The notes under the pieces are model-generated. The model worked only from the letters and a program-made list of their open reading frames with translations. It did no database searches and was not told the origin of the DNA. Made by a program: the position numbers and the translations under genes. Shown here piece by piece: positions 1-64,000 of a DNA stretch of 64,000 bases (positions within the stretch are counted from its first letter, which is position 1; the number at the start of each line of letters is the position of its first letter). Source of the stretch: an uncultured archaeon. Its GTDB lineage: Archaea > Aenigmatarchaeota > Aenigmatarchaeia > CG10238-14. The stretch lies in the NCBI GenBank assembly GCA_964372465.1, contig CAYJRA010000001.1:21845-85844 (forward strand), given 5' to 3'.

Positions 1-279
1 CAGTTCAGTTTCTTCCGGTCCTTCAACAATTTTACCAGCAAGCCTTAATTGGAACAAGTATTTTTGAAATTCTATCTTTTCCAGCTTTATTTGAAGAATC
101 ATGGGTTTTTTTCCTATTTTTTGCTTTTCACCGTCTCTCAATAAAAAAAGACTTCTCATAGTTCTAGCTTTAACCAAATCTCCCGGTTCAATAATGGTCT
201 TTAAGTACCAGAGATCGTCTTCCGTGTCAACTTTAAGTTTAACTATGCCTTTCTTTAGGGCTGTTTTTAAAATTCTCAT
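1..279 (-). CDS. pelA: Pelota/Dom34 mRNA-surveillance factor, N-terminal part (rest of gene lies beyond window start)
   Basis: Cut by the window edge, so absent from the ORF track. Reverse-strand ATG at 279-277. The translation MRILKTALKKGIVKLKVDTEDDLWYLKTIIEPGDLVKARTMRSLFLLRDGEKQKIGKKPMILQIKLEKIEFQKYLFQLRLAGKIVEGPEETEL matches the conserved N-terminal pattern of archaeal Pelota (EDDLW.L...I.PGD.V...T.R ... L.I..E.IEF....LRL.G.I). Confidence 0.75.
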   Translation of the reverse strand, partial: MRILKTALKKGIVKLKVDTEDDLWYLKTIIEPGDLVKARTMRSLFLLRDGEKQKIGKKPMILQIKLEKIEFQKYLFQLRLAGKIVEGPEETEL

Positions 280-342
280 TGCTATCACTTAATATATGAA
301 ATAAGAAAAAGTTATTAGTTTTAAAACCAATAGAGTTTTAGT

Positions 343-1518
343 ATGAAACAAAAAGGCGAAACCAAAATAGACGAGTTCATTTGGATAGTAGGCACAGGTA
401 TGGTTATTATAGCGGTGCTTTTGTTCACACTGCCATCAGAAAAACAAGTGTCAAGTGATAATACTACCCAGAATATAACCGAAATTAGAGGGGAATTTAG
501 GGTTGGCGCTGTCAGCAAAGATATCCCCAGAAGTATAAGAATCGGTGATTTTTCCGTTAGTTTCACCCTGGGATCTAATACCGTGAGAGAAGAAAGAGAT
601 ATTGAGGTTAAAAAAAGTTTATTCGAAACAAAAGACTCCAAAATTAGCGGAAGAATTGATGAAGATTTGAATTTAGTGACAGGCGGCTTTCTTGTCATCG
701 ATGTTCTTGATTACAGCAAAGTTGGAAATTTGATCGTTAAAATAAATGACAAAGAGGTATACAATCAAGAAACAAACCCCGGAGAAGTTAACATACCGTT
801 AGAAAAATCTGACCTAAAAAGTTATAACGTGATAGAATTGTCCAGTTCTGGTCCTGGATGGAAATTCTGGTCTTCAAGTATTTATACAATAGATAAAGTT
901 AAATTTGGAATTAATTTATACGGAAGATCTGAAAAAACCTACCAATTCCAATTAGATGAATCGGAATTAAAAACATTTAGCAGCGGTAGTGTTGCCTTTG
1001 ATGTAGCTGACAAAGAAGGTGACGGAAATTTAATAATAAAATTAAATGAAAAACTTGTTTTCAAAGGTGACCCTTCCAGAACCTTTAGAAAGTCCTTTGA
1101 CATATTTGATGTTGGTTTATCAAAAGGAAATAATGAAATATCATTTTCAACAGAAACGGGCACTGTATATGAACTGGATGATGCTCAAATTATAATTTCA
1201 CACCAAGAAACATCTAGGAAAAAAAGATCGTTTAGTTTTATTATAACAGAATCTGACCTAACCAAATTAAAGGGTAATAAAAGGGGTGTTATTGAATTTT
1301 TCGTGGTTGATTCTAACTTTCTTGGCTCATTAAAATTAAGTACAACAGATGCTGACGGAAACGAACACCCTGTTGGGGTATTGAGTTCGTTCAAAGAAGG
1401 CGAAGTGGTGAGAATGAATTACGATGACAGCGATGTGTCTGTAGGGACGAATACTATAAACTTTGAATCACTTGATGACGGCAGCTTCACTCTCAGCAAT
1501 TTAGAAGTTAAAAAATGA
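343..1518 (+). CDS. Membrane-anchored extracellular protein with three internal repeats (function unknown)
   Basis: N-terminal hydrophobic anchor IWIVGTGMVIIAVLLF preceded by KG, weakly reminiscent of an archaeal class III/pilin-type signal. Three ~110-aa repeats follow, sharing G(N/S)L(I/K)(V/I/L)K(I/L)N(D/E)K.V(Y/F) cores (DYSKVGNLIVKINDKEVYNQ / DKEGDGNLIIKLNEKLVFKG / DSNFLGSLKLSTTDADGNEH). No family recognised. Confidence 0.5.
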   Translation: MKQKGETKIDEFIWIVGTGMVIIAVLLFTLPSEKQVSSDNTTQNITEIRGEFRVGAVSKDIPRSIRIGDFSVSFTLGSNTVREERDIEVKKSLFETKDSKISGRIDEDLNLVTGGFLVIDVLDYSKVGNLIVKINDKEVYNQETNPGEVNIPLEKSDLKSYNVIELSSSGPGWKFWSSSIYTIDKVKFGINLYGRSEKTYQFQLDESELKTFSSGSVAFDVADKEGDGNLIIKLNEKLVFKGDPSRTFRKSFDIFDVGLSKGNNEISFSTETGTVYELDDAQIIISHQETSRKKRSFSFIITESDLTKLKGNKRGVIEFFVVDSNFLGSLKLSTTDADGNEHPVGVLSSFKEGEVVRMNYDDSDVSVGTNTINFESLDDGSFTLSNLEVKK

Positions 1519-2298
1519 TCAAGTACCAAGCCAAATTAAATTAATGAAATCTCTTAATCCTGGGACGAAACCCAAAAGCCCTATTGCAAACTTTATAAAA
1601 TTCTTAAATTCTTTCTCTTCTTTACTTCTGTCAATTAAATACAAAACTGCTGACACAACAGCTAATTTTAAAATTACAAAAGAAATACCCGTCCCTGTTA
1701 GGTTTATTATGTATCTTGGCAAGACATGCAACTCGTAATAATTAAAATAGTCTATTGAAACAAACGTCACAATGGAATCAAAACCGTGAACACCTAAAAG
1801 AATCTTGTTTTCTTTTGACCATTTTATAAGAAATAATAAAAATAGAATAGGCAAATACCATAAAAACACGTAGAAAATTCCCTTCAAGTTATTTAATCTA
1901 ATTACTGTCATTGTGGGCAGAAGAAGAATAATACCCAATATCAACATTGTCTTATAATAAGGGAGTCTTGCCTTTTTTTGTATCAAAATCGAAATTGCTA
2001 AAGCGGAAATTATTATAGAAAAAAATAACAACCATATGCCCGGGGACATAAATAAAAATCCTTTTAATATGCCGGCATCTTCAAAAACACGCAAGTTGAC
2101 TCCTAGCAGAACAAAAGGCAATATTGCAAAAATGAATTCTCTATTAATTCTTATTTTAAATTTTTCAAGAAGTTTAAATGTTATATACGAGAATCCAACA
2201 AACAACAAGGCGTATGTTATAGTATTAACAACGTTGTATCCTTCTCTAGTAACCAATGAATCAATATAATATCTGTATAGAAAATCAGTAATGTTCAT
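1519..2298 (-). CDS. Polytopic membrane protein, DUF63-like
   Basis: About 7 hydrophobic helices. The N-terminus RYYIDSLVTREGYNVVNTITYALLF...LRVFEDAGIL resembles archaeal DUF63 proteins from memory. Needs an HMM check. Confidence 0.45.
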   Translation of the reverse strand: MNITDFLYRYYIDSLVTREGYNVVNTITYALLFVGFSYITFKLLEKFKIRINREFIFAILPFVLLGVNLRVFEDAGILKGFLFMSPGIWLLFFSIIISALAISILIQKKARLPYYKTMLILGIILLLPTMTVIRLNNLKGIFYVFLWYLPILFLLFLIKWSKENKILLGVHGFDSIVTFVSIDYFNYYELHVLPRYIINLTGTGISFVILKLAVVSAVLYLIDRSKEEKEFKNFIKFAIGLLGFVPGLRDFINLIWLGT

Positions 2299-2486
2299 GA
2301 AAAAATATTATTCTTGAATATTAAATATATAAGTGCGGCTTTCGATACTACATATAACAATGTCGAGTCTATAATCTTGGGCTGTGTCTATTTCTATTTA
2401 TTATTTAACTACTGGTATTTCTAAAAAAATAATTTAATTGAAAATAAAGATAAATTTAATAATATATTACCCCAGAATAATTTAAT

Positions 2487-3416
2487 ATGAGCAAATCAAA
2501 ACCATTGCTGTTATTAGCCTTCATTGTTTCAATAGCTGGGTGCACTAGCTCAGGTGGTGGGGGTGGTGCAGGAGGAGGGGGCGTTTGTTCTGAATACCCC
2601 GGAGCATCAAATGCGATGCATGTGATTCAATTCAAACCAGATTCTTCAATATTTCAAAGTAGAGATGAAATATCTGTAATACTCGGAATTAAAAACAGTG
2701 GTGGTTTACCCGCAAAAAATATAGAATATGAATTGATTGGTCTGAATCCTGCCGAATGGATTATATCCCCAGGAGAGAAAATTGGCGGTCCTCCTTTATT
2801 GCAACAACCTGATCCTGCAAGCAAGACAGGTGGTGACGAGGATACAGCCGAATGGATTATTAAGCATTCTGTTTCAAGAGGGGTTGCTCTTCCATATAAA
2901 ATAGAAGGTAGAGCCACATTTGACTATGAAACAGCATCCGAAACAAATATTCAAGTGGCAACCAGAGAGTATGTGAAAAGACTACCAGAAAACCAAAGAA
3001 GTGGTTTTGAAAGTGGACTGGGAGTATCAACTTCCATAGTTAGTGATGGTCCATTAAAAGTTTCTGTTCAAGGCACTGGAAAGGTCATTAATCCAGGTAA
3101 CAGTTTACCAATCAGCGTAACTATAATAATAAAGAACGAAGGCGGTGGATCAATATTTAATAGAGCTAATGGGAGACCAAATGAAATACAATCAGTTACA
3201 ATATTAAGTGGCACTACACCCATACAATGTGGCCCTGGAGTAATAAGTGGTGTGACATCCAGATTAGATAGCTCGGGTTCAAAAACATATAACTGTAAAT
3301 TACCTGTATCGGCTTCAAGCAACATCGATTGGTCAAATGTTCCATTGACTGTTAGACTAGGATATTCCTATTATGTAAACAAATGCATAAGTGTTACAGT
3401 AAACCCACCCATATAA
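2487..3416 (+). CDS. Secreted lipoprotein-like surface protein
   Basis: Signal peptide with lipobox-like SIAGC, a Gly linker TSSGGGGGAGGGG, then a Ser/Thr/Gly-rich beta-type domain. An AT-rich TATA-like region lies upstream. Confidence 0.5.
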   Translation: MSKSKPLLLLAFIVSIAGCTSSGGGGGAGGGGVCSEYPGASNAMHVIQFKPDSSIFQSRDEISVILGIKNSGGLPAKNIEYELIGLNPAEWIISPGEKIGGPPLLQQPDPASKTGGDEDTAEWIIKHSVSRGVALPYKIEGRATFDYETASETNIQVATREYVKRLPENQRSGFESGLGVSTSIVSDGPLKVSVQGTGKVINPGNSLPISVTIIIKNEGGGSIFNRANGRPNEIQSVTILSGTTPIQCGPGVISGVTSRLDSSGSKTYNCKLPVSASSNIDWSNVPLTVRLGYSYYVNKCISVTVNPPI

Positions 3417-3418
3417 AA

Positions 3419-3490
3419 TGGGCTCGAGGAGAATCGAACTCCTTTTTTTGCCGTGTGAGGGCAATGTCCTAACCGTTAGACTACAAACCC
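3419..3490 (-). tRNA. tRNA-Val (anticodon CAC)
   Basis: The reverse complement GGGTTTGTAGTCTAACGGTTAGGACATTGCCCTCACACGGCAAAAAAAGGAGTTCGATTCTCCTCGAGCCCA folds as a cloverleaf. Acceptor GGGTTTG/CGAGCCC, D stem GTCT/GGAC, anticodon stem TTGCC/GGCAA with loop CT-CAC-AC, T arm AGGAG-TTCGATT-CTCCT. CCA is not encoded. Confidence 0.9.
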
Positions 3491-3491
3491 A

Positions 3492-4772
3492 TTAAAAATC
3501 AGTTAATGACTTTTGTTCGTGAAACTTTGCTTTATTTTGTCTTTCTTCTATTCCAACAAATTCTTTCTCATCGAATATCGGTATTCCATACTCACCATCA
3601 TATCCCGCCACATAATTTATTTTTCCATCTCTTACTTTTATTATTGCATCAGCAATTTTCTCATTAGTAATTTTAACCAGTTCTTCTTTAGAGATATTTA
3701 ATAAAACATTCAGTTCATTTTCGAATTTTGCAATCAATTTATCATGTTCAGCTAAAACTTTTTTATTGTAAAGTTGGCCTACTCCTGTAGCATACGAAAT
3801 TATTTCGTATAAAGGAAGTAATGTTTTAAAAGGTATGGCATTTTTGGGTATAAAACCCTCAGGCCTGTCTATCAGTTGTTCAACTCTTTGTGCGACACCT
3901 ATTGTAAGTTTTCTTTTGCATTTTTGGCAAATGTTATTTAGTTTTACTGCTTCTTTTGGCTCTAAACTAATTCCACAATCTTTATGCCCAGTAAAATGAT
4001 ATTTACCATAAAACGGTGACGTTTCTATAGTAAATAAAAACTTTTTTTTATCTTTGTTTTTTATTGCGTTGTGAATTTCCCAATAAGTTATTTTTTCTAT
4101 ATCAAAAACGTTGGCTTCTCTCCCTAATCTCCATGGGTTTGGACTATGTGAATCCGAAGAACTTAATAAAGTAAATTTATCTAGAGCACTAATCCGCCAA
4201 TTCATTGCTGGGTCGCTGCTCATACCAGTCTCAGATGCAAAAATATTTTTAATCTGATCTTGATAACATTCCTCAAGTGAATTAAATCCAGAATATTCAC
4301 CCAAAGCTCCAAACCAGCTTGTCCACATATGAGATGGATAAATAAAAATGTCTTTACTTATATTCATGCATATTTCTACAAACTCGGAGGAAGACATTTT
4401 CAATATAGGTCTGCCGTCAAACTTTAGATTTCCAAATTTTGATATTGCCTCATTCATTTGTTTTGCAATTTCTAAAGATGGTAGATGATATACATGATGA
4501 ATTTTTCTATTTTTGTTATTGAAATTATAGATTGTAGAAACCTCGCCTGTTAACATAAATAACATATCATCAAATTTAAAAAGTCCAGAATCAGGAATTT
4601 CCTGAAGTTCATTTTCCAATGTTTGCAGCCAAATAGGATGTGAAATATCTCCTGTGCCCAATAAATTCAATCCTTTTAATTTTGCTCCTTTGCTTAGATG
4701 TTCTGTGTCCATATTTTTACTTGTAGCACGTGAAAACTTTGAATGCAACTGAAAATCTGCTATTATTCTCAT
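3492..4772 (-). CDS. PHP-domain nuclease, endonuclease Q-like (TIGR00375-type)
   Basis: N-terminal PHP signature RIIADFQLHSKFSRATS..LKGLNLLGTGDISHP. His/Asp-rich central motifs SSSDSHSP. Cys/His cluster HFTGHKDCG...CQKCKRK. The 426-aa size and motif order match EndoQ as I remember it from Pyrococcus. Confidence 0.6.
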   Translation of the reverse strand: MRIIADFQLHSKFSRATSKNMDTEHLSKGAKLKGLNLLGTGDISHPIWLQTLENELQEIPDSGLFKFDDMLFMLTGEVSTIYNFNNKNRKIHHVYHLPSLEIAKQMNEAISKFGNLKFDGRPILKMSSSEFVEICMNISKDIFIYPSHMWTSWFGALGEYSGFNSLEECYQDQIKNIFASETGMSSDPAMNWRISALDKFTLLSSSDSHSPNPWRLGREANVFDIEKITYWEIHNAIKNKDKKKFLFTIETSPFYGKYHFTGHKDCGISLEPKEAVKLNNICQKCKRKLTIGVAQRVEQLIDRPEGFIPKNAIPFKTLLPLYEIISYATGVGQLYNKKVLAEHDKLIAKFENELNVLLNISKEELVKITNEKIADAIIKVRDGKINYVAGYDGEYGIPIFDEKEFVGIEERQNKAKFHEQKSLTDF

Positions 4773-4776
4773 AAAA

Positions 4777-5400
4777 TCACAACTCTAATTCATCCAATGA
4801 ACTTATTACTGTGTGATTTATCTCTTTTTGATATCTGCCATTTCTATCAATCAAAATAGTCTTGAATCCAATTTTTTCGGCAGGAATTATATCGTTAGAA
4901 TAGCTATCTCCTATTAAACATATTTCACTCGGTTTAACATTAGTTTCTTCCAAAACCAGTTTAAAAAAATCTAAATTTGGTTTTGCCAACCCAACGTTAC
5001 ATGATAAAATAATTTTATAAAAGAACTTTCTTATTCCCAAACTTTCTATGAATTTATCCGAATACTCTGTACCTGTACTAGATAATAAAACAAGCTTGTA
5101 TTTTTTAGATAATTTTTCCAAGTTAGACATGACGTCGTCAAACAATTTGTTTGTTTCCGTAGCTTTTTCCCATAATTTCAAAATCTCTGGAATATTTGTT
5201 TTTATATTTTTATATTTCATTGTTTTTTTTAAAAAAGATTTTTTATCCAGTTTGGTCGGAAACCACTCTTTATCGCAATACTTCCAATAAGAATTTACGT
5301 CATCAAAACCCAGCTTTTTAGTCAACTCTTCCATTATTTTTTTATCGTTTCCGGCAACCAATGTTTCCCAAAAATCAAAAACCAGAATTTTGAAAGTCAT
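4777..5400 (-). CDS. HAD-superfamily hydrolase
   Basis: Motif I variant VFDFWETLV (DxY/WxT type, as in haloacid-dehalogenase-like members), LLSSTG (motif II) and a C-terminal LIGDSYSNDIIPAEKIGFKTILI (motif IV). Confidence 0.65.
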   Translation of the reverse strand: MTFKILVFDFWETLVAGNDKKIMEELTKKLGFDDVNSYWKYCDKEWFPTKLDKKSFLKKTMKYKNIKTNIPEILKLWEKATETNKLFDDVMSNLEKLSKKYKLVLLSSTGTEYSDKFIESLGIRKFFYKIILSCNVGLAKPNLDFFKLVLEETNVKPSEICLIGDSYSNDIIPAEKIGFKTILIDRNGRYQKEINHTVISSLDELEL

Positions 5401-5424
5401 AAAATAATTATTATAGTAAAAGAA

Positions 5425-6381
5425 TTAAATGTCTCTTATTCCATCTTGTGTCACTTTAAACACGCACTCCCCTATTGGAAGATCCGGTGCATCCATCATT
5501 TTTGCTATTTTTTTGTCTCCACTTGATTTTCTTAAATACATCCTATAAGTAGCTTGATGAGCTAACACATGACCACCTACCGGTGTAGTTGGATCTCCAA
5601 ATAAGATAGCCGGATTGGCCAAAACTTGATTCGTTACATATACAGCAAGATTATATGTATCCGCTAATTTTTGTAGTGTATGAAGATGCCTATTTAATTT
5701 CTGCTGTCTTGGCGCCAATTCGCCTCTACCGGTATAGTCCGATCTGAAATGAGATGTCAAAGAATCGACAACTATTAATTTTATGTTGTTGGCCTCTATC
5801 ATCTCGCCTGCTTTTTCCACCAAAAACACCTGATGATCGCTAGTGTATGCCCTGGCAACAAATATATTCTTCAAGACTTTCTCTGGATCCAAACCCGCTG
5901 CTTGAGCTATTTGCATGACTCTTTGTGGTCTGAATGTGTTTTCACTATCTATCCATAGACAATTACCGTTCAATCCTCCTTTTTCAATAGGTAGTTGTAT
6001 ATTAACGGATAACTGAAATCCAAGCTGGGTTTTCCCTGAACCGAACTGAGCAAATGCCTCAGTAATTGCTTGTGTTTGAATTCCGCCACCAAGCAATTCA
6101 TCTAATGTCTTACTGTTGGTGGTTATTTTACTGGTCTTCTGCTGTTGCTTCCATACTTTATCAGCAGAAACAAAACCCATTTCTAGCAAATCTCTAGCAC
6201 TTACGATTATTTTGGTAGCGGTTGCTTGGCTTATCTCCAATATAGATGCCAATTCTCCCGGAGACGAGACAGCAATAGCCATAGGATCGTTAATACCCAC
6301 TTCCGTCAATTTTTCAGCCATTTTAGGCCCTATACCAGATATGTCTTCCAACTTTACCTTTTTTTCAGCCATTATAACCAT
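5425..6381 (-). CDS. radA: DNA repair and recombination protein RadA
   Basis: N-terminal Hh[18 protein letters not shown], Walker A FGSGKTQL, Walker [14 protein letters not shown], and conserved [25 protein letters not shown]. Its start overlaps the rpa stop by 10 nt. Confidence 0.95.
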
Positions 6382-7379
6382 CTTAAATTTTCAATTTTAT
6401 CTATAAGTCTTTTACTTTCTTCTTCAATATCGACCGTTTCTACGTCATTAACCACAATTTCCAAAGTTTCAAAGATCTTATTCTTCTTAATTCTACCTCT
6501 AAAAATAAACTCTTCACCCAATACATTATTCTTTATCATTTCTGTTATTTCGTTTTGTGGTAGATTTATTAGTGATAATGGATCTAGATTGGAGATTGAT
6601 TTTGCAATATCTCTGAAGAATACACCCCTTATTGTGGAAGTGCCATCGTCTATAATACCGCTGATTATAATATTTGGTTCAGCATCTATCTTCCCATGCT
6701 CTCTACAGAAATGTCCCTCCTCCTTCTCCTCGACCTTAGTTTTACATTTGGGGCATGTTAAAAACAGAGGGTTTATGTTGAAAATATCGACTATTGTACC
6801 TCTTATTTCATATAAGCCTTCTTTCACACCTTTTAGTAGTGTCCTTTTTACTATTCTCTTGCTTGATTCCGTTGGAATGGTTTGATCATCCTCTATTTTT
6901 TCTATAGAAGAAGATTTCAATAGAACCAACTCGACGCCGCCGTATATATTATCTCTTGAAGTTGCGTTTTTTATTTGTATTACATCCCCTGTTTTTATAG
7001 TATTATTTATAATGTCTACCTGTTTATCCCAGATTGGGACTCTGGTTTCTCCACTACCGTCAGAAATTATCAAATTTGATACTCTCCCAATATTGCCATC
7101 TTTTTTGTTGAATTCCTTTATTGGCGTTATATCTAAAATCCTTCCTTTTAGGTTGATATTTCTCATGCCACTGACCATGTCTTTAATTTTCACGTCTCTT
7201 TTTTCGACAGTTTTCAATAAATCTACTCCCAAATCTCTAGCTACTAAATGTGCAGCGCCTTCTGAAGAAACCAAGCCGGAGAATTCATCTTGTTTTTCTT
7301 TGATTTTATCCATTAATTCATCTCTAGATATAGACGCCTTTTTCTCTAACTCGGATAATATTTCTTCTAGATTTAACAC
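6372..7379 (-). CDS. rpa: Replication protein A (ssDNA-binding, OB folds plus zinc finger)
   Basis: Typical RPA N-terminus [46 protein letters not shown]-fold pattern [40 protein letters not shown]. Zinc finger [15 protein letters not shown]. Confidence 0.75.
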
Positions 7380-7428
7380 AAAACCACTGATAGAATTATG
7401 AAATTAAAGTTGAAATATTAGAAAGGAG

Positions 7429-7653
7429 CTAAGATGTAATTTTCCTTCTAGCCATTTTCACATCCTCATCAATAATGGTCTTTCTTCCTGCATGTTTAGC
7501 CAAGGCAAAGGCTTCAGCAGACAATCTACTGACATAATCTGTTAATCTATTAGAAAACTCTTTTACTGCTCCTTTCGACACTCTTTTGGCTCCTGCTTTT
7601 CTTAATAGCCTTTCTAGAGGAGCTAAAGGTAAATTTTTCTTGTCTTTGACCAT
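7429..7653 (-). CDS. Archaeal histone (HMf family)
   Basis: 74 aa with LPLAPLERLLRKAGAKRVSKGAVKEFSNRLTDYVSRLSAEAFALAKHAGRKTIIDEDVKMA, a complete histone fold. Confidence 0.9.
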   Translation of the reverse strand: MVKDKKNLPLAPLERLLRKAGAKRVSKGAVKEFSNRLTDYVSRLSAEAFALAKHAGRKTIIDEDVKMARRKITS

Positions 7654-7770
7654 TTTATCACTTATTTAATAATTTTAACACGGCGTGTACTTAAAATTTT
7701 CTTTGTTCCATAGTACATGATTTTATATTCAATAGAAGGTGTTATATTTGTTTCTACCAAAAAAAGTATA

Positions 7771-8850
7771 ATGAAAATAGCCTTATTTTTTGATATATTT
7801 GCCGAAAGAGGCGGTTCTGAAAGAGTCGCTATAGATATAGCTAAAGAACTGAATGCAGATATATATACAACACATGTAGATTGGAAAAATTCTGATGAAG
7901 ATCTAAAGAAATTGAAAATAAAGGAAACTGGCTTGCTTTTCAAAAATTCTAAATTATTAACTTGCAGCGAAATCGCATTCAGGTTTTCGATGTTAAAAGT
8001 GAAAGGTTATGATGTGTGTTTATTTACAAGAATATATTCCATTGCTGGAGCCAAAAATCATCATCCAAATATTTGGATATGCAACAGTCCGAATAGAACT
8101 ATTTATGATCTACACGAAACAGTTTACAAGAGATTGAGTTTTTGGCAAAAACCCATATTCAAATTATGGTGTTTTATATACTCCTATTTCGATAAAATGT
8201 GGGTAAAAAACTTTGATAAGATTCTTTCAAATTCAAAAAATACTGAAAAAAGACTAAAAAGATATTATAATATTGAAACCAAGATTTTATATCATCCAGT
8301 AGACACAAAAAGATTTAAATACAAAACTTGTGGGGATTTTTATCTTACTATAAACAGGCTAACTAGAGAAAAAAGGGTTGATCTAGTAATTAAAGCCTTT
8401 AAAAAAATGCCAGATAAAATTTTATTGGTTGTGGGCGATGGACCAGAAAAGAATAATTTAATCAATTTAGCGAAAGAACATAAAAATATTAAATTTCTTG
8501 GTAATGTTAGTCTAGATAAAAAAATAGAACTTTACTCCGAATGTATAGCTACGATTTACATGCCTATTGATGAAGATTACGGACTAATACCGTTGGAATC
8601 AATGGCTTCAGGAAAACCTTGTATAGCAGTAAATGAAGGTGGTTGTAAGGAAACTGTTATTCATGGTAAAACTGGGTTCTTAATAAAACCCCAAACTGAA
8701 GAAATAATAAAATATGTAAACCATTTAAAACCAGAAATAGCGAAAAAAATGAAAAATGACTGCATGGAACAAGCCAAGAACTTCGATTTAGAATTATTTA
8801 TCCTAAAATTAAAAAAGGAAGTTAATCATTTACTAAAAGTGAAGAAATGA
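7771..8850 (+). CDS. Glycosyltransferase, GT4 family
   Basis: Start moved to the ATG at 7771 (MKIALFFDIFAERGGSERV). C-terminal GT-B motif EDYGLIPLESMASGKPCIAVNEGGCKETV. Confidence 0.75.
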   Translation: MKIALFFDIFAERGGSERVAIDIAKELNADIYTTHVDWKNSDEDLKKLKIKETGLLFKNSKLLTCSEIAFRFSMLKVKGYDVCLFTRIYSIAGAKNHHPNIWICNSPNRTIYDLHETVYKRLSFWQKPIFKLWCFIYSYFDKMWVKNFDKILSNSKNTEKRLKRYYNIETKILYHPVDTKRFKYKTCGDFYLTINRLTREKRVDLVIKAFKKMPDKILLVVGDGPEKNNLINLAKEHKNIKFLGNVSLDKKIELYSECIATIYMPIDEDYGLIPLESMASGKPCIAVNEGGCKETVIHGKTGFLIKPQTEEIIKYVNHLKPEIAKKMKNDCMEQAKNFDLELFILKLKKEVNHLLKVKK

Positions 8851-9494
8851 GATCAGAAGAAGAATTAAGAAGAGCCCCTTATGTGGAAAAAACATTCAGT
8901 ATAGTTCAGAAAGAATTGATGGGTAAAGTTCTAGATTTGGGTTGTGCCGATGGCATATTTTCATATAAACATAAAAACGTCATAGGATTAGATATTCTAG
9001 AAGAGAGATATGTGGAATTTTATAAATTGTCTGATGGTAAATTTTTGATTCCGTTGATAAGAGGCAACATGCATAAATTACCTTTTAGGAAATCGTCTTT
9101 TGATTGTGTTTTAATAAACCACACTTTAGAGCACACAAACAGGCCAAATGACGTTCTGAAGGAAGTAAATAGAATACTAAAACCGAAAGGAAAAATAATA
9201 ATTGGTGTCCCAAATTCGTATTCTATTCAAGCATTAACAATGAGGAAGTTTTTTGGAACCGATTTTTATGCATATGTAAATGAACACAAAAGCAATTTCA
9301 GTTTCTTGTCATTAAAAAATATGTTGATTAAAAATGGGTTTGAAAAAATTAAAGAATATAAAACAGCGTTTCACGTTCATATTATAGGTAAAATGTTTGA
9401 GTTGCCAGTATTAAGGAAAACTGTCCAGAATATGGCAAAAAAAAACAAAGAAATGTCACAAGATATTATTCTGGTCGGAATAAAAAATGAATAG
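8847..9494 (+). CDS. Class I SAM-dependent methyltransferase
   Basis: Motif I VLDLGCADG; LPFRKSSFDCVLINHTLEH; NRILKPKGKIIIGVPN. 4-nt overlap with the upstream GT4. Confidence 0.75.
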   Translation: MRSEEELRRAPYVEKTFSIVQKELMGKVLDLGCADGIFSYKHKNVIGLDILEERYVEFYKLSDGKFLIPLIRGNMHKLPFRKSSFDCVLINHTLEHTNRPNDVLKEVNRILKPKGKIIIGVPNSYSIQALTMRKFFGTDFYAYVNEHKSNFSFLSLKNMLIKNGFEKIKEYKTAFHVHIIGKMFELPVLRKTVQNMAKKNKEMSQDIILVGIKNE

Positions 9495-10455
9495 TGTCAA
9501 TATGGAACAACCAGAAGTATCAATTGTCATCACTGCCTACAATGAAGAAAAGGATATACCAAATCTTTTGAACTCTCTGATGAAAATAAATTATCCTAAA
9601 AACAAATTAGAAATTATAGTTGTTGATGACGGTTCAACTGATAATACAAGAAAAATATTAATGAAATATAAAAATATAAAAACTATTAAAGGACCACACA
9701 AAGGCATGGGTAATGCCAGGAACCTTGGGTGGAGAAATTCTAAAGGTAATATAATAATTTTTATTGATGCAGACATGGTACTACATAAAAATTACGTAAA
9801 AGAAATCGTGAAAAAATTTCAAGAAGATGAAGATATAGACAGCGTTGAAGGCAATGAAAAACTATATAATAAAAGTAAATTCATAGCAGAAATGCTGCAC
9901 CTGAGACACGAATTGGGGTGGTCGCAAGCAAAAAAAAGAATACCCAGAGCTATTAAAAAATATGTTCTAGAAAAATTAAACGGCGTAGACCACAATTATG
10001 GATATTATGTAGATTGGGAGTTGTTTTATAGAATGTGTAAATCCGGATATAGAATAGAATACGCACCAAAGGCTATTTTATGGCATAAACAAATAGAGGA
10101 CTGGGAAGAATTAGCAAAACAGGGCAGATGGATGGGTAGATCAATGATATTCTCATTAGCAAAACATAAACTAGAAACTATTAAAAAAATCGGTTTTACT
10201 TTGTTGTTAACTTTTCTCCCATTATATATTTTTCTGCTTTTATTTCCGATGCCGTTAAGATTTTTTGGTATAATAAGTTTCTCTGTTTTTTTATTCGTAG
10301 AATTTAAAAGAACAATAAAAATGTTTTTAATAACAAAAAAATTAAAATCCTTCATAACCCCCATTTTTGATTTCATTTCTATGTCATTTGTGTTTTTAGG
10401 CATGCTAGATAAAATATTCAATATAAAATTAAGAAAGGTTAAGGGAAGAATATAA
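9487..10455 (+). CDS. Glycosyltransferase, GT2 family (C-terminal TM helices)
   Basis: VSIVITAYNEEKDIPNLLNSL, VVDDGSTDNT, IFIDADMV (DxD). An alternative ATG start lies at 9502. Confidence 0.8.
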   Translation: MNSVNMEQPEVSIVITAYNEEKDIPNLLNSLMKINYPKNKLEIIVVDDGSTDNTRKILMKYKNIKTIKGPHKGMGNARNLGWRNSKGNIIIFIDADMVLHKNYVKEIVKKFQEDEDIDSVEGNEKLYNKSKFIAEMLHLRHELGWSQAKKRIPRAIKKYVLEKLNGVDHNYGYYVDWELFYRMCKSGYRIEYAPKAILWHKQIEDWEELAKQGRWMGRSMIFSLAKHKLETIKKIGFTLLLTFLPLYIFLLLFPMPLRFFGIISFSVFLFVEFKRTIKMFLITKKLKSFITPIFDFISMSFVFLGMLDKIFNIKLRKVKGRI

Positions 10456-10495
10456 TATTATTAGGTTTATTATATTAAAGTTCTAGAATAATTCC

Positions 10496-11395
10496 ATGAC
10501 ACTACCAATTTTTGATATCGGAAAAGATTTCCTGCCTTCTGGCATACAATCGCTACTGGCTAAAATATATTGGGACATAAAAAATTTTCTGAAATATGGA
10601 ACAACTGATATGTTCAAGGCGGTGGAAATGGAAACCATATCCGTTTGCAACAGAAGATGTGTTTATTGCCCTGTAAGATATTATAAGAGGGAATCCAAAT
10701 TAATGAACGAAAAGCTGTTCAAAAAAATAATCAGTGATTTGGCAGAAATAAATTTCTCCGGAAGAATATCCCCGCATTTCTATGGAGAACCGTTGTTGGA
10801 TAAAAGATTACCCAGGTTGATGAAATATGCAAAAAGTAAATTACCAAATTGCAAAATAGTAATATTTACTAATGGGGATTTTCTAGATAAACAAACATTC
10901 GACAAGTTAATAGAAAGCGGCGTAGATAAATTCTTAATAACACAACATGGGGAAGGTATGTCTGTTACAATAAAAGACTTATTTAAAGAATTAACATTGT
11001 GGCAAAAAAAAAGATATATACATTATCGTGTTTACACAATGCAAAATACGGAATTATCAAATCGGGGTGGTTTGGTTGATCCACAAAATATGATTAAAAT
11101 GAAATTCTGCCCGTTGCCTTCAGATATAGTGGTAATAGATTATAATGGGCATGCTATTTTGTGTTGCAATGATTATTTTTCCCAGCATGCTTTTGGGGAT
11201 GTAAATAAAGAAAATTTGATTGATATATGGAACAAACTGATGTGGCAAAAAATCAGACAGGACTTGATGAAAGGAATATTTGGTTGGGAAATCTGTAAAA
11301 TATGCGTTGGATTGAAACCGACCCCAGAAAACCCACCAAATTATGTTGCTCCTGCAGATAAGGAATTTTTAGAACAAATAAAAAACATGAAATAA
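10496..11395 (+). CDS. Radical SAM protein with Cys-rich (SPASM/twitch-like) C-terminus
   Basis: CxxxCxxC cluster motif ISVCNRRCVYCP. C-terminal cysteines FCPLP...LCCNDYF...EICKIC. Confidence 0.7.
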   Translation: MTLPIFDIGKDFLPSGIQSLLAKIYWDIKNFLKYGTTDMFKAVEMETISVCNRRCVYCPVRYYKRESKLMNEKLFKKIISDLAEINFSGRISPHFYGEPLLDKRLPRLMKYAKSKLPNCKIVIFTNGDFLDKQTFDKLIESGVDKFLITQHGEGMSVTIKDLFKELTLWQKKRYIHYRVYTMQNTELSNRGGLVDPQNMIKMKFCPLPSDIVVIDYNGHAILCCNDYFSQHAFGDVNKENLIDIWNKLMWQKIRQDLMKGIFGWEICKICVGLKPTPENPPNYVAPADKEFLEQIKNMK

Positions 11396-11396
11396 A

Positions 11397-13100
11397 CTAA
11401 ACTTTCAATAATAATTTATCCTTTGGAATCAAAGTTGAGTTCGAATAATTTATCTCATAAAGAATTGTCCCGTCACAACCGCCCTGTAGCTTACATTGCG
11501 GTAATTTGGGACCGTTTTCATATATATTCTTAAAATGTTCTGGATTTTCTTCTAAAAATTCAACAAAACTTATTGGATATCTTTCCGTTAATTTTTCGTC
11601 ATTCCAGCCTATCCAAGATTTCTCTATAAAAATATGGGTAGAACCCTGCATTTTTAGGACAGATAATGCTAAAGTTAAGTTTTTACTCAACACCACATCC
11701 CCGCCGCCTCCACCAATCTCTCTTTGACAGTTATAAGCAGTTGTTCCGGCTCGTATAACAACACCCAGCCTGGAATTTTTTGGTGTGTTCTCTTTAATCC
11801 ATTTGCAAGCTTCGGCATACGCTGGTGAGAATGAGCCTTCTTTAATTTTTTCCATTAGTTTGACTTTTCCTATATAATTATAGTAACTGAAAACAAGGAC
11901 AGAAACAAATATTATCAAGGCAAGATATCTGTAATGTTTGCGTACGAATTCATAAATTTTTTCCAGATAATTTGCGCATATTAATGCTATAAATGGAACC
12001 AGAGGTAATAAAAATCTAGATGTGTCTTCTGCTCTCCCAGGGAACGCAAAATAAGCAACTGGTAAAAATGATGCCATTGCCGCTAAAACTGCAATATCTG
12101 CTTTGTTTTTTCTAAATAAGAGTAAGAAAAATCCAAGAATAAAAAACAAGGGAATAAATATTATAGAACCATATGAAAACTCAAAATAATTCATTATTCC
12201 CATTTTAAAGGCGTTGCCTTCCACACCACTCTCCTCAGTTCTACCCTCATATTTATTTTTTTCCTCGTACGAAGATCTCTTATAGCAGGTTGCATCGCTT
12301 ATCAGAGGTAATGGCGCACAAATAGTTTTGTAATAAACAAAATTTCTCAAAACAAATGAACCGGCCAATATTAGAAAAATAAAAGCAACTGGTATGAATT
12401 CCTTTAAAACGTATGAGATTTTTTTCTTTTCTACTAATCTGAGTAGAAACATAAACAATAAAAGAAGAGGTATCACTGTATATCCGGGTGTTTTAGCCAA
12501 AAATGATAATCCAGAAAAAATACCGCCCAGAATCCAGTATTTTGGTTTTTCTGTCAATAAAGCAAGTATCAATGACATACCAGCAAGAGAGAAATACAGT
12601 GAGAAAAGTGTATCTTTATATGCTAAAAGAGAGTATGTAACCATCGATGGTGTTGCAACAGCTATAACAGCCGCCATTACTCCTACTTCTTTGTTGAAAA
12701 TTCTTTTTCCCAGAACATATGTTGATAAGCCTATAAGGATTACGCCTATAAACGGCGGGAGAATTTTAATTATAAATTCATGAAACCCGAATGTTGAAAA
12801 AAAACCACCCAAAATCAAATGCCAAAGTGGGTTGTCAAAAAATCCGTTCTTTGAATCCTCGGAGCCTAAAACAGGATTCCATACTGGATAATCTTTGTTC
12901 TCTCCAATATATTTTGCTAATATAGAATGGTATCCTTCATCTCCGAATGCCAAGCCTCTAGACAATATTGCCCTAAATTCCAAGAATGAAAATATAGACA
13001 ATACAAGAAGTAAAAACAGTATTTCTGGTTTTGGGATTTCTAGTGTAATCTCTTTATCTTTTGCCATTTTAATTCTTTTATTTTCATTTAATTTAAACAA
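11397..13100 (-). CDS. GT-C fold membrane glycosyltransferase (PMT_2/ArnT-like, GT39/83-type)
   Basis: About 11 TM helices plus a C-terminal soluble domain. First-loop acidic motif FGDEGYHSILAKY. A possible later start is MAKDKE at 13067. Confidence 0.6.
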   Translation of the reverse strand: MFKLNENKRIKMAKDKEITLEIPKPEILFLLLVLSIFSFLEFRAILSRGLAFGDEGYHSILAKYIGENKDYPVWNPVLGSEDSKNGFFDNPLWHLILGGFFSTFGFHEFIIKILPPFIGVILIGLSTYVLGKRIFNKEVGVMAAVIAVATPSMVTYSLLAYKDTLFSLYFSLAGMSLILALLTEKPKYWILGGIFSGLSFLAKTPGYTVIPLLLLFMFLLRLVEKKKISYVLKEFIPVAFIFLILAGSFVLRNFVYYKTICAPLPLISDATCYKRSSYEEKNKYEGRTEESGVEGNAFKMGIMNYFEFSYGSIIFIPLFFILGFFLLLFRKNKADIAVLAAMASFLPVAYFAFPGRAEDTSRFLLPLVPFIALICANYLEKIYEFVRKHYRYLALIIFVSVLVFSYYNYIGKVKLMEKIKEGSFSPAYAEACKWIKENTPKNSRLGVVIRAGTTAYNCQREIGGGGGDVVLSKNLTLALSVLKMQGSTHIFIEKSWIGWNDEKLTERYPISFVEFLEENPEHFKNIYENGPKLPQCKLQGGCDGTILYEINYSNSTLIPKDKLLLKV

Positions 13101-13192
13101 TATAGCTTAAAATAGGAACACTCAAGATTTATAAAAGTAATGTTATTTATAAAATATAATGAAATATAACACCGTTAATTATAAGTGATAAA

Positions 13193-14737
13193 ATGAAAAT
13201 ACTATTATTAAATTCTCCGTACAGAGTAAAAATCAGTAAGGACAGTAGGTGGCCAGAATTTACCAAATCCGGTACATTATATTATCCTTTTTGGCTTAGT
13301 TATGCAACAGGAGTATTGATGGATTCCAACAAACATAAACCATTATTAGTGGATGCTGTGGCCAAAGAAATGAGTCAGGAAGAAACACTAAAATTGGTTG
13401 AAATTTTTGATCCTGAAATGGTAGTTGTTGAGACTTCGACTCCAACGATACACAGTGATATAGATTTTGTTGATAAAATAAAGGAAAGAAAAAATACTAT
13501 TATTGTTGTGGCTGGAAAACATGTCAGCGCTTTGCCGATAGAAACAATGCAGATGTCGAAAAACATCGATTTTCTTGCTAGAGGAGAATATGACTATACA
13601 ATAAAAGATATAGCAGATGCATTAGAAAAACACAACTTCAAAAAAAACAAAAAACCGTTCAGACAAATACCTGGAATTTCTTTCAGAGAAAACAAAACTA
13701 TAATAAACACGCCTCCCAGGCCACTGATCCAGAATTTAGATTTTTTACCGTTTGTTTCAAAAGTATATAAAGAATTTCTTAGTGTCTATGATTACAGATA
13801 TGCTCTATCTAGATATCCTATGTTACAAACATGGACTAGTAGAGGATGTCCAGCTAGATGCAATTATTGTGATTATCCACAAGTCTTCACAATGCACACA
13901 TTCAGAATGAGAACGCCTGAAAATGTAGTGGATGAGATTGAATTTATAGATAAAAAATTACCCCAAGTCAGAGAAATTTTCTTTGAAGATGATACTTTTA
14001 CTATCAATAGAGATAGAGTAATGGCTATTTGCAAAGAAATAAAGGGAAGGGGACTGGATGTTGTTTGGTCATGTAATGCAAGAGCGCAATTAGATTATGA
14101 ATTAATGAAGACTATGAAAGATGCTGGCGCAAGAATTCTTATAGTTGGTTATGAAAGCGGGAATCAACAGATATTGAATAATATTAGAAAAGGAGTAACA
14201 CTAACTCAAGCAGAAAGATTCACAAGGGATGCGAAAAGAACTGGATTAAGAATATTTGGTTGTTTTATGATTGGCCTTTCAGGAGACACAAAAGAAAGTA
14301 TAGAACAAACATTTCAATTTGCAAAAAAAATGAACCCTGATATGGTATTTTTCCAACAGGCTGTACCTTTTCCAGGAACTGAATTTTATGAATGGGCAAA
14401 ACACAATAGTTATCTTGTGACAGAAAATTATGAACAGTGGTTGGATGAAAACGGACAATTAAAATGTTTGATTAATTATCCTCACCTAACATCAAATGAA
14501 ATCAATGAATTGAGAGATAAATTAATGATAAGATTCTATACAAACCCCAAACACATGTGGCAAACAATCACCAAAAATCTGGATCCGGTAGAAGGTGTTA
14601 GAGTTGTTAGATATGGTCTGAGTTATGCTGCCTATTTAATGAAAAGAATGACAGGAAGTAGGAAAGTGATGGGCGTTGCGAATAGTAATGGGAAAATCTT
14701 AACATCGGCGGAAGATAATCAGTCAATACTACACTAA
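13193..14737 (+). CDS. B12-binding-domain radical SAM enzyme (class B)
   Basis: N-terminal Rossmann-like B12-type region (KILLLNSP...VVVETSTP...IVVAGKHVSALP), then WTSRGCPARCNYCDYP (CxxxCxxC). Confidence 0.8.
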   Translation: MKILLLNSPYRVKISKDSRWPEFTKSGTLYYPFWLSYATGVLMDSNKHKPLLVDAVAKEMSQEETLKLVEIFDPEMVVVETSTPTIHSDIDFVDKIKERKNTIIVVAGKHVSALPIETMQMSKNIDFLARGEYDYTIKDIADALEKHNFKKNKKPFRQIPGISFRENKTIINTPPRPLIQNLDFLPFVSKVYKEFLSVYDYRYALSRYPMLQTWTSRGCPARCNYCDYPQVFTMHTFRMRTPENVVDEIEFIDKKLPQVREIFFEDDTFTINRDRVMAICKEIKGRGLDVVWSCNARAQLDYELMKTMKDAGARILIVGYESGNQQILNNIRKGVTLTQAERFTRDAKRTGLRIFGCFMIGLSGDTKESIEQTFQFAKKMNPDMVFFQQAVPFPGTEFYEWAKHNSYLVTENYEQWLDENGQLKCLINYPHLTSNEINELRDKLMIRFYTNPKHMWQTITKNLDPVEGVRVVRYGLSYAAYLMKRMTGSRKVMGVANSNGKILTSAEDNQSILH

Positions 14738-14783
14738 AAAAGAACTTTTTGTATTGATTCAACTATAATTTTAATGTGAAACA

Positions 14784-15839
14784 ATGAAAATTTTAATGAC
14801 TCAAGAATTTTTTCAGCCTGATATTGTGGGTGGTGGCGAAATTCTTTCATTAAAGATTGCGAAAGAATTAGAAATGATGGGACATGAAGTTAAGGTAATA
14901 TGTTCAGGTAATAGTAAAATAAAAAAGTATGAAGGTATAGAAACTATCAGAATACCTATAAACAGATATCTGATGAACTTAACCTTTCCACTAATAAATA
15001 AGCATATAAAAGACGTAGACTTGGTACACACAAGTAGTGGTAATGTGTGCTACGCTTCATATTTAGCTGCTAAATTTTCAAAAAAACCTATTCTTTGCTA
15101 TATTAATCATATTTTTGGAGATAATTGGAAGTTTGTAAAGAGTCCTATTATTGGAATGGCCTTCAAGACAATGGAAAAGTTCTATTTAGTTAGAGACTAC
15201 GATGCCTTTGTTTTTCAAAATAACTTATCAAAAAAAATTGGAATTGAAATGGGAATTGACGAAAAAAGAATTTATATGGCAACTCCAGGTATAGAATTTA
15301 AAAAATATTCACACAAAAATAAAAAAGATCAATATGTTTTATTTGTTGGTAATTTTTCCATGGATGAATCAATAGCTAAAATTAAGGGGTTAGATAATTT
15401 AATTGAAGCTGCAAAAATATTGAAAGAAGTAGACTTTATGATAGTTGGTGGTGGAGGTTATATAGAAAAAATGACGACATATGCTCCAAAAAATGTGTCA
15501 TTTACTGGACCATTAAAAGGTAGGGATTTAATAAATATTTATAAAAAAGCTTCAATTTTTTGTTTGCCGTCCTTAACAGAAGGTTTTGGAATAACAATAT
15601 TAGAAGCTATGGCATCTGGTTGTGCTATAGTATCAACAGTGGACATAGGACAATGGGGAAAAATAATGAATTCGAACTCCACAAATGAGATAGTGAAAAA
15701 TATAAGATATTATATAGAAAATCCGCAAAAAGCAAAAAAAGATGGTATAGAAAACATGAGAATTGCTAAAAAATACGCTTGGCCATCATTTTTAAAAAGA
15801 TTAACAAACATTTATGATTCTATAACAATAAAGAGATAA
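14784..15839 (+). CDS. Glycosyltransferase, GT4 family
   Basis: MKILMTQEFFQPDIVGGGE at the N-terminus. EGFGITILEAMASGCAIVST motif. Confidence 0.8.
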   Translation: MKILMTQEFFQPDIVGGGEILSLKIAKELEMMGHEVKVICSGNSKIKKYEGIETIRIPINRYLMNLTFPLINKHIKDVDLVHTSSGNVCYASYLAAKFSKKPILCYINHIFGDNWKFVKSPIIGMAFKTMEKFYLVRDYDAFVFQNNLSKKIGIEMGIDEKRIYMATPGIEFKKYSHKNKKDQYVLFVGNFSMDESIAKIKGLDNLIEAAKILKEVDFMIVGGGGYIEKMTTYAPKNVSFTGPLKGRDLINIYKKASIFCLPSLTEGFGITILEAMASGCAIVSTVDIGQWGKIMNSNSTNEIVKNIRYYIENPQKAKKDGIENMRIAKKYAWPSFLKRLTNIYDSITIKR

Positions 15840-15845
15840 GGTTCT

Positions 15846-18050
15846 ATGAAATTTCAAAAAGTAAAATTAAATTTTTTGATATCAGCTGTGTTTTTGGCGT
15901 TGTTGGTTTTTATAGCATACAAAAGTAGAACAGCTCAAATTCCTGATTTAGTTGCAGATTATGATCCATGGTGGTTCTACAGACATGCGAAAGAAATATT
16001 GGACAATAATTTGAAACCACCTAGTTGGGATATTTTATCTTTTTTCCCTCCTGGTAGACCCTTTCCAACAAGTAGCGGGTGGCTCTATACAATAATTTTG
16101 TTTTACAAAATACTGAACATTTTTGCAGAAACAACATTTATGAAAGCTGCAATTCTTTCACCCGCAATAATGACAGCACTTAGTGTAATACCTGCTTATT
16201 TTCTAGGTAAAAGACTGTCAAATGAATGGGGTGGTGTGGCAACCGCTATATTTGCCGTGATGACACCTGTTTTTATTGGTGTATCTTTGGCTGGCTATTT
16301 AGATACAGACGTTGTTGTTGTATTTTATTCTTACCTGTGCGTATATGCAATGTTTCTTGCAATGAAAAATCCTAAATGGTATTTTATAGCGTTTGCTGTA
16401 ATGACAAATTTATTATTTGTTTATAGTTGGTGGTTTGGATGGTATGTAATTTTATTCTTTTCAACTTTAATACCATTGATATTTTTAGTAAATTTTATCA
16501 AGCACTATAAACGAAACAATGGAAAAATAAACCTTAAAGAATTTTTGAGGGAGTTAAAAGAGCCTTTATTGCCTCTAATAACTATAGTAATACTTACAAA
16601 TATAATCGGTGAATTAATCGGACTTAGCAATGTTATTATATTTGTTTTAACTGCCTCTGGATTTAGACTGGGTCAAGGTGTCATAGTAAACGTTTCAGTG
16701 GCAGAATTACAACCAGTGGATGTATTAACAAAATCCGGATTTAACTCAGTTATCCAAAGGATAGGAACAATACCATCATATTTCATGCTTATAGGATTAC
16801 CTATTTTAGTTGTATACAAACTATATAAAAAAGAAAAAATAAGTGTTGAAGAAATTTTCTTGTTCTTTTGGGGATCAATAACATTTCTGATAATCCTTAA
16901 TGGAGTTAGGTTTGCTTTGCTTTTCTCGGTAGCTGTAGCGGCTTCAGCCGGTTATGTTATAGGAAATATAATAAACTATATAAAAAACAAAGAAACTCTG
17001 TTGAAGTCAACAATTTTTGGTTTGTTGATTTTCCTCTTAATATTATATACTTCACAAACGCTAGCCATATCGATGAATTCTGGTGGATACGATATAAGTT
17101 CTAACTGGATAAGTATGTTGGATTGGCTAAAAAGCAATGCTAACAAAAAATCTTTGGTTACAACGTGGTGGGATCCTGGCCATATAATTGCAGGCTATAC
17201 TGGATTAAGAGTTCATGGTGATGGCGCCCATTGCGGACCAACAGAATGCATTCCATACAACCATAATGACAGAATACAAGACATGGGAAAGATAATGTCA
17301 ACTAACAATGAAACGGAAGCAGTAAAAATTCTTAAAAAATATACTCAATTAAAACCTGAAGATTGCGAGAAGGTAAAGATCAAATACGGCGATATAGTAC
17401 CTAAAGAGGCTTGTGAAAGTATATCTGATGTTTATTTCATATCAAGCAGTGATTTAATTGGTAAGTTTACATGGATGAATTATTTCGGTGGTTATAGATC
17501 ACCAATAGGATCTCGTGACGACTTCTTAAAAAATCCAGGATCTTGCTGTGCGTCAACACCAAAAACAGAAGATGGGCAAATGTCATGCGGTGAATTCAGT
17601 TATCAAAACAGAGGTGTTTGGGTTTGGTGTCCTTGGATCTTAAGTTTACAAAGAGATCAAACAGGTAAACCTATTGTAATGGCAAACAAAGATGGTAGCA
17701 ATGTATTTTCATATGATTATGGTGGTACTGGTCTAAGGTTTAGTATAGTACAAAGAAATGACACAATAATACCTATCTATAATAATAAATTTGTAATAAC
17801 TAATCTAATGTTTTTCAAAGAAAGTGGAGAAGTACAATTGGTTGATTTATCTGACTACCCAACAAAACTGGAAAAAATAGATGGGTTACTGTGGATACAA
17901 CCCGGTTTTGAAAATGCAATATATTTTGCACCACAAATAAAGGACAGTGTGTTCGTAAAAACATTTTTCTTTAATGGTGAAGGTTTAAACAACTTTGAAT
18001 TAGTGTACTCCAATCCAGAAATAAAAATGTTTAAAATCAAAATTAATTAA
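15846..18050 (+). CDS. aglB: Archaeal oligosaccharyltransferase AglB (STT3 family)
   Basis: About 13 TM helices. First-loop acidic motif ADYDPWWFYRH. The WWDYG-type catalytic motif is present as TTWWDPGH. A ~270-aa C-terminal soluble domain follows. Confidence 0.85.
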   Translation: MKFQKVKLNFLISAVFLALLVFIAYKSRTAQIPDLVADYDPWWFYRHAKEILDNNLKPPSWDILSFFPPGRPFPTSSGWLYTIILFYKILNIFAETTFMKAAILSPAIMTALSVIPAYFLGKRLSNEWGGVATAIFAVMTPVFIGVSLAGYLDTDVVVVFYSYLCVYAMFLAMKNPKWYFIAFAVMTNLLFVYSWWFGWYVILFFSTLIPLIFLVNFIKHYKRNNGKINLKEFLRELKEPLLPLITIVILTNIIGELIGLSNVIIFVLTASGFRLGQGVIVNVSVAELQPVDVLTKSGFNSVIQRIGTIPSYFMLIGLPILVVYKLYKKEKISVEEIFLFFWGSITFLIILNGVRFALLFSVAVAASAGYVIGNIINYIKNKETLLKSTIFGLLIFLLILYTSQTLAISMNSGGYDISSNWISMLDWLKSNANKKSLVTTWWDPGHIIAGYTGLRVHGDGAHCGPTECIPYNHNDRIQDMGKIMSTNNETEAVKILKKYTQLKPEDCEKVKIKYGDIVPKEACESISDVYFISSSDLIGKFTWMNYFGGYRSPIGSRDDFLKNPGSCCASTPKTEDGQMSCGEFSYQNRGVWVWCPWILSLQRDQTGKPIVMANKDGSNVFSYDYGGTGLRFSIVQRNDTIIPIYNNKFVITNLMFFKESGEVQLVDLSDYPTKLEKIDGLLWIQPGFENAIYFAPQIKDSVFVKTFFFNGEGLNNFELVYSNPEIKMFKIKIN

Positions 18051-19543
18051 ATTCTATCAATTATTTTATTGAGATAGCTCAATTTAGCTTTATTCAAAAG
18101 AGATTTTATTATACGCTTATCATCATACTGATAGAACTTAAAAATTACTAACAACAAAAAATACGAAATAAACGAAATACCGCAAACAAAAATTAACAAA
18201 AATGGATTATTTAAATGCGATTTCAAAAATATCCATGGTAAGAAAACCATAGTAGAAACTAAAAGAATTTTAAATAAATCAATAAATGGAAATTGTAATT
18301 TCATGATTTTTCTTAAATTTAAAAAACTTAAAACGAAAAATATCATCATAGTTAACAAATAGCTAATTGATATGCCGATATCTCCTTTTACATATGATAA
18401 CACGGGAGTTAAAATAAGGAATATAGAAGATACTATTAACAAAATATGCTTATATGTTGCGGGGTTTTTTGCAGCATATATAGCATTGTTAAATCCTGTT
18501 GCAAGTGCCATTATTAATGATGATACAGAAAGAATTGGAATTAAATATTTAGCACTTATATAATTTTGATTTGAAAATAACAAAATAATGTTTTCACCAA
18601 ATATTGAAAAGGTAAAAATAATTGGGATGGTAAAAAAAATCGAATATTTCACTGTGTATTCTAATAATCTAACTGATTGATTTTTGCTTTTATTTGTTGA
18701 CAATTCTGATAAAATTGGAAATATGGATAATGATAAAATGTTGGGTATAACAGCTATGACAGAAGATATCAGCATGCCTACACCAAATATACCAGTTAAC
18801 TGAACGTTTTTCACTATAGACAGAATAATATATTGTGAATTCGTAAAAAGAGAATTGGAAAACGTACTTAACAAACCAGGTATGCTATATTCAAACAGTT
18901 CTTTATCATATAAACTTTCTATTTTAAATGTTATCATTTTTGGTGTAAAAAGTAATATTAACCAAACAACACTACCGAACAAAAAACCTATTATTGGACT
19001 CAAATATCTAAACCCCAGTAAAATTAATAAAAAACACACGAAAAATTTGGTTATACCAAATAAACTTCCAGAAATAAAATATCTTTTCATATCCTGAGTA
19101 CCATATATTATATTCCCAAACAAGATGGCCATAGAATAAAAGAAAAACGAAATTAAAGACAGAATCAAGATAGAAATATTTGGTAATTTAAGTAAAATTG
19201 AAATTGGTCTTAAATTAAATATTATGATAGTAAAAACAATGAAATTAGATATAATAACTATAAAAAAGGATTTTGATACTATATTGTTTATTCTATTACC
19301 ATTTCTTTTTTTCAGATATTCTGGAATTAATTTAGCAATTGCTATATTAAATCCGAGTGCTGCAATGCTTGAAACAAATACTGAGAAGTTAATGGCTGTA
19401 ATAGATATGCCAAAGTCTTCTTGAGTCAAATATTTTACTGATATAAGTTGGAAGAGAAAGGAAGAAATTGTGAGTATAGCCCAAACAAAAATCATATAAA
19501 AAGTGTTTGAAATTGTTTTCTTGAAAACTGACATACTAATCAC
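18047..19543 (-). CDS. Oligo/polysaccharide flippase (Wzx/MOP superfamily)
   Basis: 498 aa with about 14 TM helices and no soluble domain. Lies inside the glycan cluster, convergent with aglB with a 4-nt overlap. Confidence 0.65.
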   Translation of the reverse strand: MISMSVFKKTISNTFYMIFVWAILTISSFLFQLISVKYLTQEDFGISITAINFSVFVSSIAALGFNIAIAKLIPEYLKKRNGNRINNIVSKSFFIVIISNFIVFTIIIFNLRPISILLKLPNISILILSLISFFFYSMAILFGNIIYGTQDMKRYFISGSLFGITKFFVCFLLILLGFRYLSPIIGFLFGSVVWLILLFTPKMITFKIESLYDKELFEYSIPGLLSTFSNSLFTNSQYIILSIVKNVQLTGIFGVGMLISSVIAVIPNILSLSIFPILSELSTNKSKNQSVRLLEYTVKYSIFFTIPIIFTFSIFGENIILLFSNQNYISAKYLIPILSVSSLIMALATGFNNAIYAAKNPATYKHILLIVSSIFLILTPVLSYVKGDIGISISYLLTMMIFFVLSFLNLRKIMKLQFPFIDLFKILLVSTMVFLPWIFLKSHLNNPFLLIFVCGISFISYFLLLVIFKFYQYDDKRIIKSLLNKAKLSYLNKIIDRI

Positions 19544-20666
19544 CTTTTAAAACTTCATTATAAACATAAAATGTGTTTTTTATCATCTTTTTTTCATTGA
19601 AATAATTTTTTACCCTTTCTTTTGCATTAATGCCCATTTTTATCCTCAAATTTTTATTATTCATAAGTTCAACAATAGCGTTAGCTAAAGCTTTGCTATC
19701 TCTTGGCTGAACTACTTTTCCAGTAAAGTTATTTATGTTAACATAAGATACACCACTACCGCTAATGTTTGTCGAAATAATAGGTTTTCCAAAGGCCATT
19801 GCTTCTAATTGCACTATTCCAAAGGCTTCTGATTTGTAAATTGATGGTAAAATAAAAATGTCGCAAGAATTATAATATTTTAATAGTCCTTTATCAGAAA
19901 GTTTTCCTACAAACATAACAAAATTGTCAATCATAAGCGATTTCGTTTGTTTTTTTAAATTTTCTTTTAATTCACCATCACCAACTATATAAAGAATAAA
20001 TTTCTGTTTTGCTTTAGAAACTATTTTTATTGCTTCTAAAAGATAGTTCAAGCCTTTGTAAGGAAAAAGTCTGCCAACAAAGAGCAATTTTATTTTATCT
20101 GATTTTATTTTATCTTTTGTTTTAAATTTAGATACATTGATACTAAGTGGTATTACTGAAACTTTTGAATTCAAACTAGACAAAATGAATGAATCTCTGA
20201 CATAATTTGGGCTCGTAGCTATAATTTTTCTACAAAAAATTTTCAACATCGGAAGCAAATATATATATCTAATAAAATTACCAAAAAAATGTATTGGTGT
20301 GTAATTAACAACATCCGAATGATAGGTTACTACAACTTTTGAATTTGGATTAAATATAAGATAAACTAATAAATTAAATTCGAACCATGGATTAGGAATG
20401 TGCAGATGAATTAAATCTGGATTTATCTTTTCTATTAATCCTATTATAGGAATTGTGAAGGGAGCCCTGAAAATTTTTGAAATTTTAGGCAGGCGTATTA
20501 TTTTTATTCCATCAATAATCTCTTTTTTGTATTCATTCGATGAATTAAAAACCACGACGGTAACATCATGACCGGATTTTACAGCCTCTTTGGATATTGC
20601 ATAAGTAGCTCTTTCCACTCCACCAGAATCAGGAAAAAAGTATTTTCCTAAATGAAGTATCCTCAT
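19536..20666 (-). CDS. Glycosyltransferase, GT4 family
   Basis: MRILHLGKYFFPDSGGVERA; SEAFGIVQLEAMAFGKPIISTN. Confidence 0.8.
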   Translation of the reverse strand: MRILHLGKYFFPDSGGVERATYAISKEAVKSGHDVTVVVFNSSNEYKKEIIDGIKIIRLPKISKIFRAPFTIPIIGLIEKINPDLIHLHIPNPWFEFNLLVYLIFNPNSKVVVTYHSDVVNYTPIHFFGNFIRYIYLLPMLKIFCRKIIATSPNYVRDSFILSSLNSKVSVIPLSINVSKFKTKDKIKSDKIKLLFVGRLFPYKGLNYLLEAIKIVSKAKQKFILYIVGDGELKENLKKQTKSLMIDNFVMFVGKLSDKGLLKYYNSCDIFILPSIYKSEAFGIVQLEAMAFGKPIISTNISGSGVSYVNINNFTGKVVQPRDSKALANAIVELMNNKNLRIKMGINAKERVKNYFNEKKMIKNTFYVYNEVLKGD

Positions 20667-20671
20667 TTTTA

Positions 20672-21643
20672 TTACCTTCTATACCATCCGTTTCTAAAAA
20701 ACATAAATAAACCCATGGTCCAACCAAACACCCATGCAATAGTTCTTATAACAAGAATGCCAGAAACTATAGGTATATCATCAATCTCTTTAGATATTTT
20801 TATGATATCTCTTAAATATAAGAAAAATAAAGAAAACATGGATAGTAAAGTTATTTTAATAAAAAAATTGTTGAAAAGCGATAAAAATAAAGAAAATACT
20901 AAAAGAAAGGCAAATCCTAATGTGAAAGCCATAGAGGTCGTAGAAATGTTGTCTCCAAAGATTTTTCCTTTGTGTTTCCAATATAAAAACACATTAATTA
21001 AGGCATTGTTAAATTGCTGTTTAAAAAAACTAGACCAAGAAGGTCTATGGTAATGATATACTATTGCATCTGGAATGAATTTCATTTTACCTATTTTAGT
21101 AAGTCTATATCCAAAATCTGACTCCCAAGACCAAATAAATCTCTCATCAAACATGACTTTCCTAGCAGTTTCAGCACGAACACATAAATTCATATCTGGT
21201 CCTCTAAAAACAAATTCAGGTGAACTTTTGAATCTAAATTCCAGCTCTCTCCCTATGATTTTTTGAAATTTGTTTAGATTCTTAGGTGTTGCACAATACC
21301 CTGTCGTAGCTATTATATCACCAGAAGTAAAGCCTGACAGTAATTTATTTAACCAGTCTTTTCTAACAACACAATCAGCATTCGTATATGCTATAAAATT
21401 ACTTTTTACTAATTTTATTATTTCATTATGTAGTTTTGGAACTGTCCCTGACATTCTATCTAGGAAAATTTTTTTATTATATCGTCTCAATATACCATAT
21501 GTTCCATCATTAGACATATTATCGATAACAAAAATTTTCTTGTTTTTATAGTCCAAATTAAGTAAAGAATCAATACACTGTTTTATTGTAAATTTAGCAT
21601 TTTTTACTGGAACAAATATTGAAACTGTCGGTCTTTTTATCAT
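20672..21643 (-). CDS. Glycosyltransferase, GT2 family with C-terminal TM helices
   Basis: VSIFVPVKNAKFTIKQCIDSLLNL, VIDNMSNDGT, YTNADCV. Confidence 0.75.
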   Translation of the reverse strand: MIKRPTVSIFVPVKNAKFTIKQCIDSLLNLDYKNKKIFVIDNMSNDGTYGILRRYNKKIFLDRMSGTVPKLHNEIIKLVKSNFIAYTNADCVVRKDWLNKLLSGFTSGDIIATTGYCATPKNLNKFQKIIGRELEFRFKSSPEFVFRGPDMNLCVRAETARKVMFDERFIWSWESDFGYRLTKIGKMKFIPDAIVYHYHRPSWSSFFKQQFNNALINVFLYWKHKGKIFGDNISTTSMAFTLGFAFLLVFSLFLSLFNNFFIKITLLSMFSLFFLYLRDIIKISKEIDDIPIVSGILVIRTIAWVFGWTMGLFMFFRNGWYRR

Positions 21644-22200
21644 TTAATCACTTCTAATTCCACGTACATTTCTCCTGCCGGAATAAGTCTACATAAAAAC
21701 TTTTCATAAAATTTATGGTTTATATTCATAAATGGATAAAATAAAATATTAAAAAATTTAAATTTTGATAATTTTCTAACAAAATATAATTCAATTTTCT
21801 TTAATCTAAATTTTTCATTTATAAATTGATTTTCTTTATTTTCAAATGTAAAATGTAAAAACGTATTAACAGTAAAATACCTAACATGACCTATATGACC
21901 GAAGGCTGACATATCTGAAGCATGTGGTGTCCATATTCTTAATATACCGTGAGGTTTAGATACTCTATGTATTTCTGACATTAAAAAAAATAAGTTCTCA
22001 ATATGTTCTAATATATGACTGGCTATTGTTTCATTAAAAACATTGGATTTGAATGGCAATGAACAAGATTCTAAATCTGATATAACGTCAGTATTTTTAG
22101 AAAAAAATTTATCTAAACCAAATATTGTGTCTTTAGAATTTCCAGAATTGTATTTATTTAATCCGCAACCTATATCAAGAATTTTGATTCCTATCACCAA
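21640..22200 (-). CDS. Class I SAM-dependent methyltransferase
   Basis: ILDIGCGLNKY; LPFKSNVFNETIASHILEH. Confidence 0.65.
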   Translation of the reverse strand: MVIGIKILDIGCGLNKYNSGNSKDTIFGLDKFFSKNTDVISDLESCSLPFKSNVFNETIASHILEHIENLFFLMSEIHRVSKPHGILRIWTPHASDMSAFGHIGHVRYFTVNTFLHFTFENKENQFINEKFRLKKIELYFVRKLSKFKFFNILFYPFMNINHKFYEKFLCRLIPAGEMYVELEVIK

Positions 22201-23326
22201 CTAAATTAATATATATTTCTTCAGTTTTTTTACTTGTTTTCTCCCAATTAAAACTGGAAGCATACTTTATACCGTTAGCTCCGAGTGTTTTTCTTAGTTT
22301 TTTGTTGTAAACCAATTTAAGTATGTTCTCTGTTAAATCATCAACATTCCTCGACCTTACTATTAATGCTGTTTTATTGGGCAAAACCGCATTAGTTTTT
22401 TCTAAAATAGTAGAAGCTATAACAGGCTTCCCACATGCACCTGCCTCCAAACAGGTCAAGCTTAATCCTTCAGTATCAATACTGGGTAAAATAAAAATGT
22501 CTGATGCCTTGTACCACGATGGCATTTCATTAAATGGGACTGAATTTACAAAAATTATTTTATTCGATAATTTAAATTTGCTAATTAAATTCAATAATTT
22601 TTGTTTATATCCATGATATATCTCATCACCAACTAAAATTAACTTAAAATTAGAAAATTTTTTATTTATATTATATAAAGATTCTATTAAATACTCCAGA
22701 CCCTTTTTAGGATAAAACATGCCTACAAACAAAATTAAAAATTCATTCTCTAAATGTAATCTTTTACGAACGTCACTTTTAACATTTGGGTTGAATTTTT
22801 TAATATCTATACCATATGGTATGACTTTGATATTTTTTTCTGAAACGCCTAAAAATTTAACCATTTGATTCTTAACTCCAGGACTTACAGTAATAACAGA
22901 ATTTGAAATTTTACAAACAAACTTTCTTAGAATACGCCTTGAAGCTCTACCAATCCAAGACCACTGTGGGTTGGACCTTATAAAACCTGTATCGTGTATT
23001 GTAGTCACTAAAGGTTTATTTTTTAAAAATTTAATAAAAATTCCTGATAGTCCTGACACCTCTGTATTTGCATGTATTATATCGAAATTTCGTTTTAGAG
23101 CAATTTTAATGGAATAGAAAATAAAATGCAAAAAAATAAGAAATCTACTATTTGTATTAGGTGGAACTATTTGTAATATGTCTTTCCGATTTTTTCTTTT
23201 TGAATTAAAATGAACAATACAAACAATTTCATGGTTTTTTATTATATGATCATATAATTCATTAATATACGTTTCTGTGCCCCCTATTGCGGGTTTAAAA
23301 CCTCTAGATATAAATAAAATTTTCAT
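22175..23326 (-). CDS. Glycosyltransferase, GT4 family
   Basis: MKILFISRGFKPAIGGTETY; EGLSLTCLEAGACGKPVIAS. Confidence 0.8.
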   Translation of the reverse strand: MKILFISRGFKPAIGGTETYINELYDHIIKNHEIVCIVHFNSKRKNRKDILQIVPPNTNSRFLIFLHFIFYSIKIALKRNFDIIHANTEVSGLSGIFIKFLKNKPLVTTIHDTGFIRSNPQWSWIGRASRRILRKFVCKISNSVITVSPGVKNQMVKFLGVSEKNIKVIPYGIDIKKFNPNVKSDVRKRLHLENEFLILFVGMFYPKKGLEYLIESLYNINKKFSNFKLILVGDEIYHGYKQKLLNLISKFKLSNKIIFVNSVPFNEMPSWYKASDIFILPSIDTEGLSLTCLEAGACGKPVIASTILEKTNAVLPNKTALIVRSRNVDDLTENILKLVYNKKLRKTLGANGIKYASSFNWEKTSKKTEEIYINLVGDRNQNS

Positions 23327-23803
23327 TTAATCACTTAATTTTTTAATAAAATATTTAATTTTCTTTACTATCAAACCTCTTTTGTATGGCTTAATTTTAA
23401 GGTTTTTAGCCAATTCTATAGACTCTTCAAGCTTTTCTATATCATAAACACAAATTGCTTTTTTATCTCTTTCTAAAATTTCAGCTAATTGTAACTGATG
23501 ATTATCAGTATGTTCATTAAATTCCTTAAGACGTGGAACTATAATAATGGGTTTTTTATATCTTAAACATAATAAAACTGTACCTATACCACAATGAGAT
23601 ACAATAATTTTAGATTTTTTTATAATTTTTATAATTTTTTCATAAGAAATAAATTTATAGATGTTTTTTATATGTTGAGGTTTATAGTTTGAATAACCTA
23701 TCTGTAGAAGAAATTTATAATGCTTTTTTTTTGCTATTTTATCAATAGATTTTATTAATCTATCAAATGGCTGTTCATGTGTTCCAACAGTCACAAGTAT
23801 CAT
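23327..23803 (-). CDS. Alg13-like glycosyltransferase catalytic subunit (Glyco_tran_28_C / Cps14G-type)
   Basis: Start set at the ATG at 23803, which forms an ATGA overlap with the upstream stop. MILVTVGTHEQPFDRLIKSID...VSHCGIGTVL...NHQLQLAE is the typical Alg13/MurG C-terminal half. Confidence 0.65.
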   Translation of the reverse strand: MILVTVGTHEQPFDRLIKSIDKIAKKKHYKFLLQIGYSNYKPQHIKNIYKFISYEKIIKIIKKSKIIVSHCGIGTVLLCLRYKKPIIIVPRLKEFNEHTDNHQLQLAEILERDKKAICVYDIEKLEESIELAKNLKIKPYKRGLIVKKIKYFIKKLSD

Positions 23804-24252
23804 ATTAACAAACCACCATATTGAGCCTTTTTTCCGTAGTATTTCAGTAAATATTTCCATTGAACGAAAAACAAATCTGCAAATGGATATAATATTTTAC
23901 CAGTTATAGCTGGCTTAAATACCTGAGCAGAACATTCAGTGTATATTAACTTTGATCTAAACAAAAGCTTACCCAAAATAGAAATTGGAATCGTAACGCC
24001 AGCACCTGTTGATATAATTATTTTGGGTCTTTCTTTTAATAAAACCAAAAAAGATTTTAATATTATTCTAAAATAAACTAAAGGGTTACGCCTTGGATTA
24101 AATGTAAAATAAACTAAATACTTTTTTAAAGATCTTTTTATATGGTTAACATAAAATGTGAAAAAAAATATTTCATGATTTTTTAATTCAGACACTATCT
24201 GTAAAGCTTCCGCTAGATGTCCACCTGCGCTCGAAGATACACATATTTTCAT
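23800..24252 (-). CDS. Alg14-like membrane-anchoring subunit (Cps14F-type)
   Basis: MKICVSSSAGGHLAEALQI...IISTGAGVTIP...IYTECSAQV matches the Alg14 pattern. Translationally coupled to the Alg13-like ORF. Confidence 0.6.
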   Translation of the reverse strand: MKICVSSSAGGHLAEALQIVSELKNHEIFFFTFYVNHIKRSLKKYLVYFTFNPRRNPLVYFRIILKSFLVLLKERPKIIISTGAGVTIPISILGKLLFRSKLIYTECSAQVFKPAITGKILYPFADLFFVQWKYLLKYYGKKAQYGGLLI

Positions 24253-24319
24253 ATTCGCTACCACTCTTATATTTCATTCTATAATTAATAGTAAAGAAAA
24301 GGTTCTAAAGGGTGGTGTT

Positions 24320-25369
24320 TTGGTTAAAAATACATTAATTGTGTGTGATACAGATTTCGGCGGAATATTCAACTACGCAAAGCCATTATACGAAAAATTA
24401 AAGAATAATATAAATGTTGATTTTTATTATAGAAAGGGAGGGTTACTAAACAGAATACTATATTACACGAACTTAATAAAAAAAATAAATAGCGGGAAAT
24501 ATAAAAATGTTGACATACAAGCCTTAACTTGGCCTATTACACTACTTATAATATTTATTAAAAAAATGAATAACTCATTTAAATTTATATTTGATTCACA
24601 TGATGACCCATTAACTAGTAGAACAAAATATAGACCTATCTTCACAAGAAAGTATATTCTGAAAAATAGTGATATAATAGTTGTTCATTCGAAATATAAT
24701 GAAAGTATAGTAAATAGTTTAGGATTTAATAATACATTTTATATTCCATTGGGACCGTATATGGAAAATCCAAAAATTATATCTCAAAATAAAGCAAAAT
24801 CAAAGATAAAAGTGAAAAAATATGAAAAAATGTTATTGTTTTTCGGCATAATTACACCTGACAAAGGATTGGATGTAATTCTAAATTCGATGAAAATTAT
24901 AACTGATAAAGAAAAAAATATTTTACTTTTTATAGTTGGCCCAATAAAAAAAAATTGGATGGATTGGGATTACTACGAAAATATGATAAAAAAACTGAAC
25001 ATTGAAAAGTTTATAAAAACCAAATTAAAATATACGCAATTAAATGAACTCTCGCAATATATTTGTGCAAGTGATATAATAGTAATGCCATATAAAGAGA
25101 TAACAAATAGTTCTGTGCCTTTTGTTGCATATCAATTTAAAAAACCAATAATAGCAACAAATGTTGGTGGTATGAATGAGATAGTAATAAACAATAAAAC
25201 CGGAATATTAGTGGAAAGGGAAAATGAAATTGAATTGGCAAAAAGTATCCTGAAACTTATTAATAATAAGAAAAAAATGAAAATTTTAGGAGAAAACGGG
25301 TTTAAAATATTGAATACAAAATTTTCATGGAACACGATTTTAGAAAAATATAAATTAATCCTAAAGTGA
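24320..25369 (+). CDS. Glycosyltransferase, GT4/GT1-like
   Basis: TTG start in the track. GT-B C-terminal motif SSVPFVAYQFKKPIIATNVGGMNEIV. Confidence 0.7.
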   Translation: MVKNTLIVCDTDFGGIFNYAKPLYEKLKNNINVDFYYRKGGLLNRILYYTNLIKKINSGKYKNVDIQALTWPITLLIIFIKKMNNSFKFIFDSHDDPLTSRTKYRPIFTRKYILKNSDIIVVHSKYNESIVNSLGFNNTFYIPLGPYMENPKIISQNKAKSKIKVKKYEKMLLFFGIITPDKGLDVILNSMKIITDKEKNILLFIVGPIKKNWMDWDYYENMIKKLNIEKFIKTKLKYTQLNELSQYICASDIIVMPYKEITNSSVPFVAYQFKKPIIATNVGGMNEIVINNKTGILVERENEIELAKSILKLINNKKKMKILGENGFKILNTKFSWNTILEKYKLILK

Positions 25370-25373
25370 TAAC

Positions 25374-25913
25374 TTGGCTGAATTGAAATATCCAAAAAAT
25401 GAAATAAAATATTATTGGTCTTTTTTTAGTAAATGTAAAGTGGTTTTAGATGTTGGGTGTGGCAGCGGATGGTTTACAAAGTTTAAAGACAAAGCTATCG
25501 GTATGGATATAAATACAAAAGAATTTATTCGCGGTGATGTTAGAAGACTTCCATTTAAAAATTCTAGTTTTAATGGCGTATTTGCCTCGCATATAATAGA
25601 GCACACAAAAGACCCAAGTATATGTATCAAAGAATTTAAAAGAGTTTTAACAAAAAATGGAATCTTACTAATAAGGATACCTCAAGGAAAATACATGTAT
25701 CCGGAATCAGACCCTACGCACAAATTTATATTTACAAAAAATTTTTTGGAAGAAATGATAACGAAAAAAGGCTTTATAATACTTAAAATATGGCAAAGAC
25801 ATCAATTTAGAGGCATGTATAAGATATTCTCAAGGTTTGCCTTGCCTGTTGCCTTTTTATTAGGGAAGTTTTTGAAACCAACAGAGATATTATTATTGGC
25901 AAAATCTGATTAA
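25374..25913 (+). CDS. Class I SAM-dependent methyltransferase
   Basis: VLDVGCGSGWF; LPFKNSSFNGVFASHIIEH. TTG start; there is no in-frame ATG before motif I. Confidence 0.7.
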   Translation: MAELKYPKNEIKYYWSFFSKCKVVLDVGCGSGWFTKFKDKAIGMDINTKEFIRGDVRRLPFKNSSFNGVFASHIIEHTKDPSICIKEFKRVLTKNGILLIRIPQGKYMYPESDPTHKFIFTKNFLEEMITKKGFIILKIWQRHQFRGMYKIFSRFALPVAFLLGKFLKPTEILLLAKSD

Positions 25914-25914
25914 A

Positions 25915-26988
25915 ATGAAGATAGGCATTGTGACTGATTTCAAAATCGAAAGTGGTTTAGGAAGATACGCTTTCGAATTGTTTAAACATCTGAAAAATAC
26001 AGAATTGATTTACTTTGATTCTAAAAATACATCAAAAATGAAAAATATAAAAAATATAAAAAAGTTTAATTACCCTATTTTGAAAGATACACTAAATGAA
26101 ATGTTTTTTATACCAAATAAACTGAAAAATTTAAATAAATATGATGTATTACATGCATCTAATCAGTTTTTATCTGGAATAAACACAGGAACAAAAAGAA
26201 TAATAACTGTACATGACATTAATTCGTTATTTTGTAGCGATTTTAATCCAATAATAAACTATTTTCATAAAAAAATGTATGATAAAATAAAAATATTTGA
26301 TCAAATAATAACAGTATCTAAAAATACAAAAAAACAATTACAGGAATATTATAATCTTGATGATAAAATTGTAGAGGTTGTCTATGAAGGTGTTGACAGA
26401 AATAAATTCAAGCCAAGAAACAAAGAGGAATCCAGATCAAAATTAAAACTCCCATTTGATAAAAAGATAATATTACATGTTGGGTCAAGTTTAGGTAGAA
26501 AAAATATAGATGGATTGATAAAAATTTTCTATAAAATTAAAAAAATAGAAAAAAATAGTGTTCTTATCAGAATAGGAGATTTTAATAGTAAAATAAACAC
26601 GTTGATAAACAACTACAAACTCAACGATTCTATAATACAAGTAAACAATGTACCGGAAAATCTCCTTACATTATATTACAATTCCTCTGATTTGTTTATA
26701 TTTCCATCTTATTTCGAAGGTTTTGGTTTTCCGGTATTAGAAGCTATGGCATCTGGAATACCAGTAATAGCTTCCAACAGATCATCCATACCAGAACTTG
26801 TTGGGGACAAAAAATTTCTTTTTAATCCAGATAATATAGACTTATTTACAAAAACCTCTATTGAAATTTTATCAAATAATAATTTGCGTTATGATATGGT
26901 TAAAAAAAATCTTAAAAGGGTGAAAGAATTTGACTGGAAAATGGCAGCAAAGAAAACTTATAAAATGTATAAAAGGTGTTTAAATTAA
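25915..26988 (+). CDS. Glycosyltransferase, GT4 family
   Basis: EGFGFPVLEAMASGIPVIASNRSSIPELV. Confidence 0.8.
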   Translation: MKIGIVTDFKIESGLGRYAFELFKHLKNTELIYFDSKNTSKMKNIKNIKKFNYPILKDTLNEMFFIPNKLKNLNKYDVLHASNQFLSGINTGTKRIITVHDINSLFCSDFNPIINYFHKKMYDKIKIFDQIITVSKNTKKQLQEYYNLDDKIVEVVYEGVDRNKFKPRNKEESRSKLKLPFDKKIILHVGSSLGRKNIDGLIKIFYKIKKIEKNSVLIRIGDFNSKINTLINNYKLNDSIIQVNNVPENLLTLYYNSSDLFIFPSYFEGFGFPVLEAMASGIPVIASNRSSIPELVGDKKFLFNPDNIDLFTKTSIEILSNNNLRYDMVKKNLKRVKEFDWKMAAKKTYKMYKRCLN

Positions 26989-28484
26989 AAATAAATTTTA
27001 CAATAGTAATTATTTTTTTATTTTTCTTATTAATAAGATTGTTAATAACACAAGACTATGTTTGGGGGGCAGATGAGGGTACACATGTATTGATAGGATT
27101 TTTTATAAAAGACATAATAAATAATTTAAGGAATTTCAATTCTATACAAGATTTAACAAATTTTGCAACAAATTTTGTTGTAAGATATCCAAAAGTGACA
27201 CCGAGTTATCCACCAATCTATCATATGCTAATAGCAACAATTCTATTTTTCTCAGAAAATATTATTATACTAAGAATATTCAATATAACAATTTTATTAT
27301 CAACAACTTATGTAATATATCTTCTATGTAAAGAAATAGTGAAAGATGAAAAATACTCAATACTGGGAATTATAATTTTTTTAACTTTTTCTAGTATGTT
27401 TCATTATGCAGATAAAATAATGATGGATATTATACAAATTCTAGTATTTTCTCTATCTGTACTTTATTATATAAAATTAAAAAAAGAGAAGCAAGTAAAA
27501 AAAATAGAATACATAAAATTTGGGGTGCTTTTGGCAATTGCTATGCTAACAAAATTCTTTTCTTTGTTTCTTTATCCAATAATTTTCCTCGACTCGCTCT
27601 TATCTAATAGAAAATCATTAAAGCAAATCATAACAAGTTTTTTAGTTTCTGGAATAATATTACTACCATATGTATTTTTCGTTTTAAAATTTAAATTATA
27701 CAATCTAGTAATACATATTGCAACAACACCCTTTGGAAGTAAATTAAGATATTTTGATATATTTTTTAATTTTGGTCATTTTATTGGACCACTAGTTGGA
27801 ATGTCAACAATTTATTTTTTAGTAAAAAATTACAAAAATAGATTTTATTTTGTTTGGCTTTTTATTCCTTTAACAACTTTTATGTTATTTGCAGATGCAG
27901 ATCCGAGATTTGCGTTTATTTTAATGCCATTATACGTAATATCAACTGTTTTTTCAATAAAAGAACTTGTTAACAAAAACTGGAAATATAAAAAAATCAT
28001 AATTGTTGCATTATGTGCACTCATCTTATTACAAATAATAGAAAATATAAAAAATAATTACATAAAAGAAAAATATCCTATAAATGAAATTATGAATTCA
28101 ACTAAATCTGGAGGGAATGTATTAATACTGTCAGAGGAACCAATTTTTTCTTCGGTTTATGTTTTATATGGAAGAATAAACAAAATACAGGGAAATGTTA
28201 TAAGACCTTGTATTCTATGGGATAACAATATATCAAAGGATTTCCTAGATGAATGGGGCATAAATTATATTATTGACCAAGAAAATAGCTTGGGTGATAA
28301 GGACTTTAAAAAAAATGAAATTAAAAAGGTTTTTGAGAAAACTGTTAACAATAAAACATTCATTTTATACGAAAAAAATTTAACAAAGGCAGTAAAATGT
28401 AATTTTGTCTGTATACTAAAAGGTGAATTATGTGAAAATGACGGTCTTTCTGAAGTTATAAGACTAATATCTAATGTAAATTAA
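26976..28484 (+). CDS. GT-C-like polytopic membrane glycosyltransferase (PMT_2/ArnT-like)
   Basis: GTG start. First-loop motif WGADEGTHVLIGFF, parallel to FGDEGYH of 11397-13100. About 10 TM helices plus a C-terminal soluble part. Confidence 0.5.
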   Translation: MFKLKINFTIVIIFLFFLLIRLLITQDYVWGADEGTHVLIGFFIKDIINNLRNFNSIQDLTNFATNFVVRYPKVTPSYPPIYHMLIATILFFSENIIILRIFNITILLSTTYVIYLLCKEIVKDEKYSILGIIIFLTFSSMFHYADKIMMDIIQILVFSLSVLYYIKLKKEKQVKKIEYIKFGVLLAIAMLTKFFSLFLYPIIFLDSLLSNRKSLKQIITSFLVSGIILLPYVFFVLKFKLYNLVIHIATTPFGSKLRYFDIFFNFGHFIGPLVGMSTIYFLVKNYKNRFYFVWLFIPLTTFMLFADADPRFAFILMPLYVISTVFSIKELVNKNWKYKKIIIVALCALILLQIIENIKNNYIKEKYPINEIMNSTKSGGNVLILSEEPIFSSVYVLYGRINKIQGNVIRPCILWDNNISKDFLDEWGINYIIDQENSLGDKDFKKNEIKKVFEKTVNNKTFILYEKNLTKAVKCNFVCILKGELCENDGLSEVIRLISNVN

Positions 28485-29885
28485 TCATCTTGAAATTAAT
28501 GTTTCCCCATAATCTATAATACTGGTTCTTCTAAAAACAGTTATTCTGTCTTTATCTTCACAATAGTAAATTGAATTAATTCTTTCTGGATTACTACAAA
28601 ATTCATTTGTTTTGTTTATGTCGATATTATAATACAAATTGATTATCCATATTAATTCTTTGTCTTCAATTGAAACAAAAATTTGTTTGCTGTTTCTTTT
28701 ATTTAATATGTTATTTATATCGTTTAATATGTTATTTTCTTTGTTAAACATATACAACTGAACTAAAAAAGAAATCAAAATAAAGAAAATAAAGATAAAA
28801 TAAAAATATGTTTTAAAAAATATGTTTCTTAAATTTATAAATTTAGAAAGAAAAATACATAATATTGGAAATATTGGAAATACATATCGTGAAATATCTG
28901 AAAATGTAACCCTGAAAAAATAGTAGATAGCAAATACAAAAAATATAATAATAAAAGGTAATAAGTACATGTTTTTTTTGTAATTTTTATTAATGCTACA
29001 TAATATTAAAACAGTTATAGGAATCAGAAATACTGAAGCACAAACTTCTAGGAACAACATTAATTGATCAGATACATTCAATCTGGTGGAAACTCTATAT
29101 GAAGGTGGTATACCCCAAAAACTTAAATGACCAAAAAACAGTTTAGATAAAATTGGTCTTTGTTGATATGAATTAACTTCCTGCAACGTCCAAGGATCGT
29201 ATAATAAAGTACCTAATTTTAGATAGTTGTTATAAAACCAAAATCCTCCAACAACAAAAGAAAATACTGTGGCAAAAAATATATATTTTAGTTTAAAACC
29301 CTTGTTTTTTTCAAAAATTAATACGGACAAAATTGATGAAATCACTACTAAAATACCAGAAGATTTTGTTATTATAATTAAACCACAAATTATAGAACTA
29401 ATAAAATAGTTTTTATCAAAAAAAAGAAACCAAAGTAATAATAAAGTAAAAAATAATAATGGAAAATCCAGCATAACAGATGTTGATAAAAACATACTAA
29501 TTGGATACAATGAAAAAAGAGAAATGCAAAATATTTTTTCTTTTTTTGAAAATTTTAATTTGTCTAAAATTTTTAAGAAAACGATCAAAGAACCAAGAAA
29601 GAGAGAAAACTCAAATAATTTAGAAAAAACAAACCACAAAACAGACTTACCTAAAGATAAAGAAAACAATGAAGATAAAATATATAGGATTAGTGGTGGA
29701 TACCATATGAGATTATTAGCAAAAACATCAAACTTTGGTAAAGCATCACCTGTTATATATATGGTTTTGGCCGAGGCTAGGTATCTAATATCATCCCCAA
29801 ACCTGAAAGTTGGAGAGATCAGAAAAAACAATATTTTAAGAATAATAATAAAAAAAAACAGGTGATAAAGACTAATCTTTTTCAT
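28485..29885 (-). CDS. GT-C-like polytopic membrane protein
   Basis: First-loop acidic motif FRFGDDIRYLA. About 11 TM helices and a short soluble C-terminus. In an operon with the Dpm1-like GT2. Confidence 0.4.
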   Translation of the reverse strand: MKKISLYHLFFFIIILKILFFLISPTFRFGDDIRYLASAKTIYITGDALPKFDVFANNLIWYPPLILYILSSLFSLSLGKSVLWFVFSKLFEFSLFLGSLIVFLKILDKLKFSKKEKIFCISLFSLYPISMFLSTSVMLDFPLLFFTLLLLWFLFFDKNYFISSIICGLIIITKSSGILVVISSILSVLIFEKNKGFKLKYIFFATVFSFVVGGFWFYNNYLKLGTLLYDPWTLQEVNSYQQRPILSKLFFGHLSFWGIPPSYRVSTRLNVSDQLMLFLEVCASVFLIPITVLILCSINKNYKKNMYLLPFIIIFFVFAIYYFFRVTFSDISRYVFPIFPILCIFLSKFINLRNIFFKTYFYFIFIFFILISFLVQLYMFNKENNILNDINNILNKRNSKQIFVSIEDKELIWIINLYYNIDINKTNEFCSNPERINSIYYCEDKDRITVFRRTSIIDYGETLISR

Positions 29886-29894
29886 TTTTAATCA

Positions 29895-30587
29895 TCATAA
29901 CATATTAAATTTAACTTTAAGGAGAACAATCATATTATTTATGGCATCCTTCCAGTTTATTTTTTTACCTTCTTCTTTTGTTCTAGCTGAGTAGTTTATA
30001 GGCAACTCATATATATCATAACCATGTTTTATTATCTTTGCCGTGATTTCTGCCTCTATTTCGAATCTATCACTAAAAAGTTCTATATTTTTCAATACAT
30101 TTCTATGTATACACTTATAACAAGTTTCCATATCAGTTAAATTTGTATTAAATAAAAAATTGGTTAAAAATGTTAAAATCTTATTTCCTAACAATTGAAA
30201 AAATTTCATATTTTTATATTTTCCAATAAACCTACTCCCAAAAACAACTTTTTTTTTCCTATCAATAATAGGTTTTATTAAATATAAGATCTGTTTGGGG
30301 TTATATTCAAGATCTGCATCTTGTATAACTACTATATCACCATCTGATTTTTCTATTCCTTTTCTTATGGCGTACCCTTTACCTTTGTTTTTTTCATATG
30401 ATATAATTTTTAAGTTTTTAATTCTCTTTTTAAGTTTTTTTAATTCTTGGTATGTTTTATCAGACGATCCATCATTAACTATTATAATATCATTTTTTAT
30501 ACCATAATCATGAGAAGCTACTTGATCAATAATATTAGAAATAGTTTTTTCTTCATTATAGACTGGTACTATAATAGATAGCTTCAT
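29895..30587 (-). CDS. GT2 polyprenyl/dolichyl-phosphate sugar synthase (Dpm1-like)
   Basis: LSIIVPVYNEEKTI, IVNDGSSDKT, VIQDADLEYNP, and a soluble 230-aa size typical of Dpm1/GtrB-type enzymes. Confidence 0.75.
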   Translation of the reverse strand: MKLSIIVPVYNEEKTISNIIDQVASHDYGIKNDIIIVNDGSSDKTYQELKKLKKRIKNLKIISYEKNKGKGYAIRKGIEKSDGDIVVIQDADLEYNPKQILYLIKPIIDRKKKVVFGSRFIGKYKNMKFFQLLGNKILTFLTNFLFNTNLTDMETCYKCIHRNVLKNIELFSDRFEIEAEITAKIIKHGYDIYELPINYSARTKEEGKKINWKDAINNMIVLLKVKFNML

Positions 30588-30627
30588 TAAGAGGTATTTA
30601 AAAATTTAAGCTTTTAAAGTCAATAAC

Positions 30628-32202
30628 ATGAAGAAAATAAACAAAGAATTGGTCATATTATCAATAATAATTATTGGTTTAATTTTCAGACTTTTCATCT
30701 CTTGGCAAAAAATAGAAACTCTGTTACAAAAAATTCTAATAGATGATGCTTTTATAGCGTTCTCTATATCCAGAAATATTGCTAATGGTAATGGAATATC
30801 TTTTGACGGAATTTCGTTAACTAATGGTTTTCAACCATTGTGGATATTCATTATAGTTTCTATATTTAAAATAATTAAAAATGAATTAGCTATAAATTTA
30901 GTTTTAACAATAGCATCAATAATAGATACTATAACAATATTTCTTATATATAGAATCGGAGAAAAAATTTACGGAGAAAAAATTGGATTACTAAGTTCAA
31001 TGGTTTATTCTATCAATCCATTATTTTTATTTTTTACATTAAACGGTATAGAGGTGGCTTTAACTGTTTTCTTAATAAATATAACTATTCTATATTTTAT
31101 TTCTATCAAAAATTTTACAAATAAAAAAATAATATTTTTAGGTTTATTGTTGGGCATAACGGTATTATCAAGGTTAGATTCCATTTTTTTAGTTTTTAGT
31201 ATTTGTGTCATATTACTTTGGAAAGTTAAAAAAATCGATTTAATAATAAAAAATTTTTTTATTTTGGGTATTACAATTTTTTTGATAGCATCTCCCTGGT
31301 TAATGTGGAACTATATAAATTTTGGAACGTTCATTCCTAGTAGTGGAAAAGCTGTATATAATTTAGGCCACATGATCTGTGACATAAAACACTGCAACAT
31401 TTATGATATAACAAAAATATTATTTAGAAATTTTTTAACTGGTATTTTTTCTTTAACTTATTATTTTGGGATAATTAATTCAAACATAATAAATATAATT
31501 TTCGGTCTCATAATTCTATACTTTTTATTCATAGGTATTAAAAAATATAATATATTTTTATCTGTATCCTTTATTTATATCTGCTTAATATTTTTATTTT
31601 ATTCGGCATATATTTGGAGATTGGATCTTAGATATTTTACTGCATCTTCATCTCTCTTATTAATTACTTTATGTAATGGAATATTCACTTTTGCTAAAAA
31701 GATAAAATACAAATTTTTTATTCTGTCATTTATACTTAGTATCTTATTAACTAACATTTTGATAAATGCTAATTACGAATGGAACAGGGGTTACGTTCCA
31801 TGGCAGATAATGATGTATGAAGGGGGTTTATGGGTAAAAAATAATACAAAAACGAATATAATCATTGCTTCGTTCAATAGCGGACTGATTGGATATTATT
31901 CAGAAAGATCTAATATTAATTTGGATGGAGTAATAAATTTTGAGGCAATTCAGGCAATTGAAAAAAATAATATTACAAATTACATAAAATCAAAAAATGT
32001 TTCCTATTTATTAGATACTGTATTGGATATAAGAAATGAAAATGAAGACATAGATTTATGGAATATCAACCCATGGACAAAATACATGGGTGAAGAATTC
32101 AAAAGTAGTTTAGAAATTCAAAAAATTAATATTAAAGAATTTGAAATCGTTGGTAGAAATAAAATGAAAACTGCATTTTTCATAGCAAAAGTAATCAATT
32201 AA
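30628..32202 (+). CDS. GT-C-like polytopic membrane protein
   Basis: First-loop motif LIDDAFIAFSISRNIANGNGISF..TNGFQPLW. About 12 TM helices and a C-terminal soluble domain. Confidence 0.4.
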   Translation: MKKINKELVILSIIIIGLIFRLFISWQKIETLLQKILIDDAFIAFSISRNIANGNGISFDGISLTNGFQPLWIFIIVSIFKIIKNELAINLVLTIASIIDTITIFLIYRIGEKIYGEKIGLLSSMVYSINPLFLFFTLNGIEVALTVFLINITILYFISIKNFTNKKIIFLGLLLGITVLSRLDSIFLVFSICVILLWKVKKIDLIIKNFFILGITIFLIASPWLMWNYINFGTFIPSSGKAVYNLGHMICDIKHCNIYDITKILFRNFLTGIFSLTYYFGIINSNIINIIFGLIILYFLFIGIKKYNIFLSVSFIYICLIFLFYSAYIWRLDLRYFTASSSLLLITLCNGIFTFAKKIKYKFFILSFILSILLTNILINANYEWNRGYVPWQIMMYEGGLWVKNNTKTNIIIASFNSGLIGYYSERSNINLDGVINFEAIQAIEKNNITNYIKSKNVSYLLDTVLDIRNENEDIDLWNINPWTKYMGEEFKSSLEIQKINIKEFEIVGRNKMKTAFFIAKVIN

Positions 32203-32233
32203 TATTTTAACATTTTCATTATACAAGAAGAAT

Positions 32234-33532
32234 ATGAAAAAAATTGGTATAATAGGATCTGGTGCCGCAGGACTAGCATCTGCTCTAAAATTAAAAGAAA
32301 ATGGTTTTGATGTTACTATATTCGAAAGAGAAAGTTTTATTGGTGGTCTCGCATCAAGATATAAGATAAACTGGGATAAAAAAACATATTATATTAATAA
32401 AACATATCATCATATTCTTGAGGGAGATTTAACAACAGTAAAAATGATTAATTATCTTGGAATAAAACACAAATTTCATAGAACAAAAGTCAAAACTGGT
32501 TTTGTTTACAAAAATAAAATTTGGGGTTTATCATCACCTGTAGATATGTTAAAATTCCCAGTAAATTTGATAGATAAAATAAAATTACTCGCTTTCATAA
32601 TAAATTGCTCATTAAAAGAAGACTGGTCTGATACCGAAAAGATAAACGCCGAGGATTGGATAATAAGAAGAGTAGGAAAAAATAATTATAAAATAATTTT
32701 TGAAAAATTAATAAAAAACAAATTTAATAAACAACCAAAAAAAATTTCTGCAGCATGGTTTGGAACAAGATTCGTTAGAGAATCACAATCTTTTATGAAA
32801 CGTTTTGGGTGGCTTGAAGATGGTGGAGAAGGACAAATATTAGATTTAATGATAAAAAAATTAAAAAATACTAATTGCAAAATTAAAATAAATGTCGATG
32901 TAAGAAACATAGACGTAAAAAATAAAACAATAACTTTTTATGAAAAAGGTGTAACAAAAAAAGAGAAATTTGATGTTATAATAAGTACCATTCCACCGGA
33001 AATATACATGAAATTAGCAACAATGAATAATCATTCAAAAAGATTAAGAAAATCATTCAAAAAAATAGAGTATCTAAGTGTTATTTGTGCTTGTATAGGA
33101 TTAAAGAAAAAATATACAAATTTTTATTGGTTAAATATTTTAGATAATTATCCATTCAAAGTAATATTTACAAATAGTGTTTTACATAAAGATTCGGCGC
33201 CAAAAAATAAAAGTAATATTTATCTAGCAACATATTTCAGTGGAAAAAATTATTTATGGTATAAGAATGAAAAAGAAATATTTGAAATATATATCAAATA
33301 TTTAGATAAAATATTTAAGAAGTGTAAAAAAAATATTGATTGGTATAAAATAGTTAAATTCAAACATGCTGAAGCTATCTTTGATATAAACTTCAAAAAT
33401 CCACCCATATCAGACAATGGAATATATTTCGCGGGTATTTTTAGAATATTTCCAAAAATAAGAAACGTTTCATCTGCTTTAGAATCCGGTTTTGAAGCAG
33501 CTGAAGCTGTTATGAGTGATGAGAATGAGTAA
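32234..33532 (+). CDS. FAD/NAD(P)-binding oxidoreductase (amine-oxidase / UDP-galactopyranose-mutase-like fold)
   Basis: Dinucleotide-binding motif KIGIIGSGAAGLASALKLKENGFDVTIFERESFIGG. 432 aa. Confidence 0.55.
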   Translation: MKKIGIIGSGAAGLASALKLKENGFDVTIFERESFIGGLASRYKINWDKKTYYINKTYHHILEGDLTTVKMINYLGIKHKFHRTKVKTGFVYKNKIWGLSSPVDMLKFPVNLIDKIKLLAFIINCSLKEDWSDTEKINAEDWIIRRVGKNNYKIIFEKLIKNKFNKQPKKISAAWFGTRFVRESQSFMKRFGWLEDGGEGQILDLMIKKLKNTNCKIKINVDVRNIDVKNKTITFYEKGVTKKEKFDVIISTIPPEIYMKLATMNNHSKRLRKSFKKIEYLSVICACIGLKKKYTNFYWLNILDNYPFKVIFTNSVLHKDSAPKNKSNIYLATYFSGKNYLWYKNEKEIFEIYIKYLDKIFKKCKKNIDWYKIVKFKHAEAIFDINFKNPPISDNGIYFAGIFRIFPKIRNVSSALESGFEAAEAVMSDENE

Positions 33533-34598
33533 AGTCGCATTTGTAAAGGTAAAGAAAGGGAAGGTTTGCGTACAAGATGCAGTTAGAAAGGCAATGAAAC
33601 TAACTGAATGGAAAAAATATATAAATGGAAATAAATTTTTCTTAAAAATAAATGGTATTTCAGATCAACTTGTTCCGGGTCAATGCACATCGCCGTGGGT
33701 GGTTGAAAGTGTAATACAAAAAATTAAAGAAGGGTTCCCAAAGGCAAAAATAAAAATTGGTGATGCGGACCTAGCAGCGGCAAAACAATTAAACAAAGCG
33801 GCAAAACTATGGGGTATAATTGATATAGCTGAAAAATATGGAATAGAATTTGTTAATATATCAGATGAAGAAGCAACCATGCAACAAATAAATGGAAAAA
33901 TACTAAAAGAAATGCTTGTTTCTAAATCAGTTCTTGAAGCTGATACAATAATAAATATACCTATCGCAAAATCACATTGCCTTACAAAATTAACATGTTG
34001 CTTAAAAAATCATTGGGGATTAATACCAAGGGGTGTTAGACACAACTATCATCTGTTAGTAAATCAAGTAATTGCAGATATAAACAATTATTTCAAAAAA
34101 ACAACTTACAATGTAGTAGATGGAACCGTAACAATGGAGGGTGATGCGCCAAGAACCGGAACTCCAAAAATAACAAATGTCATATTTGCTGGTAGTGATA
34201 GAGTGGCAATAGATACTGTAGTAGCAAAATTTATGGGGCTGGAACATAAAAAAATTGACCATATTATATTATCAGAAAAAATGAATGTCGGGTCTACAAA
34301 ATATGAAATAATTGGTGATAAATTTTATATCGATAAATTTGCAAAGCCAAAACCGAATAGGCAGCCAATATTTTTGCTAGAAATGAATTTTAGAAAAGTT
34401 CCTATATTAAGAGACATCATGTTTAAGACAAAACTTTTTGATATATTAGCATGGGGTGCAACGCAATATAATTCTATAATATGGTATAACCTAAAAGGTA
34501 AAAAAATGGCTGAAAAAATTATATATAAAACTCAATATAGAAAAGAATTCGAAAATCTTTGGGAGAAAACAGGCAAAACTGGAAAACTACCTGCCTAA
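33525..34598 (+). CDS. DUF362-domain protein
   Basis: Start taken at MSKVAFVKV. FLKINGIS...TSPWVVESVI and NIPIAKSHCLT..HWGLIP resemble DUF362 from memory. Overlaps the FAD-enzyme gene by 8 nt. Confidence 0.5.
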   Translation: MSKVAFVKVKKGKVCVQDAVRKAMKLTEWKKYINGNKFFLKINGISDQLVPGQCTSPWVVESVIQKIKEGFPKAKIKIGDADLAAAKQLNKAAKLWGIIDIAEKYGIEFVNISDEEATMQQINGKILKEMLVSKSVLEADTIINIPIAKSHCLTKLTCCLKNHWGLIPRGVRHNYHLLVNQVIADINNYFKKTTYNVVDGTVTMEGDAPRTGTPKITNVIFAGSDRVAIDTVVAKFMGLEHKKIDHIILSEKMNVGSTKYEIIGDKFYIDKFAKPKPNRQPIFLLEMNFRKVPILRDIMFKTKLFDILAWGATQYNSIIWYNLKGKKMAEKIIYKTQYRKEFENLWEKTGKTGKLPA

Positions 34599-35240
34599 AA
34601 ATTTTAAACGTAAAATAAGTCTAATAAATCTGAAAATTTCTTTAAAATTAAATTTTGACTGACCTCTTTTTCTTTTATGAAACACAAACTGGACTTCAGA
34701 AATTTTATAATTTTTTTTTGTTGCTTTATATATTAATTCAGTTATAATTTTATATCCAATAGGGTAAAGCTTAATTTTATTCATGACATCTCTTCTTATG
34801 GCTGCAAATCCTGATACTGGATCTCTAATATTTATTCCTAGAAAAAATCTAGTTATCAAATTTGCACCATGACTAATGACAACTCTATAAAATGGATCCT
34901 CAACTTTGGATCCATGTATATATTTTGAACCTATTACTATGTCATTCTCTTTTATATTCTTTAATAAGTTTTTCAAATCTTTTGGGTCATGGCTACCGTC
35001 TCCATCCATTAAAACAATAACATCACCTTTAATTAAATTGAAGCCTTCTAAAAAGGCGTTACCTAAACCATCAGATTTTTGGATAATTAATTCAGCATTT
35101 TTAATTTTTGGCGATTCTTCACTTTTATCAACAACAATAATTTCATGTTTTAAATTATTCAATTCTTTATGAATTTCAGAAATCAGCGTATTGATATAAG
35201 GCTCGTTTTTTGTTGGTATTATTATAGATACTAATTTCAT
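34587..35240 (-). CDS. GT2 dolichyl-phosphate sugar synthase (Dpm1-like)
   Basis: VSIIIPTKNEPYI, VVDKSEESP, VLMDGDGSHDP. Confidence 0.75.
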   Translation of the reverse strand: MKLVSIIIPTKNEPYINTLISEIHKELNNLKHEIIVVDKSEESPKIKNAELIIQKSDGLGNAFLEGFNLIKGDVIVLMDGDGSHDPKDLKNLLKNIKENDIVIGSKYIHGSKVEDPFYRVVISHGANLITRFFLGINIRDPVSGFAAIRRDVMNKIKLYPIGYKIITELIYKATKKNYKISEVQFVFHKRKRGQSKFNFKEIFRFIRLILRLKFLGR

Positions 35241-35251
35241 AAAAGCACATG

Positions 35252-36292
35252 TTATAAATTATTTTTCATCCAATTAGCTGTTTTGATTATACCATCTCTC
35301 AGAGTTACTTTTGGATAATACTCAAAAGTGAATTTGGCTTTCGAAATATCCGGGCATCGCCTTCTTGGATCATCTTTCAAATCATAGTTAGAAGGTGAAT
35401 TTAAAATTACTTTAGAATTTGAATTCAAGCTCTTGATGACAATCCTAGCTAAATCTATGATAGAAGTTTCTATATCATTTCCTATATTAAAAACTTCTCC
35501 GTCAATATTTGGTGTAAATAAAAGTTTAAACAATCCTGTTATTTGATCTGTTATATAACAAAAGCTTCTTGTTTGTTCTCCATCACCATAAACAGTTATT
35601 GGATTATTATTAATGGATTGATGTATAAATTTTATAATAGCTCTACCATACTGAGAGGTTTCTTTCATATCAAGACGTGGACCATAAGTATTGAAAATTC
35701 GTGCAATTCTAATTTTTAATCCAAATTTTTTAAAATAGGAATAACAATATGACTCTGCGGCTCTTTTTCCTTCGTCATACATAGAACGCGGACCAAAAGA
35801 ATTAACAATCCCATAAAAATTTTCTTTTGTTGGCACATTTTCATCTGATGGATTACCATAAATTTCGCTCGTACTAGTTAAAAGAAATCCTTTAATTTTA
35901 TTTTTTTTACTTAACTCCAAAAGTTTTTTTGTCCCTATAATATTAGAATCCAAAGTTTCTATTGGATAATCCATATACAAAGATGGCGTTGCAATACTAG
36001 CCATATGAACAATGTAATCAATCTTTTCGTCTATTTTGCAACTATCAATATCAGAATTAATAAAATTAAAGTTTGATTTATCGATCAAATGTTTTATGTT
36101 ATTTTCATGCCCAGAACTAAGATTGTCAACACAAATTATTTCAGCATCAAAAGAATTTAGAATATCACAAAACCAACTGCCCAAAAATCCAGCTCCGCCT
36201 GTAATGAGTATTTTTTTTCCTTCAATTTTTTCTTTGAATTGATTAATTTCATTTGAAATTATATTTATGTCTTTTTTTATTATCTCATCCAT
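35252..36292 (-). CDS. UDP-glucuronate decarboxylase (UDP-xylose synthase), SDR family
   Basis: ILITGGAGFLGSW NAD motif and the UXS-type catalytic signature YDEGKRAAES. Confidence 0.7.
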   Translation of the reverse strand: MDEIIKKDINIISNEINQFKEKIEGKKILITGGAGFLGSWFCDILNSFDAEIICVDNLSSGHENNIKHLIDKSNFNFINSDIDSCKIDEKIDYIVHMASIATPSLYMDYPIETLDSNIIGTKKLLELSKKNKIKGFLLTSTSEIYGNPSDENVPTKENFYGIVNSFGPRSMYDEGKRAAESYCYSYFKKFGLKIRIARIFNTYGPRLDMKETSQYGRAIIKFIHQSINNNPITVYGDGEQTRSFCYITDQITGLFKLLFTPNIDGEVFNIGNDIETSIIDLARIVIKSLNSNSKVILNSPSNYDLKDDPRRRCPDISKAKFTFEYYPKVTLRDGIIKTANWMKNNL

Positions 36293-36368
36293 CTGGATAT
36301 CAACTATTGATTTTATTATTAGAGAATAAATATTTTAATAAAAATTGTATCAATATATATTGATTATT

Positions 36369-37679
36369 CTAAAAATTCGATTTCCAACCAATGCCCTTAT
36401 ATATTATACCTAAATCTTCAGCTTTTTTTGGATCTATGGTTCTTCTGCCATCGATAATAGGAAAATTTGGTTTGTATAAATCCAAATTTCTGAATTCATC
36501 CCATTCTGTCATAATTATGCAAGCATCTGTTAACTCTAAACATTCTTTTGCAGATTTTGTAAATTCTATTCCATGATCTTTCAATATTTCTTTTGCGTTA
36601 TTCATAGCTTCGGGATCATAAACTTTTACTCTTGCACCTTCTTGAATAAGTCTCTTAATAACAGGTATTGATCTTGCTTCACGCATATCATCTGTATTTG
36701 GTTTAAAAGCAAGCCCCAAAACAGAAATATTTTTTCCTTTTAGATCACCAATAGCAATTTTTGTTAAATTAATCAAACAAAATGGCTGTTCTTCATTGAT
36801 TTCTATTATACTATTAAGCATTTTTGTTTCTACTTCTAATTTTTTTGCTGTGTTAATCAAAGCTTTCACGTCTTTGGGAAAACATGCTCCACCAAACCCT
36901 GCTCCGGCATTTAGAAATTTAGGACCTACCCTAGGATCCATACCTATCACGTTAGCTACTTCATATACATCGACACCGATCTTCTCACAAATATTAGCAA
37001 TTTCGTTCATAAAAGAAATTCTGGATGCAAGCATTGAATTTTGAGTATATTTTATCATTTCAGCAGTAACGATACTTGTAATTACACGTGGTATTTTTTT
37101 ATTAAACCCGTCATAAACTTTGGTTAGTATATCAGAAGATTTGAAATCGTTGGTGCCTATTAAAATTTTATCCGGATTCATAAAATCATAAACAGCTGCT
37201 CCTTCCCTCAAAAACTCTGGATTCATGCAAACACCAAAATCTTTCCCTGCTCTTTTTTCAGAATACTTTTCGATTATCGGTATTACAACTGTTTCTGTTG
37301 TTTTTGGTGTAACAGTACTTTTCACAACGATAACTTGATACTTTTTGGTTTTTTTTATCAATTCTCCAATTGATTTACAACAAGATTCTATTTGGGAAAG
37401 ATTTATTGAACCATCAATATTAGAGGGCGTCCCAACACAAATAAAAATTACATCTGCGTCCTGAATTTTATTATAATCTATTGTCGCTTGAATTTTTTTT
37501 TGCTTAATTCCATTTTTTAAAATTTTTTCTAAACCGGGTTCATGTATAGGGGATACTCCAGAATTGATTAAATTAGTTTTTTCCTTATTTCTGCCTATTA
37601 AAACAATTTCATGATCAAACTTTATCAAACATACAAGAGTTATTCCAACATAGCCAGTGCCAATAACGCCAATTTTCAT
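36369..37679 (-). CDS. ugd: UDP-glucose 6-dehydrogenase
   Basis: MKIGVIGTGYVG; catalytic-Cys motif GFGGACFPKD; LGLAFKPNTDDMREA. Confidence 0.9.
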   Translation of the reverse strand: MKIGVIGTGYVGITLVCLIKFDHEIVLIGRNKEKTNLINSGVSPIHEPGLEKILKNGIKQKKIQATIDYNKIQDADVIFICVGTPSNIDGSINLSQIESCCKSIGELIKKTKKYQVIVVKSTVTPKTTETVVIPIIEKYSEKRAGKDFGVCMNPEFLREGAAVYDFMNPDKILIGTNDFKSSDILTKVYDGFNKKIPRVITSIVTAEMIKYTQNSMLASRISFMNEIANICEKIGVDVYEVANVIGMDPRVGPKFLNAGAGFGGACFPKDVKALINTAKKLEVETKMLNSIIEINEEQPFCLINLTKIAIGDLKGKNISVLGLAFKPNTDDMREARSIPVIKRLIQEGARVKVYDPEAMNNAKEILKDHGIEFTKSAKECLELTDACIIMTEWDEFRNLDLYKPNFPIIDGRRTIDPKKAEDLGIIYKGIGWKSNF

Positions 37680-37746
37680 ATTAATCTAAAAAAATTAGAT
37701 TTAATAATATTAATATATAGTACGTATTGAAAAAATAGAGTTTCAT

Positions 37747-38748
37747 TCAAAACAAAACTAGAAGCAGACAAGAAAAAATTATTTCAATTAACATCAAAGA
37801 TAAAGTAATTTGCTTTTCTGTGAAACTACCTAAATTCATTACTATATGGGTAAGAGAATATACATTTTTACCATAAGGTGCTTCAAGCTTGCCGTCATTT
37901 TTTAATTTTCCCAAACATTGAGCTTTGAATCTGGATCTTAATTTTAAGAAAAATTCTAAGATAAATGGCATCATAACTATCATTCCGGCTTTTTCCATAT
38001 TTCCGATTATTATTCCAGATGCAACGACAGATCCTAGTCCATAAGTTAAACTATCCCCGGCAAGGATTTTAGCTGGAATCCAGTTATATTTTAGAAAACC
38101 CAAAATGGCACCTGCTGCCGTAAAAAATATAGCTGCAGAAATTGTCTCACCGTGCTTCAATGCAAATAACCCTAAAGATAAACAATATATCAAACCCATA
38201 CCGCCTTCTGATCCATTAAAACCACCTAGCATATTAACTGAGTTTGCAACAAAAACGACACCCAAAGGAACTAATATGAGAGGATAAAATATACCAAAGT
38301 TTACCGATCCTATGAATGGAAGTGTTAATGAACTAAATCCAGCTTTAACGGCCATGAGTGGTATAGCCGCAAAAAATGTTAGCATGGGTTTTTGCCATTG
38401 TTTTAAGCCTTTTCTGATCTTACCTTTACCTTCTACTATATTGCTAGAATTAAGATCATCAAAAAATCCGATGATTGAAATTAACAAAATGGTTAGGATC
38501 GCACCAAAAAGATCTATAATTTTTGTTTGGTCGTTTAAAATAAATGTTTTAAACCCTATGAAAAACATTAATCCTAATATCAAAGATAAAACAACTGGTA
38601 TACCACCACTATTAGCTAATAGCGGCCTGTTTTTTTTATGAAGATCAAATGCAACTATATTATTATTTTTGAAAAATTCTATTAGATATTTTGTTAACAT
38701 CAAGGACGTTATTAATGATATTAGAAATGAAACAACAAGTATGACCAT
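37747..38748 (-). CDS. aglH: UDP-GlcNAc:dolichyl-phosphate GlcNAc-1-phosphate transferase (AglH/Alg7/WecA family)
   Basis: About 10 TM helices. GFFDDLNS and NSVNMLGGFNGSEGG motifs of the polyprenyl-phosphate hexose-1-P transferase family. Confidence 0.7.
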   Translation of the reverse strand: MVILVVSFLISLITSLMLTKYLIEFFKNNNIVAFDLHKKNRPLLANSGGIPVVLSLILGLMFFIGFKTFILNDQTKIIDLFGAILTILLISIIGFFDDLNSSNIVEGKGKIRKGLKQWQKPMLTFFAAIPLMAVKAGFSSLTLPFIGSVNFGIFYPLILVPLGVVFVANSVNMLGGFNGSEGGMGLIYCLSLGLFALKHGETISAAIFFTAAGAILGFLKYNWIPAKILAGDSLTYGLGSVVASGIIIGNMEKAGMIVMMPFILEFFLKLRSRFKAQCLGKLKNDGKLEAPYGKNVYSLTHIVMNLGSFTEKQITLSLMLIEIIFSCLLLVLF

Positions 38749-38780
38749 ATTACCATTTCATAATATGGAAAACAATCTAT

Positions 38781-39104
38781 TTATTCACTTTTTAGTTTCA
38801 TTATCGCTTCTACTACGTCTCCTTTTGTCTCTTCCAATGCTTTTTTGACTTTGATTTCATCTCTGACTCCAGTTTGCTCTATTACTAAGTTTACATCATC
38901 TTGAGAAAATTGTGCAGTAGTCTCGCCAGAAACTTGATATACAATTTGCCCTTTCATCGAAGTTTTTACAACTTGAGGGTTGTTGATTACTATATCACCG
39001 TCAGTAGCTTTTATTATTACTTGGGACGCGCTAATATTTTCCATTGACATACCAAGTTGTTTGAGTGTTTGCTCCAATTTTTTAGGGTCTATTCCGGGCA
39101 TCAT
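38781..39104 (-). CDS. nac: Nascent polypeptide-associated complex protein (NAC domain plus UBA)
   Basis: MMPGIDPKKLEQTLKQLGM...VIIKATDGDIVINNPQV..VYQVSGE plus a UBA-like C-terminal EETKGDVVEAIMKL. Confidence 0.85.
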   Translation of the reverse strand: MMPGIDPKKLEQTLKQLGMSMENISASQVIIKATDGDIVINNPQVVKTSMKGQIVYQVSGETTAQFSQDDVNLVIEQTGVRDEIKVKKALEETKGDVVEAIMKLKSE

Positions 39105-39220
39105 GAGAACAAATTAGGTATCAAACTTTATAAACTTAAAGTATCTTATTCGTTATTTCCGACAAGTGAAAAACAAGTAGAGAAAGGTTTTTATTCAAAA
39201 AAATAAAATAATACTTAATA

Positions 39221-39228
39221 GGTGAGGT
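39221..39228 (+). promoter_or_regulatory. Shine-Dalgarno-like GGTGAGGT
   Basis: GGTGAGGT lies immediately upstream of the ATG at 39230. The same GGTGAGG heptamer precedes the proposed CTG start of the DHH gene. Confidence 0.4.
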
Positions 39229-39229
39229 A

Positions 39230-39577
39230 ATGGTAAAGGAAGCAAAATATGGTGAGTGGGCTTTCCTCGCTGGTGTGTTATTAGCAGTTGTATTAGGTTT
39301 AGTTTCAGGTGTTGGTTATCCATTACCAGACTATGTCCTAACAATTTTAGTGTTGCTAGGTTTAGTTGTTGGCGTAATGAATATAACATCAAAAGAAACG
39401 CACTCTTTCCTATTGGCCGCTTTAGTGTTGCTGACATCAAAATCAGCGGGTTTAGAATCCCTTCCATTTGTAGGAAGTTATTTGGATTTAGTTTTAACGT
39501 ATGCGGCGGTTTTCGTTGCACCAGCGTCTTTAGTTATAGCCCTTAAAACAATCAAGGAATTAGCCGCGGGAAAATAA
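39230..39577 (+). CDS. Small membrane protein (4 TM helices), unknown function
   Basis: 115 aa and hydrophobic throughout, with an SD-like sequence upstream. The overlapping 39256-39546 and antisense 39195-39521 ORFs look non-coding. Confidence 0.5.
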   Translation: MVKEAKYGEWAFLAGVLLAVVLGLVSGVGYPLPDYVLTILVLLGLVVGVMNITSKETHSFLLAALVLLTSKSAGLESLPFVGSYLDLVLTYAAVFVAPASLVIALKTIKELAAGK

Positions 39578-39618
39578 GTCAATTTTTTATTATTTTATTT
39601 TGATATTTTTTTAAATTA

Positions 39619-40848
39619 ATGTTAGATATAATACTGTTTTGTTTTTTTGGAGTAATTATAGGTAGTTTGGCTGGATTACTGCCAGGAATGCATCCAAATC
39701 AAATATATGTAATATTAATATCTTTGTTACCACTTCTTAGTTTTTTATCAAATCAGAATCTAATCGCCTTTATATTGTCTGTTTCTGTTTCCAACATAAT
39801 ATTAAATTACATACCAACGATTTTCTTTTCAATTCCTGATTCCAACACAATCATAAATGTTTTACCGGGCCATAAGATGGTATTAGAAGGTAAAGGTTTA
39901 GAAGCATTATATATAAGCCTTATATCTGGGATTTTAACGATGCTGATCTCAGTTCTATTGTTACCTATTTTTTTAATTGTGATACCATTACTGCATAAAA
40001 CTGTGTATAGCTATATTCATTTTTTATTGATTGGGTTAGTTTTTATAATGGCCTTCTTTGAAAGGGGTAATAAAAAATTTTTATTTATTTTAGTTTTCTT
40101 TATTTCCGGCTTTTGGGGGTTGGTAACTCTAAACTCACCTTTAATAAGGTCTGAAAATGTCCTATTCCCATCTTTAACAGGAATGTTTGGCGTTGCTGGG
40201 TTAATAATAGGTAGTTCAAACCTGAAACAATTACCAGCCCAAACTTTTGCAATAGACATAAATAAAAAAGAGTTTGTTAAAATTGTTTTATCTGCTGTAA
40301 TAGCTGGGCTGTTGATTGGAGTGCTCCCTGGAGCAGGTGAAAGTCAAGCTGGTGTATTGGTATCACACACGATCAAATTGTCAGATAGAGAGTTTTTAGG
40401 TACATTGGCCGGAATAAATGTATCGAACTTGTTGTTTTCTGTCGTATCGTTATTTAGTTTAGACAAAATCAGAAGCGGCACTGCTTCAGCGATCAATGAG
40501 GTTGTTTATAATTTTGATGCAAAGTTGCTCATATTCTCTGCCGGGGTTTTTATTTTTTCTAGTTCAATATCAATACTGATCGCCTGGTTTCTGGGAAAAA
40601 AACTGCTTAAATGGATAAGTCAAATCAATTATAACTTGGTTTCAAAAATCATAATATTATTCACGTGCATTTCTGTTATTTTAATTACTGGCTTTATGGG
40701 ATTTTCAATTTTGATAATTTCTATTTTCATAGGTTTCCTACCAATTTTATTTAAAATTAAAAGAACTAGTAATATGGGATATCTGATGCTTCCGACCATA
40801 ATATATTTTTCTGGGCTCAGTAACGTGATAAATTATCTATTTTTGTAA
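39619..40848 (+). CDS. Polytopic membrane protein, TctA/DUF112-like transporter
   Basis: About 11 TM helices. Duplicated GLLPGMHPNQ / GVLPGAGESQAG motifs recall the TctA family (from memory). Confidence 0.45.
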   Translation: MLDIILFCFFGVIIGSLAGLLPGMHPNQIYVILISLLPLLSFLSNQNLIAFILSVSVSNIILNYIPTIFFSIPDSNTIINVLPGHKMVLEGKGLEALYISLISGILTMLISVLLLPIFLIVIPLLHKTVYSYIHFLLIGLVFIMAFFERGNKKFLFILVFFISGFWGLVTLNSPLIRSENVLFPSLTGMFGVAGLIIGSSNLKQLPAQTFAIDINKKEFVKIVLSAVIAGLLIGVLPGAGESQAGVLVSHTIKLSDREFLGTLAGINVSNLLFSVVSLFSLDKIRSGTASAINEVVYNFDAKLLIFSAGVFIFSSSISILIAWFLGKKLLKWISQINYNLVSKIIILFTCISVILITGFMGFSILIISIFIGFLPILFKIKRTSNMGYLMLPTIIYFSGLSNVINYLFL

Positions 40849-40876
40849 CAATTCAGTCGCTTTTCGTATGGAGATG

Positions 40877-40899
40877 ACCCCCTTATTTCCTGTGGAAAA
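40877..40899 (+). promoter_or_regulatory. Origin recognition box (ORB) copy a
   Basis: ACCCCCTTATTTCCTGTGGAAAA: a C-string plus a perfect dyad TTTCC-TGT-GGAAA. The 14-mer ACCCCCTTATTTCC is identical to the two ORBs at the origin. Confidence 0.6.
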
Positions 40900-40946
40900 T
40901 CAACGTTTTCTTATTAAAAATTATGCAAATTGTATAGTCTCCTTCA

Positions 40947-40959
40947 TTTCTCATGGAAA
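40947..40959 (+). promoter_or_regulatory. mini-ORB-like dyad
   Basis: TTTCTCATGGAAA dyad without a C-string, 48 nt downstream of ORB a and just 3' of the polB stop. Confidence 0.35.
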
Positions 40960-40968
40960 GCCAATAAA

Positions 40969-43677
40969 TCACACCGGATTATAAAATTCCGATCTTTTTT
41001 CACCATCATAAAATAGTAACTGACTGCTACATAGATTGCATTTTATAGAAAGTGGAACTCTTCTAAAAACAGTATTACACCCTTTACAGATGACGCCATC
41101 AATACTCGTTAGAAACTTTTCATACCCATTCTCACTATTCGGTTCATTTTTAATAATATCAAAAAGACCCATTTGTTTGCCTATACCCATTAATTCTGAC
41201 TTGTTCACATTTAGTGACTCGAAAACTCTTTCTAGAGGGGGTAGTAATTGGCTCTCTATGTAATATTTGGAATCCACTTTTATACCAAGATTTTTGGCAT
41301 ATTCCGGGTCTTCAGCCCTTTTTGAAATCATACCGGTACCCTGAACTATAACAAACCCCACTCTATCACCAATACCAGGTGCTGTGATAATGTTCCTTTT
41401 TCTCATTTTTTTTACTAGTTCTACATGAGGTTGAACTCCTTTATATGTTTTAAGTGATTTGGAAATGCTTTTTGTTATTACAAGTTTGTTAATATCCATT
41501 TTACCTGTTTTTATTTGATCTATTTTGTCCCTTACTAATTTTAATGCTTTGCTTGTATTTTGCTCTTTCAAAATAGTGTTTAGAACTTCTTGGAGGATTT
41601 CTGAAACTAAGCTACACCAGTCTCTTCTAACTGTTTCTATTCCCTTCGTCACTATTGATTCGTCATATCCTGATGCTAATGGCTCAAAATTCCAGCCCGC
41701 ATATCTTTTTTTATTTAAAATAAGTAGTGTCTTAAAAACGCTCTCGATTTTTATTTTTAAAACACCTCCCAGCTCTTTATTAACAATTTGCGATAATTCC
41801 TCTCCTATTTTAAACGCTTTATCAACTTCTGTTGTCTTTGTTTTAACCATAACAGAATCCGTGTCTGCATAGATTACTGTGTATTCTTTTGATGTTTCTA
41901 TTATTAATTTTGTTTTACCTATCATATCCCTACCAACACCTGTTATGGTGTTTGCTATATCAATAACATATAATCTTGCCCGTATGTAACCAGAATATCC
42001 GTAAAAGGCATTAGCAATTGTCTTAAAAGCGTATTGTTTTGCGTAAAGATATCTTCTTTTATCTTCCGATTTTGCATTCTTCATTTCAACTTTTAGTTTA
42101 TCTCTCGTAGAGATCAAATATTCTAATATTTCTGGTATAATTCCTTTTCTGACTTTCTCTGTAACAAAAGACGTTCCGTGACTCGTAACGTTTTTCTCTA
42201 TGTCATTATCCTCAAGTAGTAAGGTTGTTGGACAAATATTAAGAGACATCATGATACTGGGGTACATGGATTTAAAGTCTAAATAAACAACACATTTGTC
42301 ATGAAAACCTATCATTGGCTTTAAAACAAACCCACCTTTAAGGCCACCTTTTCTTCTTTCTTCGTTTCTTTTATATAATTCATTGCTCTCAGGCCTACAT
42401 GGTAGGACAAAATTTCTTTTATTAAACTCTTTCAATAACAAATTTTCTATTCTTGCAGCTTCGCCGCCGTCTAATACGTCTTGCAGCAACAGACCTGATA
42501 CCTTCGACATTTCAAAAAATTTATCCAACATGTTTTTTTCAAAAATTATTCTTAACGGCAGTTCAGCATCCTTCCTGCTATAATCTATGAGTTTTTCAAA
42601 TTTTTCGCCATTGTCAGCCCAAAATTTAGATATTTCGCTATGGGCGACATCTACTTTAGATTCGCCTAAAATTAGTTTTGAAACGTCCCCCAAGCCAAAT
42701 CTCTTTAGTTCACGGTAAAGACCAAATTTTGCTGTAGCCTCTTTAATAAGATCATAGACATCAACAACTACTCTGCCTGGTATAACAGCCTTCTGCTTAT
42801 TTGCAAATTTGTCAAGTCTTATTGGTTTTTGTGCACATCTACCTAAGTTTCTATTAACATTGTTTTTTGCAAGTCTAGTATCTATAAAAGGTAAATCAAA
42901 ATTAGTACTGTTATAACCTAGAATTATATCTGGATCAAAATTATCAATAATTCTTAAAAATTCTTCCAACATTTCTTTTTCTGAATCGAATGATAATGTA
43001 TTGTCATATTTTTTAGTTCTTTTAGCTATCAGCACTAAACTGCTTTTTTCCTTGTATGTTGGATAGAATACCAAGCTTATTAATATTATTTGATCTTTTT
43101 CTGGATCAGGCAAGCCGCCGTCGGATGAAACAGTTTCAATATCTATACTTAAGTATTTCAGTAAGCTGTTTTCTTCTATGTTTAAATCACTGAAAGAGGT
43201 TGCTTGAATTTTTTTTTCTGTTTTTACAACACCTGTTTTTACGTTTTCTCCTGTGGCTCTATACCATCTCATACCGTGTATGTTAAGATCTGTCATAAAT
43301 CTATACTTAAACAATATATCTGCTTCGAATATTTCTTTGACATTCACGTTTAGTTTTAAATCATCACGTATATTTGGAACGACAGCCGGGTTGGTTAATG
43401 TCACTTTTAGCATGTTTAATGGTTTGCTCTTAAATCCGATGGCAGGAAATTTTTCTTCATTCTCTATTTTAAGAATAATTCCTTTGTATTTTTTTATCAG
43501 ATAATCTTTGATTTCTTCTTCTTTTCCAGAATTCGTTAAAATAAAAAAATATGGTAAAAAATTCTCAAAAAAAACTGTTATTGATGAATTATCTTTTGTC
43601 CTACCAAAAAGTCTTACAGTAGGTTTAGAATTAGTCAAAATATAATCTGCATCCAAAATCTGAAAATCTAATTCCAT
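40969..43677 (-). CDS. polB: Family-B DNA polymerase (PolB) with C-terminal zinc-ribbon extension
   Basis: Exo I SIDIET, Exo II YNSTNFDLPF, Exo III YSRKDAELPL, Pol A DFKSMYPSIM, Pol B KTIANAFYGY, Pol C YADTDS. After the usual C-terminus (YYIESQLLPPLERV...GLFDIIKN) come ~58 extra residues containing CKGC-x12-CNLC. Confidence 0.95.
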   Translation of the reverse strand: MELDFQILDADYILTNSKPTVRLFGRTKDNSSITVFFENFLPYFFILTNSGKEEEIKDYLIKKYKGIILKIENEEKFPAIGFKSKPLNMLKVTLTNPAVVPNIRDDLKLNVNVKEIFEADILFKYRFMTDLNIHGMRWYRATGENVKTGVVKTEKKIQATSFSDLNIEENSLLKYLSIDIETVSSDGGLPDPEKDQIILISLVFYPTYKEKSSLVLIAKRTKKYDNTLSFDSEKEMLEEFLRIIDNFDPDIILGYNSTNFDLPFIDTRLAKNNVNRNLGRCAQKPIRLDKFANKQKAVIPGRVVVDVYDLIKEATAKFGLYRELKRFGLGDVSKLILGESKVDVAHSEISKFWADNGEKFEKLIDYSRKDAELPLRIIFEKNMLDKFFEMSKVSGLLLQDVLDGGEAARIENLLLKEFNKRNFVLPCRPESNELYKRNEERRKGGLKGGFVLKPMIGFHDKCVVYLDFKSMYPSIMMSLNICPTTLLLEDNDIEKNVTSHGTSFVTEKVRKGIIPEILEYLISTRDKLKVEMKNAKSEDKRRYLYAKQYAFKTIANAFYGYSGYIRARLYVIDIANTITGVGRDMIGKTKLIIETSKEYTVIYADTDSVMVKTKTTEVDKAFKIGEELSQIVNKELGGVLKIKIESVFKTLLILNKKRYAGWNFEPLASGYDESIVTKGIETVRRDWCSLVSEILQEVLNTILKEQNTSKALKLVRDKIDQIKTGKMDINKLVITKSISKSLKTYKGVQPHVELVKKMRKRNIITAPGIGDRVGFVIVQGTGMISKRAEDPEYAKNLGIKVDSKYYIESQLLPPLERVFESLNVNKSELMGIGKQMGLFDIIKNEPNSENGYEKFLTSIDGVICKGCNTVFRRVPLSIKCNLCSSQLLFYDGEKRSEFYNPV

Positions 43678-43707
43678 AATATTAATATGATAGCATGTTA
43701 TTTAGGT

Positions 43708-44760
43708 TTATTCTATCTTAATAACTTCTCTTGTTTTTAGGTTTAGTGAGTATATTTTATAATCTCCAACGGATATTATACTGGTCCCTTTGTAGTTCTT
43801 ACAAATTGCGGGCTCTATATTTGTAACTACCATGTCAGGTATTTCTTCCAAGACAAAATCAGTTTTTGCCGTATTAAAAATTTTTTCGTTCTTTGGAATG
43901 ATATATCTTTTTTTTAAAAAAATTTCTATATCAAAGGAAGAAACTGTTATTTGATGTCTTTCATAAAAAATTTTAGGTAAAAAAAGTGTTTTCACTGTGT
44001 TAATCTCTATTAACCTTGGTTGATTAATTTCTGTTTTTACAAGTTTCTCTGTTTCTTTTTTCATATCTAACAATAAAGAGTTCGTATCAAAAGAAAAGTA
44101 GAGATTAGTTTTTACGTCTCCTATCAGTTCTAAGTTAACAAAATTATCCGGTAGTAATAATATATTTATATCATTTTTTGATCTGTTTATTTTTCTATCC
44201 AATTCGATATCGGGATAATAAATGTGTTCTAAATTAAATTTAGAATTCATGCGTCTGCATTTAAAACCCGCTGCATCATCCAATTCAATGTCATCCATCT
44301 TCTCTTTTAGTTTGAGATCAAAATGTATTTCCAACTCCCCTGTCGTATCTTCAACAACCATTTGATTTTGGAGCTTGTCTCTTACAATGCCTATTATACA
44401 AAATTCCGTTGTTTTAGGAGTTATTTTGTTAATTGAGACTAACTTCTCTAAATTGTTGTTTTTCTGAATTAACTTGCTTAATTTTTCATATTTTATTGCA
44501 TAACTGTTAGCAAAATCGTTTATATTGAGCTCCTTTTTTTCATATGAATAAATCCTCATATCGTTTATATCAATTCTTTCCTCTGTTCTATTTTTAATTT
44601 TCTTTATATGATCCTGAGTCACTATAAATGGTCGTGGATTCAGCTTATTTATTTCATTAATAATAAACTGTGGTTCTGATATTACTAATGGCAACACGTC
44701 TTTTGATATTTGAAAACCGTTATCCAGAAATAATTTTACTGCTTCTCGTTCATCCATCAT
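43708..44760 (-). CDS. PolD small-subunit (DP1)-like protein with degraded phosphodiesterase motifs
   Basis: N-terminal EAVKLFLDNGFQISKDVLPLV. OB fold FCIIGIVRDKLQNQMVVEDTTGELEIHF...LDDAAGFKCRR...YYPDIELDRK, which parallels Pyrococcus DP1 (TIIGLVNSK..FEVEDKTGIVKVFL...LPDAVVAFKG...YLPDVPLYRK). The expected SDIHVG reads PDNFVN, GDVVDG reads GDVKTN, there is no GNHD, and GHVH reads TNIE within conserved VLEEIPDMVV context. Confidence 0.7.
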   Translation of the reverse strand: MMDEREAVKLFLDNGFQISKDVLPLVISEPQFIINEINKLNPRPFIVTQDHIKKIKNRTEERIDINDMRIYSYEKKELNINDFANSYAIKYEKLSKLIQKNNNLEKLVSINKITPKTTEFCIIGIVRDKLQNQMVVEDTTGELEIHFDLKLKEKMDDIELDDAAGFKCRRMNSKFNLEHIYYPDIELDRKINRSKNDINILLLPDNFVNLELIGDVKTNLYFSFDTNSLLLDMKKETEKLVKTEINQPRLIEINTVKTLFLPKIFYERHQITVSSFDIEIFLKKRYIIPKNEKIFNTAKTDFVLEEIPDMVVTNIEPAICKNYKGTSIISVGDYKIYSLNLKTREVIKIE

Positions 44761-45965
44761 ATCACTAAATCCTGATTTAATATGTCTTTTATCCTCTCTT
44801 TTACTGTTTGTGATAAACTGAGTTTTATTTCACGTGTTCTGCCATATCTCCCTAAAGAAACTATTTTTGCATTGATTATACCAGTCATGTCCAACTCAGA
44901 AATTAAATCAGAAATTCTTCTTTGAGTTAATGGATATAAACCTGCTTCTTTACATTTGTTCTCGTAAATTCCATAAATATCACCTGTTTGTATATCCTCT
45001 CTTTTTTGGTCAACCAATTGAATTGTAGACCATAAAACAATTTTTGTTTGTTTTGGTAATGATTTTACAGACTCTATTATCCTGTCATAATCTATTTTAT
45101 CCTGAGCAAAATCAACGTGTTTTTCTGTTATTTTTGACTCGTTGCCTCTCTCAACAATTTCACCAGCTACTCTAAGTAGATCTAATGCTCTTCTAGCATC
45201 ACCGTGCTCTTGAGCTGCAAGCGCGGCACACTTGGGTATAACTTCTTCTGATAATACATTTGGATGAAATCCTATTTCAGCTCTATGCTTAAGTATGTCC
45301 TGTAATTCCAAAGCATTATAAGGTGGGAACAGCAATTCTTCCTCGCTTAGAGAGCTTTTTACACGCGGATCTAATATGTCTATAAAATGAAGGTCATTCG
45401 TTATTCCTATTATAGCCATTTTAGCCTTTTTCAGTTCTTGGTTTACTCTAGTAAAATTGTAAAGAAAACTATCACCCATCTTTTCAACAAGGTTGTCTAC
45501 TTCATCCAGAATAACTATTACTACCCAGTCTTTTGAGTCAATAATATTAAAAAATGTTTGGTAAACGGTTTCCGTGGGAAGACCTGTAGCAGGAACTTCT
45601 TCTCCTAACAATCTGATTAACTCGGCAATTAACCTGTATTCTGTATCAGCAACCTTCTTCATCTTACAGTTAATATAAAGCATCTTAACAAGATTTATGC
45701 CTTGGTGCGACATTTTTTCAAGTTCGTCACCAACATATCTAGCACAAAGGGTTTTTCCCGTGCCAGTGAGGCCATAAATAAAAATGTTGGATGGTCTACC
45801 GCCTTTTAGAGATGGGGCTAAAATAGATGCAAGTGTATTTATTTGCTCATTTCTATGGGGAATTGTTTCGGGGGTAAAATGAGATGTTAACGCGTCTCTA
45901 TTATTGAATAAGGGCACTGATTTTGTTATAAATTCTTGAAAAATTGTTTGGATATTACGAGGCAT
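44757..45965 (-). CDS. cdc6: Orc1/Cdc6 replication initiator
   Basis: Walker A GLTGTGKT, Walker B VIVILDEVD, sensor and winged-helix C-terminus (YPLTQRRISDLISELDMTGII). 4-nt overlap with the DP1-like gene. Confidence 0.95.
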   Translation of the reverse strand: MPRNIQTIFQEFITKSVPLFNNRDALTSHFTPETIPHRNEQINTLASILAPSLKGGRPSNIFIYGLTGTGKTLCARYVGDELEKMSHQGINLVKMLYINCKMKKVADTEYRLIAELIRLLGEEVPATGLPTETVYQTFFNIIDSKDWVVIVILDEVDNLVEKMGDSFLYNFTRVNQELKKAKMAIIGITNDLHFIDILDPRVKSSLSEEELLFPPYNALELQDILKHRAEIGFHPNVLSEEVIPKCAALAAQEHGDARRALDLLRVAGEIVERGNESKITEKHVDFAQDKIDYDRIIESVKSLPKQTKIVLWSTIQLVDQKREDIQTGDIYGIYENKCKEAGLYPLTQRRISDLISELDMTGIINAKIVSLGRYGRTREIKLSLSQTVKERIKDILNQDLVI

Positions 45966-46025
45966 AATACTTATTTTTCCTGATGAAATAAAGCTTTTTC
46001 TATTGGAAAATATATAATCCCTCCC

Positions 46026-46048
46026 ACCCCCTTATTTCCATTGTAAAC
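46026..46048 (+). promoter_or_regulatory. ORB copy b
   Basis: ACCCCCTTATTTCCATTGTAAAC. The 14-mer is identical to ORB a, with an imperfect dyad. Confidence 0.7.
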
Positions 46049-46305
46049 ATATAATTAACATATTTACAATTATAACAGTATTATAATTAATTTAATAGTT
46101 CGGAAAGTAAACAAAAATTGACCTTATAAATTAAGTTGAAAGAGACCTTTACGACCCAAAATATGTGATTTTAATGAAAATAAAGGTTTTAGACCCAAAA
46201 AAACAATTTTACATTAGTTTTATAAAAGTCTTGAAAGTAGTTTTTTTTGAATTCCGTAAACAGCAATTGGAAATGTAGTCAAAAACCAACTAAACACATT
46301 GTTAC

Positions 46306-46328
46306 TCTTTCATAGGAAATAAGGGGGT
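46306..46328 (-). promoter_or_regulatory. ORB copy c (inverted)
   Basis: The reverse complement reads ACCCCCTTATTTCCTATGAAAGA. It is inverted relative to ORB b across the AT-rich segment. Confidence 0.7.
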
Positions 46329-46332
46329 GACA

Positions 46333-47019
46333 TTATTTTTCTGTTAGATTAAACACATTACCTTCTGCTATATTATCTTTTATAGAAATTAACCCAAAAT
46401 AGCCTTCTGATATTCTACCCGGGTTCAGTAGTAACGTACTTCCTATACGGTCTACTCCTCTGGCTTCATGAATATGAGCAGAAACAGATGCCAGCGGTCT
46501 TTTCATTTCAATAAAATCCCTTATTACTTTTGATCCAACATGTGCGCCTGCGGATACCATATCTAATCTAGTATTTAACGGGGGCATATGAGTTAATTGT
46601 ATTTTTTTTGCCACGTTCTTGACATCATTCCACCCTCTTTCTAAATTATTTTTTAATTCTTCCTCTGTTGGTTCTATATTCGTATTAAAAGGTGTTTTTG
46701 CTCCACCATAGCCATAAAACCCCACATCCTTTAAAACAACACCCTTGCCGTGTATGCTTATATTTTCCCTTGTTATTATATCCACAACCTTTAACGTATC
46801 ATTGTTTCCGGGCACACAAAAAATAGGCTTCTTAAGCAATTTTAATTCCTCTATTATTAATGATGCTATCTCTTCTTGAGTGAATCCCTTAGGTGTGGTT
46901 ACGTCTGTAAAGTCCCCCGTATATAAAACGGCATCAAAATTAAACCTTTTTAATTTTTCTAAAAAAATTAACATGTTTTCTATATCGTTATGATTATCTC
47001 CTATTGCTATAATATTCAT
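46333..47019 (-). CDS. Calcineurin-like metallophosphoesterase (Icc-related, stand-alone)
   Basis: Motifs IAIGDNHND (DxH), YTGDFTD (GDxxD), VPGNNDT (GNxD), THMPP, SAHIHE (GHxH-type). Confidence 0.75.
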   Translation of the reverse strand: MNIIAIGDNHNDIENMLIFLEKLKRFNFDAVLYTGDFTDVTTPKGFTQEEIASLIIEELKLLKKPIFCVPGNNDTLKVVDIITRENISIHGKGVVLKDVGFYGYGGAKTPFNTNIEPTEEELKNNLERGWNDVKNVAKKIQLTHMPPLNTRLDMVSAGAHVGSKVIRDFIEMKRPLASVSAHIHEARGVDRIGSTLLLNPGRISEGYFGLISIKDNIAEGNVFNLTEK

Positions 47020-47026
47020 ACAATCA

Positions 47027-47329
47027 CTATAACCTTTCTATTACAAATTCCTTTTTCTTTCCGAATTTAAGCCATATTTCAACTGGTATTTTGTGTTCTT
47101 CTCCGAGTTTCTTTATCAAATCTAACTGATCCTTTTCTCTTGGATTTGGGTAATATTTGTTTTTTTTAGTTCCTTTAATCTCAACAATTTTTTCTATTCT
47201 ATCTTCATTGGGTTTTAGTACAATAAAATCAGATGACTGCCCTATGCTCATTTTTATAACATTTTGTCTTCCATATTTTTTACTCAATTCCTTTTTTGCT
47301 AAATATTCTGAATAATATCCTTTCCTCAT
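47027..47329 (-). CDS. hjc: Holliday junction resolvase Hjc-like (short)
   Basis: MRKGYYSEYLAKKELSKKYG..SSDFIVLK..IVEIKGTKKNKYY...IPVEIWLKF parallels Hjc (KG..E......L...G ... D ... IEVK.TKK ... V.VKF), with the E-D-E-K catalytic pattern preserved. Only 100 aa. Confidence 0.55.
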   Translation of the reverse strand: MRKGYYSEYLAKKELSKKYGRQNVIKMSIGQSSDFIVLKPNEDRIEKIVEIKGTKKNKYYPNPREKDQLDLIKKLGEEHKIPVEIWLKFGKKKEFVIERL

Positions 47330-47378
47330 TTAATCACAATATTATTAAATATTAATAAAAATAAATTGAATTGGTAAA

Positions 47379-47954
47379 ATGAAGAAAAAAATACAGTTGT
47401 TATTTGGTAGGTTTTTTTCTAGAAACAGTCTTTTAGTAAAAGACATTATGATAAAAAACCCACTTAGAATCAATAGTGAAGAAAATGTTCAGAAAGCCGC
47501 TAAATTAATGTCGGACCATAGGATAGGCACAGTTGTTGTCGTAAAGAACAAACAACCAATAGGCATCTTGACAGATACAGATTTAACCAAAAAAATTGTT
47601 TCTATATCCAAAGACCCCGCCAAAGTTAAAGTTTCGGAGATAATGTCATCCCCTCTGATATTTTCATCATCAGGTGACAAGATTGTTGATGTTGCATCTA
47701 AAATGAAAAAACACAGAATAAAAAGAATTCCAATAATTGATAATGGTGATTTGGTTGGTATTTTGACCACCACTGACATCGCAAGAAACGTTCCAGAAAT
47801 GCTGGATCTGTTGGAAGCAAGACTTTTAATGAGAGATAGTCAACCTACAATAGAAGAATCAACTACCTCAGGCATCTGTGAGGAATGTGGTAATTATTCT
47901 AGTAATTTAATTTTTCAGAACGATGAATGGTTATGTGAAGATTGTAAGGAATAA
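47379..47954 (+). CDS. CBS-pair protein with C-terminal zinc ribbon
   Basis: Two CBS repeats (VKDIMIKNP...HRIGTVVVV; VSEIMSSPL...HRIKRIPII..GILTTTDI) and CEECGN...CEDC. Confidence 0.75.
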   Translation: MKKKIQLLFGRFFSRNSLLVKDIMIKNPLRINSEENVQKAAKLMSDHRIGTVVVVKNKQPIGILTDTDLTKKIVSISKDPAKVKVSEIMSSPLIFSSSGDKIVDVASKMKKHRIKRIPIIDNGDLVGILTTTDIARNVPEMLDLLEARLLMRDSQPTIEESTTSGICEECGNYSSNLIFQNDEWLCEDCKE

Positions 47955-47997
47955 TAAATCAATAATTATTCATAAAACAAGTATATACTAGATTCAA

Positions 47998-48804
47998 ATG
48001 ACTAATCTTTTACAAACAGTTAATTTTGATAGACCTGTTATCGACTACTCTAAAACTAGTGTGGAGTTTGTCAACCACAATGAGTCTATACATAAAGTTG
48101 TTGACAAAATCATAAAAACAGGATATAGAAGATTTCCAGTCTTGGAGATAAGAAGATTTCCGATCAGAAAGAACAGAGTTTTGGGAATAGTAACGGCAAT
48201 GGATATATTAGATGCTTTTCTTAGAGGAGTTGATTTCAATTCACCGGTATCGCTTATAATGTCTAGAGACGTAGTTACGTGTAACTTACATGAACCACTG
48301 GAAATCGTTGTTAAAAGATTTAAATTTGCCAGAAGAGGGGGGTTTCCAATAGTAGATGATAAAACAGAATTAAAGGGATTAATCACGGAACATGATATCG
48401 TGAATTTGATTAAAAACCATATATTTGACGTGAAAATAAAAGACATTATGACAAGAAAACCGTTTTATATAAACCCAACAAGTTTTTATAGTTGTTTAAA
48501 CTCTATGGTTAATACAAAATACAGAAAACTACCAATAGTAGAAAATAAAAAATTATATGGTTTGGTTACAGATAGATTATGTTTAGATATAATGAGAAAA
48601 ACAAAATTTCAAAAAAATGAAATGTATTTTTCTGTCAAAGAGGTAATGATTAAAAAAATATTTACTATAGATCCTGAGAGCGATATAAAACAAGCTATTG
48701 AGCTAATGAGAAACAATAGAATAGGTGGTCTTATTGTTGTTGAGGACAACGCGCTCAAGGGGATCATAACTGAGAGAGATATATTGGATAAAATATTATG
48801 TTAA
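47998..48804 (+). CDS. CBS-domain protein (four CBS repeats)
   Basis: Repeated ..GIVTAMDIL, ..GLITEHDIV, ..GLVTDRL, ..GIITERDIL modules. Confidence 0.75.
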   Translation: MTNLLQTVNFDRPVIDYSKTSVEFVNHNESIHKVVDKIIKTGYRRFPVLEIRRFPIRKNRVLGIVTAMDILDAFLRGVDFNSPVSLIMSRDVVTCNLHEPLEIVVKRFKFARRGGFPIVDDKTELKGLITEHDIVNLIKNHIFDVKIKDIMTRKPFYINPTSFYSCLNSMVNTKYRKLPIVENKKLYGLVTDRLCLDIMRKTKFQKNEMYFSVKEVMIKKIFTIDPESDIKQAIELMRNNRIGGLIVVEDNALKGIITERDILDKILC

Positions 48805-49235
48805 GATTCACGAGCGAAGTTGAAAAACTTTTACATAAAATAAATGAATATTCAATAATAGTTGAAGGCAAAAAGGACAGAACAGCTTTGAATAGTTTAG
48901 GATTAAATAATATAATTGATATATCTAGTAAAGATTTAGAGACATTTGTTGATAGTTTATCTATAAATAACGAATATATAATATTAACAGACTTTGATAA
49001 CGAGGGAGAAGACAAAAAACAAAAGATTTATAAATTTTTTGATAGAACTAAAATAAGGTTCAATCATAACTTAAGACTAAAATTTCAGAACGTCTTCAAG
49101 GTGGTTAAAATAGAAGAAATTAATAAAAAATTAGTTTTAATGGAGGATGATTTTAATGGCAAAATTAGCCCAATCAACGATAAAATATTTGATAGAAGCA
49201 GATTTCTCTGCAAACGGAGTAGTAGAAAAACCTGA
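48798..49235 (+). CDS. Small Toprim-domain protein (COG1658-type, RNase M5/primase-like)
   Basis: IIVEGKKDRTALNSLG and IILTDFDNEGE (Toprim E and DxD). Its 3' end overlaps dnaG by ~80 nt. Confidence 0.6.
   Translation: MLRFTSEVEKLLHKINEYSIIVEGKKDRTALNSLGLNNIIDISSKDLETFVDSLSINNEYIILTDFDNEGEDKKQKIYKFFDRTKIRFNHNLRLKFQNVFKVVKIEEINKKLVLMEDDFNGKISPINDKIFDRSRFLCKRSSRKT
49142..49146 (+). promoter_or_regulatory. Shine-Dalgarno GGAGG for dnaG
   Basis: GGAGG lies 9 nt upstream of the ATG at 49156. It abuts the ATG at 49147, which favours 49156 as the start. Confidence 0.45.
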
Positions 49236-50313
49236 TGTAATAGGAGCTATTTTCGGTCAGACAGAAGGATTACTTGGCCAAGATTTAGATCTTAGAGAGT
49301 TACAAAGAACAGGAAGGATAGGTAGAATAGAAGTAAATTTAACTGAAGAGAAAGGAGTTACTTCAGGTTTAATATTAATACCATCTAGTTTGGATTCATC
49401 TGAGACCGCACTTATAGCTGCAGCTATAGAAACTATAGAGAGAATTGGTCCATGTGAATCTTCTATTAAACTGAAATCAATCAAAGATATACGAATGGTT
49501 AAAAGAGATTATATGGTAGATAGGGCAAAAGAGATTCTACAAAAGTTATTAGAAGAAATACCTGAAACAGGTCATTTAACAGAGACAGTTAAGGAATCCG
49601 TCAGAGTATCTGAGATAGTGAAATACAATGGTCTCGAATGCGGGCCAGATGCCCAAAATTCAAATAGTATAATTGTTGTTGAAGGGAGGGCGGATGTTAT
49701 TAATTTATTAAAAAACGGTATTAAAAATACAGTAGCCGTTGGTGGCACAACAATATCAAAAGAACTGGTTGGATTCTGTCATAATAAAACGATCACAGTG
49801 TTTTTAGATGGTGACAGAGGTGGAGATCTTATATTAAAAGAGCTTAGACAGATAATTCCAATAAAATATGTTGTTCGTGCACCAGAGGGAAAGGAAGTAG
49901 AAGAATTGTCAAAAAAAGAAATTTTTAAAACTTTGAGAACAATCGTTCCAATCGATCAAGTTACAAAATATAAAAAACGTGAAGAATTAGATGAAAAGAA
50001 GAGTGAAGATCTGGATAAAAAAACCAAAGAAAAAATATTAAGTATATTAGATAAAATGGTAGGAACGAAAGCCGTTTATATATTCGATGAAAAAATGAAA
50101 ATAGTGGGTAAAATACCATTAAACAGATTTAATGAAAAAAACAAAGATATTGAAAATGCAAAAATAGTTTTGGTTGACTCTTCTATTGATAAAAACATGG
50201 TAAAAATTGCGGATTATTGCAATGTTGATTATTTGATAGGAGACAACCTCGAGGACAATGATATAAAGCCAAAGAAGGTTAAAGTTTATACGAAAACAGA
50301 TTTAAGTATCTAA
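49156..50313 (+). CDS. dnaG: Archaeal DnaG (Toprim primase-like, exosome-associated)
   Basis: TIKYLIEADFSANGVVEKPDVIGAIFGQTEGLLGQDLDLRELQRTGRIGRIEV is the hallmark archaeal DnaG N-terminus. Toprim motifs IIVVEGRADV and FLDGDRGGD. Confidence 0.9.
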   Translation: MAKLAQSTIKYLIEADFSANGVVEKPDVIGAIFGQTEGLLGQDLDLRELQRTGRIGRIEVNLTEEKGVTSGLILIPSSLDSSETALIAAAIETIERIGPCESSIKLKSIKDIRMVKRDYMVDRAKEILQKLLEEIPETGHLTETVKESVRVSEIVKYNGLECGPDAQNSNSIIVVEGRADVINLLKNGIKNTVAVGGTTISKELVGFCHNKTITVFLDGDRGGDLILKELRQIIPIKYVVRAPEGKEVEELSKKEIFKTLRTIVPIDQVTKYKKREELDEKKSEDLDKKTKEKILSILDKMVGTKAVYIFDEKMKIVGKIPLNRFNEKNKDIENAKIVLVDSSIDKNMVKIADYCNVDYLIGDNLEDNDIKPKKVKVYTKTDLSI

Positions 50314-50652
50314 CTGTGAAGCTATTATCTGCAATTTACCTTTATAAAAATTTGGTTTTCCAACTACATTTACTGTAGCATTACTTTCTAGACCAGTAGT
50401 TTTTTTGTTTGTGTTGTTAAATATAACTACATCTATAATTCCAGTTTCGTCCTGAATTTTGAGAAAATAATTGTCTTGTTTCGATATTATTTTACCTCTT
50501 ATTTCACCTTTAATTTTTACCATATTTTCTTTGCCTGTGATATCAGCTATTTTTTTTATTTCCGGCTCGTATATTTTGTTTGATATAAAAATAATAACTA
50601 TACCAATGATGGCTGTAACTAGACTAATTTTTATTAAAAATTCTTCTTTCAT
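50302..50652 (-). CDS. Membrane-anchored OB-fold protein
   Basis: N-terminal TM helix ISLVTAIIGIVIIFI, then an OB-like KIKGEIRGKIISKQDNYFLKIQDETGIIDVVIF...GKLQIIA. Confidence 0.4.
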   Translation of the reverse strand: MKEEFLIKISLVTAIIGIVIIFISNKIYEPEIKKIADITGKENMVKIKGEIRGKIISKQDNYFLKIQDETGIIDVVIFNNTNKKTTGLESNATVNVVGKPNFYKGKLQIIASQLDT

Positions 50653-51191
50653 TATAATCTTTTTGTAAATATATTTTTGTATATGGGTCCAGATGAAGTG
50701 AGTGTACTTTGCATTAAATTTATTGAGTTCACTTCAAACATGTCGAATTTCACATCCGCATTGTTATTTAAAAAATTCAAAACCTTATTTTTATCTAATA
50801 CATTTGAAACACGACATAGTGTCAGTTTAGATTCCAGATGGTATTTACCACCAACAGAGTTTGCTACACTTTTGATTAAAGTTTTTAACTCATTTTCCGT
50901 ATCTTTTACATGAATACCTATAACTTTTATGTTACCTCCAGTTCTTATTACTTTTAACCCACCTAAAGATATATTAAACGGTTTTAAACTGCTTAGTTCT
51001 GTAAGTTTTTTTATTGTAGTTTTTAGTTCATTTGGATCTTTTTCACCCAAAAAAGTTATAGTAATGTGAAGATTTCTTTTTTCTACAAACTTTGCTTTTA
51101 TTGGAATTCTCTTCAACCTTTCCTGAAAATTTATCAGATCCGCTTTTATATCATCTGGTATTATGACGCATGTAAATAGTCTCATAAACAA
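50652..51191 (-). CDS. 2H-phosphoesterase family (RNA 2',3'-cyclic phosphodiesterase / LigT-like)
   Basis: MRLFTCVIIP..., first motif LHITITFLG (HxTx). The position of the second HxT motif reads SKLTLCRV, so the His is not evident. Confidence 0.6.
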   Translation of the reverse strand: MFMRLFTCVIIPDDIKADLINFQERLKRIPIKAKFVEKRNLHITITFLGEKDPNELKTTIKKLTELSSLKPFNISLGGLKVIRTGGNIKVIGIHVKDTENELKTLIKSVANSVGGKYHLESKLTLCRVSNVLDKNKVLNFLNNNADVKFDMFEVNSINLMQSTLTSSGPIYKNIFTKRL

Positions 51192-51274
51192 AACCCATAT
51201 TATAACTTATATATTCACGATATCTTTAAATTTTCCTTTTTATATCTAGTTTGAATGAATAGTCAGTGAATTTC

Positions 51275-52339
51275 ATGTTGATGAACTACGAATATTACAA
51301 TAAGCTTGGTTGGAATAAAAACCCATTTACTATGTCCGTACTGCCTGATTTAATGGTTGGTTATGTTTCACAAATAGACTTATTGCTTTCACACATAATG
51401 AATCAGCATAAAGTGGCATTAATTATTGGGCCAACCGGTTCTGGAAAAACCACCCTTTTAAATTGGCTGCTAAAAACAATGCAAAACAAAAATATTTTTT
51501 TGCATTATATTCCAAAATCGCCATCAAAAAAAGAAGATTTAATAGACCTATTCAAATTTATTTTCAACTATTCCCTCATTGATAATTTTATATATCATAA
51601 TTTGAACATTTTAAATATACAGAAATTTTTATCTAACAGAACATCTAAAAAAAATGTTGTTCTATTGATAGATGAGTCCCACGAATCCTCAACAGAGGTT
51701 TTAGAATGGTTTAGAACATTATGTGATATAACACCAAACCTTACTTTAGTATTTGCAGGTTTGCCATCACTGGAAAGAAAACTAGAAGACGAGTTACCAA
51801 CCCTTCTCACAAGAGTAAGCACGCGTGTGTATATGGAGCCATTAAACGTTCCAGAAACAGAATCCCTAATTAGAAAAAGAATAGAAAGCGTTGGTGGCAA
51901 AGATTTAGGCCCATTCACATCAGATTCAATCAATAAAATCCATAGCATAACTGGTGGTTTCCCACGTGAAATAATTAGGATTTGTGACGAAATGATACAG
52001 GAAAGCGTGAAAAGAAATATTAGTAGTATAACAGTTCAGTTTATCGAGGAAAAATACAACAAGCAAGACATACCAACTCAAATCGAACAAAAAATACTGT
52101 TGACACCAAGACAGAGACAAATAATTGAACTCTTGAACAAACAGCCAAACTTATCACCAACAAAAATAGTAAACACAATTGGTATAGACGGTTATAAGAC
52201 TAAAAATCATGCAATACGTTCAATCAATAACATATTAAAACGCCTAATGGATGACGATATAGTAAACCGAAAAGAACTTGGAAACAGCTATCTTTATTTC
52301 CTTTCTGGGAAAGGCAAAGCTCTGTTAACAGAGGCTTAA
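51275..52339 (+). CDS. AAA ATPase (ExeA/ORC-like) with C-terminal winged helix
   Basis: Start taken at the ATG at 51275. NPFT...LIIGPTGSGKTTLL (Walker A), VLLIDESHE (Walker B), VFAGLPSLERKL, and C-terminal RQRQIIELLNKQPNLSPTKIV...GNSYLYFLSGKG (wHTH-like). Confidence 0.55.
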   Translation: MLMNYEYYNKLGWNKNPFTMSVLPDLMVGYVSQIDLLLSHIMNQHKVALIIGPTGSGKTTLLNWLLKTMQNKNIFLHYIPKSPSKKEDLIDLFKFIFNYSLIDNFIYHNLNILNIQKFLSNRTSKKNVVLLIDESHESSTEVLEWFRTLCDITPNLTLVFAGLPSLERKLEDELPTLLTRVSTRVYMEPLNVPETESLIRKRIESVGGKDLGPFTSDSINKIHSITGGFPREIIRICDEMIQESVKRNISSITVQFIEEKYNKQDIPTQIEQKILLTPRQRQIIELLNKQPNLSPTKIVNTIGIDGYKTKNHAIRSINNILKRLMDDDIVNRKELGNSYLYFLSGKGKALLTEA

Positions 52340-52411
52340 TTCTTTAAGTTTATATGGATAAAATTATAAAAGATATATTAATTAGACTATATAGTAATTG
52401 TAGGTGATTTA

Positions 52412-52675
52412 ATGGGTGAAACAAGAATAAAAGCACGTACAGTAGTTGGAAAGACTATTATCAGCGAAGAAACAGGCAGAAAATTTGGCGTTGTAAGTAA
52501 TGTTGATTTTGTAATTGAAAGTGGCGAGTTGTTGAATTTGGTTGTTGCAGAATCAACAAGACATTTAAAAGACATGAATCTAAAATCTGATGATAAAGGT
52601 AGAACTTTGATACCATTCAGTGCTGTGAAATCAATTGGGGATTACGTTATTGTAAGCGAAAATGAACTAATATAA
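52412..52675 (+). CDS. PRC-barrel domain protein
   Basis: VVGKTIISEETGRKFGVVSNVDFVIESGELLNLVV...IPFSAVKSIGDYVIV. SD-like AGGTGAT upstream. Confidence 0.55.
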   Translation: MGETRIKARTVVGKTIISEETGRKFGVVSNVDFVIESGELLNLVVAESTRHLKDMNLKSDDKGRTLIPFSAVKSIGDYVIVSENELI

Positions 52676-52711
52676 CTCCCTTATTAATATAATTAGAAAA
52701 TAGAAATATTT

Positions 52712-53020
52712 TTACTTTATTTTGTCAATAACGTATAAATATCTTAATAATTTTTCTAAATCAATATTTCTATCCTTTATTTTTACTAATTTAACCTTTA
52801 AACCATATTCATTGAAATTCTGGGTTATAACAGACTGATATATATATTTATCTATTATATTAGATATAGTTTGTGGATGTATTTCAGTTTTTCTTGCTAT
52901 TTCCCTTATATGAAGCCAATCTTCAGCTTCTTTGAGGATAAATAACACCTTCCCGATCTTTTCTAACATGTTTTTTTGTATTTTTTTCATGATATCAATA
53001 TATAATTTGACATCTGTCAA
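52712..53020 (-). CDS. Small wHTH-type DNA-binding protein (putative)
   Basis: WLHIREIARKTEIHPQTISNIIDKYI is helix-turn-helix-like. 102 aa. Confidence 0.4.
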   Translation of the reverse strand: MTDVKLYIDIMKKIQKNMLEKIGKVLFILKEAEDWLHIREIARKTEIHPQTISNIIDKYIYQSVITQNFNEYGLKVKLVKIKDRNIDLEKLLRYLYVIDKIK

Positions 53021-53130
53021 ATTTATTTCTTATCTCTCACTTTTAAATATATTATTTAATATTAATTTTTTTCTCATAGAATTTCACATTGATGTTTATA
53101 AAAGTAAAAAACATAATAGTATCTGATATC

Positions 53131-53670
53131 ATGAAATGTGAATATTGCAAATCTAATATTGAAAAAATTTGGAATTTCTGTCCTTCTTGCAGCCATAGTA
53201 TAGATAAATTCAACACCCTTTCTGATTTTTTAAATAGACACGTAGATCAACTAAAGAAAATGTTTAATAAGTATGAAGAACCCTCTGCAGAAAAACCACA
53301 TGGAATAACAATTAGTATCTCTTCTGGTTTGGATTCACCAAAAATATCCTTTTTTCCGGAACAGAATAAAGAAATAGAACATTATAAAATAAATAATAGA
53401 GAGAAAAACACAGGCAAGAAATTATTAAAAAAGGCGGTAGAACCACATTCAATAATCAACAAAAAGAACAATTTAATTAGCTTTCAAATAAATTTACCCG
53501 GAATAAAATCTGAGAGTGACATAGAATTAGAAATGCTACCGAATTCTGTTGAATTAAGGGCCAACGGAGATCACTATAGTTACTTTAAAATACTTAATAT
53601 TAATAAGAATTATTATTTATCTGAAAGAAAATTTAAAGATGAAAAACTATTTCTTGTTTTTACTAGTTGA
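53131..53670 (+). CDS. Zinc-ribbon protein with Hsp20/alpha-crystallin-like C-terminal domain
   Basis: Start taken at MKCEYC. CEYC-x12-CPSC ribbon. The C-terminal LISFQINLPGIKSESDIELEMLPNSVELRANGDHY...KFKDEKLFLVF resembles an ACD beta-sandwich. Confidence 0.45.
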   Translation: MKCEYCKSNIEKIWNFCPSCSHSIDKFNTLSDFLNRHVDQLKKMFNKYEEPSAEKPHGITISISSGLDSPKISFFPEQNKEIEHYKINNREKNTGKKLLKKAVEPHSIINKKNNLISFQINLPGIKSESDIELEMLPNSVELRANGDHYSYFKILNINKNYYLSERKFKDEKLFLVFTS

Positions 53671-53844
53671 TTTATTTCTAGGTTTATTGTGCCACCCTTT
53701 AATAACAAAAATAAACCCAAGAATTATTAAGATAAAAGGCATGGGGTTGAATGTAATTAATGATGTTTCTTTTGCATACCACAAGAATCCTATTACAAAA
53801 ATTAAGATACCCTTTCCTATTGTTTTAACATATTCCTGAACCAT
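53647..53844 (-). CDS. Small two-TM membrane protein (hypothetical)
   Basis: 65 aa with two hydrophobic helices and a basic tail. It competes with an overlapping + strand ORF. Weak support. Confidence 0.3.
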   Translation of the reverse strand: MVQEYVKTIGKGILIFVIGFLWYAKETSLITFNPMPFILIILGFIFVIKGWHNKPRNKSTSKNKK

Positions 53845-53933
53845 GTATATTATTTAGTTTTCCTATTAAAAATATTAACTCATACTTGTTTTAATAGTTT
53901 AAAAAAAACTTAATCATATTTGAACGTGGTTTT

Positions 53934-56084
53934 GTGGATAATGATTTAATTATAAAAAAAACAATGGAATCTTTTAATATAAGAAACCTTAACCCAGTCC
54001 AAGAAATGGCGATAAAGAGCGGTTTACTAGATAAAAAAAGTTTAATAATATCTTCCCCCACAGCTAGTGGAAAAACGTTATGTGCTGCATTGATTGGAAT
54101 GAAACTTTTCTATGAAAATAAAAAAATGCTTTACCTCTGTCCTCTTGTTGCTTTAGCTCAAGAAAAATATCAAGAATTCAAAGAAAAATTTTCTAAATTT
54201 GGATTAAAAATATCAATTTCCATAGGTAATTTAGATTCTAACGATCCATTTTTAAAAAATTATGATTGGATCATTGCCAGCAACGAAAAAATAGATAGTT
54301 TAATAAGACACGGTGCAGAATGGATAAAGGATGTTGGCGCCATAGTAGTTGATGAGATTCATTTATTGACAGATCCTTCACGCGGGCCTACACTTGAAAT
54401 TCTTTTAACCAGGCTTAAAGAAACGATTCCCAATGCTACTATTTTAGGCTTAAGCGCGACAATAAAGAACGTCAAAGAATTAGCTGAATGGTTTAAAGCT
54501 TCACCCGTTGTTACTGATTGGAGACCAGTAAAATTATATGAAGGTATATGCTATAATTCCAATATTAATTTTTTGAATTGGAAAAGTTATGAACTTGATC
54601 ACAATTTTTCGCTTGAAGAATCTATAATTAAAAACACTCTTGATTTAAAGAAGCAATGCATTTTTTTCACTGCCACTAAAAAGAATGCTGAATCACTAGC
54701 AGAAAAATTAACAAAGACATGTTCTATTTTTTTAACAGACGAAGAAAAGCAAAATTTAGAAAAAATTTCCGATCAGATTTTAAATTTTTTAGATACACCA
54801 ACAAAACAATGTCAACGTTTAACGAAATGCTTAAGATACGGCGTTGCATTCCATCATGCGGGTTTGCTGGGAAAACAAAAAACAATTATAGAGAATGAAT
54901 TTCGAAAAGGTAACATTAAAGTTATTGCTGCCACACCAACATTGGCAATGGGTATAAATTTACCGTCATTTAGGATTATAATAAGGGATACCAAAAGATA
55001 TTATTCCGGTTATGGTTCAATGTATATTCCTGTTATGGATTATAAACAAATGTGTGGCCGAGCTGGCAGACCGCAATATAATGAACACGGTGAAGCTATA
55101 CTGATAGCTAAATCCAGTTTTGAATCCCAAGAATTTTTGGATAGGTATATATTAGCCGAGTCCGAAGAAATACAATCAAAACTAGCATTAGAACCAGTTT
55201 TAAGAACACAAACTTTAGCTCTTATTGCTTCAGATTTTGTTAATACACGAAAATCACTTTTTGAGTTTTTTCAGAAAACTTTTTATTCACACCAATTTGG
55301 TGATATATCACTGTTGGAAAAAAATTTAATTAGAATAATTGAAACATTGAAAGATTTTGGTTTTTTAGTTGAAAATGAAGATAAACTATCTGCAACCAAA
55401 ATAGGTAAAAGAATATCTGAACTATACATAGATCCATTAACAGGACATCACTTCATTAAGTGTTTAGTAAGATCCAATAATATGAAATCAATACCATTTA
55501 GTTATTTGCATATGATAGCCAATACCCTTGAAATAAAACCATTATTTTCTGTCAATAGCAGGGACTTTGAAGAATTAGAAAAATCAGTTTTACAAAAACA
55601 AAGTTTTTTGACAGAAACGCCAGAGGAATGGGATGATGAATATGAAGACTTTATTAAAACAGTAAAATTTGCTATAATTCTTAATAATTGGATAAATGAA
55701 ATGCATGAGGATGTTATGTTAGAAAAATATAATATCACACCAGGTGAGCTAAGAACAAAACTCATGAATGTAGATTGGCTTTTATACTCAGTTCATGAAT
55801 TAGCATTACTTTTAGGATATAAAGATACACTAAAAGATTTGAAAAAACTAAGAGTTAGAATAAAGTATGGTGTCAAAGAGGAACTGTTGCCTTTAGTTAG
55901 ATTAGAAGACATTGGTAGAATAAGGGCAAGAAAGCTTTGGTCTAACAACCTAAAAAGTTTAGAAGACTTAAGAAAAATCTCCTTAGATGTTTTGCAAAAA
56001 ATTATCGGGAAAAATATTGCTTTAGAGATAAAAAAGCAACTAGGTGAAAAGAAGGACGTTAACGAAACACTCGTTAATTTTTAA
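53934..56084 (+). CDS. hel308: Hel308/Hjm (Ski2-like) DNA helicase
   Basis: Motif I SPTASGKT, II VVDEIH, III SAT, VI QMCGRAGRP, plus winged-helix, ratchet and HhH C-terminal domains. GTG start in the track; an alternative ATG lies at 53964. Confidence 0.9.
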   Translation: MDNDLIIKKTMESFNIRNLNPVQEMAIKSGLLDKKSLIISSPTASGKTLCAALIGMKLFYENKKMLYLCPLVALAQEKYQEFKEKFSKFGLKISISIGNLDSNDPFLKNYDWIIASNEKIDSLIRHGAEWIKDVGAIVVDEIHLLTDPSRGPTLEILLTRLKETIPNATILGLSATIKNVKELAEWFKASPVVTDWRPVKLYEGICYNSNINFLNWKSYELDHNFSLEESIIKNTLDLKKQCIFFTATKKNAESLAEKLTKTCSIFLTDEEKQNLEKISDQILNFLDTPTKQCQRLTKCLRYGVAFHHAGLLGKQKTIIENEFRKGNIKVIAATPTLAMGINLPSFRIIIRDTKRYYSGYGSMYIPVMDYKQMCGRAGRPQYNEHGEAILIAKSSFESQEFLDRYILAESEEIQSKLALEPVLRTQTLALIASDFVNTRKSLFEFFQKTFYSHQFGDISLLEKNLIRIIETLKDFGFLVENEDKLSATKIGKRISELYIDPLTGHHFIKCLVRSNNMKSIPFSYLHMIANTLEIKPLFSVNSRDFEELEKSVLQKQSFLTETPEEWDDEYEDFIKTVKFAIILNNWINEMHEDVMLEKYNITPGELRTKLMNVDWLLYSVHELALLLGYKDTLKDLKKLRVRIKYGVKEELLPLVRLEDIGRIRARKLWSNNLKSLEDLRKISLDVLQKIIGKNIALEIKKQLGEKKDVNETLVNF

Positions 56085-56098
56085 AAATTTGATTGCTT

Positions 56099-56189
56099 GG
56101 GGAAGTAGTACAGTTTGGTCTAATATACCGGCTTCGGGTTTTAAATAGAGAAAAAGTCGGTGGCCTGGGTTCAAATCCCAGCTTTCCCA
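56099..56189 (+). tRNA. tRNA-Pro (anticodon CGG) with 16-nt intron at 37/38
   Basis: Acceptor GGGGAAG/CTTTCCC and T arm CTGGG-TTCAAAT-CCCAG. Anticodon stem CCGGC (56128-56132)/GTCGG (56156-56160). Loop TT-CGG-G + A, interrupted by TTTTAAATAGAGAAAA (56139-56154). Exact intron boundaries are +/- 1-2 nt. Confidence 0.8.
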
Positions 56190-56614
56190 TTTTGTATTAT
56201 TTCTATAATAATTGTAATTTTTGTGTCGTCTTTTTTTAAGTTTTCTACAAATTCTCTATTTATATCGATAGATGCTTTGTTTGCGAAAATAGATAATGTT
56301 CTATCGTCAATAGAATTTGATTTTCTTATAACAATACTATTTCTATTTTTCAAAATTAAATCTTTTGACCCGCAAGCTATAATTTCCTCTCTTAAACCAT
56401 TTGTCTCTAGAATTATTCTAATCCTCTTCCCCCTTATCAGTTCCTCCTTTATTTTTGGGTTAATATCATGACAACTTTTATCTGCCTTCACGCCTATTAT
56501 ACAGTTTCCATTTTTTGTCAAGAAGTTCTCCTTGGTTATTTCAATGGTTGTTTTATGTTTCCCAGATATATTTTTATGTCCGTATGCAGTTATTGTGTCA
56601 GAAATTTTTTTCAT
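56171..56614 (-). CDS. DUF371-family protein
   Basis: ITAYGHKNISGKHKTTIEITKENFLTKNGNCIIGVKAD matches the DUF371 pattern from memory. The last 19 nt overlap the tRNA-Pro 3' end on the opposite strand. Confidence 0.55.
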   Translation of the reverse strand: MKKISDTITAYGHKNISGKHKTTIEITKENFLTKNGNCIIGVKADKSCHDINPKIKEELIRGKRIRIILETNGLREEIIACGSKDLILKNRNSIVIRKSNSIDDRTLSIFANKASIDINREFVENLKKDDTKITIIIEIIQNGKAGI

Positions 56615-56626
56615 ATAAATCGTATA

Positions 56627-57370
56627 TTAAAATTTTCTAGCAAATGTGATCCAACCGGTATGCATGACACCAAGCGTTTTGGGTCTTGTGAAGACTTCTG
56701 TTTGCCACTCTCTTCTTATATTTTCAATTGTTTTCACATTGTTAAATTTGTTTTTATTTATTTCATCTATAACTAGTTTTACTTGTTCTATGCAGGGCGA
56801 AAAAACAACCAACCAACCACCGATTTTTAAAACGTCATAGGCACTTTTCACTACGTTTTCAGCATTTTTCATATCTAATGTCACTAAGTCAACATTTTTT
56901 TCTTTTATACAGTTTGTTATATCCTCATTAATTATCTTTACATTTTTTAGTTTCGCTATTTCTATGTTTTTCTTTGCAATTTCATAAAAACCTACGTTTT
57001 TTTCATATGTAACTACCTTTCCTTTATTACAGTAATAGCCGAGAAATATACTTAGGAAACCTGATCCAGTTCCAGCATCAACTATTAGACCGTTCGTTGG
57101 AACACCTGTAGTTGCTATAATTAAACTGATATCTTCTGGTGTTATCACTTGGGGTACTCTTTTCATTTTCTTGTGCAGAAAATCTATTATTGTTGGTTTT
57201 GCTATCGCAAATTCCTGATTAGAGTGAGTATATATCTTATCCCCGTAGCTCATTTTCTTTATTTTGGATAAGTCTATAATGCCGTATTGTGTATGAAAAT
57301 TTTCATTCTTTAGTTTAACTAGAAAATCCCTCTTTCCTAGCAACAAAACATAATCCTCTTTTATCATCAC
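56627..57370 (-). CDS. trmI: tRNA (adenine-N1-)-methyltransferase TrmI/Gcd14 family
   Basis: PQVITPEDISLIIATTGVPTNGLIVDAGTGSGFLSIFL and DLVTLDM..A..VL..GGWLVVFSPCIEQV are typical of m1A57/58 methyltransferases. Confidence 0.7.
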   Translation of the reverse strand: MMIKEDYVLLLGKRDFLVKLKNENFHTQYGIIDLSKIKKMSYGDKIYTHSNQEFAIAKPTIIDFLHKKMKRVPQVITPEDISLIIATTGVPTNGLIVDAGTGSGFLSIFLGYYCNKGKVVTYEKNVGFYEIAKKNIEIAKLKNVKIINEDITNCIKEKNVDLVTLDMKNAENVVKSAYDVLKIGGWLVVFSPCIEQVKLVIDEINKNKFNNVKTIENIRREWQTEVFTRPKTLGVMHTGWITFARKF

Positions 57371-57432
57371 TATAAGAATTAAACAACAAGCATAAATCGC
57401 TTTTCTAATTACTAACCATGGTCTTAGAGCAA

Positions 57433-57558
57433 TTATTTCTTCTTCAGGTTTTTTCTACATGTCTTGCACAAAGGAGCCCTGAAACCAAGCCAATTAACTC
57501 TTATCAGTCTACCCACTTCTTTTATTGCCTTTCCACATTTACTACATTTTTTTTGCAC
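57433..57558 (-). CDS. Small zinc-ribbon protein (hypothetical, GTG start)
   Basis: Only the C-terminal 41 codons of the 90-aa track ORF look protein-like: (V)QKKCSKCGKAIKEVGRLIRVNWLGFRAPLCKTCRKNLKKK, a CxxC-x22-CxxC. No family recognised. Confidence 0.3.
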   Translation of the reverse strand: MQKKCSKCGKAIKEVGRLIRVNWLGFRAPLCKTCRKNLKKK

Positions 57559-57633
57559 GAGACCACTTAAGTAGATATTTATCCTTAATATTATTTTGTA
57601 TAATGAATTATATTTAATTAAATGTGATGCTAT

Positions 57634-58695
57634 TTGAAATGCTATATAACCATAAATCCACTGGGTGTTTTTGGAACAAATGAAAGTGGTAATATAGTAA
57701 AACACACCCCTTTCAATAGAGATTCGACTTTAACAGCCAAAAAGATTTTAAATAACGATGTTTTACCAGAAGAGACTGATATTATGTCTTATCTAAAGAA
57801 ATCTGGGTACGATGCGTTTATTTCTTCCAAAAGAAGCAGTTTTTATTCATTTGAGCCGAATAATTTTGGAGATAGATTAGTTAGAAAGAAGATAAGATCT
57901 ATAGCTAAAGACATGAATTTAAACGAAGTTCACCTTAACAAATATCTGTCAGATGTTGGTGTTGAAATATCTAGGATAATGACCAAACAGACTGTTAAAA
58001 AAGACAAAATAGTGATAGAAACCATAAATGCTATTGATGAGTTGGACAAATCAATTAATATTTTTATTAGTCGTTTAAGAGAATGGTACGGGCTGCATTT
58101 CCCAGAATTAGATAATCTTGTTGACAACCATGAAAAATATATTAAAATTGTATCCACATATGGGTTAAGAGAAAACATTTCTGACGAGAAGTTAGTCGAT
58201 TTGGCTAAAGGCAGCATGGGAATAGAGCTTGATAAAAAAGATGAAGATGTTTTGAAAGAGTTTACGAGTAATATACTGAATTTATATAAATTAAGAAGTA
58301 GTTTAGAAAATTATGTGGAATCAGTTCTCAACAAAATTGCCCCAAATTTTAGTTCTATTGCAGGACCTTTATTAGCAGCCAGATTGATATCACTTGTAGG
58401 CGGCTTAGAAAAACTGGCAAAAAAACCATCATCTACCATACAGCTTTTAGGTGCTGAAAAGGCGCTATTCAGATATCTACACGGTCGTGGCAGAAGTCCG
58501 AAATACGGGAGTTTATATATGCATAGTTTAATCCAACAGGCCCCCGCCAATAAAAAAGGTAAGATAGCAAGAGTTCTAGCATCCAAATTAAGCATTGCGA
58601 TTAAAATGGATTATTATGGAGGAGCAAATAAGTCAGATCAATTCAAAAAGGATTTAGAAGAAAAAATAAAGAACATATTATTGAATGACAAATAA
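57634..58695 (+). CDS. nop5: Nop5 (Nop56/58) C/D box sRNP core protein
   Basis: LREWYGLHFPEL, IAGPLLAARLISLVGGLEKLAKKPSSTIQLLGAEKALFR..G...PKYG. Confidence 0.9.
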   Translation: MKCYITINPLGVFGTNESGNIVKHTPFNRDSTLTAKKILNNDVLPEETDIMSYLKKSGYDAFISSKRSSFYSFEPNNFGDRLVRKKIRSIAKDMNLNEVHLNKYLSDVGVEISRIMTKQTVKKDKIVIETINAIDELDKSINIFISRLREWYGLHFPELDNLVDNHEKYIKIVSTYGLRENISDEKLVDLAKGSMGIELDKKDEDVLKEFTSNILNLYKLRSSLENYVESVLNKIAPNFSSIAGPLLAARLISLVGGLEKLAKKPSSTIQLLGAEKALFRYLHGRGRSPKYGSLYMHSLIQQAPANKKGKIARVLASKLSIAIKMDYYGGANKSDQFKKDLEEKIKNILLNDK

Positions 58696-58710
58696 TAAAA
58701 CAAGTTTTTA

Positions 58711-59055
58711 ATGTTATTTTCATCTATTAGTACCATGTCAGACATACATGGTTTGTCCATATTTTTGCTTTTGGTTTTAATAGTTATAGTGGCTGTTGGT
58801 TCTATATTGATTTTGAAATCTTCATCCAGTAGCTTTGATGCGCCCAAAGTGTCATGTTTTAAAGATGATGATTGCGTTCCAGCCACATGTTGTCATGCAA
58901 ATAAAGCTATAAACAGGGTTTATTCACCAGACTGTTTTGGCGTAGCATGCACAGAAGAATGTCAAAAAGGCACTATCGATTGTGGTTGTGGTAGAGTAGC
59001 ATGTATAAATAATAAATGTTCAATAATCTGGACAAGAAACAACAGTTGGTGTTGA
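58711..59055 (+). CDS. Membrane-anchored Cys-rich small protein
   Basis: TM helix LSIFLLLVLIVIVAVGSILIL, then ~70 aa with 12 Cys (CFKDDDCVPATCCH...CFGVACTEECQKGTIDCGCGRVACINNKC...WC). Fills the nop5-flpA junction exactly, with a 1-nt gap to flpA. Confidence 0.5.
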   Translation: MLFSSISTMSDIHGLSIFLLLVLIVIVAVGSILILKSSSSSFDAPKVSCFKDDDCVPATCCHANKAINRVYSPDCFGVACTEECQKGTIDCGCGRVACINNKCSIIWTRNNSWC

Positions 59056-59056
59056 T

Positions 59057-59725
59057 ATGGAAATAGTACCGCATAAAAAATTCAAAGGAATTTTCTTATT
59101 TAAAAATAATTTAGCTACAAAAAACTTAGTACCAGGAAAAAATGTTTATGAAGAGCAATTAATTAGACATGATGGTACTGAATACAGAGAATGGATACCA
59201 TTTAGATCCAAACCGGCTGCGGCCATAAAAAAAGGATTAAACCAATTTCCTTTATCAGAAAAAATGAAAATTCTTTATTTGGGTTTGGCCAGCGCGACAA
59301 CGGCATCTCATTTTTCTGACATTGTTGGAAAGGAAGGATTGATATATGGTATAGAGTTTTCTGAAAGAGTATTGAGAAAAACTTTACCTATCGCCAAAGA
59401 CAGAGAAAACATAGTTCCCTTGTTGGCCGATGGCAGAAACCCAGAAAGTTATTCTTGGATCGAAGAAGTGGATCTCGTTTATGCAGATATAGCCGTTCCT
59501 GACATGACAGATGCTTTGATAAGAAATTGTGATTTCTTTTTAAAGCCAAATGGATTTGCTATGATAGCTATTAAATCCAGAAGCATTGATGTAACTGCGA
59601 ACCCCAAAGAAGTTTATAAAAATGAGAGAAAAAAACTTGAAAACAAATTCAATGTAATTGATTTTATAACATTGGAGCCTCTTGAAAGAGATCATGGATT
59701 TTTTGTTTTGAAATCCAAGAATTGA
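59057..59725 (+). CDS. flpA: Fibrillarin (rRNA/tRNA 2'-O-methyltransferase)
   Basis: YREWIPFRSKPAAAI, ILYLGLASATTASHFSDIV, VYADIA, and IAIKSRSIDVT at the C-terminal part. Confidence 0.9.
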   Translation: MEIVPHKKFKGIFLFKNNLATKNLVPGKNVYEEQLIRHDGTEYREWIPFRSKPAAAIKKGLNQFPLSEKMKILYLGLASATTASHFSDIVGKEGLIYGIEFSERVLRKTLPIAKDRENIVPLLADGRNPESYSWIEEVDLVYADIAVPDMTDALIRNCDFFLKPNGFAMIAIKSRSIDVTANPKEVYKNERKKLENKFNVIDFITLEPLERDHGFFVLKSKN

Positions 59726-59756
59726 TATTAAAATAAAAAAGCGTCACAATAATTGA

Positions 59757-59963
59757 TTAGCTATGATATTCCGGTTTGGAATCTTCGTACTCCACTTGAA
59801 TTCTGTTTGGACTTACACCAAGAGAATTTGCATAAGATTGTTTCATACCATCTTCATCTAAGCTTCTGGTTGGTACTATTAGATAATATACGCCTTTTTT
59901 TATTTGTAATCTACAGGAATATTCTACTGCCAATAGTATATGATCTGGGTGTAAAATGCACAT
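59757..59963 (-). CDS. Hypothetical small protein
   Basis: 68-aa ORF (…GVYYLIVPTRSLDEDGMKQSYANSLGVSPNRIQVEYED…). No family recognised. It lies in an otherwise 420-bp non-coding stretch. Confidence 0.25.
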   Translation of the reverse strand: MCILHPDHILLAVEYSCRLQIKKGVYYLIVPTRSLDEDGMKQSYANSLGVSPNRIQVEYEDSKPEYHS

Positions 59964-60144
59964 TAAACATCAAAAATAATAATATAATTTACTGGAAATT
60001 TTAGTTTTTCTATTTTTGGTTCTACATATATTTTTCTATGATATTATAATACACTGTTTTTATTACTTGAATTAATTAACAGGTTTTATCCAACCTATCA
60101 TATTTTTTCCATTAATTAAGTTCAGTTTCATCTTCAATACGTTT

Positions 60145-60369
60145 CTATCTATCAGTAAACTCCCATGAATCTGTGCTAATTCTTCCATTATTCCAACCTC
60201 CATATATGTTTAGCTCTGTAAGTTTTCTTTGTGCCAATGATATTTGTTCGGCCAAGACACTTTCATTGCAACTTTTACAAAAAACTCTCTTATTCCCGAA
60301 CCCGTCCAAAAATTTTATTAGTCTTGGAGAATTGCATTTGTAACATTGCATCATTATCACTAACATCAT
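60145..60369 (-). CDS. Small zinc-ribbon protein (hypothetical)
   Basis: CYKC-x19-CKSC. 74 aa. Confidence 0.35.
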   Translation of the reverse strand: MMLVIMMQCYKCNSPRLIKFLDGFGNKRVFCKSCNESVLAEQISLAQRKLTELNIYGGWNNGRISTDSWEFTDR

Positions 60370-60452
60370 TTTAATTTGGGTGTATACTTGTTTTTTGGAG
60401 GAGTATAGTTTCTTTGAATATGGGAAAGAAGGCAGAATAAGCCTTTTTTATA

Positions 60453-61571
60453 TTAAACTAAAGCTAAGAATTCCTCAAAAAAATTATCTAAGTCGTCAAT
60501 GTTCATATTTATCCCAATAGCGGATTTATGCCCACCACCAATGGCAGAAGGTATATTTTTGTTTATTTTTTTTAATATATCGACCAGATTAACCTCTCTT
60601 TTGCTTTGTTCGGATCGAATACTTATTTTAACTTTACCGCCTCTTCTATTTTTATTTATGACACAAACTATCCATTCCGGATATTTCTTTCTAATTTTAT
60701 CAGACAAAAAGGAGGTGATTCCGCTCAAATTCACATTCTTCGGTTCAAATAAAATAACTTTTTTGTCATTGTAGAATTTTGCCGTTTTTTCGAAATTATC
60801 CATAGAATTTTCTATTTCTGAAACCATTTTTTCATAAAACTTTTTGACTAAATAAGAATTGTTGGTAAGTCCGTTGATAAATTGATCCGGTCTATTTTTA
60901 CATTCGATCAAACTTAATACGGTAGTTTTTGTCCCATCACCGCCTTTAACCATCCTTCCAGATCTTACCATATCCCACATTATTCCAAAAACTGAGTTTT
61001 CCACATTTTCTTGTGTTATATCTACTTTGATCATGTCAGGATACTCTTTTTTTACATCGTCAAAAATTTCTTTACATGTTTCTACCCTGTGGTCTTCTGT
61101 AACGCCTATGCAGCCTATCCAAGATATATTTTCACTGGGAAACATTTTTTTCAAAACTTTGTAAACCATAAAACTTGTCGGGACAACCTTGACATCATTT
61201 TTTTCAAAAACCCGGGGGTTCAAATATAGCATATTGCCAGTTCTGATGTTCTCCCCAAAAATATGATGATCAAGAACGAAACCGTTGAATATGTTTAATT
61301 TTTTCGGATCTATTGATAGATCTAAAGTTACTGTAAGCTCAGGATTTATTATTTTTAACGAATTCAGTAACCTTTTATTTATACTGTTGGTTCCTCTCAA
61401 AGGAAACAAAATCGGGTAAGATCCTATCAAGTTGTTAATTAATATTGAAAACAACGCAGCAGAAGAGCAACCATCACCATCATCATGATGAAGCAGGCAG
61501 ACAACATCATCCTTTTTTAATTTTTTAAGAATGTTTTCTATGGTTTCAATTAACTCGTTTAAGTTATTCAG
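60453..61571 (-). CDS. DHH/DHHA1 phosphoesterase (NrnA/RecJ-like), proposed CTG start
   Basis: DHH motif III VLDHHIF and DHHA1 GGGHKSAIG lie in the track ORF. Motif I/II (DDVVCLLHHDDGDGCSSAALF) is encoded in the same frame upstream of the track's TTG start (61454). That 39-codon stretch has no ATG/GTG/TTG. A CTG at 61571-61569 overlaps the HD-gene stop (CTGA) and follows GGTGAGG (61582-61576). Confidence 0.65.
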   Translation of the reverse strand: MNNLNELIETIENILKKLKKDDVVCLLHHDDGDGCSSAALFSILINNLIGSYPILFPLRGTNSINKRLLNSLKIINPELTVTLDLSIDPKKLNIFNGFVLDHHIFGENIRTGNMLYLNPRVFEKNDVKVVPTSFMVYKVLKKMFPSENISWIGCIGVTEDHRVETCKEIFDDVKKEYPDMIKVDITQENVENSVFGIMWDMVRSGRMVKGGDGTKTTVLSLIECKNRPDQFINGLTNNSYLVKKFYEKMVSEIENSMDNFEKTAKFYNDKKVILFEPKNVNLSGITSFLSDKIRKKYPEWIVCVINKNRRGGKVKISIRSEQSKREVNLVDILKKINKNIPSAIGGGHKSAIGINMNIDDLDNFFEEFLALV

Positions 61572-62188
61572 CCTTCCTCACCAGCCTCTTGCATCTTTTG
61601 TCTTCTTAACAATTCAAATTGTTTTTCCAATTTCAGTTTCCCATAATAATAATATTCTATCAATGAAACGAGAGTGTCTAAATAATGTAAAGTTAGTGCC
61701 TCGAAAGATCTTGGCGGCGTTGGTCCACCCTCCCCGAAATGAGATGCTACTATATGTATAACTTCCTCAGGAAATCCTCTGGCGTATAATTCAGCCACAG
61801 CGAGCATTGTGTGATCAAGCATTATACCCGTTGGCTCCAAATCACCATCTTGATCTCTATTGTATTCAAATGCCTTCATCAAATCGTGAAGTATAGTTCC
61901 AGCTAATAAGTGATCTTCATTTAAGTTGAGACCATATTGCTCTTTAAACAGTTTTGCAGCATGAGAGCAGAACTCAGCTAGAGTAACTGTATGATTAAGC
62001 ACGTCTCTTTCTACAGGACCCAAGCTGGACGATCCCACAGAAAAAACACTTGCAGCCCTGTTTATAGCTTCCGCTTTGTATTTTTGGAATTCTTTGTTAG
62101 AAAGCTTCATATCTTTGATTAAGTCTATCACTTTCTTTCTCAAATCCTTATCTTTTATTTTTTCAGCCTGTTTCAGCAATTTTTCCAT
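61568..62188 (-). CDS. HD-domain metal-dependent phosphohydrolase
   Basis: H...HD pattern (VLNHTVTLAEF ... AGTILHDLMK ... MLDHT). 206 aa. Confidence 0.6.
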   Translation of the reverse strand: MEKLLKQAEKIKDKDLRKKVIDLIKDMKLSNKEFQKYKAEAINRAASVFSVGSSSLGPVERDVLNHTVTLAEFCSHAAKLFKEQYGLNLNEDHLLAGTILHDLMKAFEYNRDQDGDLEPTGIMLDHTMLAVAELYARGFPEEVIHIVASHFGEGGPTPPRSFEALTLHYLDTLVSLIEYYYYGKLKLEKQFELLRRQKMQEAGEEG

Positions 62189-62308
62189 GTTATTACCTTA
62201 GTAGTTTTTTGTGACTATATATTAAAAACCTTTACCAAACCACCATTACTTTGATTCCATAAAGAGACAATTCAGAAACATTTGGAAGATTGGCAATAAA
62301 ATAAAAAA

Positions 62309-62620
62309 TTAGCCAAATAAACTAGCTAATCCACTAGCCGCCTCTTCTGCTTTCCTTTCTTCCGCTTTATCGTCCTTTACTTCTTTCTTTTCTGCTTTAG
62401 CTTCTGCTCCACCGCTTGCTACAGGTGTTGTAGCCATCATTGGCATTGCGGATTGTTTAATAACTTCTTCTATATTAACTCCTTCTAGAGCTGATACCAA
62501 AGCCTTTACTTTAGCATCATCCGATTTGCAACCCGCGCTTTCCAACACTTTCTTAACATTACCTTCGTTCACTTCTTTTCCTACAGAGTGAAGCAATAGC
62601 GCTGAATATATGTATTCCAC
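62309..62620 (-). CDS. rpl12: 50S ribosomal stalk protein P1 (L12ae)
   Basis: [30 protein letters not shown]..., an Ala/Glu/Lys-rich hinge and the canonical tail [15 protein letters not shown] start preceded by AGGAGGTG (62634-62627). Confidence 0.9.
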
Positions 62621-62632
62621 TTTTTACACCTC

Positions 62633-63427
62633 CTAAATTTTCAATTCATTCTCTAATACTTTTAACCTTTTAAGCGTTTGATGATCTGTGAAGTCAGCAT
62701 GACATGGTACGATTGTGACAGCATTTTTTATGCATTTCGCATCGCTGTTTTCAGGAAATTTCTTGTTTTTATACGGTAGTCCAATATTCAAAAAATATTC
62801 TTTCTTTTTGTCAATTCCGTCATCATAATATCCTGTTCTTATTGCGTTGACGATCTTCACTTTTTTAGATCTTTTTGTTGGAATATTAATATTCCACCAA
62901 TCGGCACCCATCAAACCATTATTCAAAACCCACTTCATTATTTTTTCTTCTACCTTTTGCGGGAAATCAAACATGTGCTCAAATCCTTCATGATCTGTGT
63001 GATGAATATATTTTATTTCTTCATTCTCAGGCGTGTAACCAAATGCTAATGATGGCACGCCAAAGCAAGATGCCATAAATGCGGCTGAACACGTTCCTGA
63101 CATAATTATTGCCGAGTTGCTGATCTGTTCTCCTATGTTGATCCCGGAGATAACAAAATCTGGTTTGTTATCTACTAAATCATGAAGTAATGCTAATCTT
63201 ACAACATCGACAGGCGTTCCGTCAACAGAAATGCATTCAGATCCATCCAATAGCTCTCTTTTATAATATTTTACAGGTTTATTTATAGTCATTCTCGATC
63301 CACCAGCTGTATTTTGAGTTTCTGTTGCATATACATATACTTCACCTAAATCTTCAACAGCTTTTTTTGAAGCCAGCAATCCTGGTGAATTGTATCCATC
63401 ATCGCATGTCAACAAAAATTTCACCAT
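62633..63427 (-). CDS. surE: 5'/3'-nucleotidase SurE
   Basis: Start taken at the ATG at 63427 (MVKFLLTCDDGYNSPGL). GTPVDVVRLAL, PDFVISGINIGEQISNSAIIMSGTCSAAFMA. The track's TTG start at 63439 would overlap P0. Confidence 0.8.
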   Translation of the reverse strand: MVKFLLTCDDGYNSPGLLASKKAVEDLGEVYVYATETQNTAGGSRMTINKPVKYYKRELLDGSECISVDGTPVDVVRLALLHDLVDNKPDFVISGINIGEQISNSAIIMSGTCSAAFMASCFGVPSLAFGYTPENEEIKYIHHTDHEGFEHMFDFPQKVEEKIMKWVLNNGLMGADWWNINIPTKRSKKVKIVNAIRTGYYDDGIDKKKEYFLNIGLPYKNKKFPENSDAKCIKNAVTIVPCHADFTDHQTLKRLKVLENELKI

Positions 63428-63428
63428 C

Positions 63429-64000
63429 TTAAACACCAATTTTATTCTGCACCATATCTCCGTGCATTTTCGCCTTTCTCAGTAGATCTTCTATGACGCC
63501 CTTTTCTAGTATGTTTTTATTTATGCCTAAGTTTTTAGCATTCAAGTACGCTTTTTGTAATAAAATTTTGATGGACTCTTTTGTTGGATATTCCGTGTTA
63601 ACTGCTAGATTTAATGCCTGTAAATGTGCTTCCATTAGTTTTTGTATGTATTCCTCTGCGCTGACAGCTAATATCTCTTTATTGAATATGAAGCCGTCCT
63701 CCCATACCTCTACAAGATTAACACCGATTTTCATTGGCTGAATGCCTAGTTTTTTCAGGAGGTTTGCAATGTCCGCAGTTACTACGCCACCCTTTCTAAG
63801 CACTGTTGTTTCTTTTGAAACATGAATCTTTCCCTCTTTAACCATAGCAGGTATTTTCGCCCTTTGCAATTCACCTATGGCTGGGCCCGCAGGAAGCTTT
63901 GTTGGCCCCTCAGGAATTACTATATCTGAAATTGCCACATCTTTCTCTTTAGCATATGTGGCTGATTGGTTCTCTCCCAAAACTTTGCTCAATTTGAATG
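63429..64000 (-). CDS. rplP0: 50S ribosomal stalk protein P0 (L10), C-terminal part (5' end beyond window)
   Basis: VIPEGPTKLPAGPAIGELQRAKIPAMVKEGKIHVSKETTVLRKGGVVTADIANLLKKLGIQPMKIGVNLVEVWEDGFIF...YPTKESIKILLQKAYLNAKNLG is the P0 domain II and following helices. The ORF ends ...RKAKMHGDMVQNKIGV without an acidic tail. Confidence 0.85.
   Translation of the reverse strand, partial: FKLSKVLGENQSATYAKEKDVAISDIVIPEGPTKLPAGPAIGELQRAKIPAMVKEGKIHVSKETTVLRKGGVVTADIANLLKKLGIQPMKIGVNLVEVWEDGFIFNKEILAVSAEEYIQKLMEAHLQALNLAVNTEYPTKESIKILLQKAYLNAKNLGINKNILEKGVIEDLLRKAKMHGDMVQNKIGV

Follow-up and report, generated by a model that had tools for sequence, protein, structure and literature searches.

Clustered genes for a family-B DNA polymerase and an inactive DP1-like subunit beside an origin-like region in an aenigmatarchaeal genome

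Within the 64-kb stretch of DNA analyzed here (the window), which belongs to a contig no shorter than 157 kb, the list of open reading frames (ORFs) revealed three co-directional minus-strand genes downstream of an origin-like region: orc1/cdc6 (here cdc6), a DP1-like gene, and polB. The features of the locus were as follows.

46333-47019, minus strand: stand-alone metallophosphoesterase (MPE), 228 aa (Pfam PF00149, E = 3e-15; PF14582, E = 1.6e-11)
46308-46327, plus strand: distal ORB, TTTCATAGGAAATAAGGGGG (pattern TTCCAnnGGAAAnnnGGGGG, 1 mismatch)
46047-46307, no strand: AT-rich spacer of 261 nt between the inverted ORBs, candidate unwinding region (read from the sequence)
46027-46046, minus strand: proximal ORB, TTACAATGGAAATAAGGGGG (pattern match and alignment with the ORBs of relatives)
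44757-45965, minus strand: orc1/cdc6 initiator gene, 402 aa (NCBIfam NF001625, E = 2.7e-157, exceeding its cut-off)
43708-44760, minus strand: gene for the putative inactive DP1-like B-subunit, 350 aa (profile, fold, and motif evidence)
40969-43677, minus strand: family-B DNA polymerase gene polB, 902 aa (Pfam PF00136, E = 1e-113; PF03104, E = 8.5e-36)
41131-41211, minus strand: low-confidence variable linker, PolB residues 823-849 (AF2 pLDDT 40-49, fragment residues 1-27)
40972-41130, minus strand: C-terminal zinc ribbon, PolB residues 850-902 (C4 motif, FRRVPL loop)
40878-40897, minus strand: third ORB, a perfect match, TTCCACAGGAAATAAGGGGG, 72 nt 3′ of the polB stop codon

The cdc6 product additionally matched the Pfam domains Cdc6_lid and Cdc6_C. 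An earlier note on this DNA had described three co-directional genes directly 3′ of an origin, with a 4-nt overlap and a 30-nt gap, and the ORF coordinates bore this out: cdc6 shares 4 nt (ATGA) with the DP1-like ORF, or only 1 nt if the latter starts at its second Met, as in relatives (locus L004), and 30 nt separate the DP1-like ORF from polB. No DP2-sized ORF was found in the 64-kb window, in which the longest ORF comprises 902 aa.

The distal and proximal ORBs form an inverted pair with 22-nt arms that are 86% complementary. These boxes, consisting of a TTCCA..GGAAA dyad plus a G-string, are inverted around the AT-rich stretch beside cdc6, and this is conserved in relatives. Overall, three ORB matches were observed in the window versus 0.12 expected by chance. 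ORB-like boxes directly 3′ of polB were also present in the related loci L001, L002, and L004. Within the spacer, the motif ACTGTTATA (at about 46071-46080) recurred between the MPE and cdc6 genes of L001 and L002. A conserved stretch at the proximal ORB, TTCCAATAGAAAAGGCTTTATTTC, is likewise present in both loci. A mini-ORB/promoter-like stretch lies between the proximal ORB and cdc6. The GC-skew profile was uninformative over a 64-kb window. As judged from sequence, the region upstream of cdc6 is origin-like, a predicted Orc1/Cdc6-dependent origin with ORBs.

The translation of polB revealed intact exonuclease motifs (ExoI, DIE; ExoII, NSTNFD; ExoIII, YSRKD) and polymerase motifs (A, DFKSMYPS; B, KTIANAFYG; C, YADTDS), which, together with the strong Pfam domains, agreed with the earlier reading of a complete catalytic core. 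Its best match in the PDB was the catalytic subunit of human Pol delta (E = 1.2e-101). Among 118 near full-length PolB homologues, those with names were from Aenigmarchaeota.

Profile searches and the predicted fold show the 350-aa protein to be a genuine homologue of DP1 and the B-subunits. NCBIfam NF003118 (PolD small subunit) matched its residues 1 to 205, including the N-terminal domain, with an E value of 4.4e-19, at a score of 68.8 bits, which is under the curated equivalog cut-off of 445. In the Pfam search, neither PF04042 nor PF00149 matched at E ≤ 1. When a profile of the 38-member DP1-like family was compared with the PDB, DP1 chains were the sole matches (best 6knb_A, 2.8e-19), covered in two stretches, one over the OB region and one over the PDE remnant at the C terminus; eukaryotic B-subunits were absent among these matches at E ≤ 1. 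Foldseek comparison of the AF2 model (pLDDT 87.5) likewise placed DP1 first (E = 3.6e-17; TMq 0.61-0.64), followed by POLD2 (3.8e-13) and then POLE2, Pol31, and POLA2, with the eukaryotic B-subunit structures 6tny_B, 5vbn_A, and 4y97_G matching at E values of 4e-13 to 2e-8. NF003118, the family profile, and Foldseek thus all agreed with the proposed kinship to DP1, with DP1 recovered from 43708-44760 by sequence, and POLD2, POLE2, and POLA2 by fold only. The protein comprises three parts.

Residues about 1-60: N-terminal helical domain
Residues about 105-185: OB fold
Residues about 195-350: shortened PDE-fold remnant, devoid of metal ligands

None of the five calcineurin-like PDE motifs (DxH, GDxxD, GNHD, H, GHxH) is kept, while a remnant of the fold is present. 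Motif I, DxH in DP1, reads PDNF; motifs II to IV map to deleted or unconserved sequence; and motif V, GHxH, reads T-NIE, with the GHVH of DP1 aligned to nonligand residues. The PDE region spans only ∼150 aa, and alignment with a canonical 524-aa DP1 revealed large deletions between motifs I and IV. Both the loss of all metal motifs and the shortening of the domain, which the earlier note had claimed, were hence recovered; its identification of GDVKTN as an altered relic of GDxxD was rejected, as this string is not conserved across the DP1-like family. An intact ORF of comparable length occurs in 54 protein clusters and 14 species, and 10 invariant plus 21 near-invariant columns were found across the 38 family members, including PD and NYKG within the PDE remnant. 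These columns suggest purifying selection on a noncatalytic protein.

The PolB tail extends ∼80 aa past the end of the Pfam domain (residue 821), rather than by the ∼58 extra residues first counted; the CKGC-x12-CNLC motif noted there (C864, C867, C880, C883) stood. All four cysteines are invariant in the 118 homologues, and R873, P875, and L876 are conserved in at least 91%. A linker of variable length in the homologue alignment joins the polymerase core to the ribbon, over which the AF2 pLDDT was ∼90. The tail profile matched Zn-III of DP2 (6knb_B, 3.9e-6; 6hms_B, 1.8e-5), with the RRxP loop within the alignment. In Foldseek, the top matches of the ribbon were to Pyrococcus abyssi DP2 (31 columns, root mean square deviation of 0.7 Å, 39% identity), with a weak E value of 0.05 because the domain has only ∼30 residues. 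Together, profile and motif evidence identifies the tail as a zinc ribbon homologous to DP2 Zn-III, the DP1-docking element of PolD. In PolD, the docking site of Zn-III and its KxRRxP motif (R1131, R1132) is the DP1 groove that separates the OB and PDE domains; a 20-aa Zn-III peptide has nanomolar affinity for DP1 (PMC6355029). The AF2 model of PolB residues 823 to 902 was β-rich in the ribbon and contained no helix of at least 4 residues. Therefore, of the eukaryote-like Cys-rich tail that had been proposed, the zinc ribbon was confirmed, but the helical bundle found in DP2 and eukaryotic CTDs was not: the tail is predicted to consist of a flexible linker plus ribbon.

In related genomes, which the earlier note had proposed to survey, the DP1-like gene is followed directly by polB in most metagenomic loci and in all 14 GTDB species representatives recovered, of which nearly all carry the label Aenigmatarchaeota; in one exceptional lineage (L011/L012), polB is not adjacent. 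Named homologues of both proteins were from Aenigm(at)archaeota. Identities to relatives at the same loci were 71 to 91% for Cdc6, 42 to 81% for PolB, and 21 to 62% for the DP1-like protein, whose nearest sequence was 62% identical and whose gene is the fastest evolving of the cluster. In every locus with sufficient flank, the MPE and DP1-like genes are no more than ∼2.5 kb apart, in three gene orders. Its translation shows intact-looking motifs (GDNHND, GDFTD, GNND, SAHIHE), and among solved structures it is nearest to aq_1956 (2yvt) and MPPED2, generic Metallophos_3-type enzymes; no specific similarity to canonical DP1 (P0053) was found by BLASTP (E = 1.4). Its membership in the PolB/DP1-like system is uncertain.

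These results are very probably best explained by a eukaryote-like two-subunit replicase, encoded in an origin operon, in which PolB is paired with an inactive DP1-like B-subunit. This reading is supported by the homologies, the loss of metal ligands, the relationship of the zinc ribbon to DP2, the lack of DP2 in the window, and the synteny, which, like the ORBs, were established here; physical binding, GINS tethering, a replicase role, origin firing, and genome-wide absence of DP2 are predicted or taken from the literature. PolB would supply polymerase and 3′-5′ proofreading activity and would carry, at the end of its flexible linker, a C4 ribbon that descends from DP2 Zn-III. Through its basic RRxP loop, the ribbon would dock in a groove of the DP1-like protein between the OB fold and PDE-fold remnant. 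Since this protein lacks the nuclease metal ligands, it would be a purely structural B-subunit, whose retained DP1N-type domain most likely links the polymerase to the GINS/CMG helicase, the role that DP1 plays in PolD; binding of DP1N to Gins51C is reported in PMC9023282. The DP1-like gene and polB would be co-transcribed and translationally coupled with cdc6 from a promoter beside the ORB-flanked origin, in the operon slot taken by cdc6-dp1-dp2 in Thermococcales. Such an enzyme is likely the main replicase of this member of the Aenigmarchaeota (DPANN). A point against the heterodimer is the absence from the PolB tail of the helical bundle, which in DP2-CTD/DP1 and eukaryotic CTD/B-subunit complexes forms part of the interface; here only the ribbon would be left to form it. 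The fast evolution of the DP1-like gene, the nonadjacency in L011/L012, and the weak Foldseek E value of the ribbon were also counted against this reading.

If the DP1-like gene were instead a functionless, decaying relic of a lost PolD, PolB would act as a single subunit and its ribbon could serve, for example, for DNA or PCNA contact. Loss of every catalytic motif, the shortened PDE domain, and the highest rate of evolution in the cluster would fit such decay, and the Zn-III of PolD makes contact with the nascent duplex as well (PMC6355029). However, an ORF kept intact at similar length across 54 clusters and 14 species, invariant residues in the noncatalytic remnant, a confidently predicted fold, translational coupling to cdc6, adjacency to polB, and a yeast two-hybrid interaction reported for the lineage (PMC12680538) make decay very improbable. 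We give equally little credence to a DP1-like protein that partners a DP2 encoded elsewhere, as a PolD without proofreading, with PolB as an independent second polymerase. The analysis covered just 64 kb of the contig, whose length is at least 157 kb, and PolD and PolB co-occur in many archaea; yet two independent surveys report Aenigm(at)archaeota to lack DP2 (PMC7544198, PMC12680538), PolB itself bears the Zn-III element for DP1 docking, and the DP1-like/PolB pairing is syntenic across the phylum.

The neighboring MPE, with its intact-looking metal motifs and its linkage to the DP1-like gene in three gene orders, might also be regarded as the nuclease domain of DP1 moved to a gene of its own, which would make DP1 a split protein with a separately encoded active half. 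This is exceedingly unlikely: the MPE has no specific similarity to canonical DP1, its nearest solved relatives are of the generic Metallophos_3 type, and the evidence suggests that it falls outside the DP1 PDE clade; moreover, nothing was split off, because the DP1-like protein still has its own PDE-fold remnant. Finally, ORB boxes on both sides of the cdc6/DP1-like/PolB operon, an arrangement conserved in relatives, could mark a self-contained, origin-embedded cassette, for which two forms can be envisaged, both unlikely. Either the MPE is an undescribed third partner of the PolB/B-subunit enzyme, for example by supplying a nuclease activity that disappeared with the active site of DP1, or the ORB bracket is the trace of a replicon, once extrachromosomal or mobile, that brought in PolB, in agreement with the proposal of Kazlauskas et al. 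that B6 PolB stems from a mobile element (PMC7544198).

The two-subunit PolB/inactive-DP1 system favored here is already known. In 2020, Kazlauskas et al. (NAR, PMC7544198) described B6-aenigma1 PolB, placed in B6 as sister to a Delta-like clade, together with an inactive DP1 group named Aenigma_GB_GCA_002789635-like and no DP2 in Aenigmarchaeota, and put forward the same heterodimer hypothesis. In 2025, AlphaFold3 and yeast two-hybrid evidence indicated that Aenigmatarchaeota DP1 binds PolB-DP2CTD, the CTD being shorter in this phylum, a "degenerate DP2CTD" (PMC12680538). In the main texts of both papers, as searched, no mention was found of the cdc6-DP1-PolB operon, its origin placement, the ORB 3′ of polB, or the linked MPE. 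The present locus shares with B6-aenigma1 the phylum, intact exonuclease and polymerase motifs in PolB, a single C4 motif nearest to DP2 Zn-III, a DP1 without active-site motifs, and the reported lack of DP2. No essential difference was seen, the genome being another of the same lineage.

Thermococcales carry oriC followed by a cdc6-dp1-dp2 operon. The locus resembles this arrangement in that the origin lies upstream of cdc6, which is followed by the small-subunit gene, and resembles PolD in the N-terminal, OB, and PDE folds of DP1 and in the docking finger of the large subunit (Zn-III with RRxP), here retained on PolB. In contrast to PolD, the catalytic subunit is family B rather than the two-barrel DP2, the small subunit has a shortened PDE domain without nuclease ligands, and the DP2-CTD helical bundle is missing. 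With eukaryotic Pol alpha, delta, epsilon, and zeta it shares a family-B catalytic subunit, nearest to Pol delta in the PDB, with a Cys-rich C terminus, paired with an OB plus inactive-PDE B-subunit whose model POLD2, POLE2, and POLA2 match structurally at E values of 4e-13 to 4e-8. Unlike the eukaryotic CTDs, with two metal motifs (CysA and CysB), the tail has one and no helical bundle, and the B-subunit is nearer to DP1 in sequence and much smaller (350 aa). Baldrarchaeia (Asgard) PolB3-DP2CTD plus DP1 is similar in that PolB is fused to a DP2-derived CTD in a lineage without DP2 that retains DP1, but there the CTD is full length and eukaryote-like (PMC12680538), whereas the tail described here is shorter.

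Translation of the window placed three genes exactly where the earlier note had located them, all on the minus strand:

44757-45965, minus strand, cdc6, 402 aa
43708-44760, minus strand, DP1-like ORF (inactive relative of the PolD small subunit DP1), 350 aa
40969-43677, minus strand, polB (family-B polymerase), 902 aa

The cdc6 gene and the DP1-like ORF overlapped by 4 nt (ATGA), or by 1 nt should translation begin at the second Met, as in the closest relative (locus L004), and 30 nt separated the DP1-like ORF from polB. The G+C content of the window was ∼30%, and the closest named relatives of its proteins were encoded in Candidatus Aenigmarchaeota/Aenigmatarchaeota metagenome-assembled genomes of the DPANN group. 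Upstream of cdc6, a 367-nt region contained two inverted 22-nt arms (46025-46046 and 46308-46329), which were 86% complementary, were separated by 261 nt of AT-rich spacer, and each bore a classical origin recognition box (ORB) with a TTCCA..GGAAA dyad followed by a G-string. With up to 2 mismatches allowed, the pattern TTCCAnnGGAAAnnnGGGGG occurred 3 times in the 64-kb window, versus 0.12 expected. The intergenic regions of relatives exhibited the same layout of paired ORBs and AT-rich spacer, and a mini-ORB/promoter-like stretch just before cdc6 was common to window and relatives. Because of the ORB pair, the excess of TTCCAnnGGAAAnnnGGGGG, and the shared layout, the designation of this operon as origin-proximal is well supported by sequence.

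The middle of the AT-rich inter-ORB spacer also contained a short motif, ACTGTTATA/(A)CACTGTTATA, at ∼46071-46080 of the window and in two loci of relatives (L001, ∼6656-6666; L002, ∼6666-6676). (A)CACTGTTATA was kept although the DP1-like proteins of those relatives are only ∼36% identical to that of the window. A third ORB, a perfect match, was located at 40878-40897 (minus strand), 72 nt beyond the stop codon of polB, and one or two ORB-like boxes were present 3' of polB in L004 (11835-11854 and 11896-11915), L002 (11920-11939 and 11978-11997), and L001 (11956-11975). Together with the upstream ORBs, the cdc6/DP1-like/PolB operon is therefore equipped with Orc1-type sites at both ends. The box 3' of polB could be a second Orc1 site, serve in regulation, or mark a former cassette boundary.

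A Pfam scan of the 350-aa protein yielded no significant match; two sub-threshold hits (STT3_PglB_C and zf-CCCH_8) were taken as spurious. The homology became visible with NCBIfam and with profile and structure searches. The NCBIfam model of the PolD small subunit (NF003118) matched residues 1 to 205 (E 4.4e-19), with a score far under the equivalog cutoff (68.8 versus 445 bits). The DP1-like family comprised 54 protein clusters of about 303 to 524 aa, and a profile of 38 members matched only DP1 chains in the PDB (6knb_A, 2.8e-19; 5ihe, 6hmf, 6t8h, and 8ppt). One of the matched stretches was the OB region; the other lay at the C-terminal end of the phosphodiesterase (PDE) domain, where “PDIV.ISNLEETIYKNYKG” of the family aligned to “PDLFQAGHVHVMQYKTYNG” of DP1. 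An AF2 model generated from the family alignment was confident (mean pLDDT, 87.5; pTM, 0.79), and Foldseek ranked P. abyssi DP1 first among PDB structures (E 3.6e-17 to 1e-13; TMq, 0.59 to 0.64), followed by human POLD2 (3.8e-13) and then POLE2, yeast Dpb2 and Pol31, and POLA2. The DP1 homology proposed in the earlier note was thus recovered by the NCBIfam, profile, and structure searches alike.

The reported loss of metal ligands was examined against P0053, a canonical 524-aa DP1 among the search hits (with precomputed PF04042 and PF00149 matches), and was borne out: in the DP1-like protein, motif I (SDIH) was PDNF, motifs II to IV were deleted or replaced by unconserved sequence, and motif V (GHxH) was T-NIE. 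One detail did not hold. The sequence GDVKTN, which had been read as an altered GDxxD, varied across the family, was unconserved even in the closest relatives, and did not align with motif II; its interpretation as a relic motif was rejected. In the family alignment, 10 columns were invariant and 21 near-invariant; several conserved positions fell in the PDE remnant (P308, D309, N322-Y-K-G325, and R285). Judged from this alignment, the DP1-like protein is under constraint despite the loss of its motifs. Two longer metagenomic family members, P0049 (392 aa; locus L006, 881-2059) and P0052 (419 aa; locus L007, 1115-2374), retained SD(I/F)H and, at motif II, GD or GG; their motif V read GHLH or GSFH. 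The P0052 gene lay directly upstream of a CTD-type PolB gene, and the contig of P0049 ended shortly downstream. Both proteins may be partly active forms or represent stages on the way to an inactive DP1.

For PolB, the translation and strong Pfam exonuclease and polymerase domain matches agreed with the earlier observation that exonuclease motifs I to III and polymerase motifs A to C are intact. Among PDB structures, the human Pol delta catalytic subunit was closest by sequence (E 1.2e-101), with Thermococcales PolB marginally behind; this fits the published placement of group B6 beside the Delta-like clade. The Pfam polymerase domain ended at residue 821, and the remaining 81 residues held the previously noted four-Cys zinc motif (C864-x2-C867-x12-C880-x2-C883). 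All four Cys were invariant in 118 near full-length homologues, in which R873, P875, L876, G878, and F889 were at least 91% conserved. A profile of 30 PolB tails matched the Zn-III finger of DP2, the PolD large subunit, and nothing else convincingly (T. kodakarensis 6knb_B, residues 1129 to 1157, E 3.9e-6; P. abyssi 6hms_B, residues 1121 to 1149, E 1.8e-5). In the AF2 model of residues 823 to 902, a 27-residue low-confidence linker was followed by a confident beta-rich ribbon, and no helical bundle was present. The three best Foldseek matches of this 80-aa tail were P. abyssi DP2 chains (31 columns; rmsd, 0.7 to 0.8 Å; ∼39% identity), with E values that were weak (0.05 and above) because the ribbon domain is short. 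In PolD, the Zn-III loop with KxRRxP docks in an acidic groove between the OB and PDE domains of DP1, and the affinity of DP1 for a 20-residue Zn-III peptide is nanomolar (PMC6355029). The window PolB kept a corresponding FRRVP loop.

DP2 itself was sought in the window, where no ORF exceeded 902 aa. The remaining large ORFs were assigned to glycosylation, recombination, or helicase functions: RadA, an RPA-like protein, DnaG, Hel308, Nop56/58, and similar genes, besides a long glycosylation island. According to two independent surveys, Aenigm(at)archaeota keep DP1 but have no DP2 (PMC7544198 and PMC12680538).

Around the origin, replication and repair genes formed a cluster, at 5425-7379, 49147-50313, 51266-52339, 53934-56084, and 60453-61454, the set comprising RadA, an RPA-like OB protein, a DnaG-type Toprim primase, AAA/ATPase_2, a Hel308-type helicase, and DHH/DHHA1 (GAN/RecJ-like). 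A 100-aa ORF between the metallophosphoesterase and CBS genes (47027-47329, minus strand) had no Pfam hit; since the related locus L009 has an Hjc resolvase gene (PF01870, 109 aa) at the corresponding place, the ORF may encode a divergent Hjc-like nuclease. A low-G+C island at ∼7700-37700, especially 18000-34000 (24 to 29% versus ∼31 to 33% elsewhere), was packed with glycosylation genes, including at least 9 GT1/GT2/GT4 glycosyltransferases, STT3/AglB (15846-18050), three PMT_2 proteins, a Polysacc_synt flippase, a UDP-glucose dehydrogenase, and an epimerase. It is probably a variable cell-surface glycan locus.

Synteny was assessed by tblastn of four window proteins against 26 loci, i.e., contigs encoding relatives plus one genome per GTDB species. 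PolB directly followed the DP1-like gene in 14/14 species representatives (with a gap of ∼650 nt in L016), in line with the proposed adjacency. All metagenomic loci that extended far enough downstream shared this order apart from L011/L012, where PolB lay ∼5 kb from the DP1-like gene on the opposite strand. One large subgroup, including the window, showed the order metallophosphoesterase, origin, cdc6, DP1-like, PolB; in another, cdc6 was absent and a conserved 85-aa winged-helix-like protein preceded the DP1-like gene. Identity to the window protein was 56 to 91% for Cdc6 (71 to 91% in window-type loci), 42 to 81% for PolB, 34 to 86% for the metallophosphoesterase, and 21 to 62% for the DP1-like protein; by this measure, the DP1-like B-subunit is the fastest-evolving cluster member. 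The 85-aa gene was situated directly before the DP1-like/PolB pair (L006, 616-873; L007, 797-1054; L009, 5695-5952). Its product starts with MKRGRP and contains SWNTVxKY and LPHSK. With 52 to 53% identity among the loci, it resembles a small winged-helix DNA-binding protein.

The stand-alone metallophosphoesterase (228 aa; 46333-47019, minus strand; L001, 5910-6593; L009, 4117-4791; L011, 6959-7630) had intact-looking metal motifs in the window protein. Wherever a locus had sufficient flanking sequence, its gene lay no more than ∼2.5 kb from the DP1-like gene, in three gene orders: upstream of ori-cdc6, upstream of the winged-helix gene followed by DP1-like, or directly downstream of DP1-like. 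That it is the detached nuclease domain of DP1 was rejected: BLASTP against canonical DP1 gave E 1.4, and the nearest solved relatives, with aq_1956 (2yvt) closest, were generic metallophosphoesterases. Only close Aenigmarchaeota orthologues were among the homologues listed. A role as third partner, or a cassette origin, has a low probability.

The best-supported reading is a eukaryote-like PolB/DP1-like heterodimer, whose binding and replicase role we infer or take from the literature. PolB would provide polymerase and proofreading activities, and its tethered Zn-III-type ribbon would dock on the OB/PDE groove of the catalytically dead DP1-like protein. The latter would act as a scaffold, probably connecting the enzyme to Gins51/CMG because the DP1N-type N-terminal domain is retained; such a link through DP1 is reported for PolD (PMC9023282). 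Both genes would be expressed together with the initiator from the promoter beside the origin.

DP2 is absent from most Aenigmarchaeota, and a CTD-bearing PolB was proposed to have replaced it, letting DP1 be inactivated (Kazlauskas et al. 2020, PMC7544198). A 2025 study in Nature Ecology & Evolution described the Aenigmatarchaeota tail as a “degenerate DP2CTD,” shorter and with a different predicted structure, and reported evidence from AF3 and yeast two-hybrid for binding of DP1 to PolB-DP2CTD in this lineage (PMC12680538). The holoenzyme inferred in the earlier note is therefore correct and already published; its observation is confirmed and its interpretation supported, the window being one more instance of a known system. 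The searchable text of both papers mentions neither the cdc6-DP1-PolB operon with its origin-adjacent position, for which a wider literature search likewise returned nothing relevant, nor the ORBs immediately 3' of polB (kept in L001, L002, and L004), nor the phylum-wide metallophosphoesterase linkage. These are modest increments to biology that is important but already described: the window adds a well-resolved genomic context and two small testable observations, the ORBs at both operon ends and the linked metallophosphoesterase.

The pairing of PolB with a dead DP1 bears on the origin of eukaryotic replicases from PolD-using ancestors, a significance already drawn in 2020 and 2025. Among archaea, a PolB with a DP2-derived zinc finger paired with an inactivated DP1 offers the best analogue of the way eukaryotes combine a catalytic subunit with a B-subunit. 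Compared with the ancestral oriC-cdc6-dp1-dp2 operon, the DP2 position is taken by PolB in the window, which gives direct positional support for replacement of DP2 in situ.
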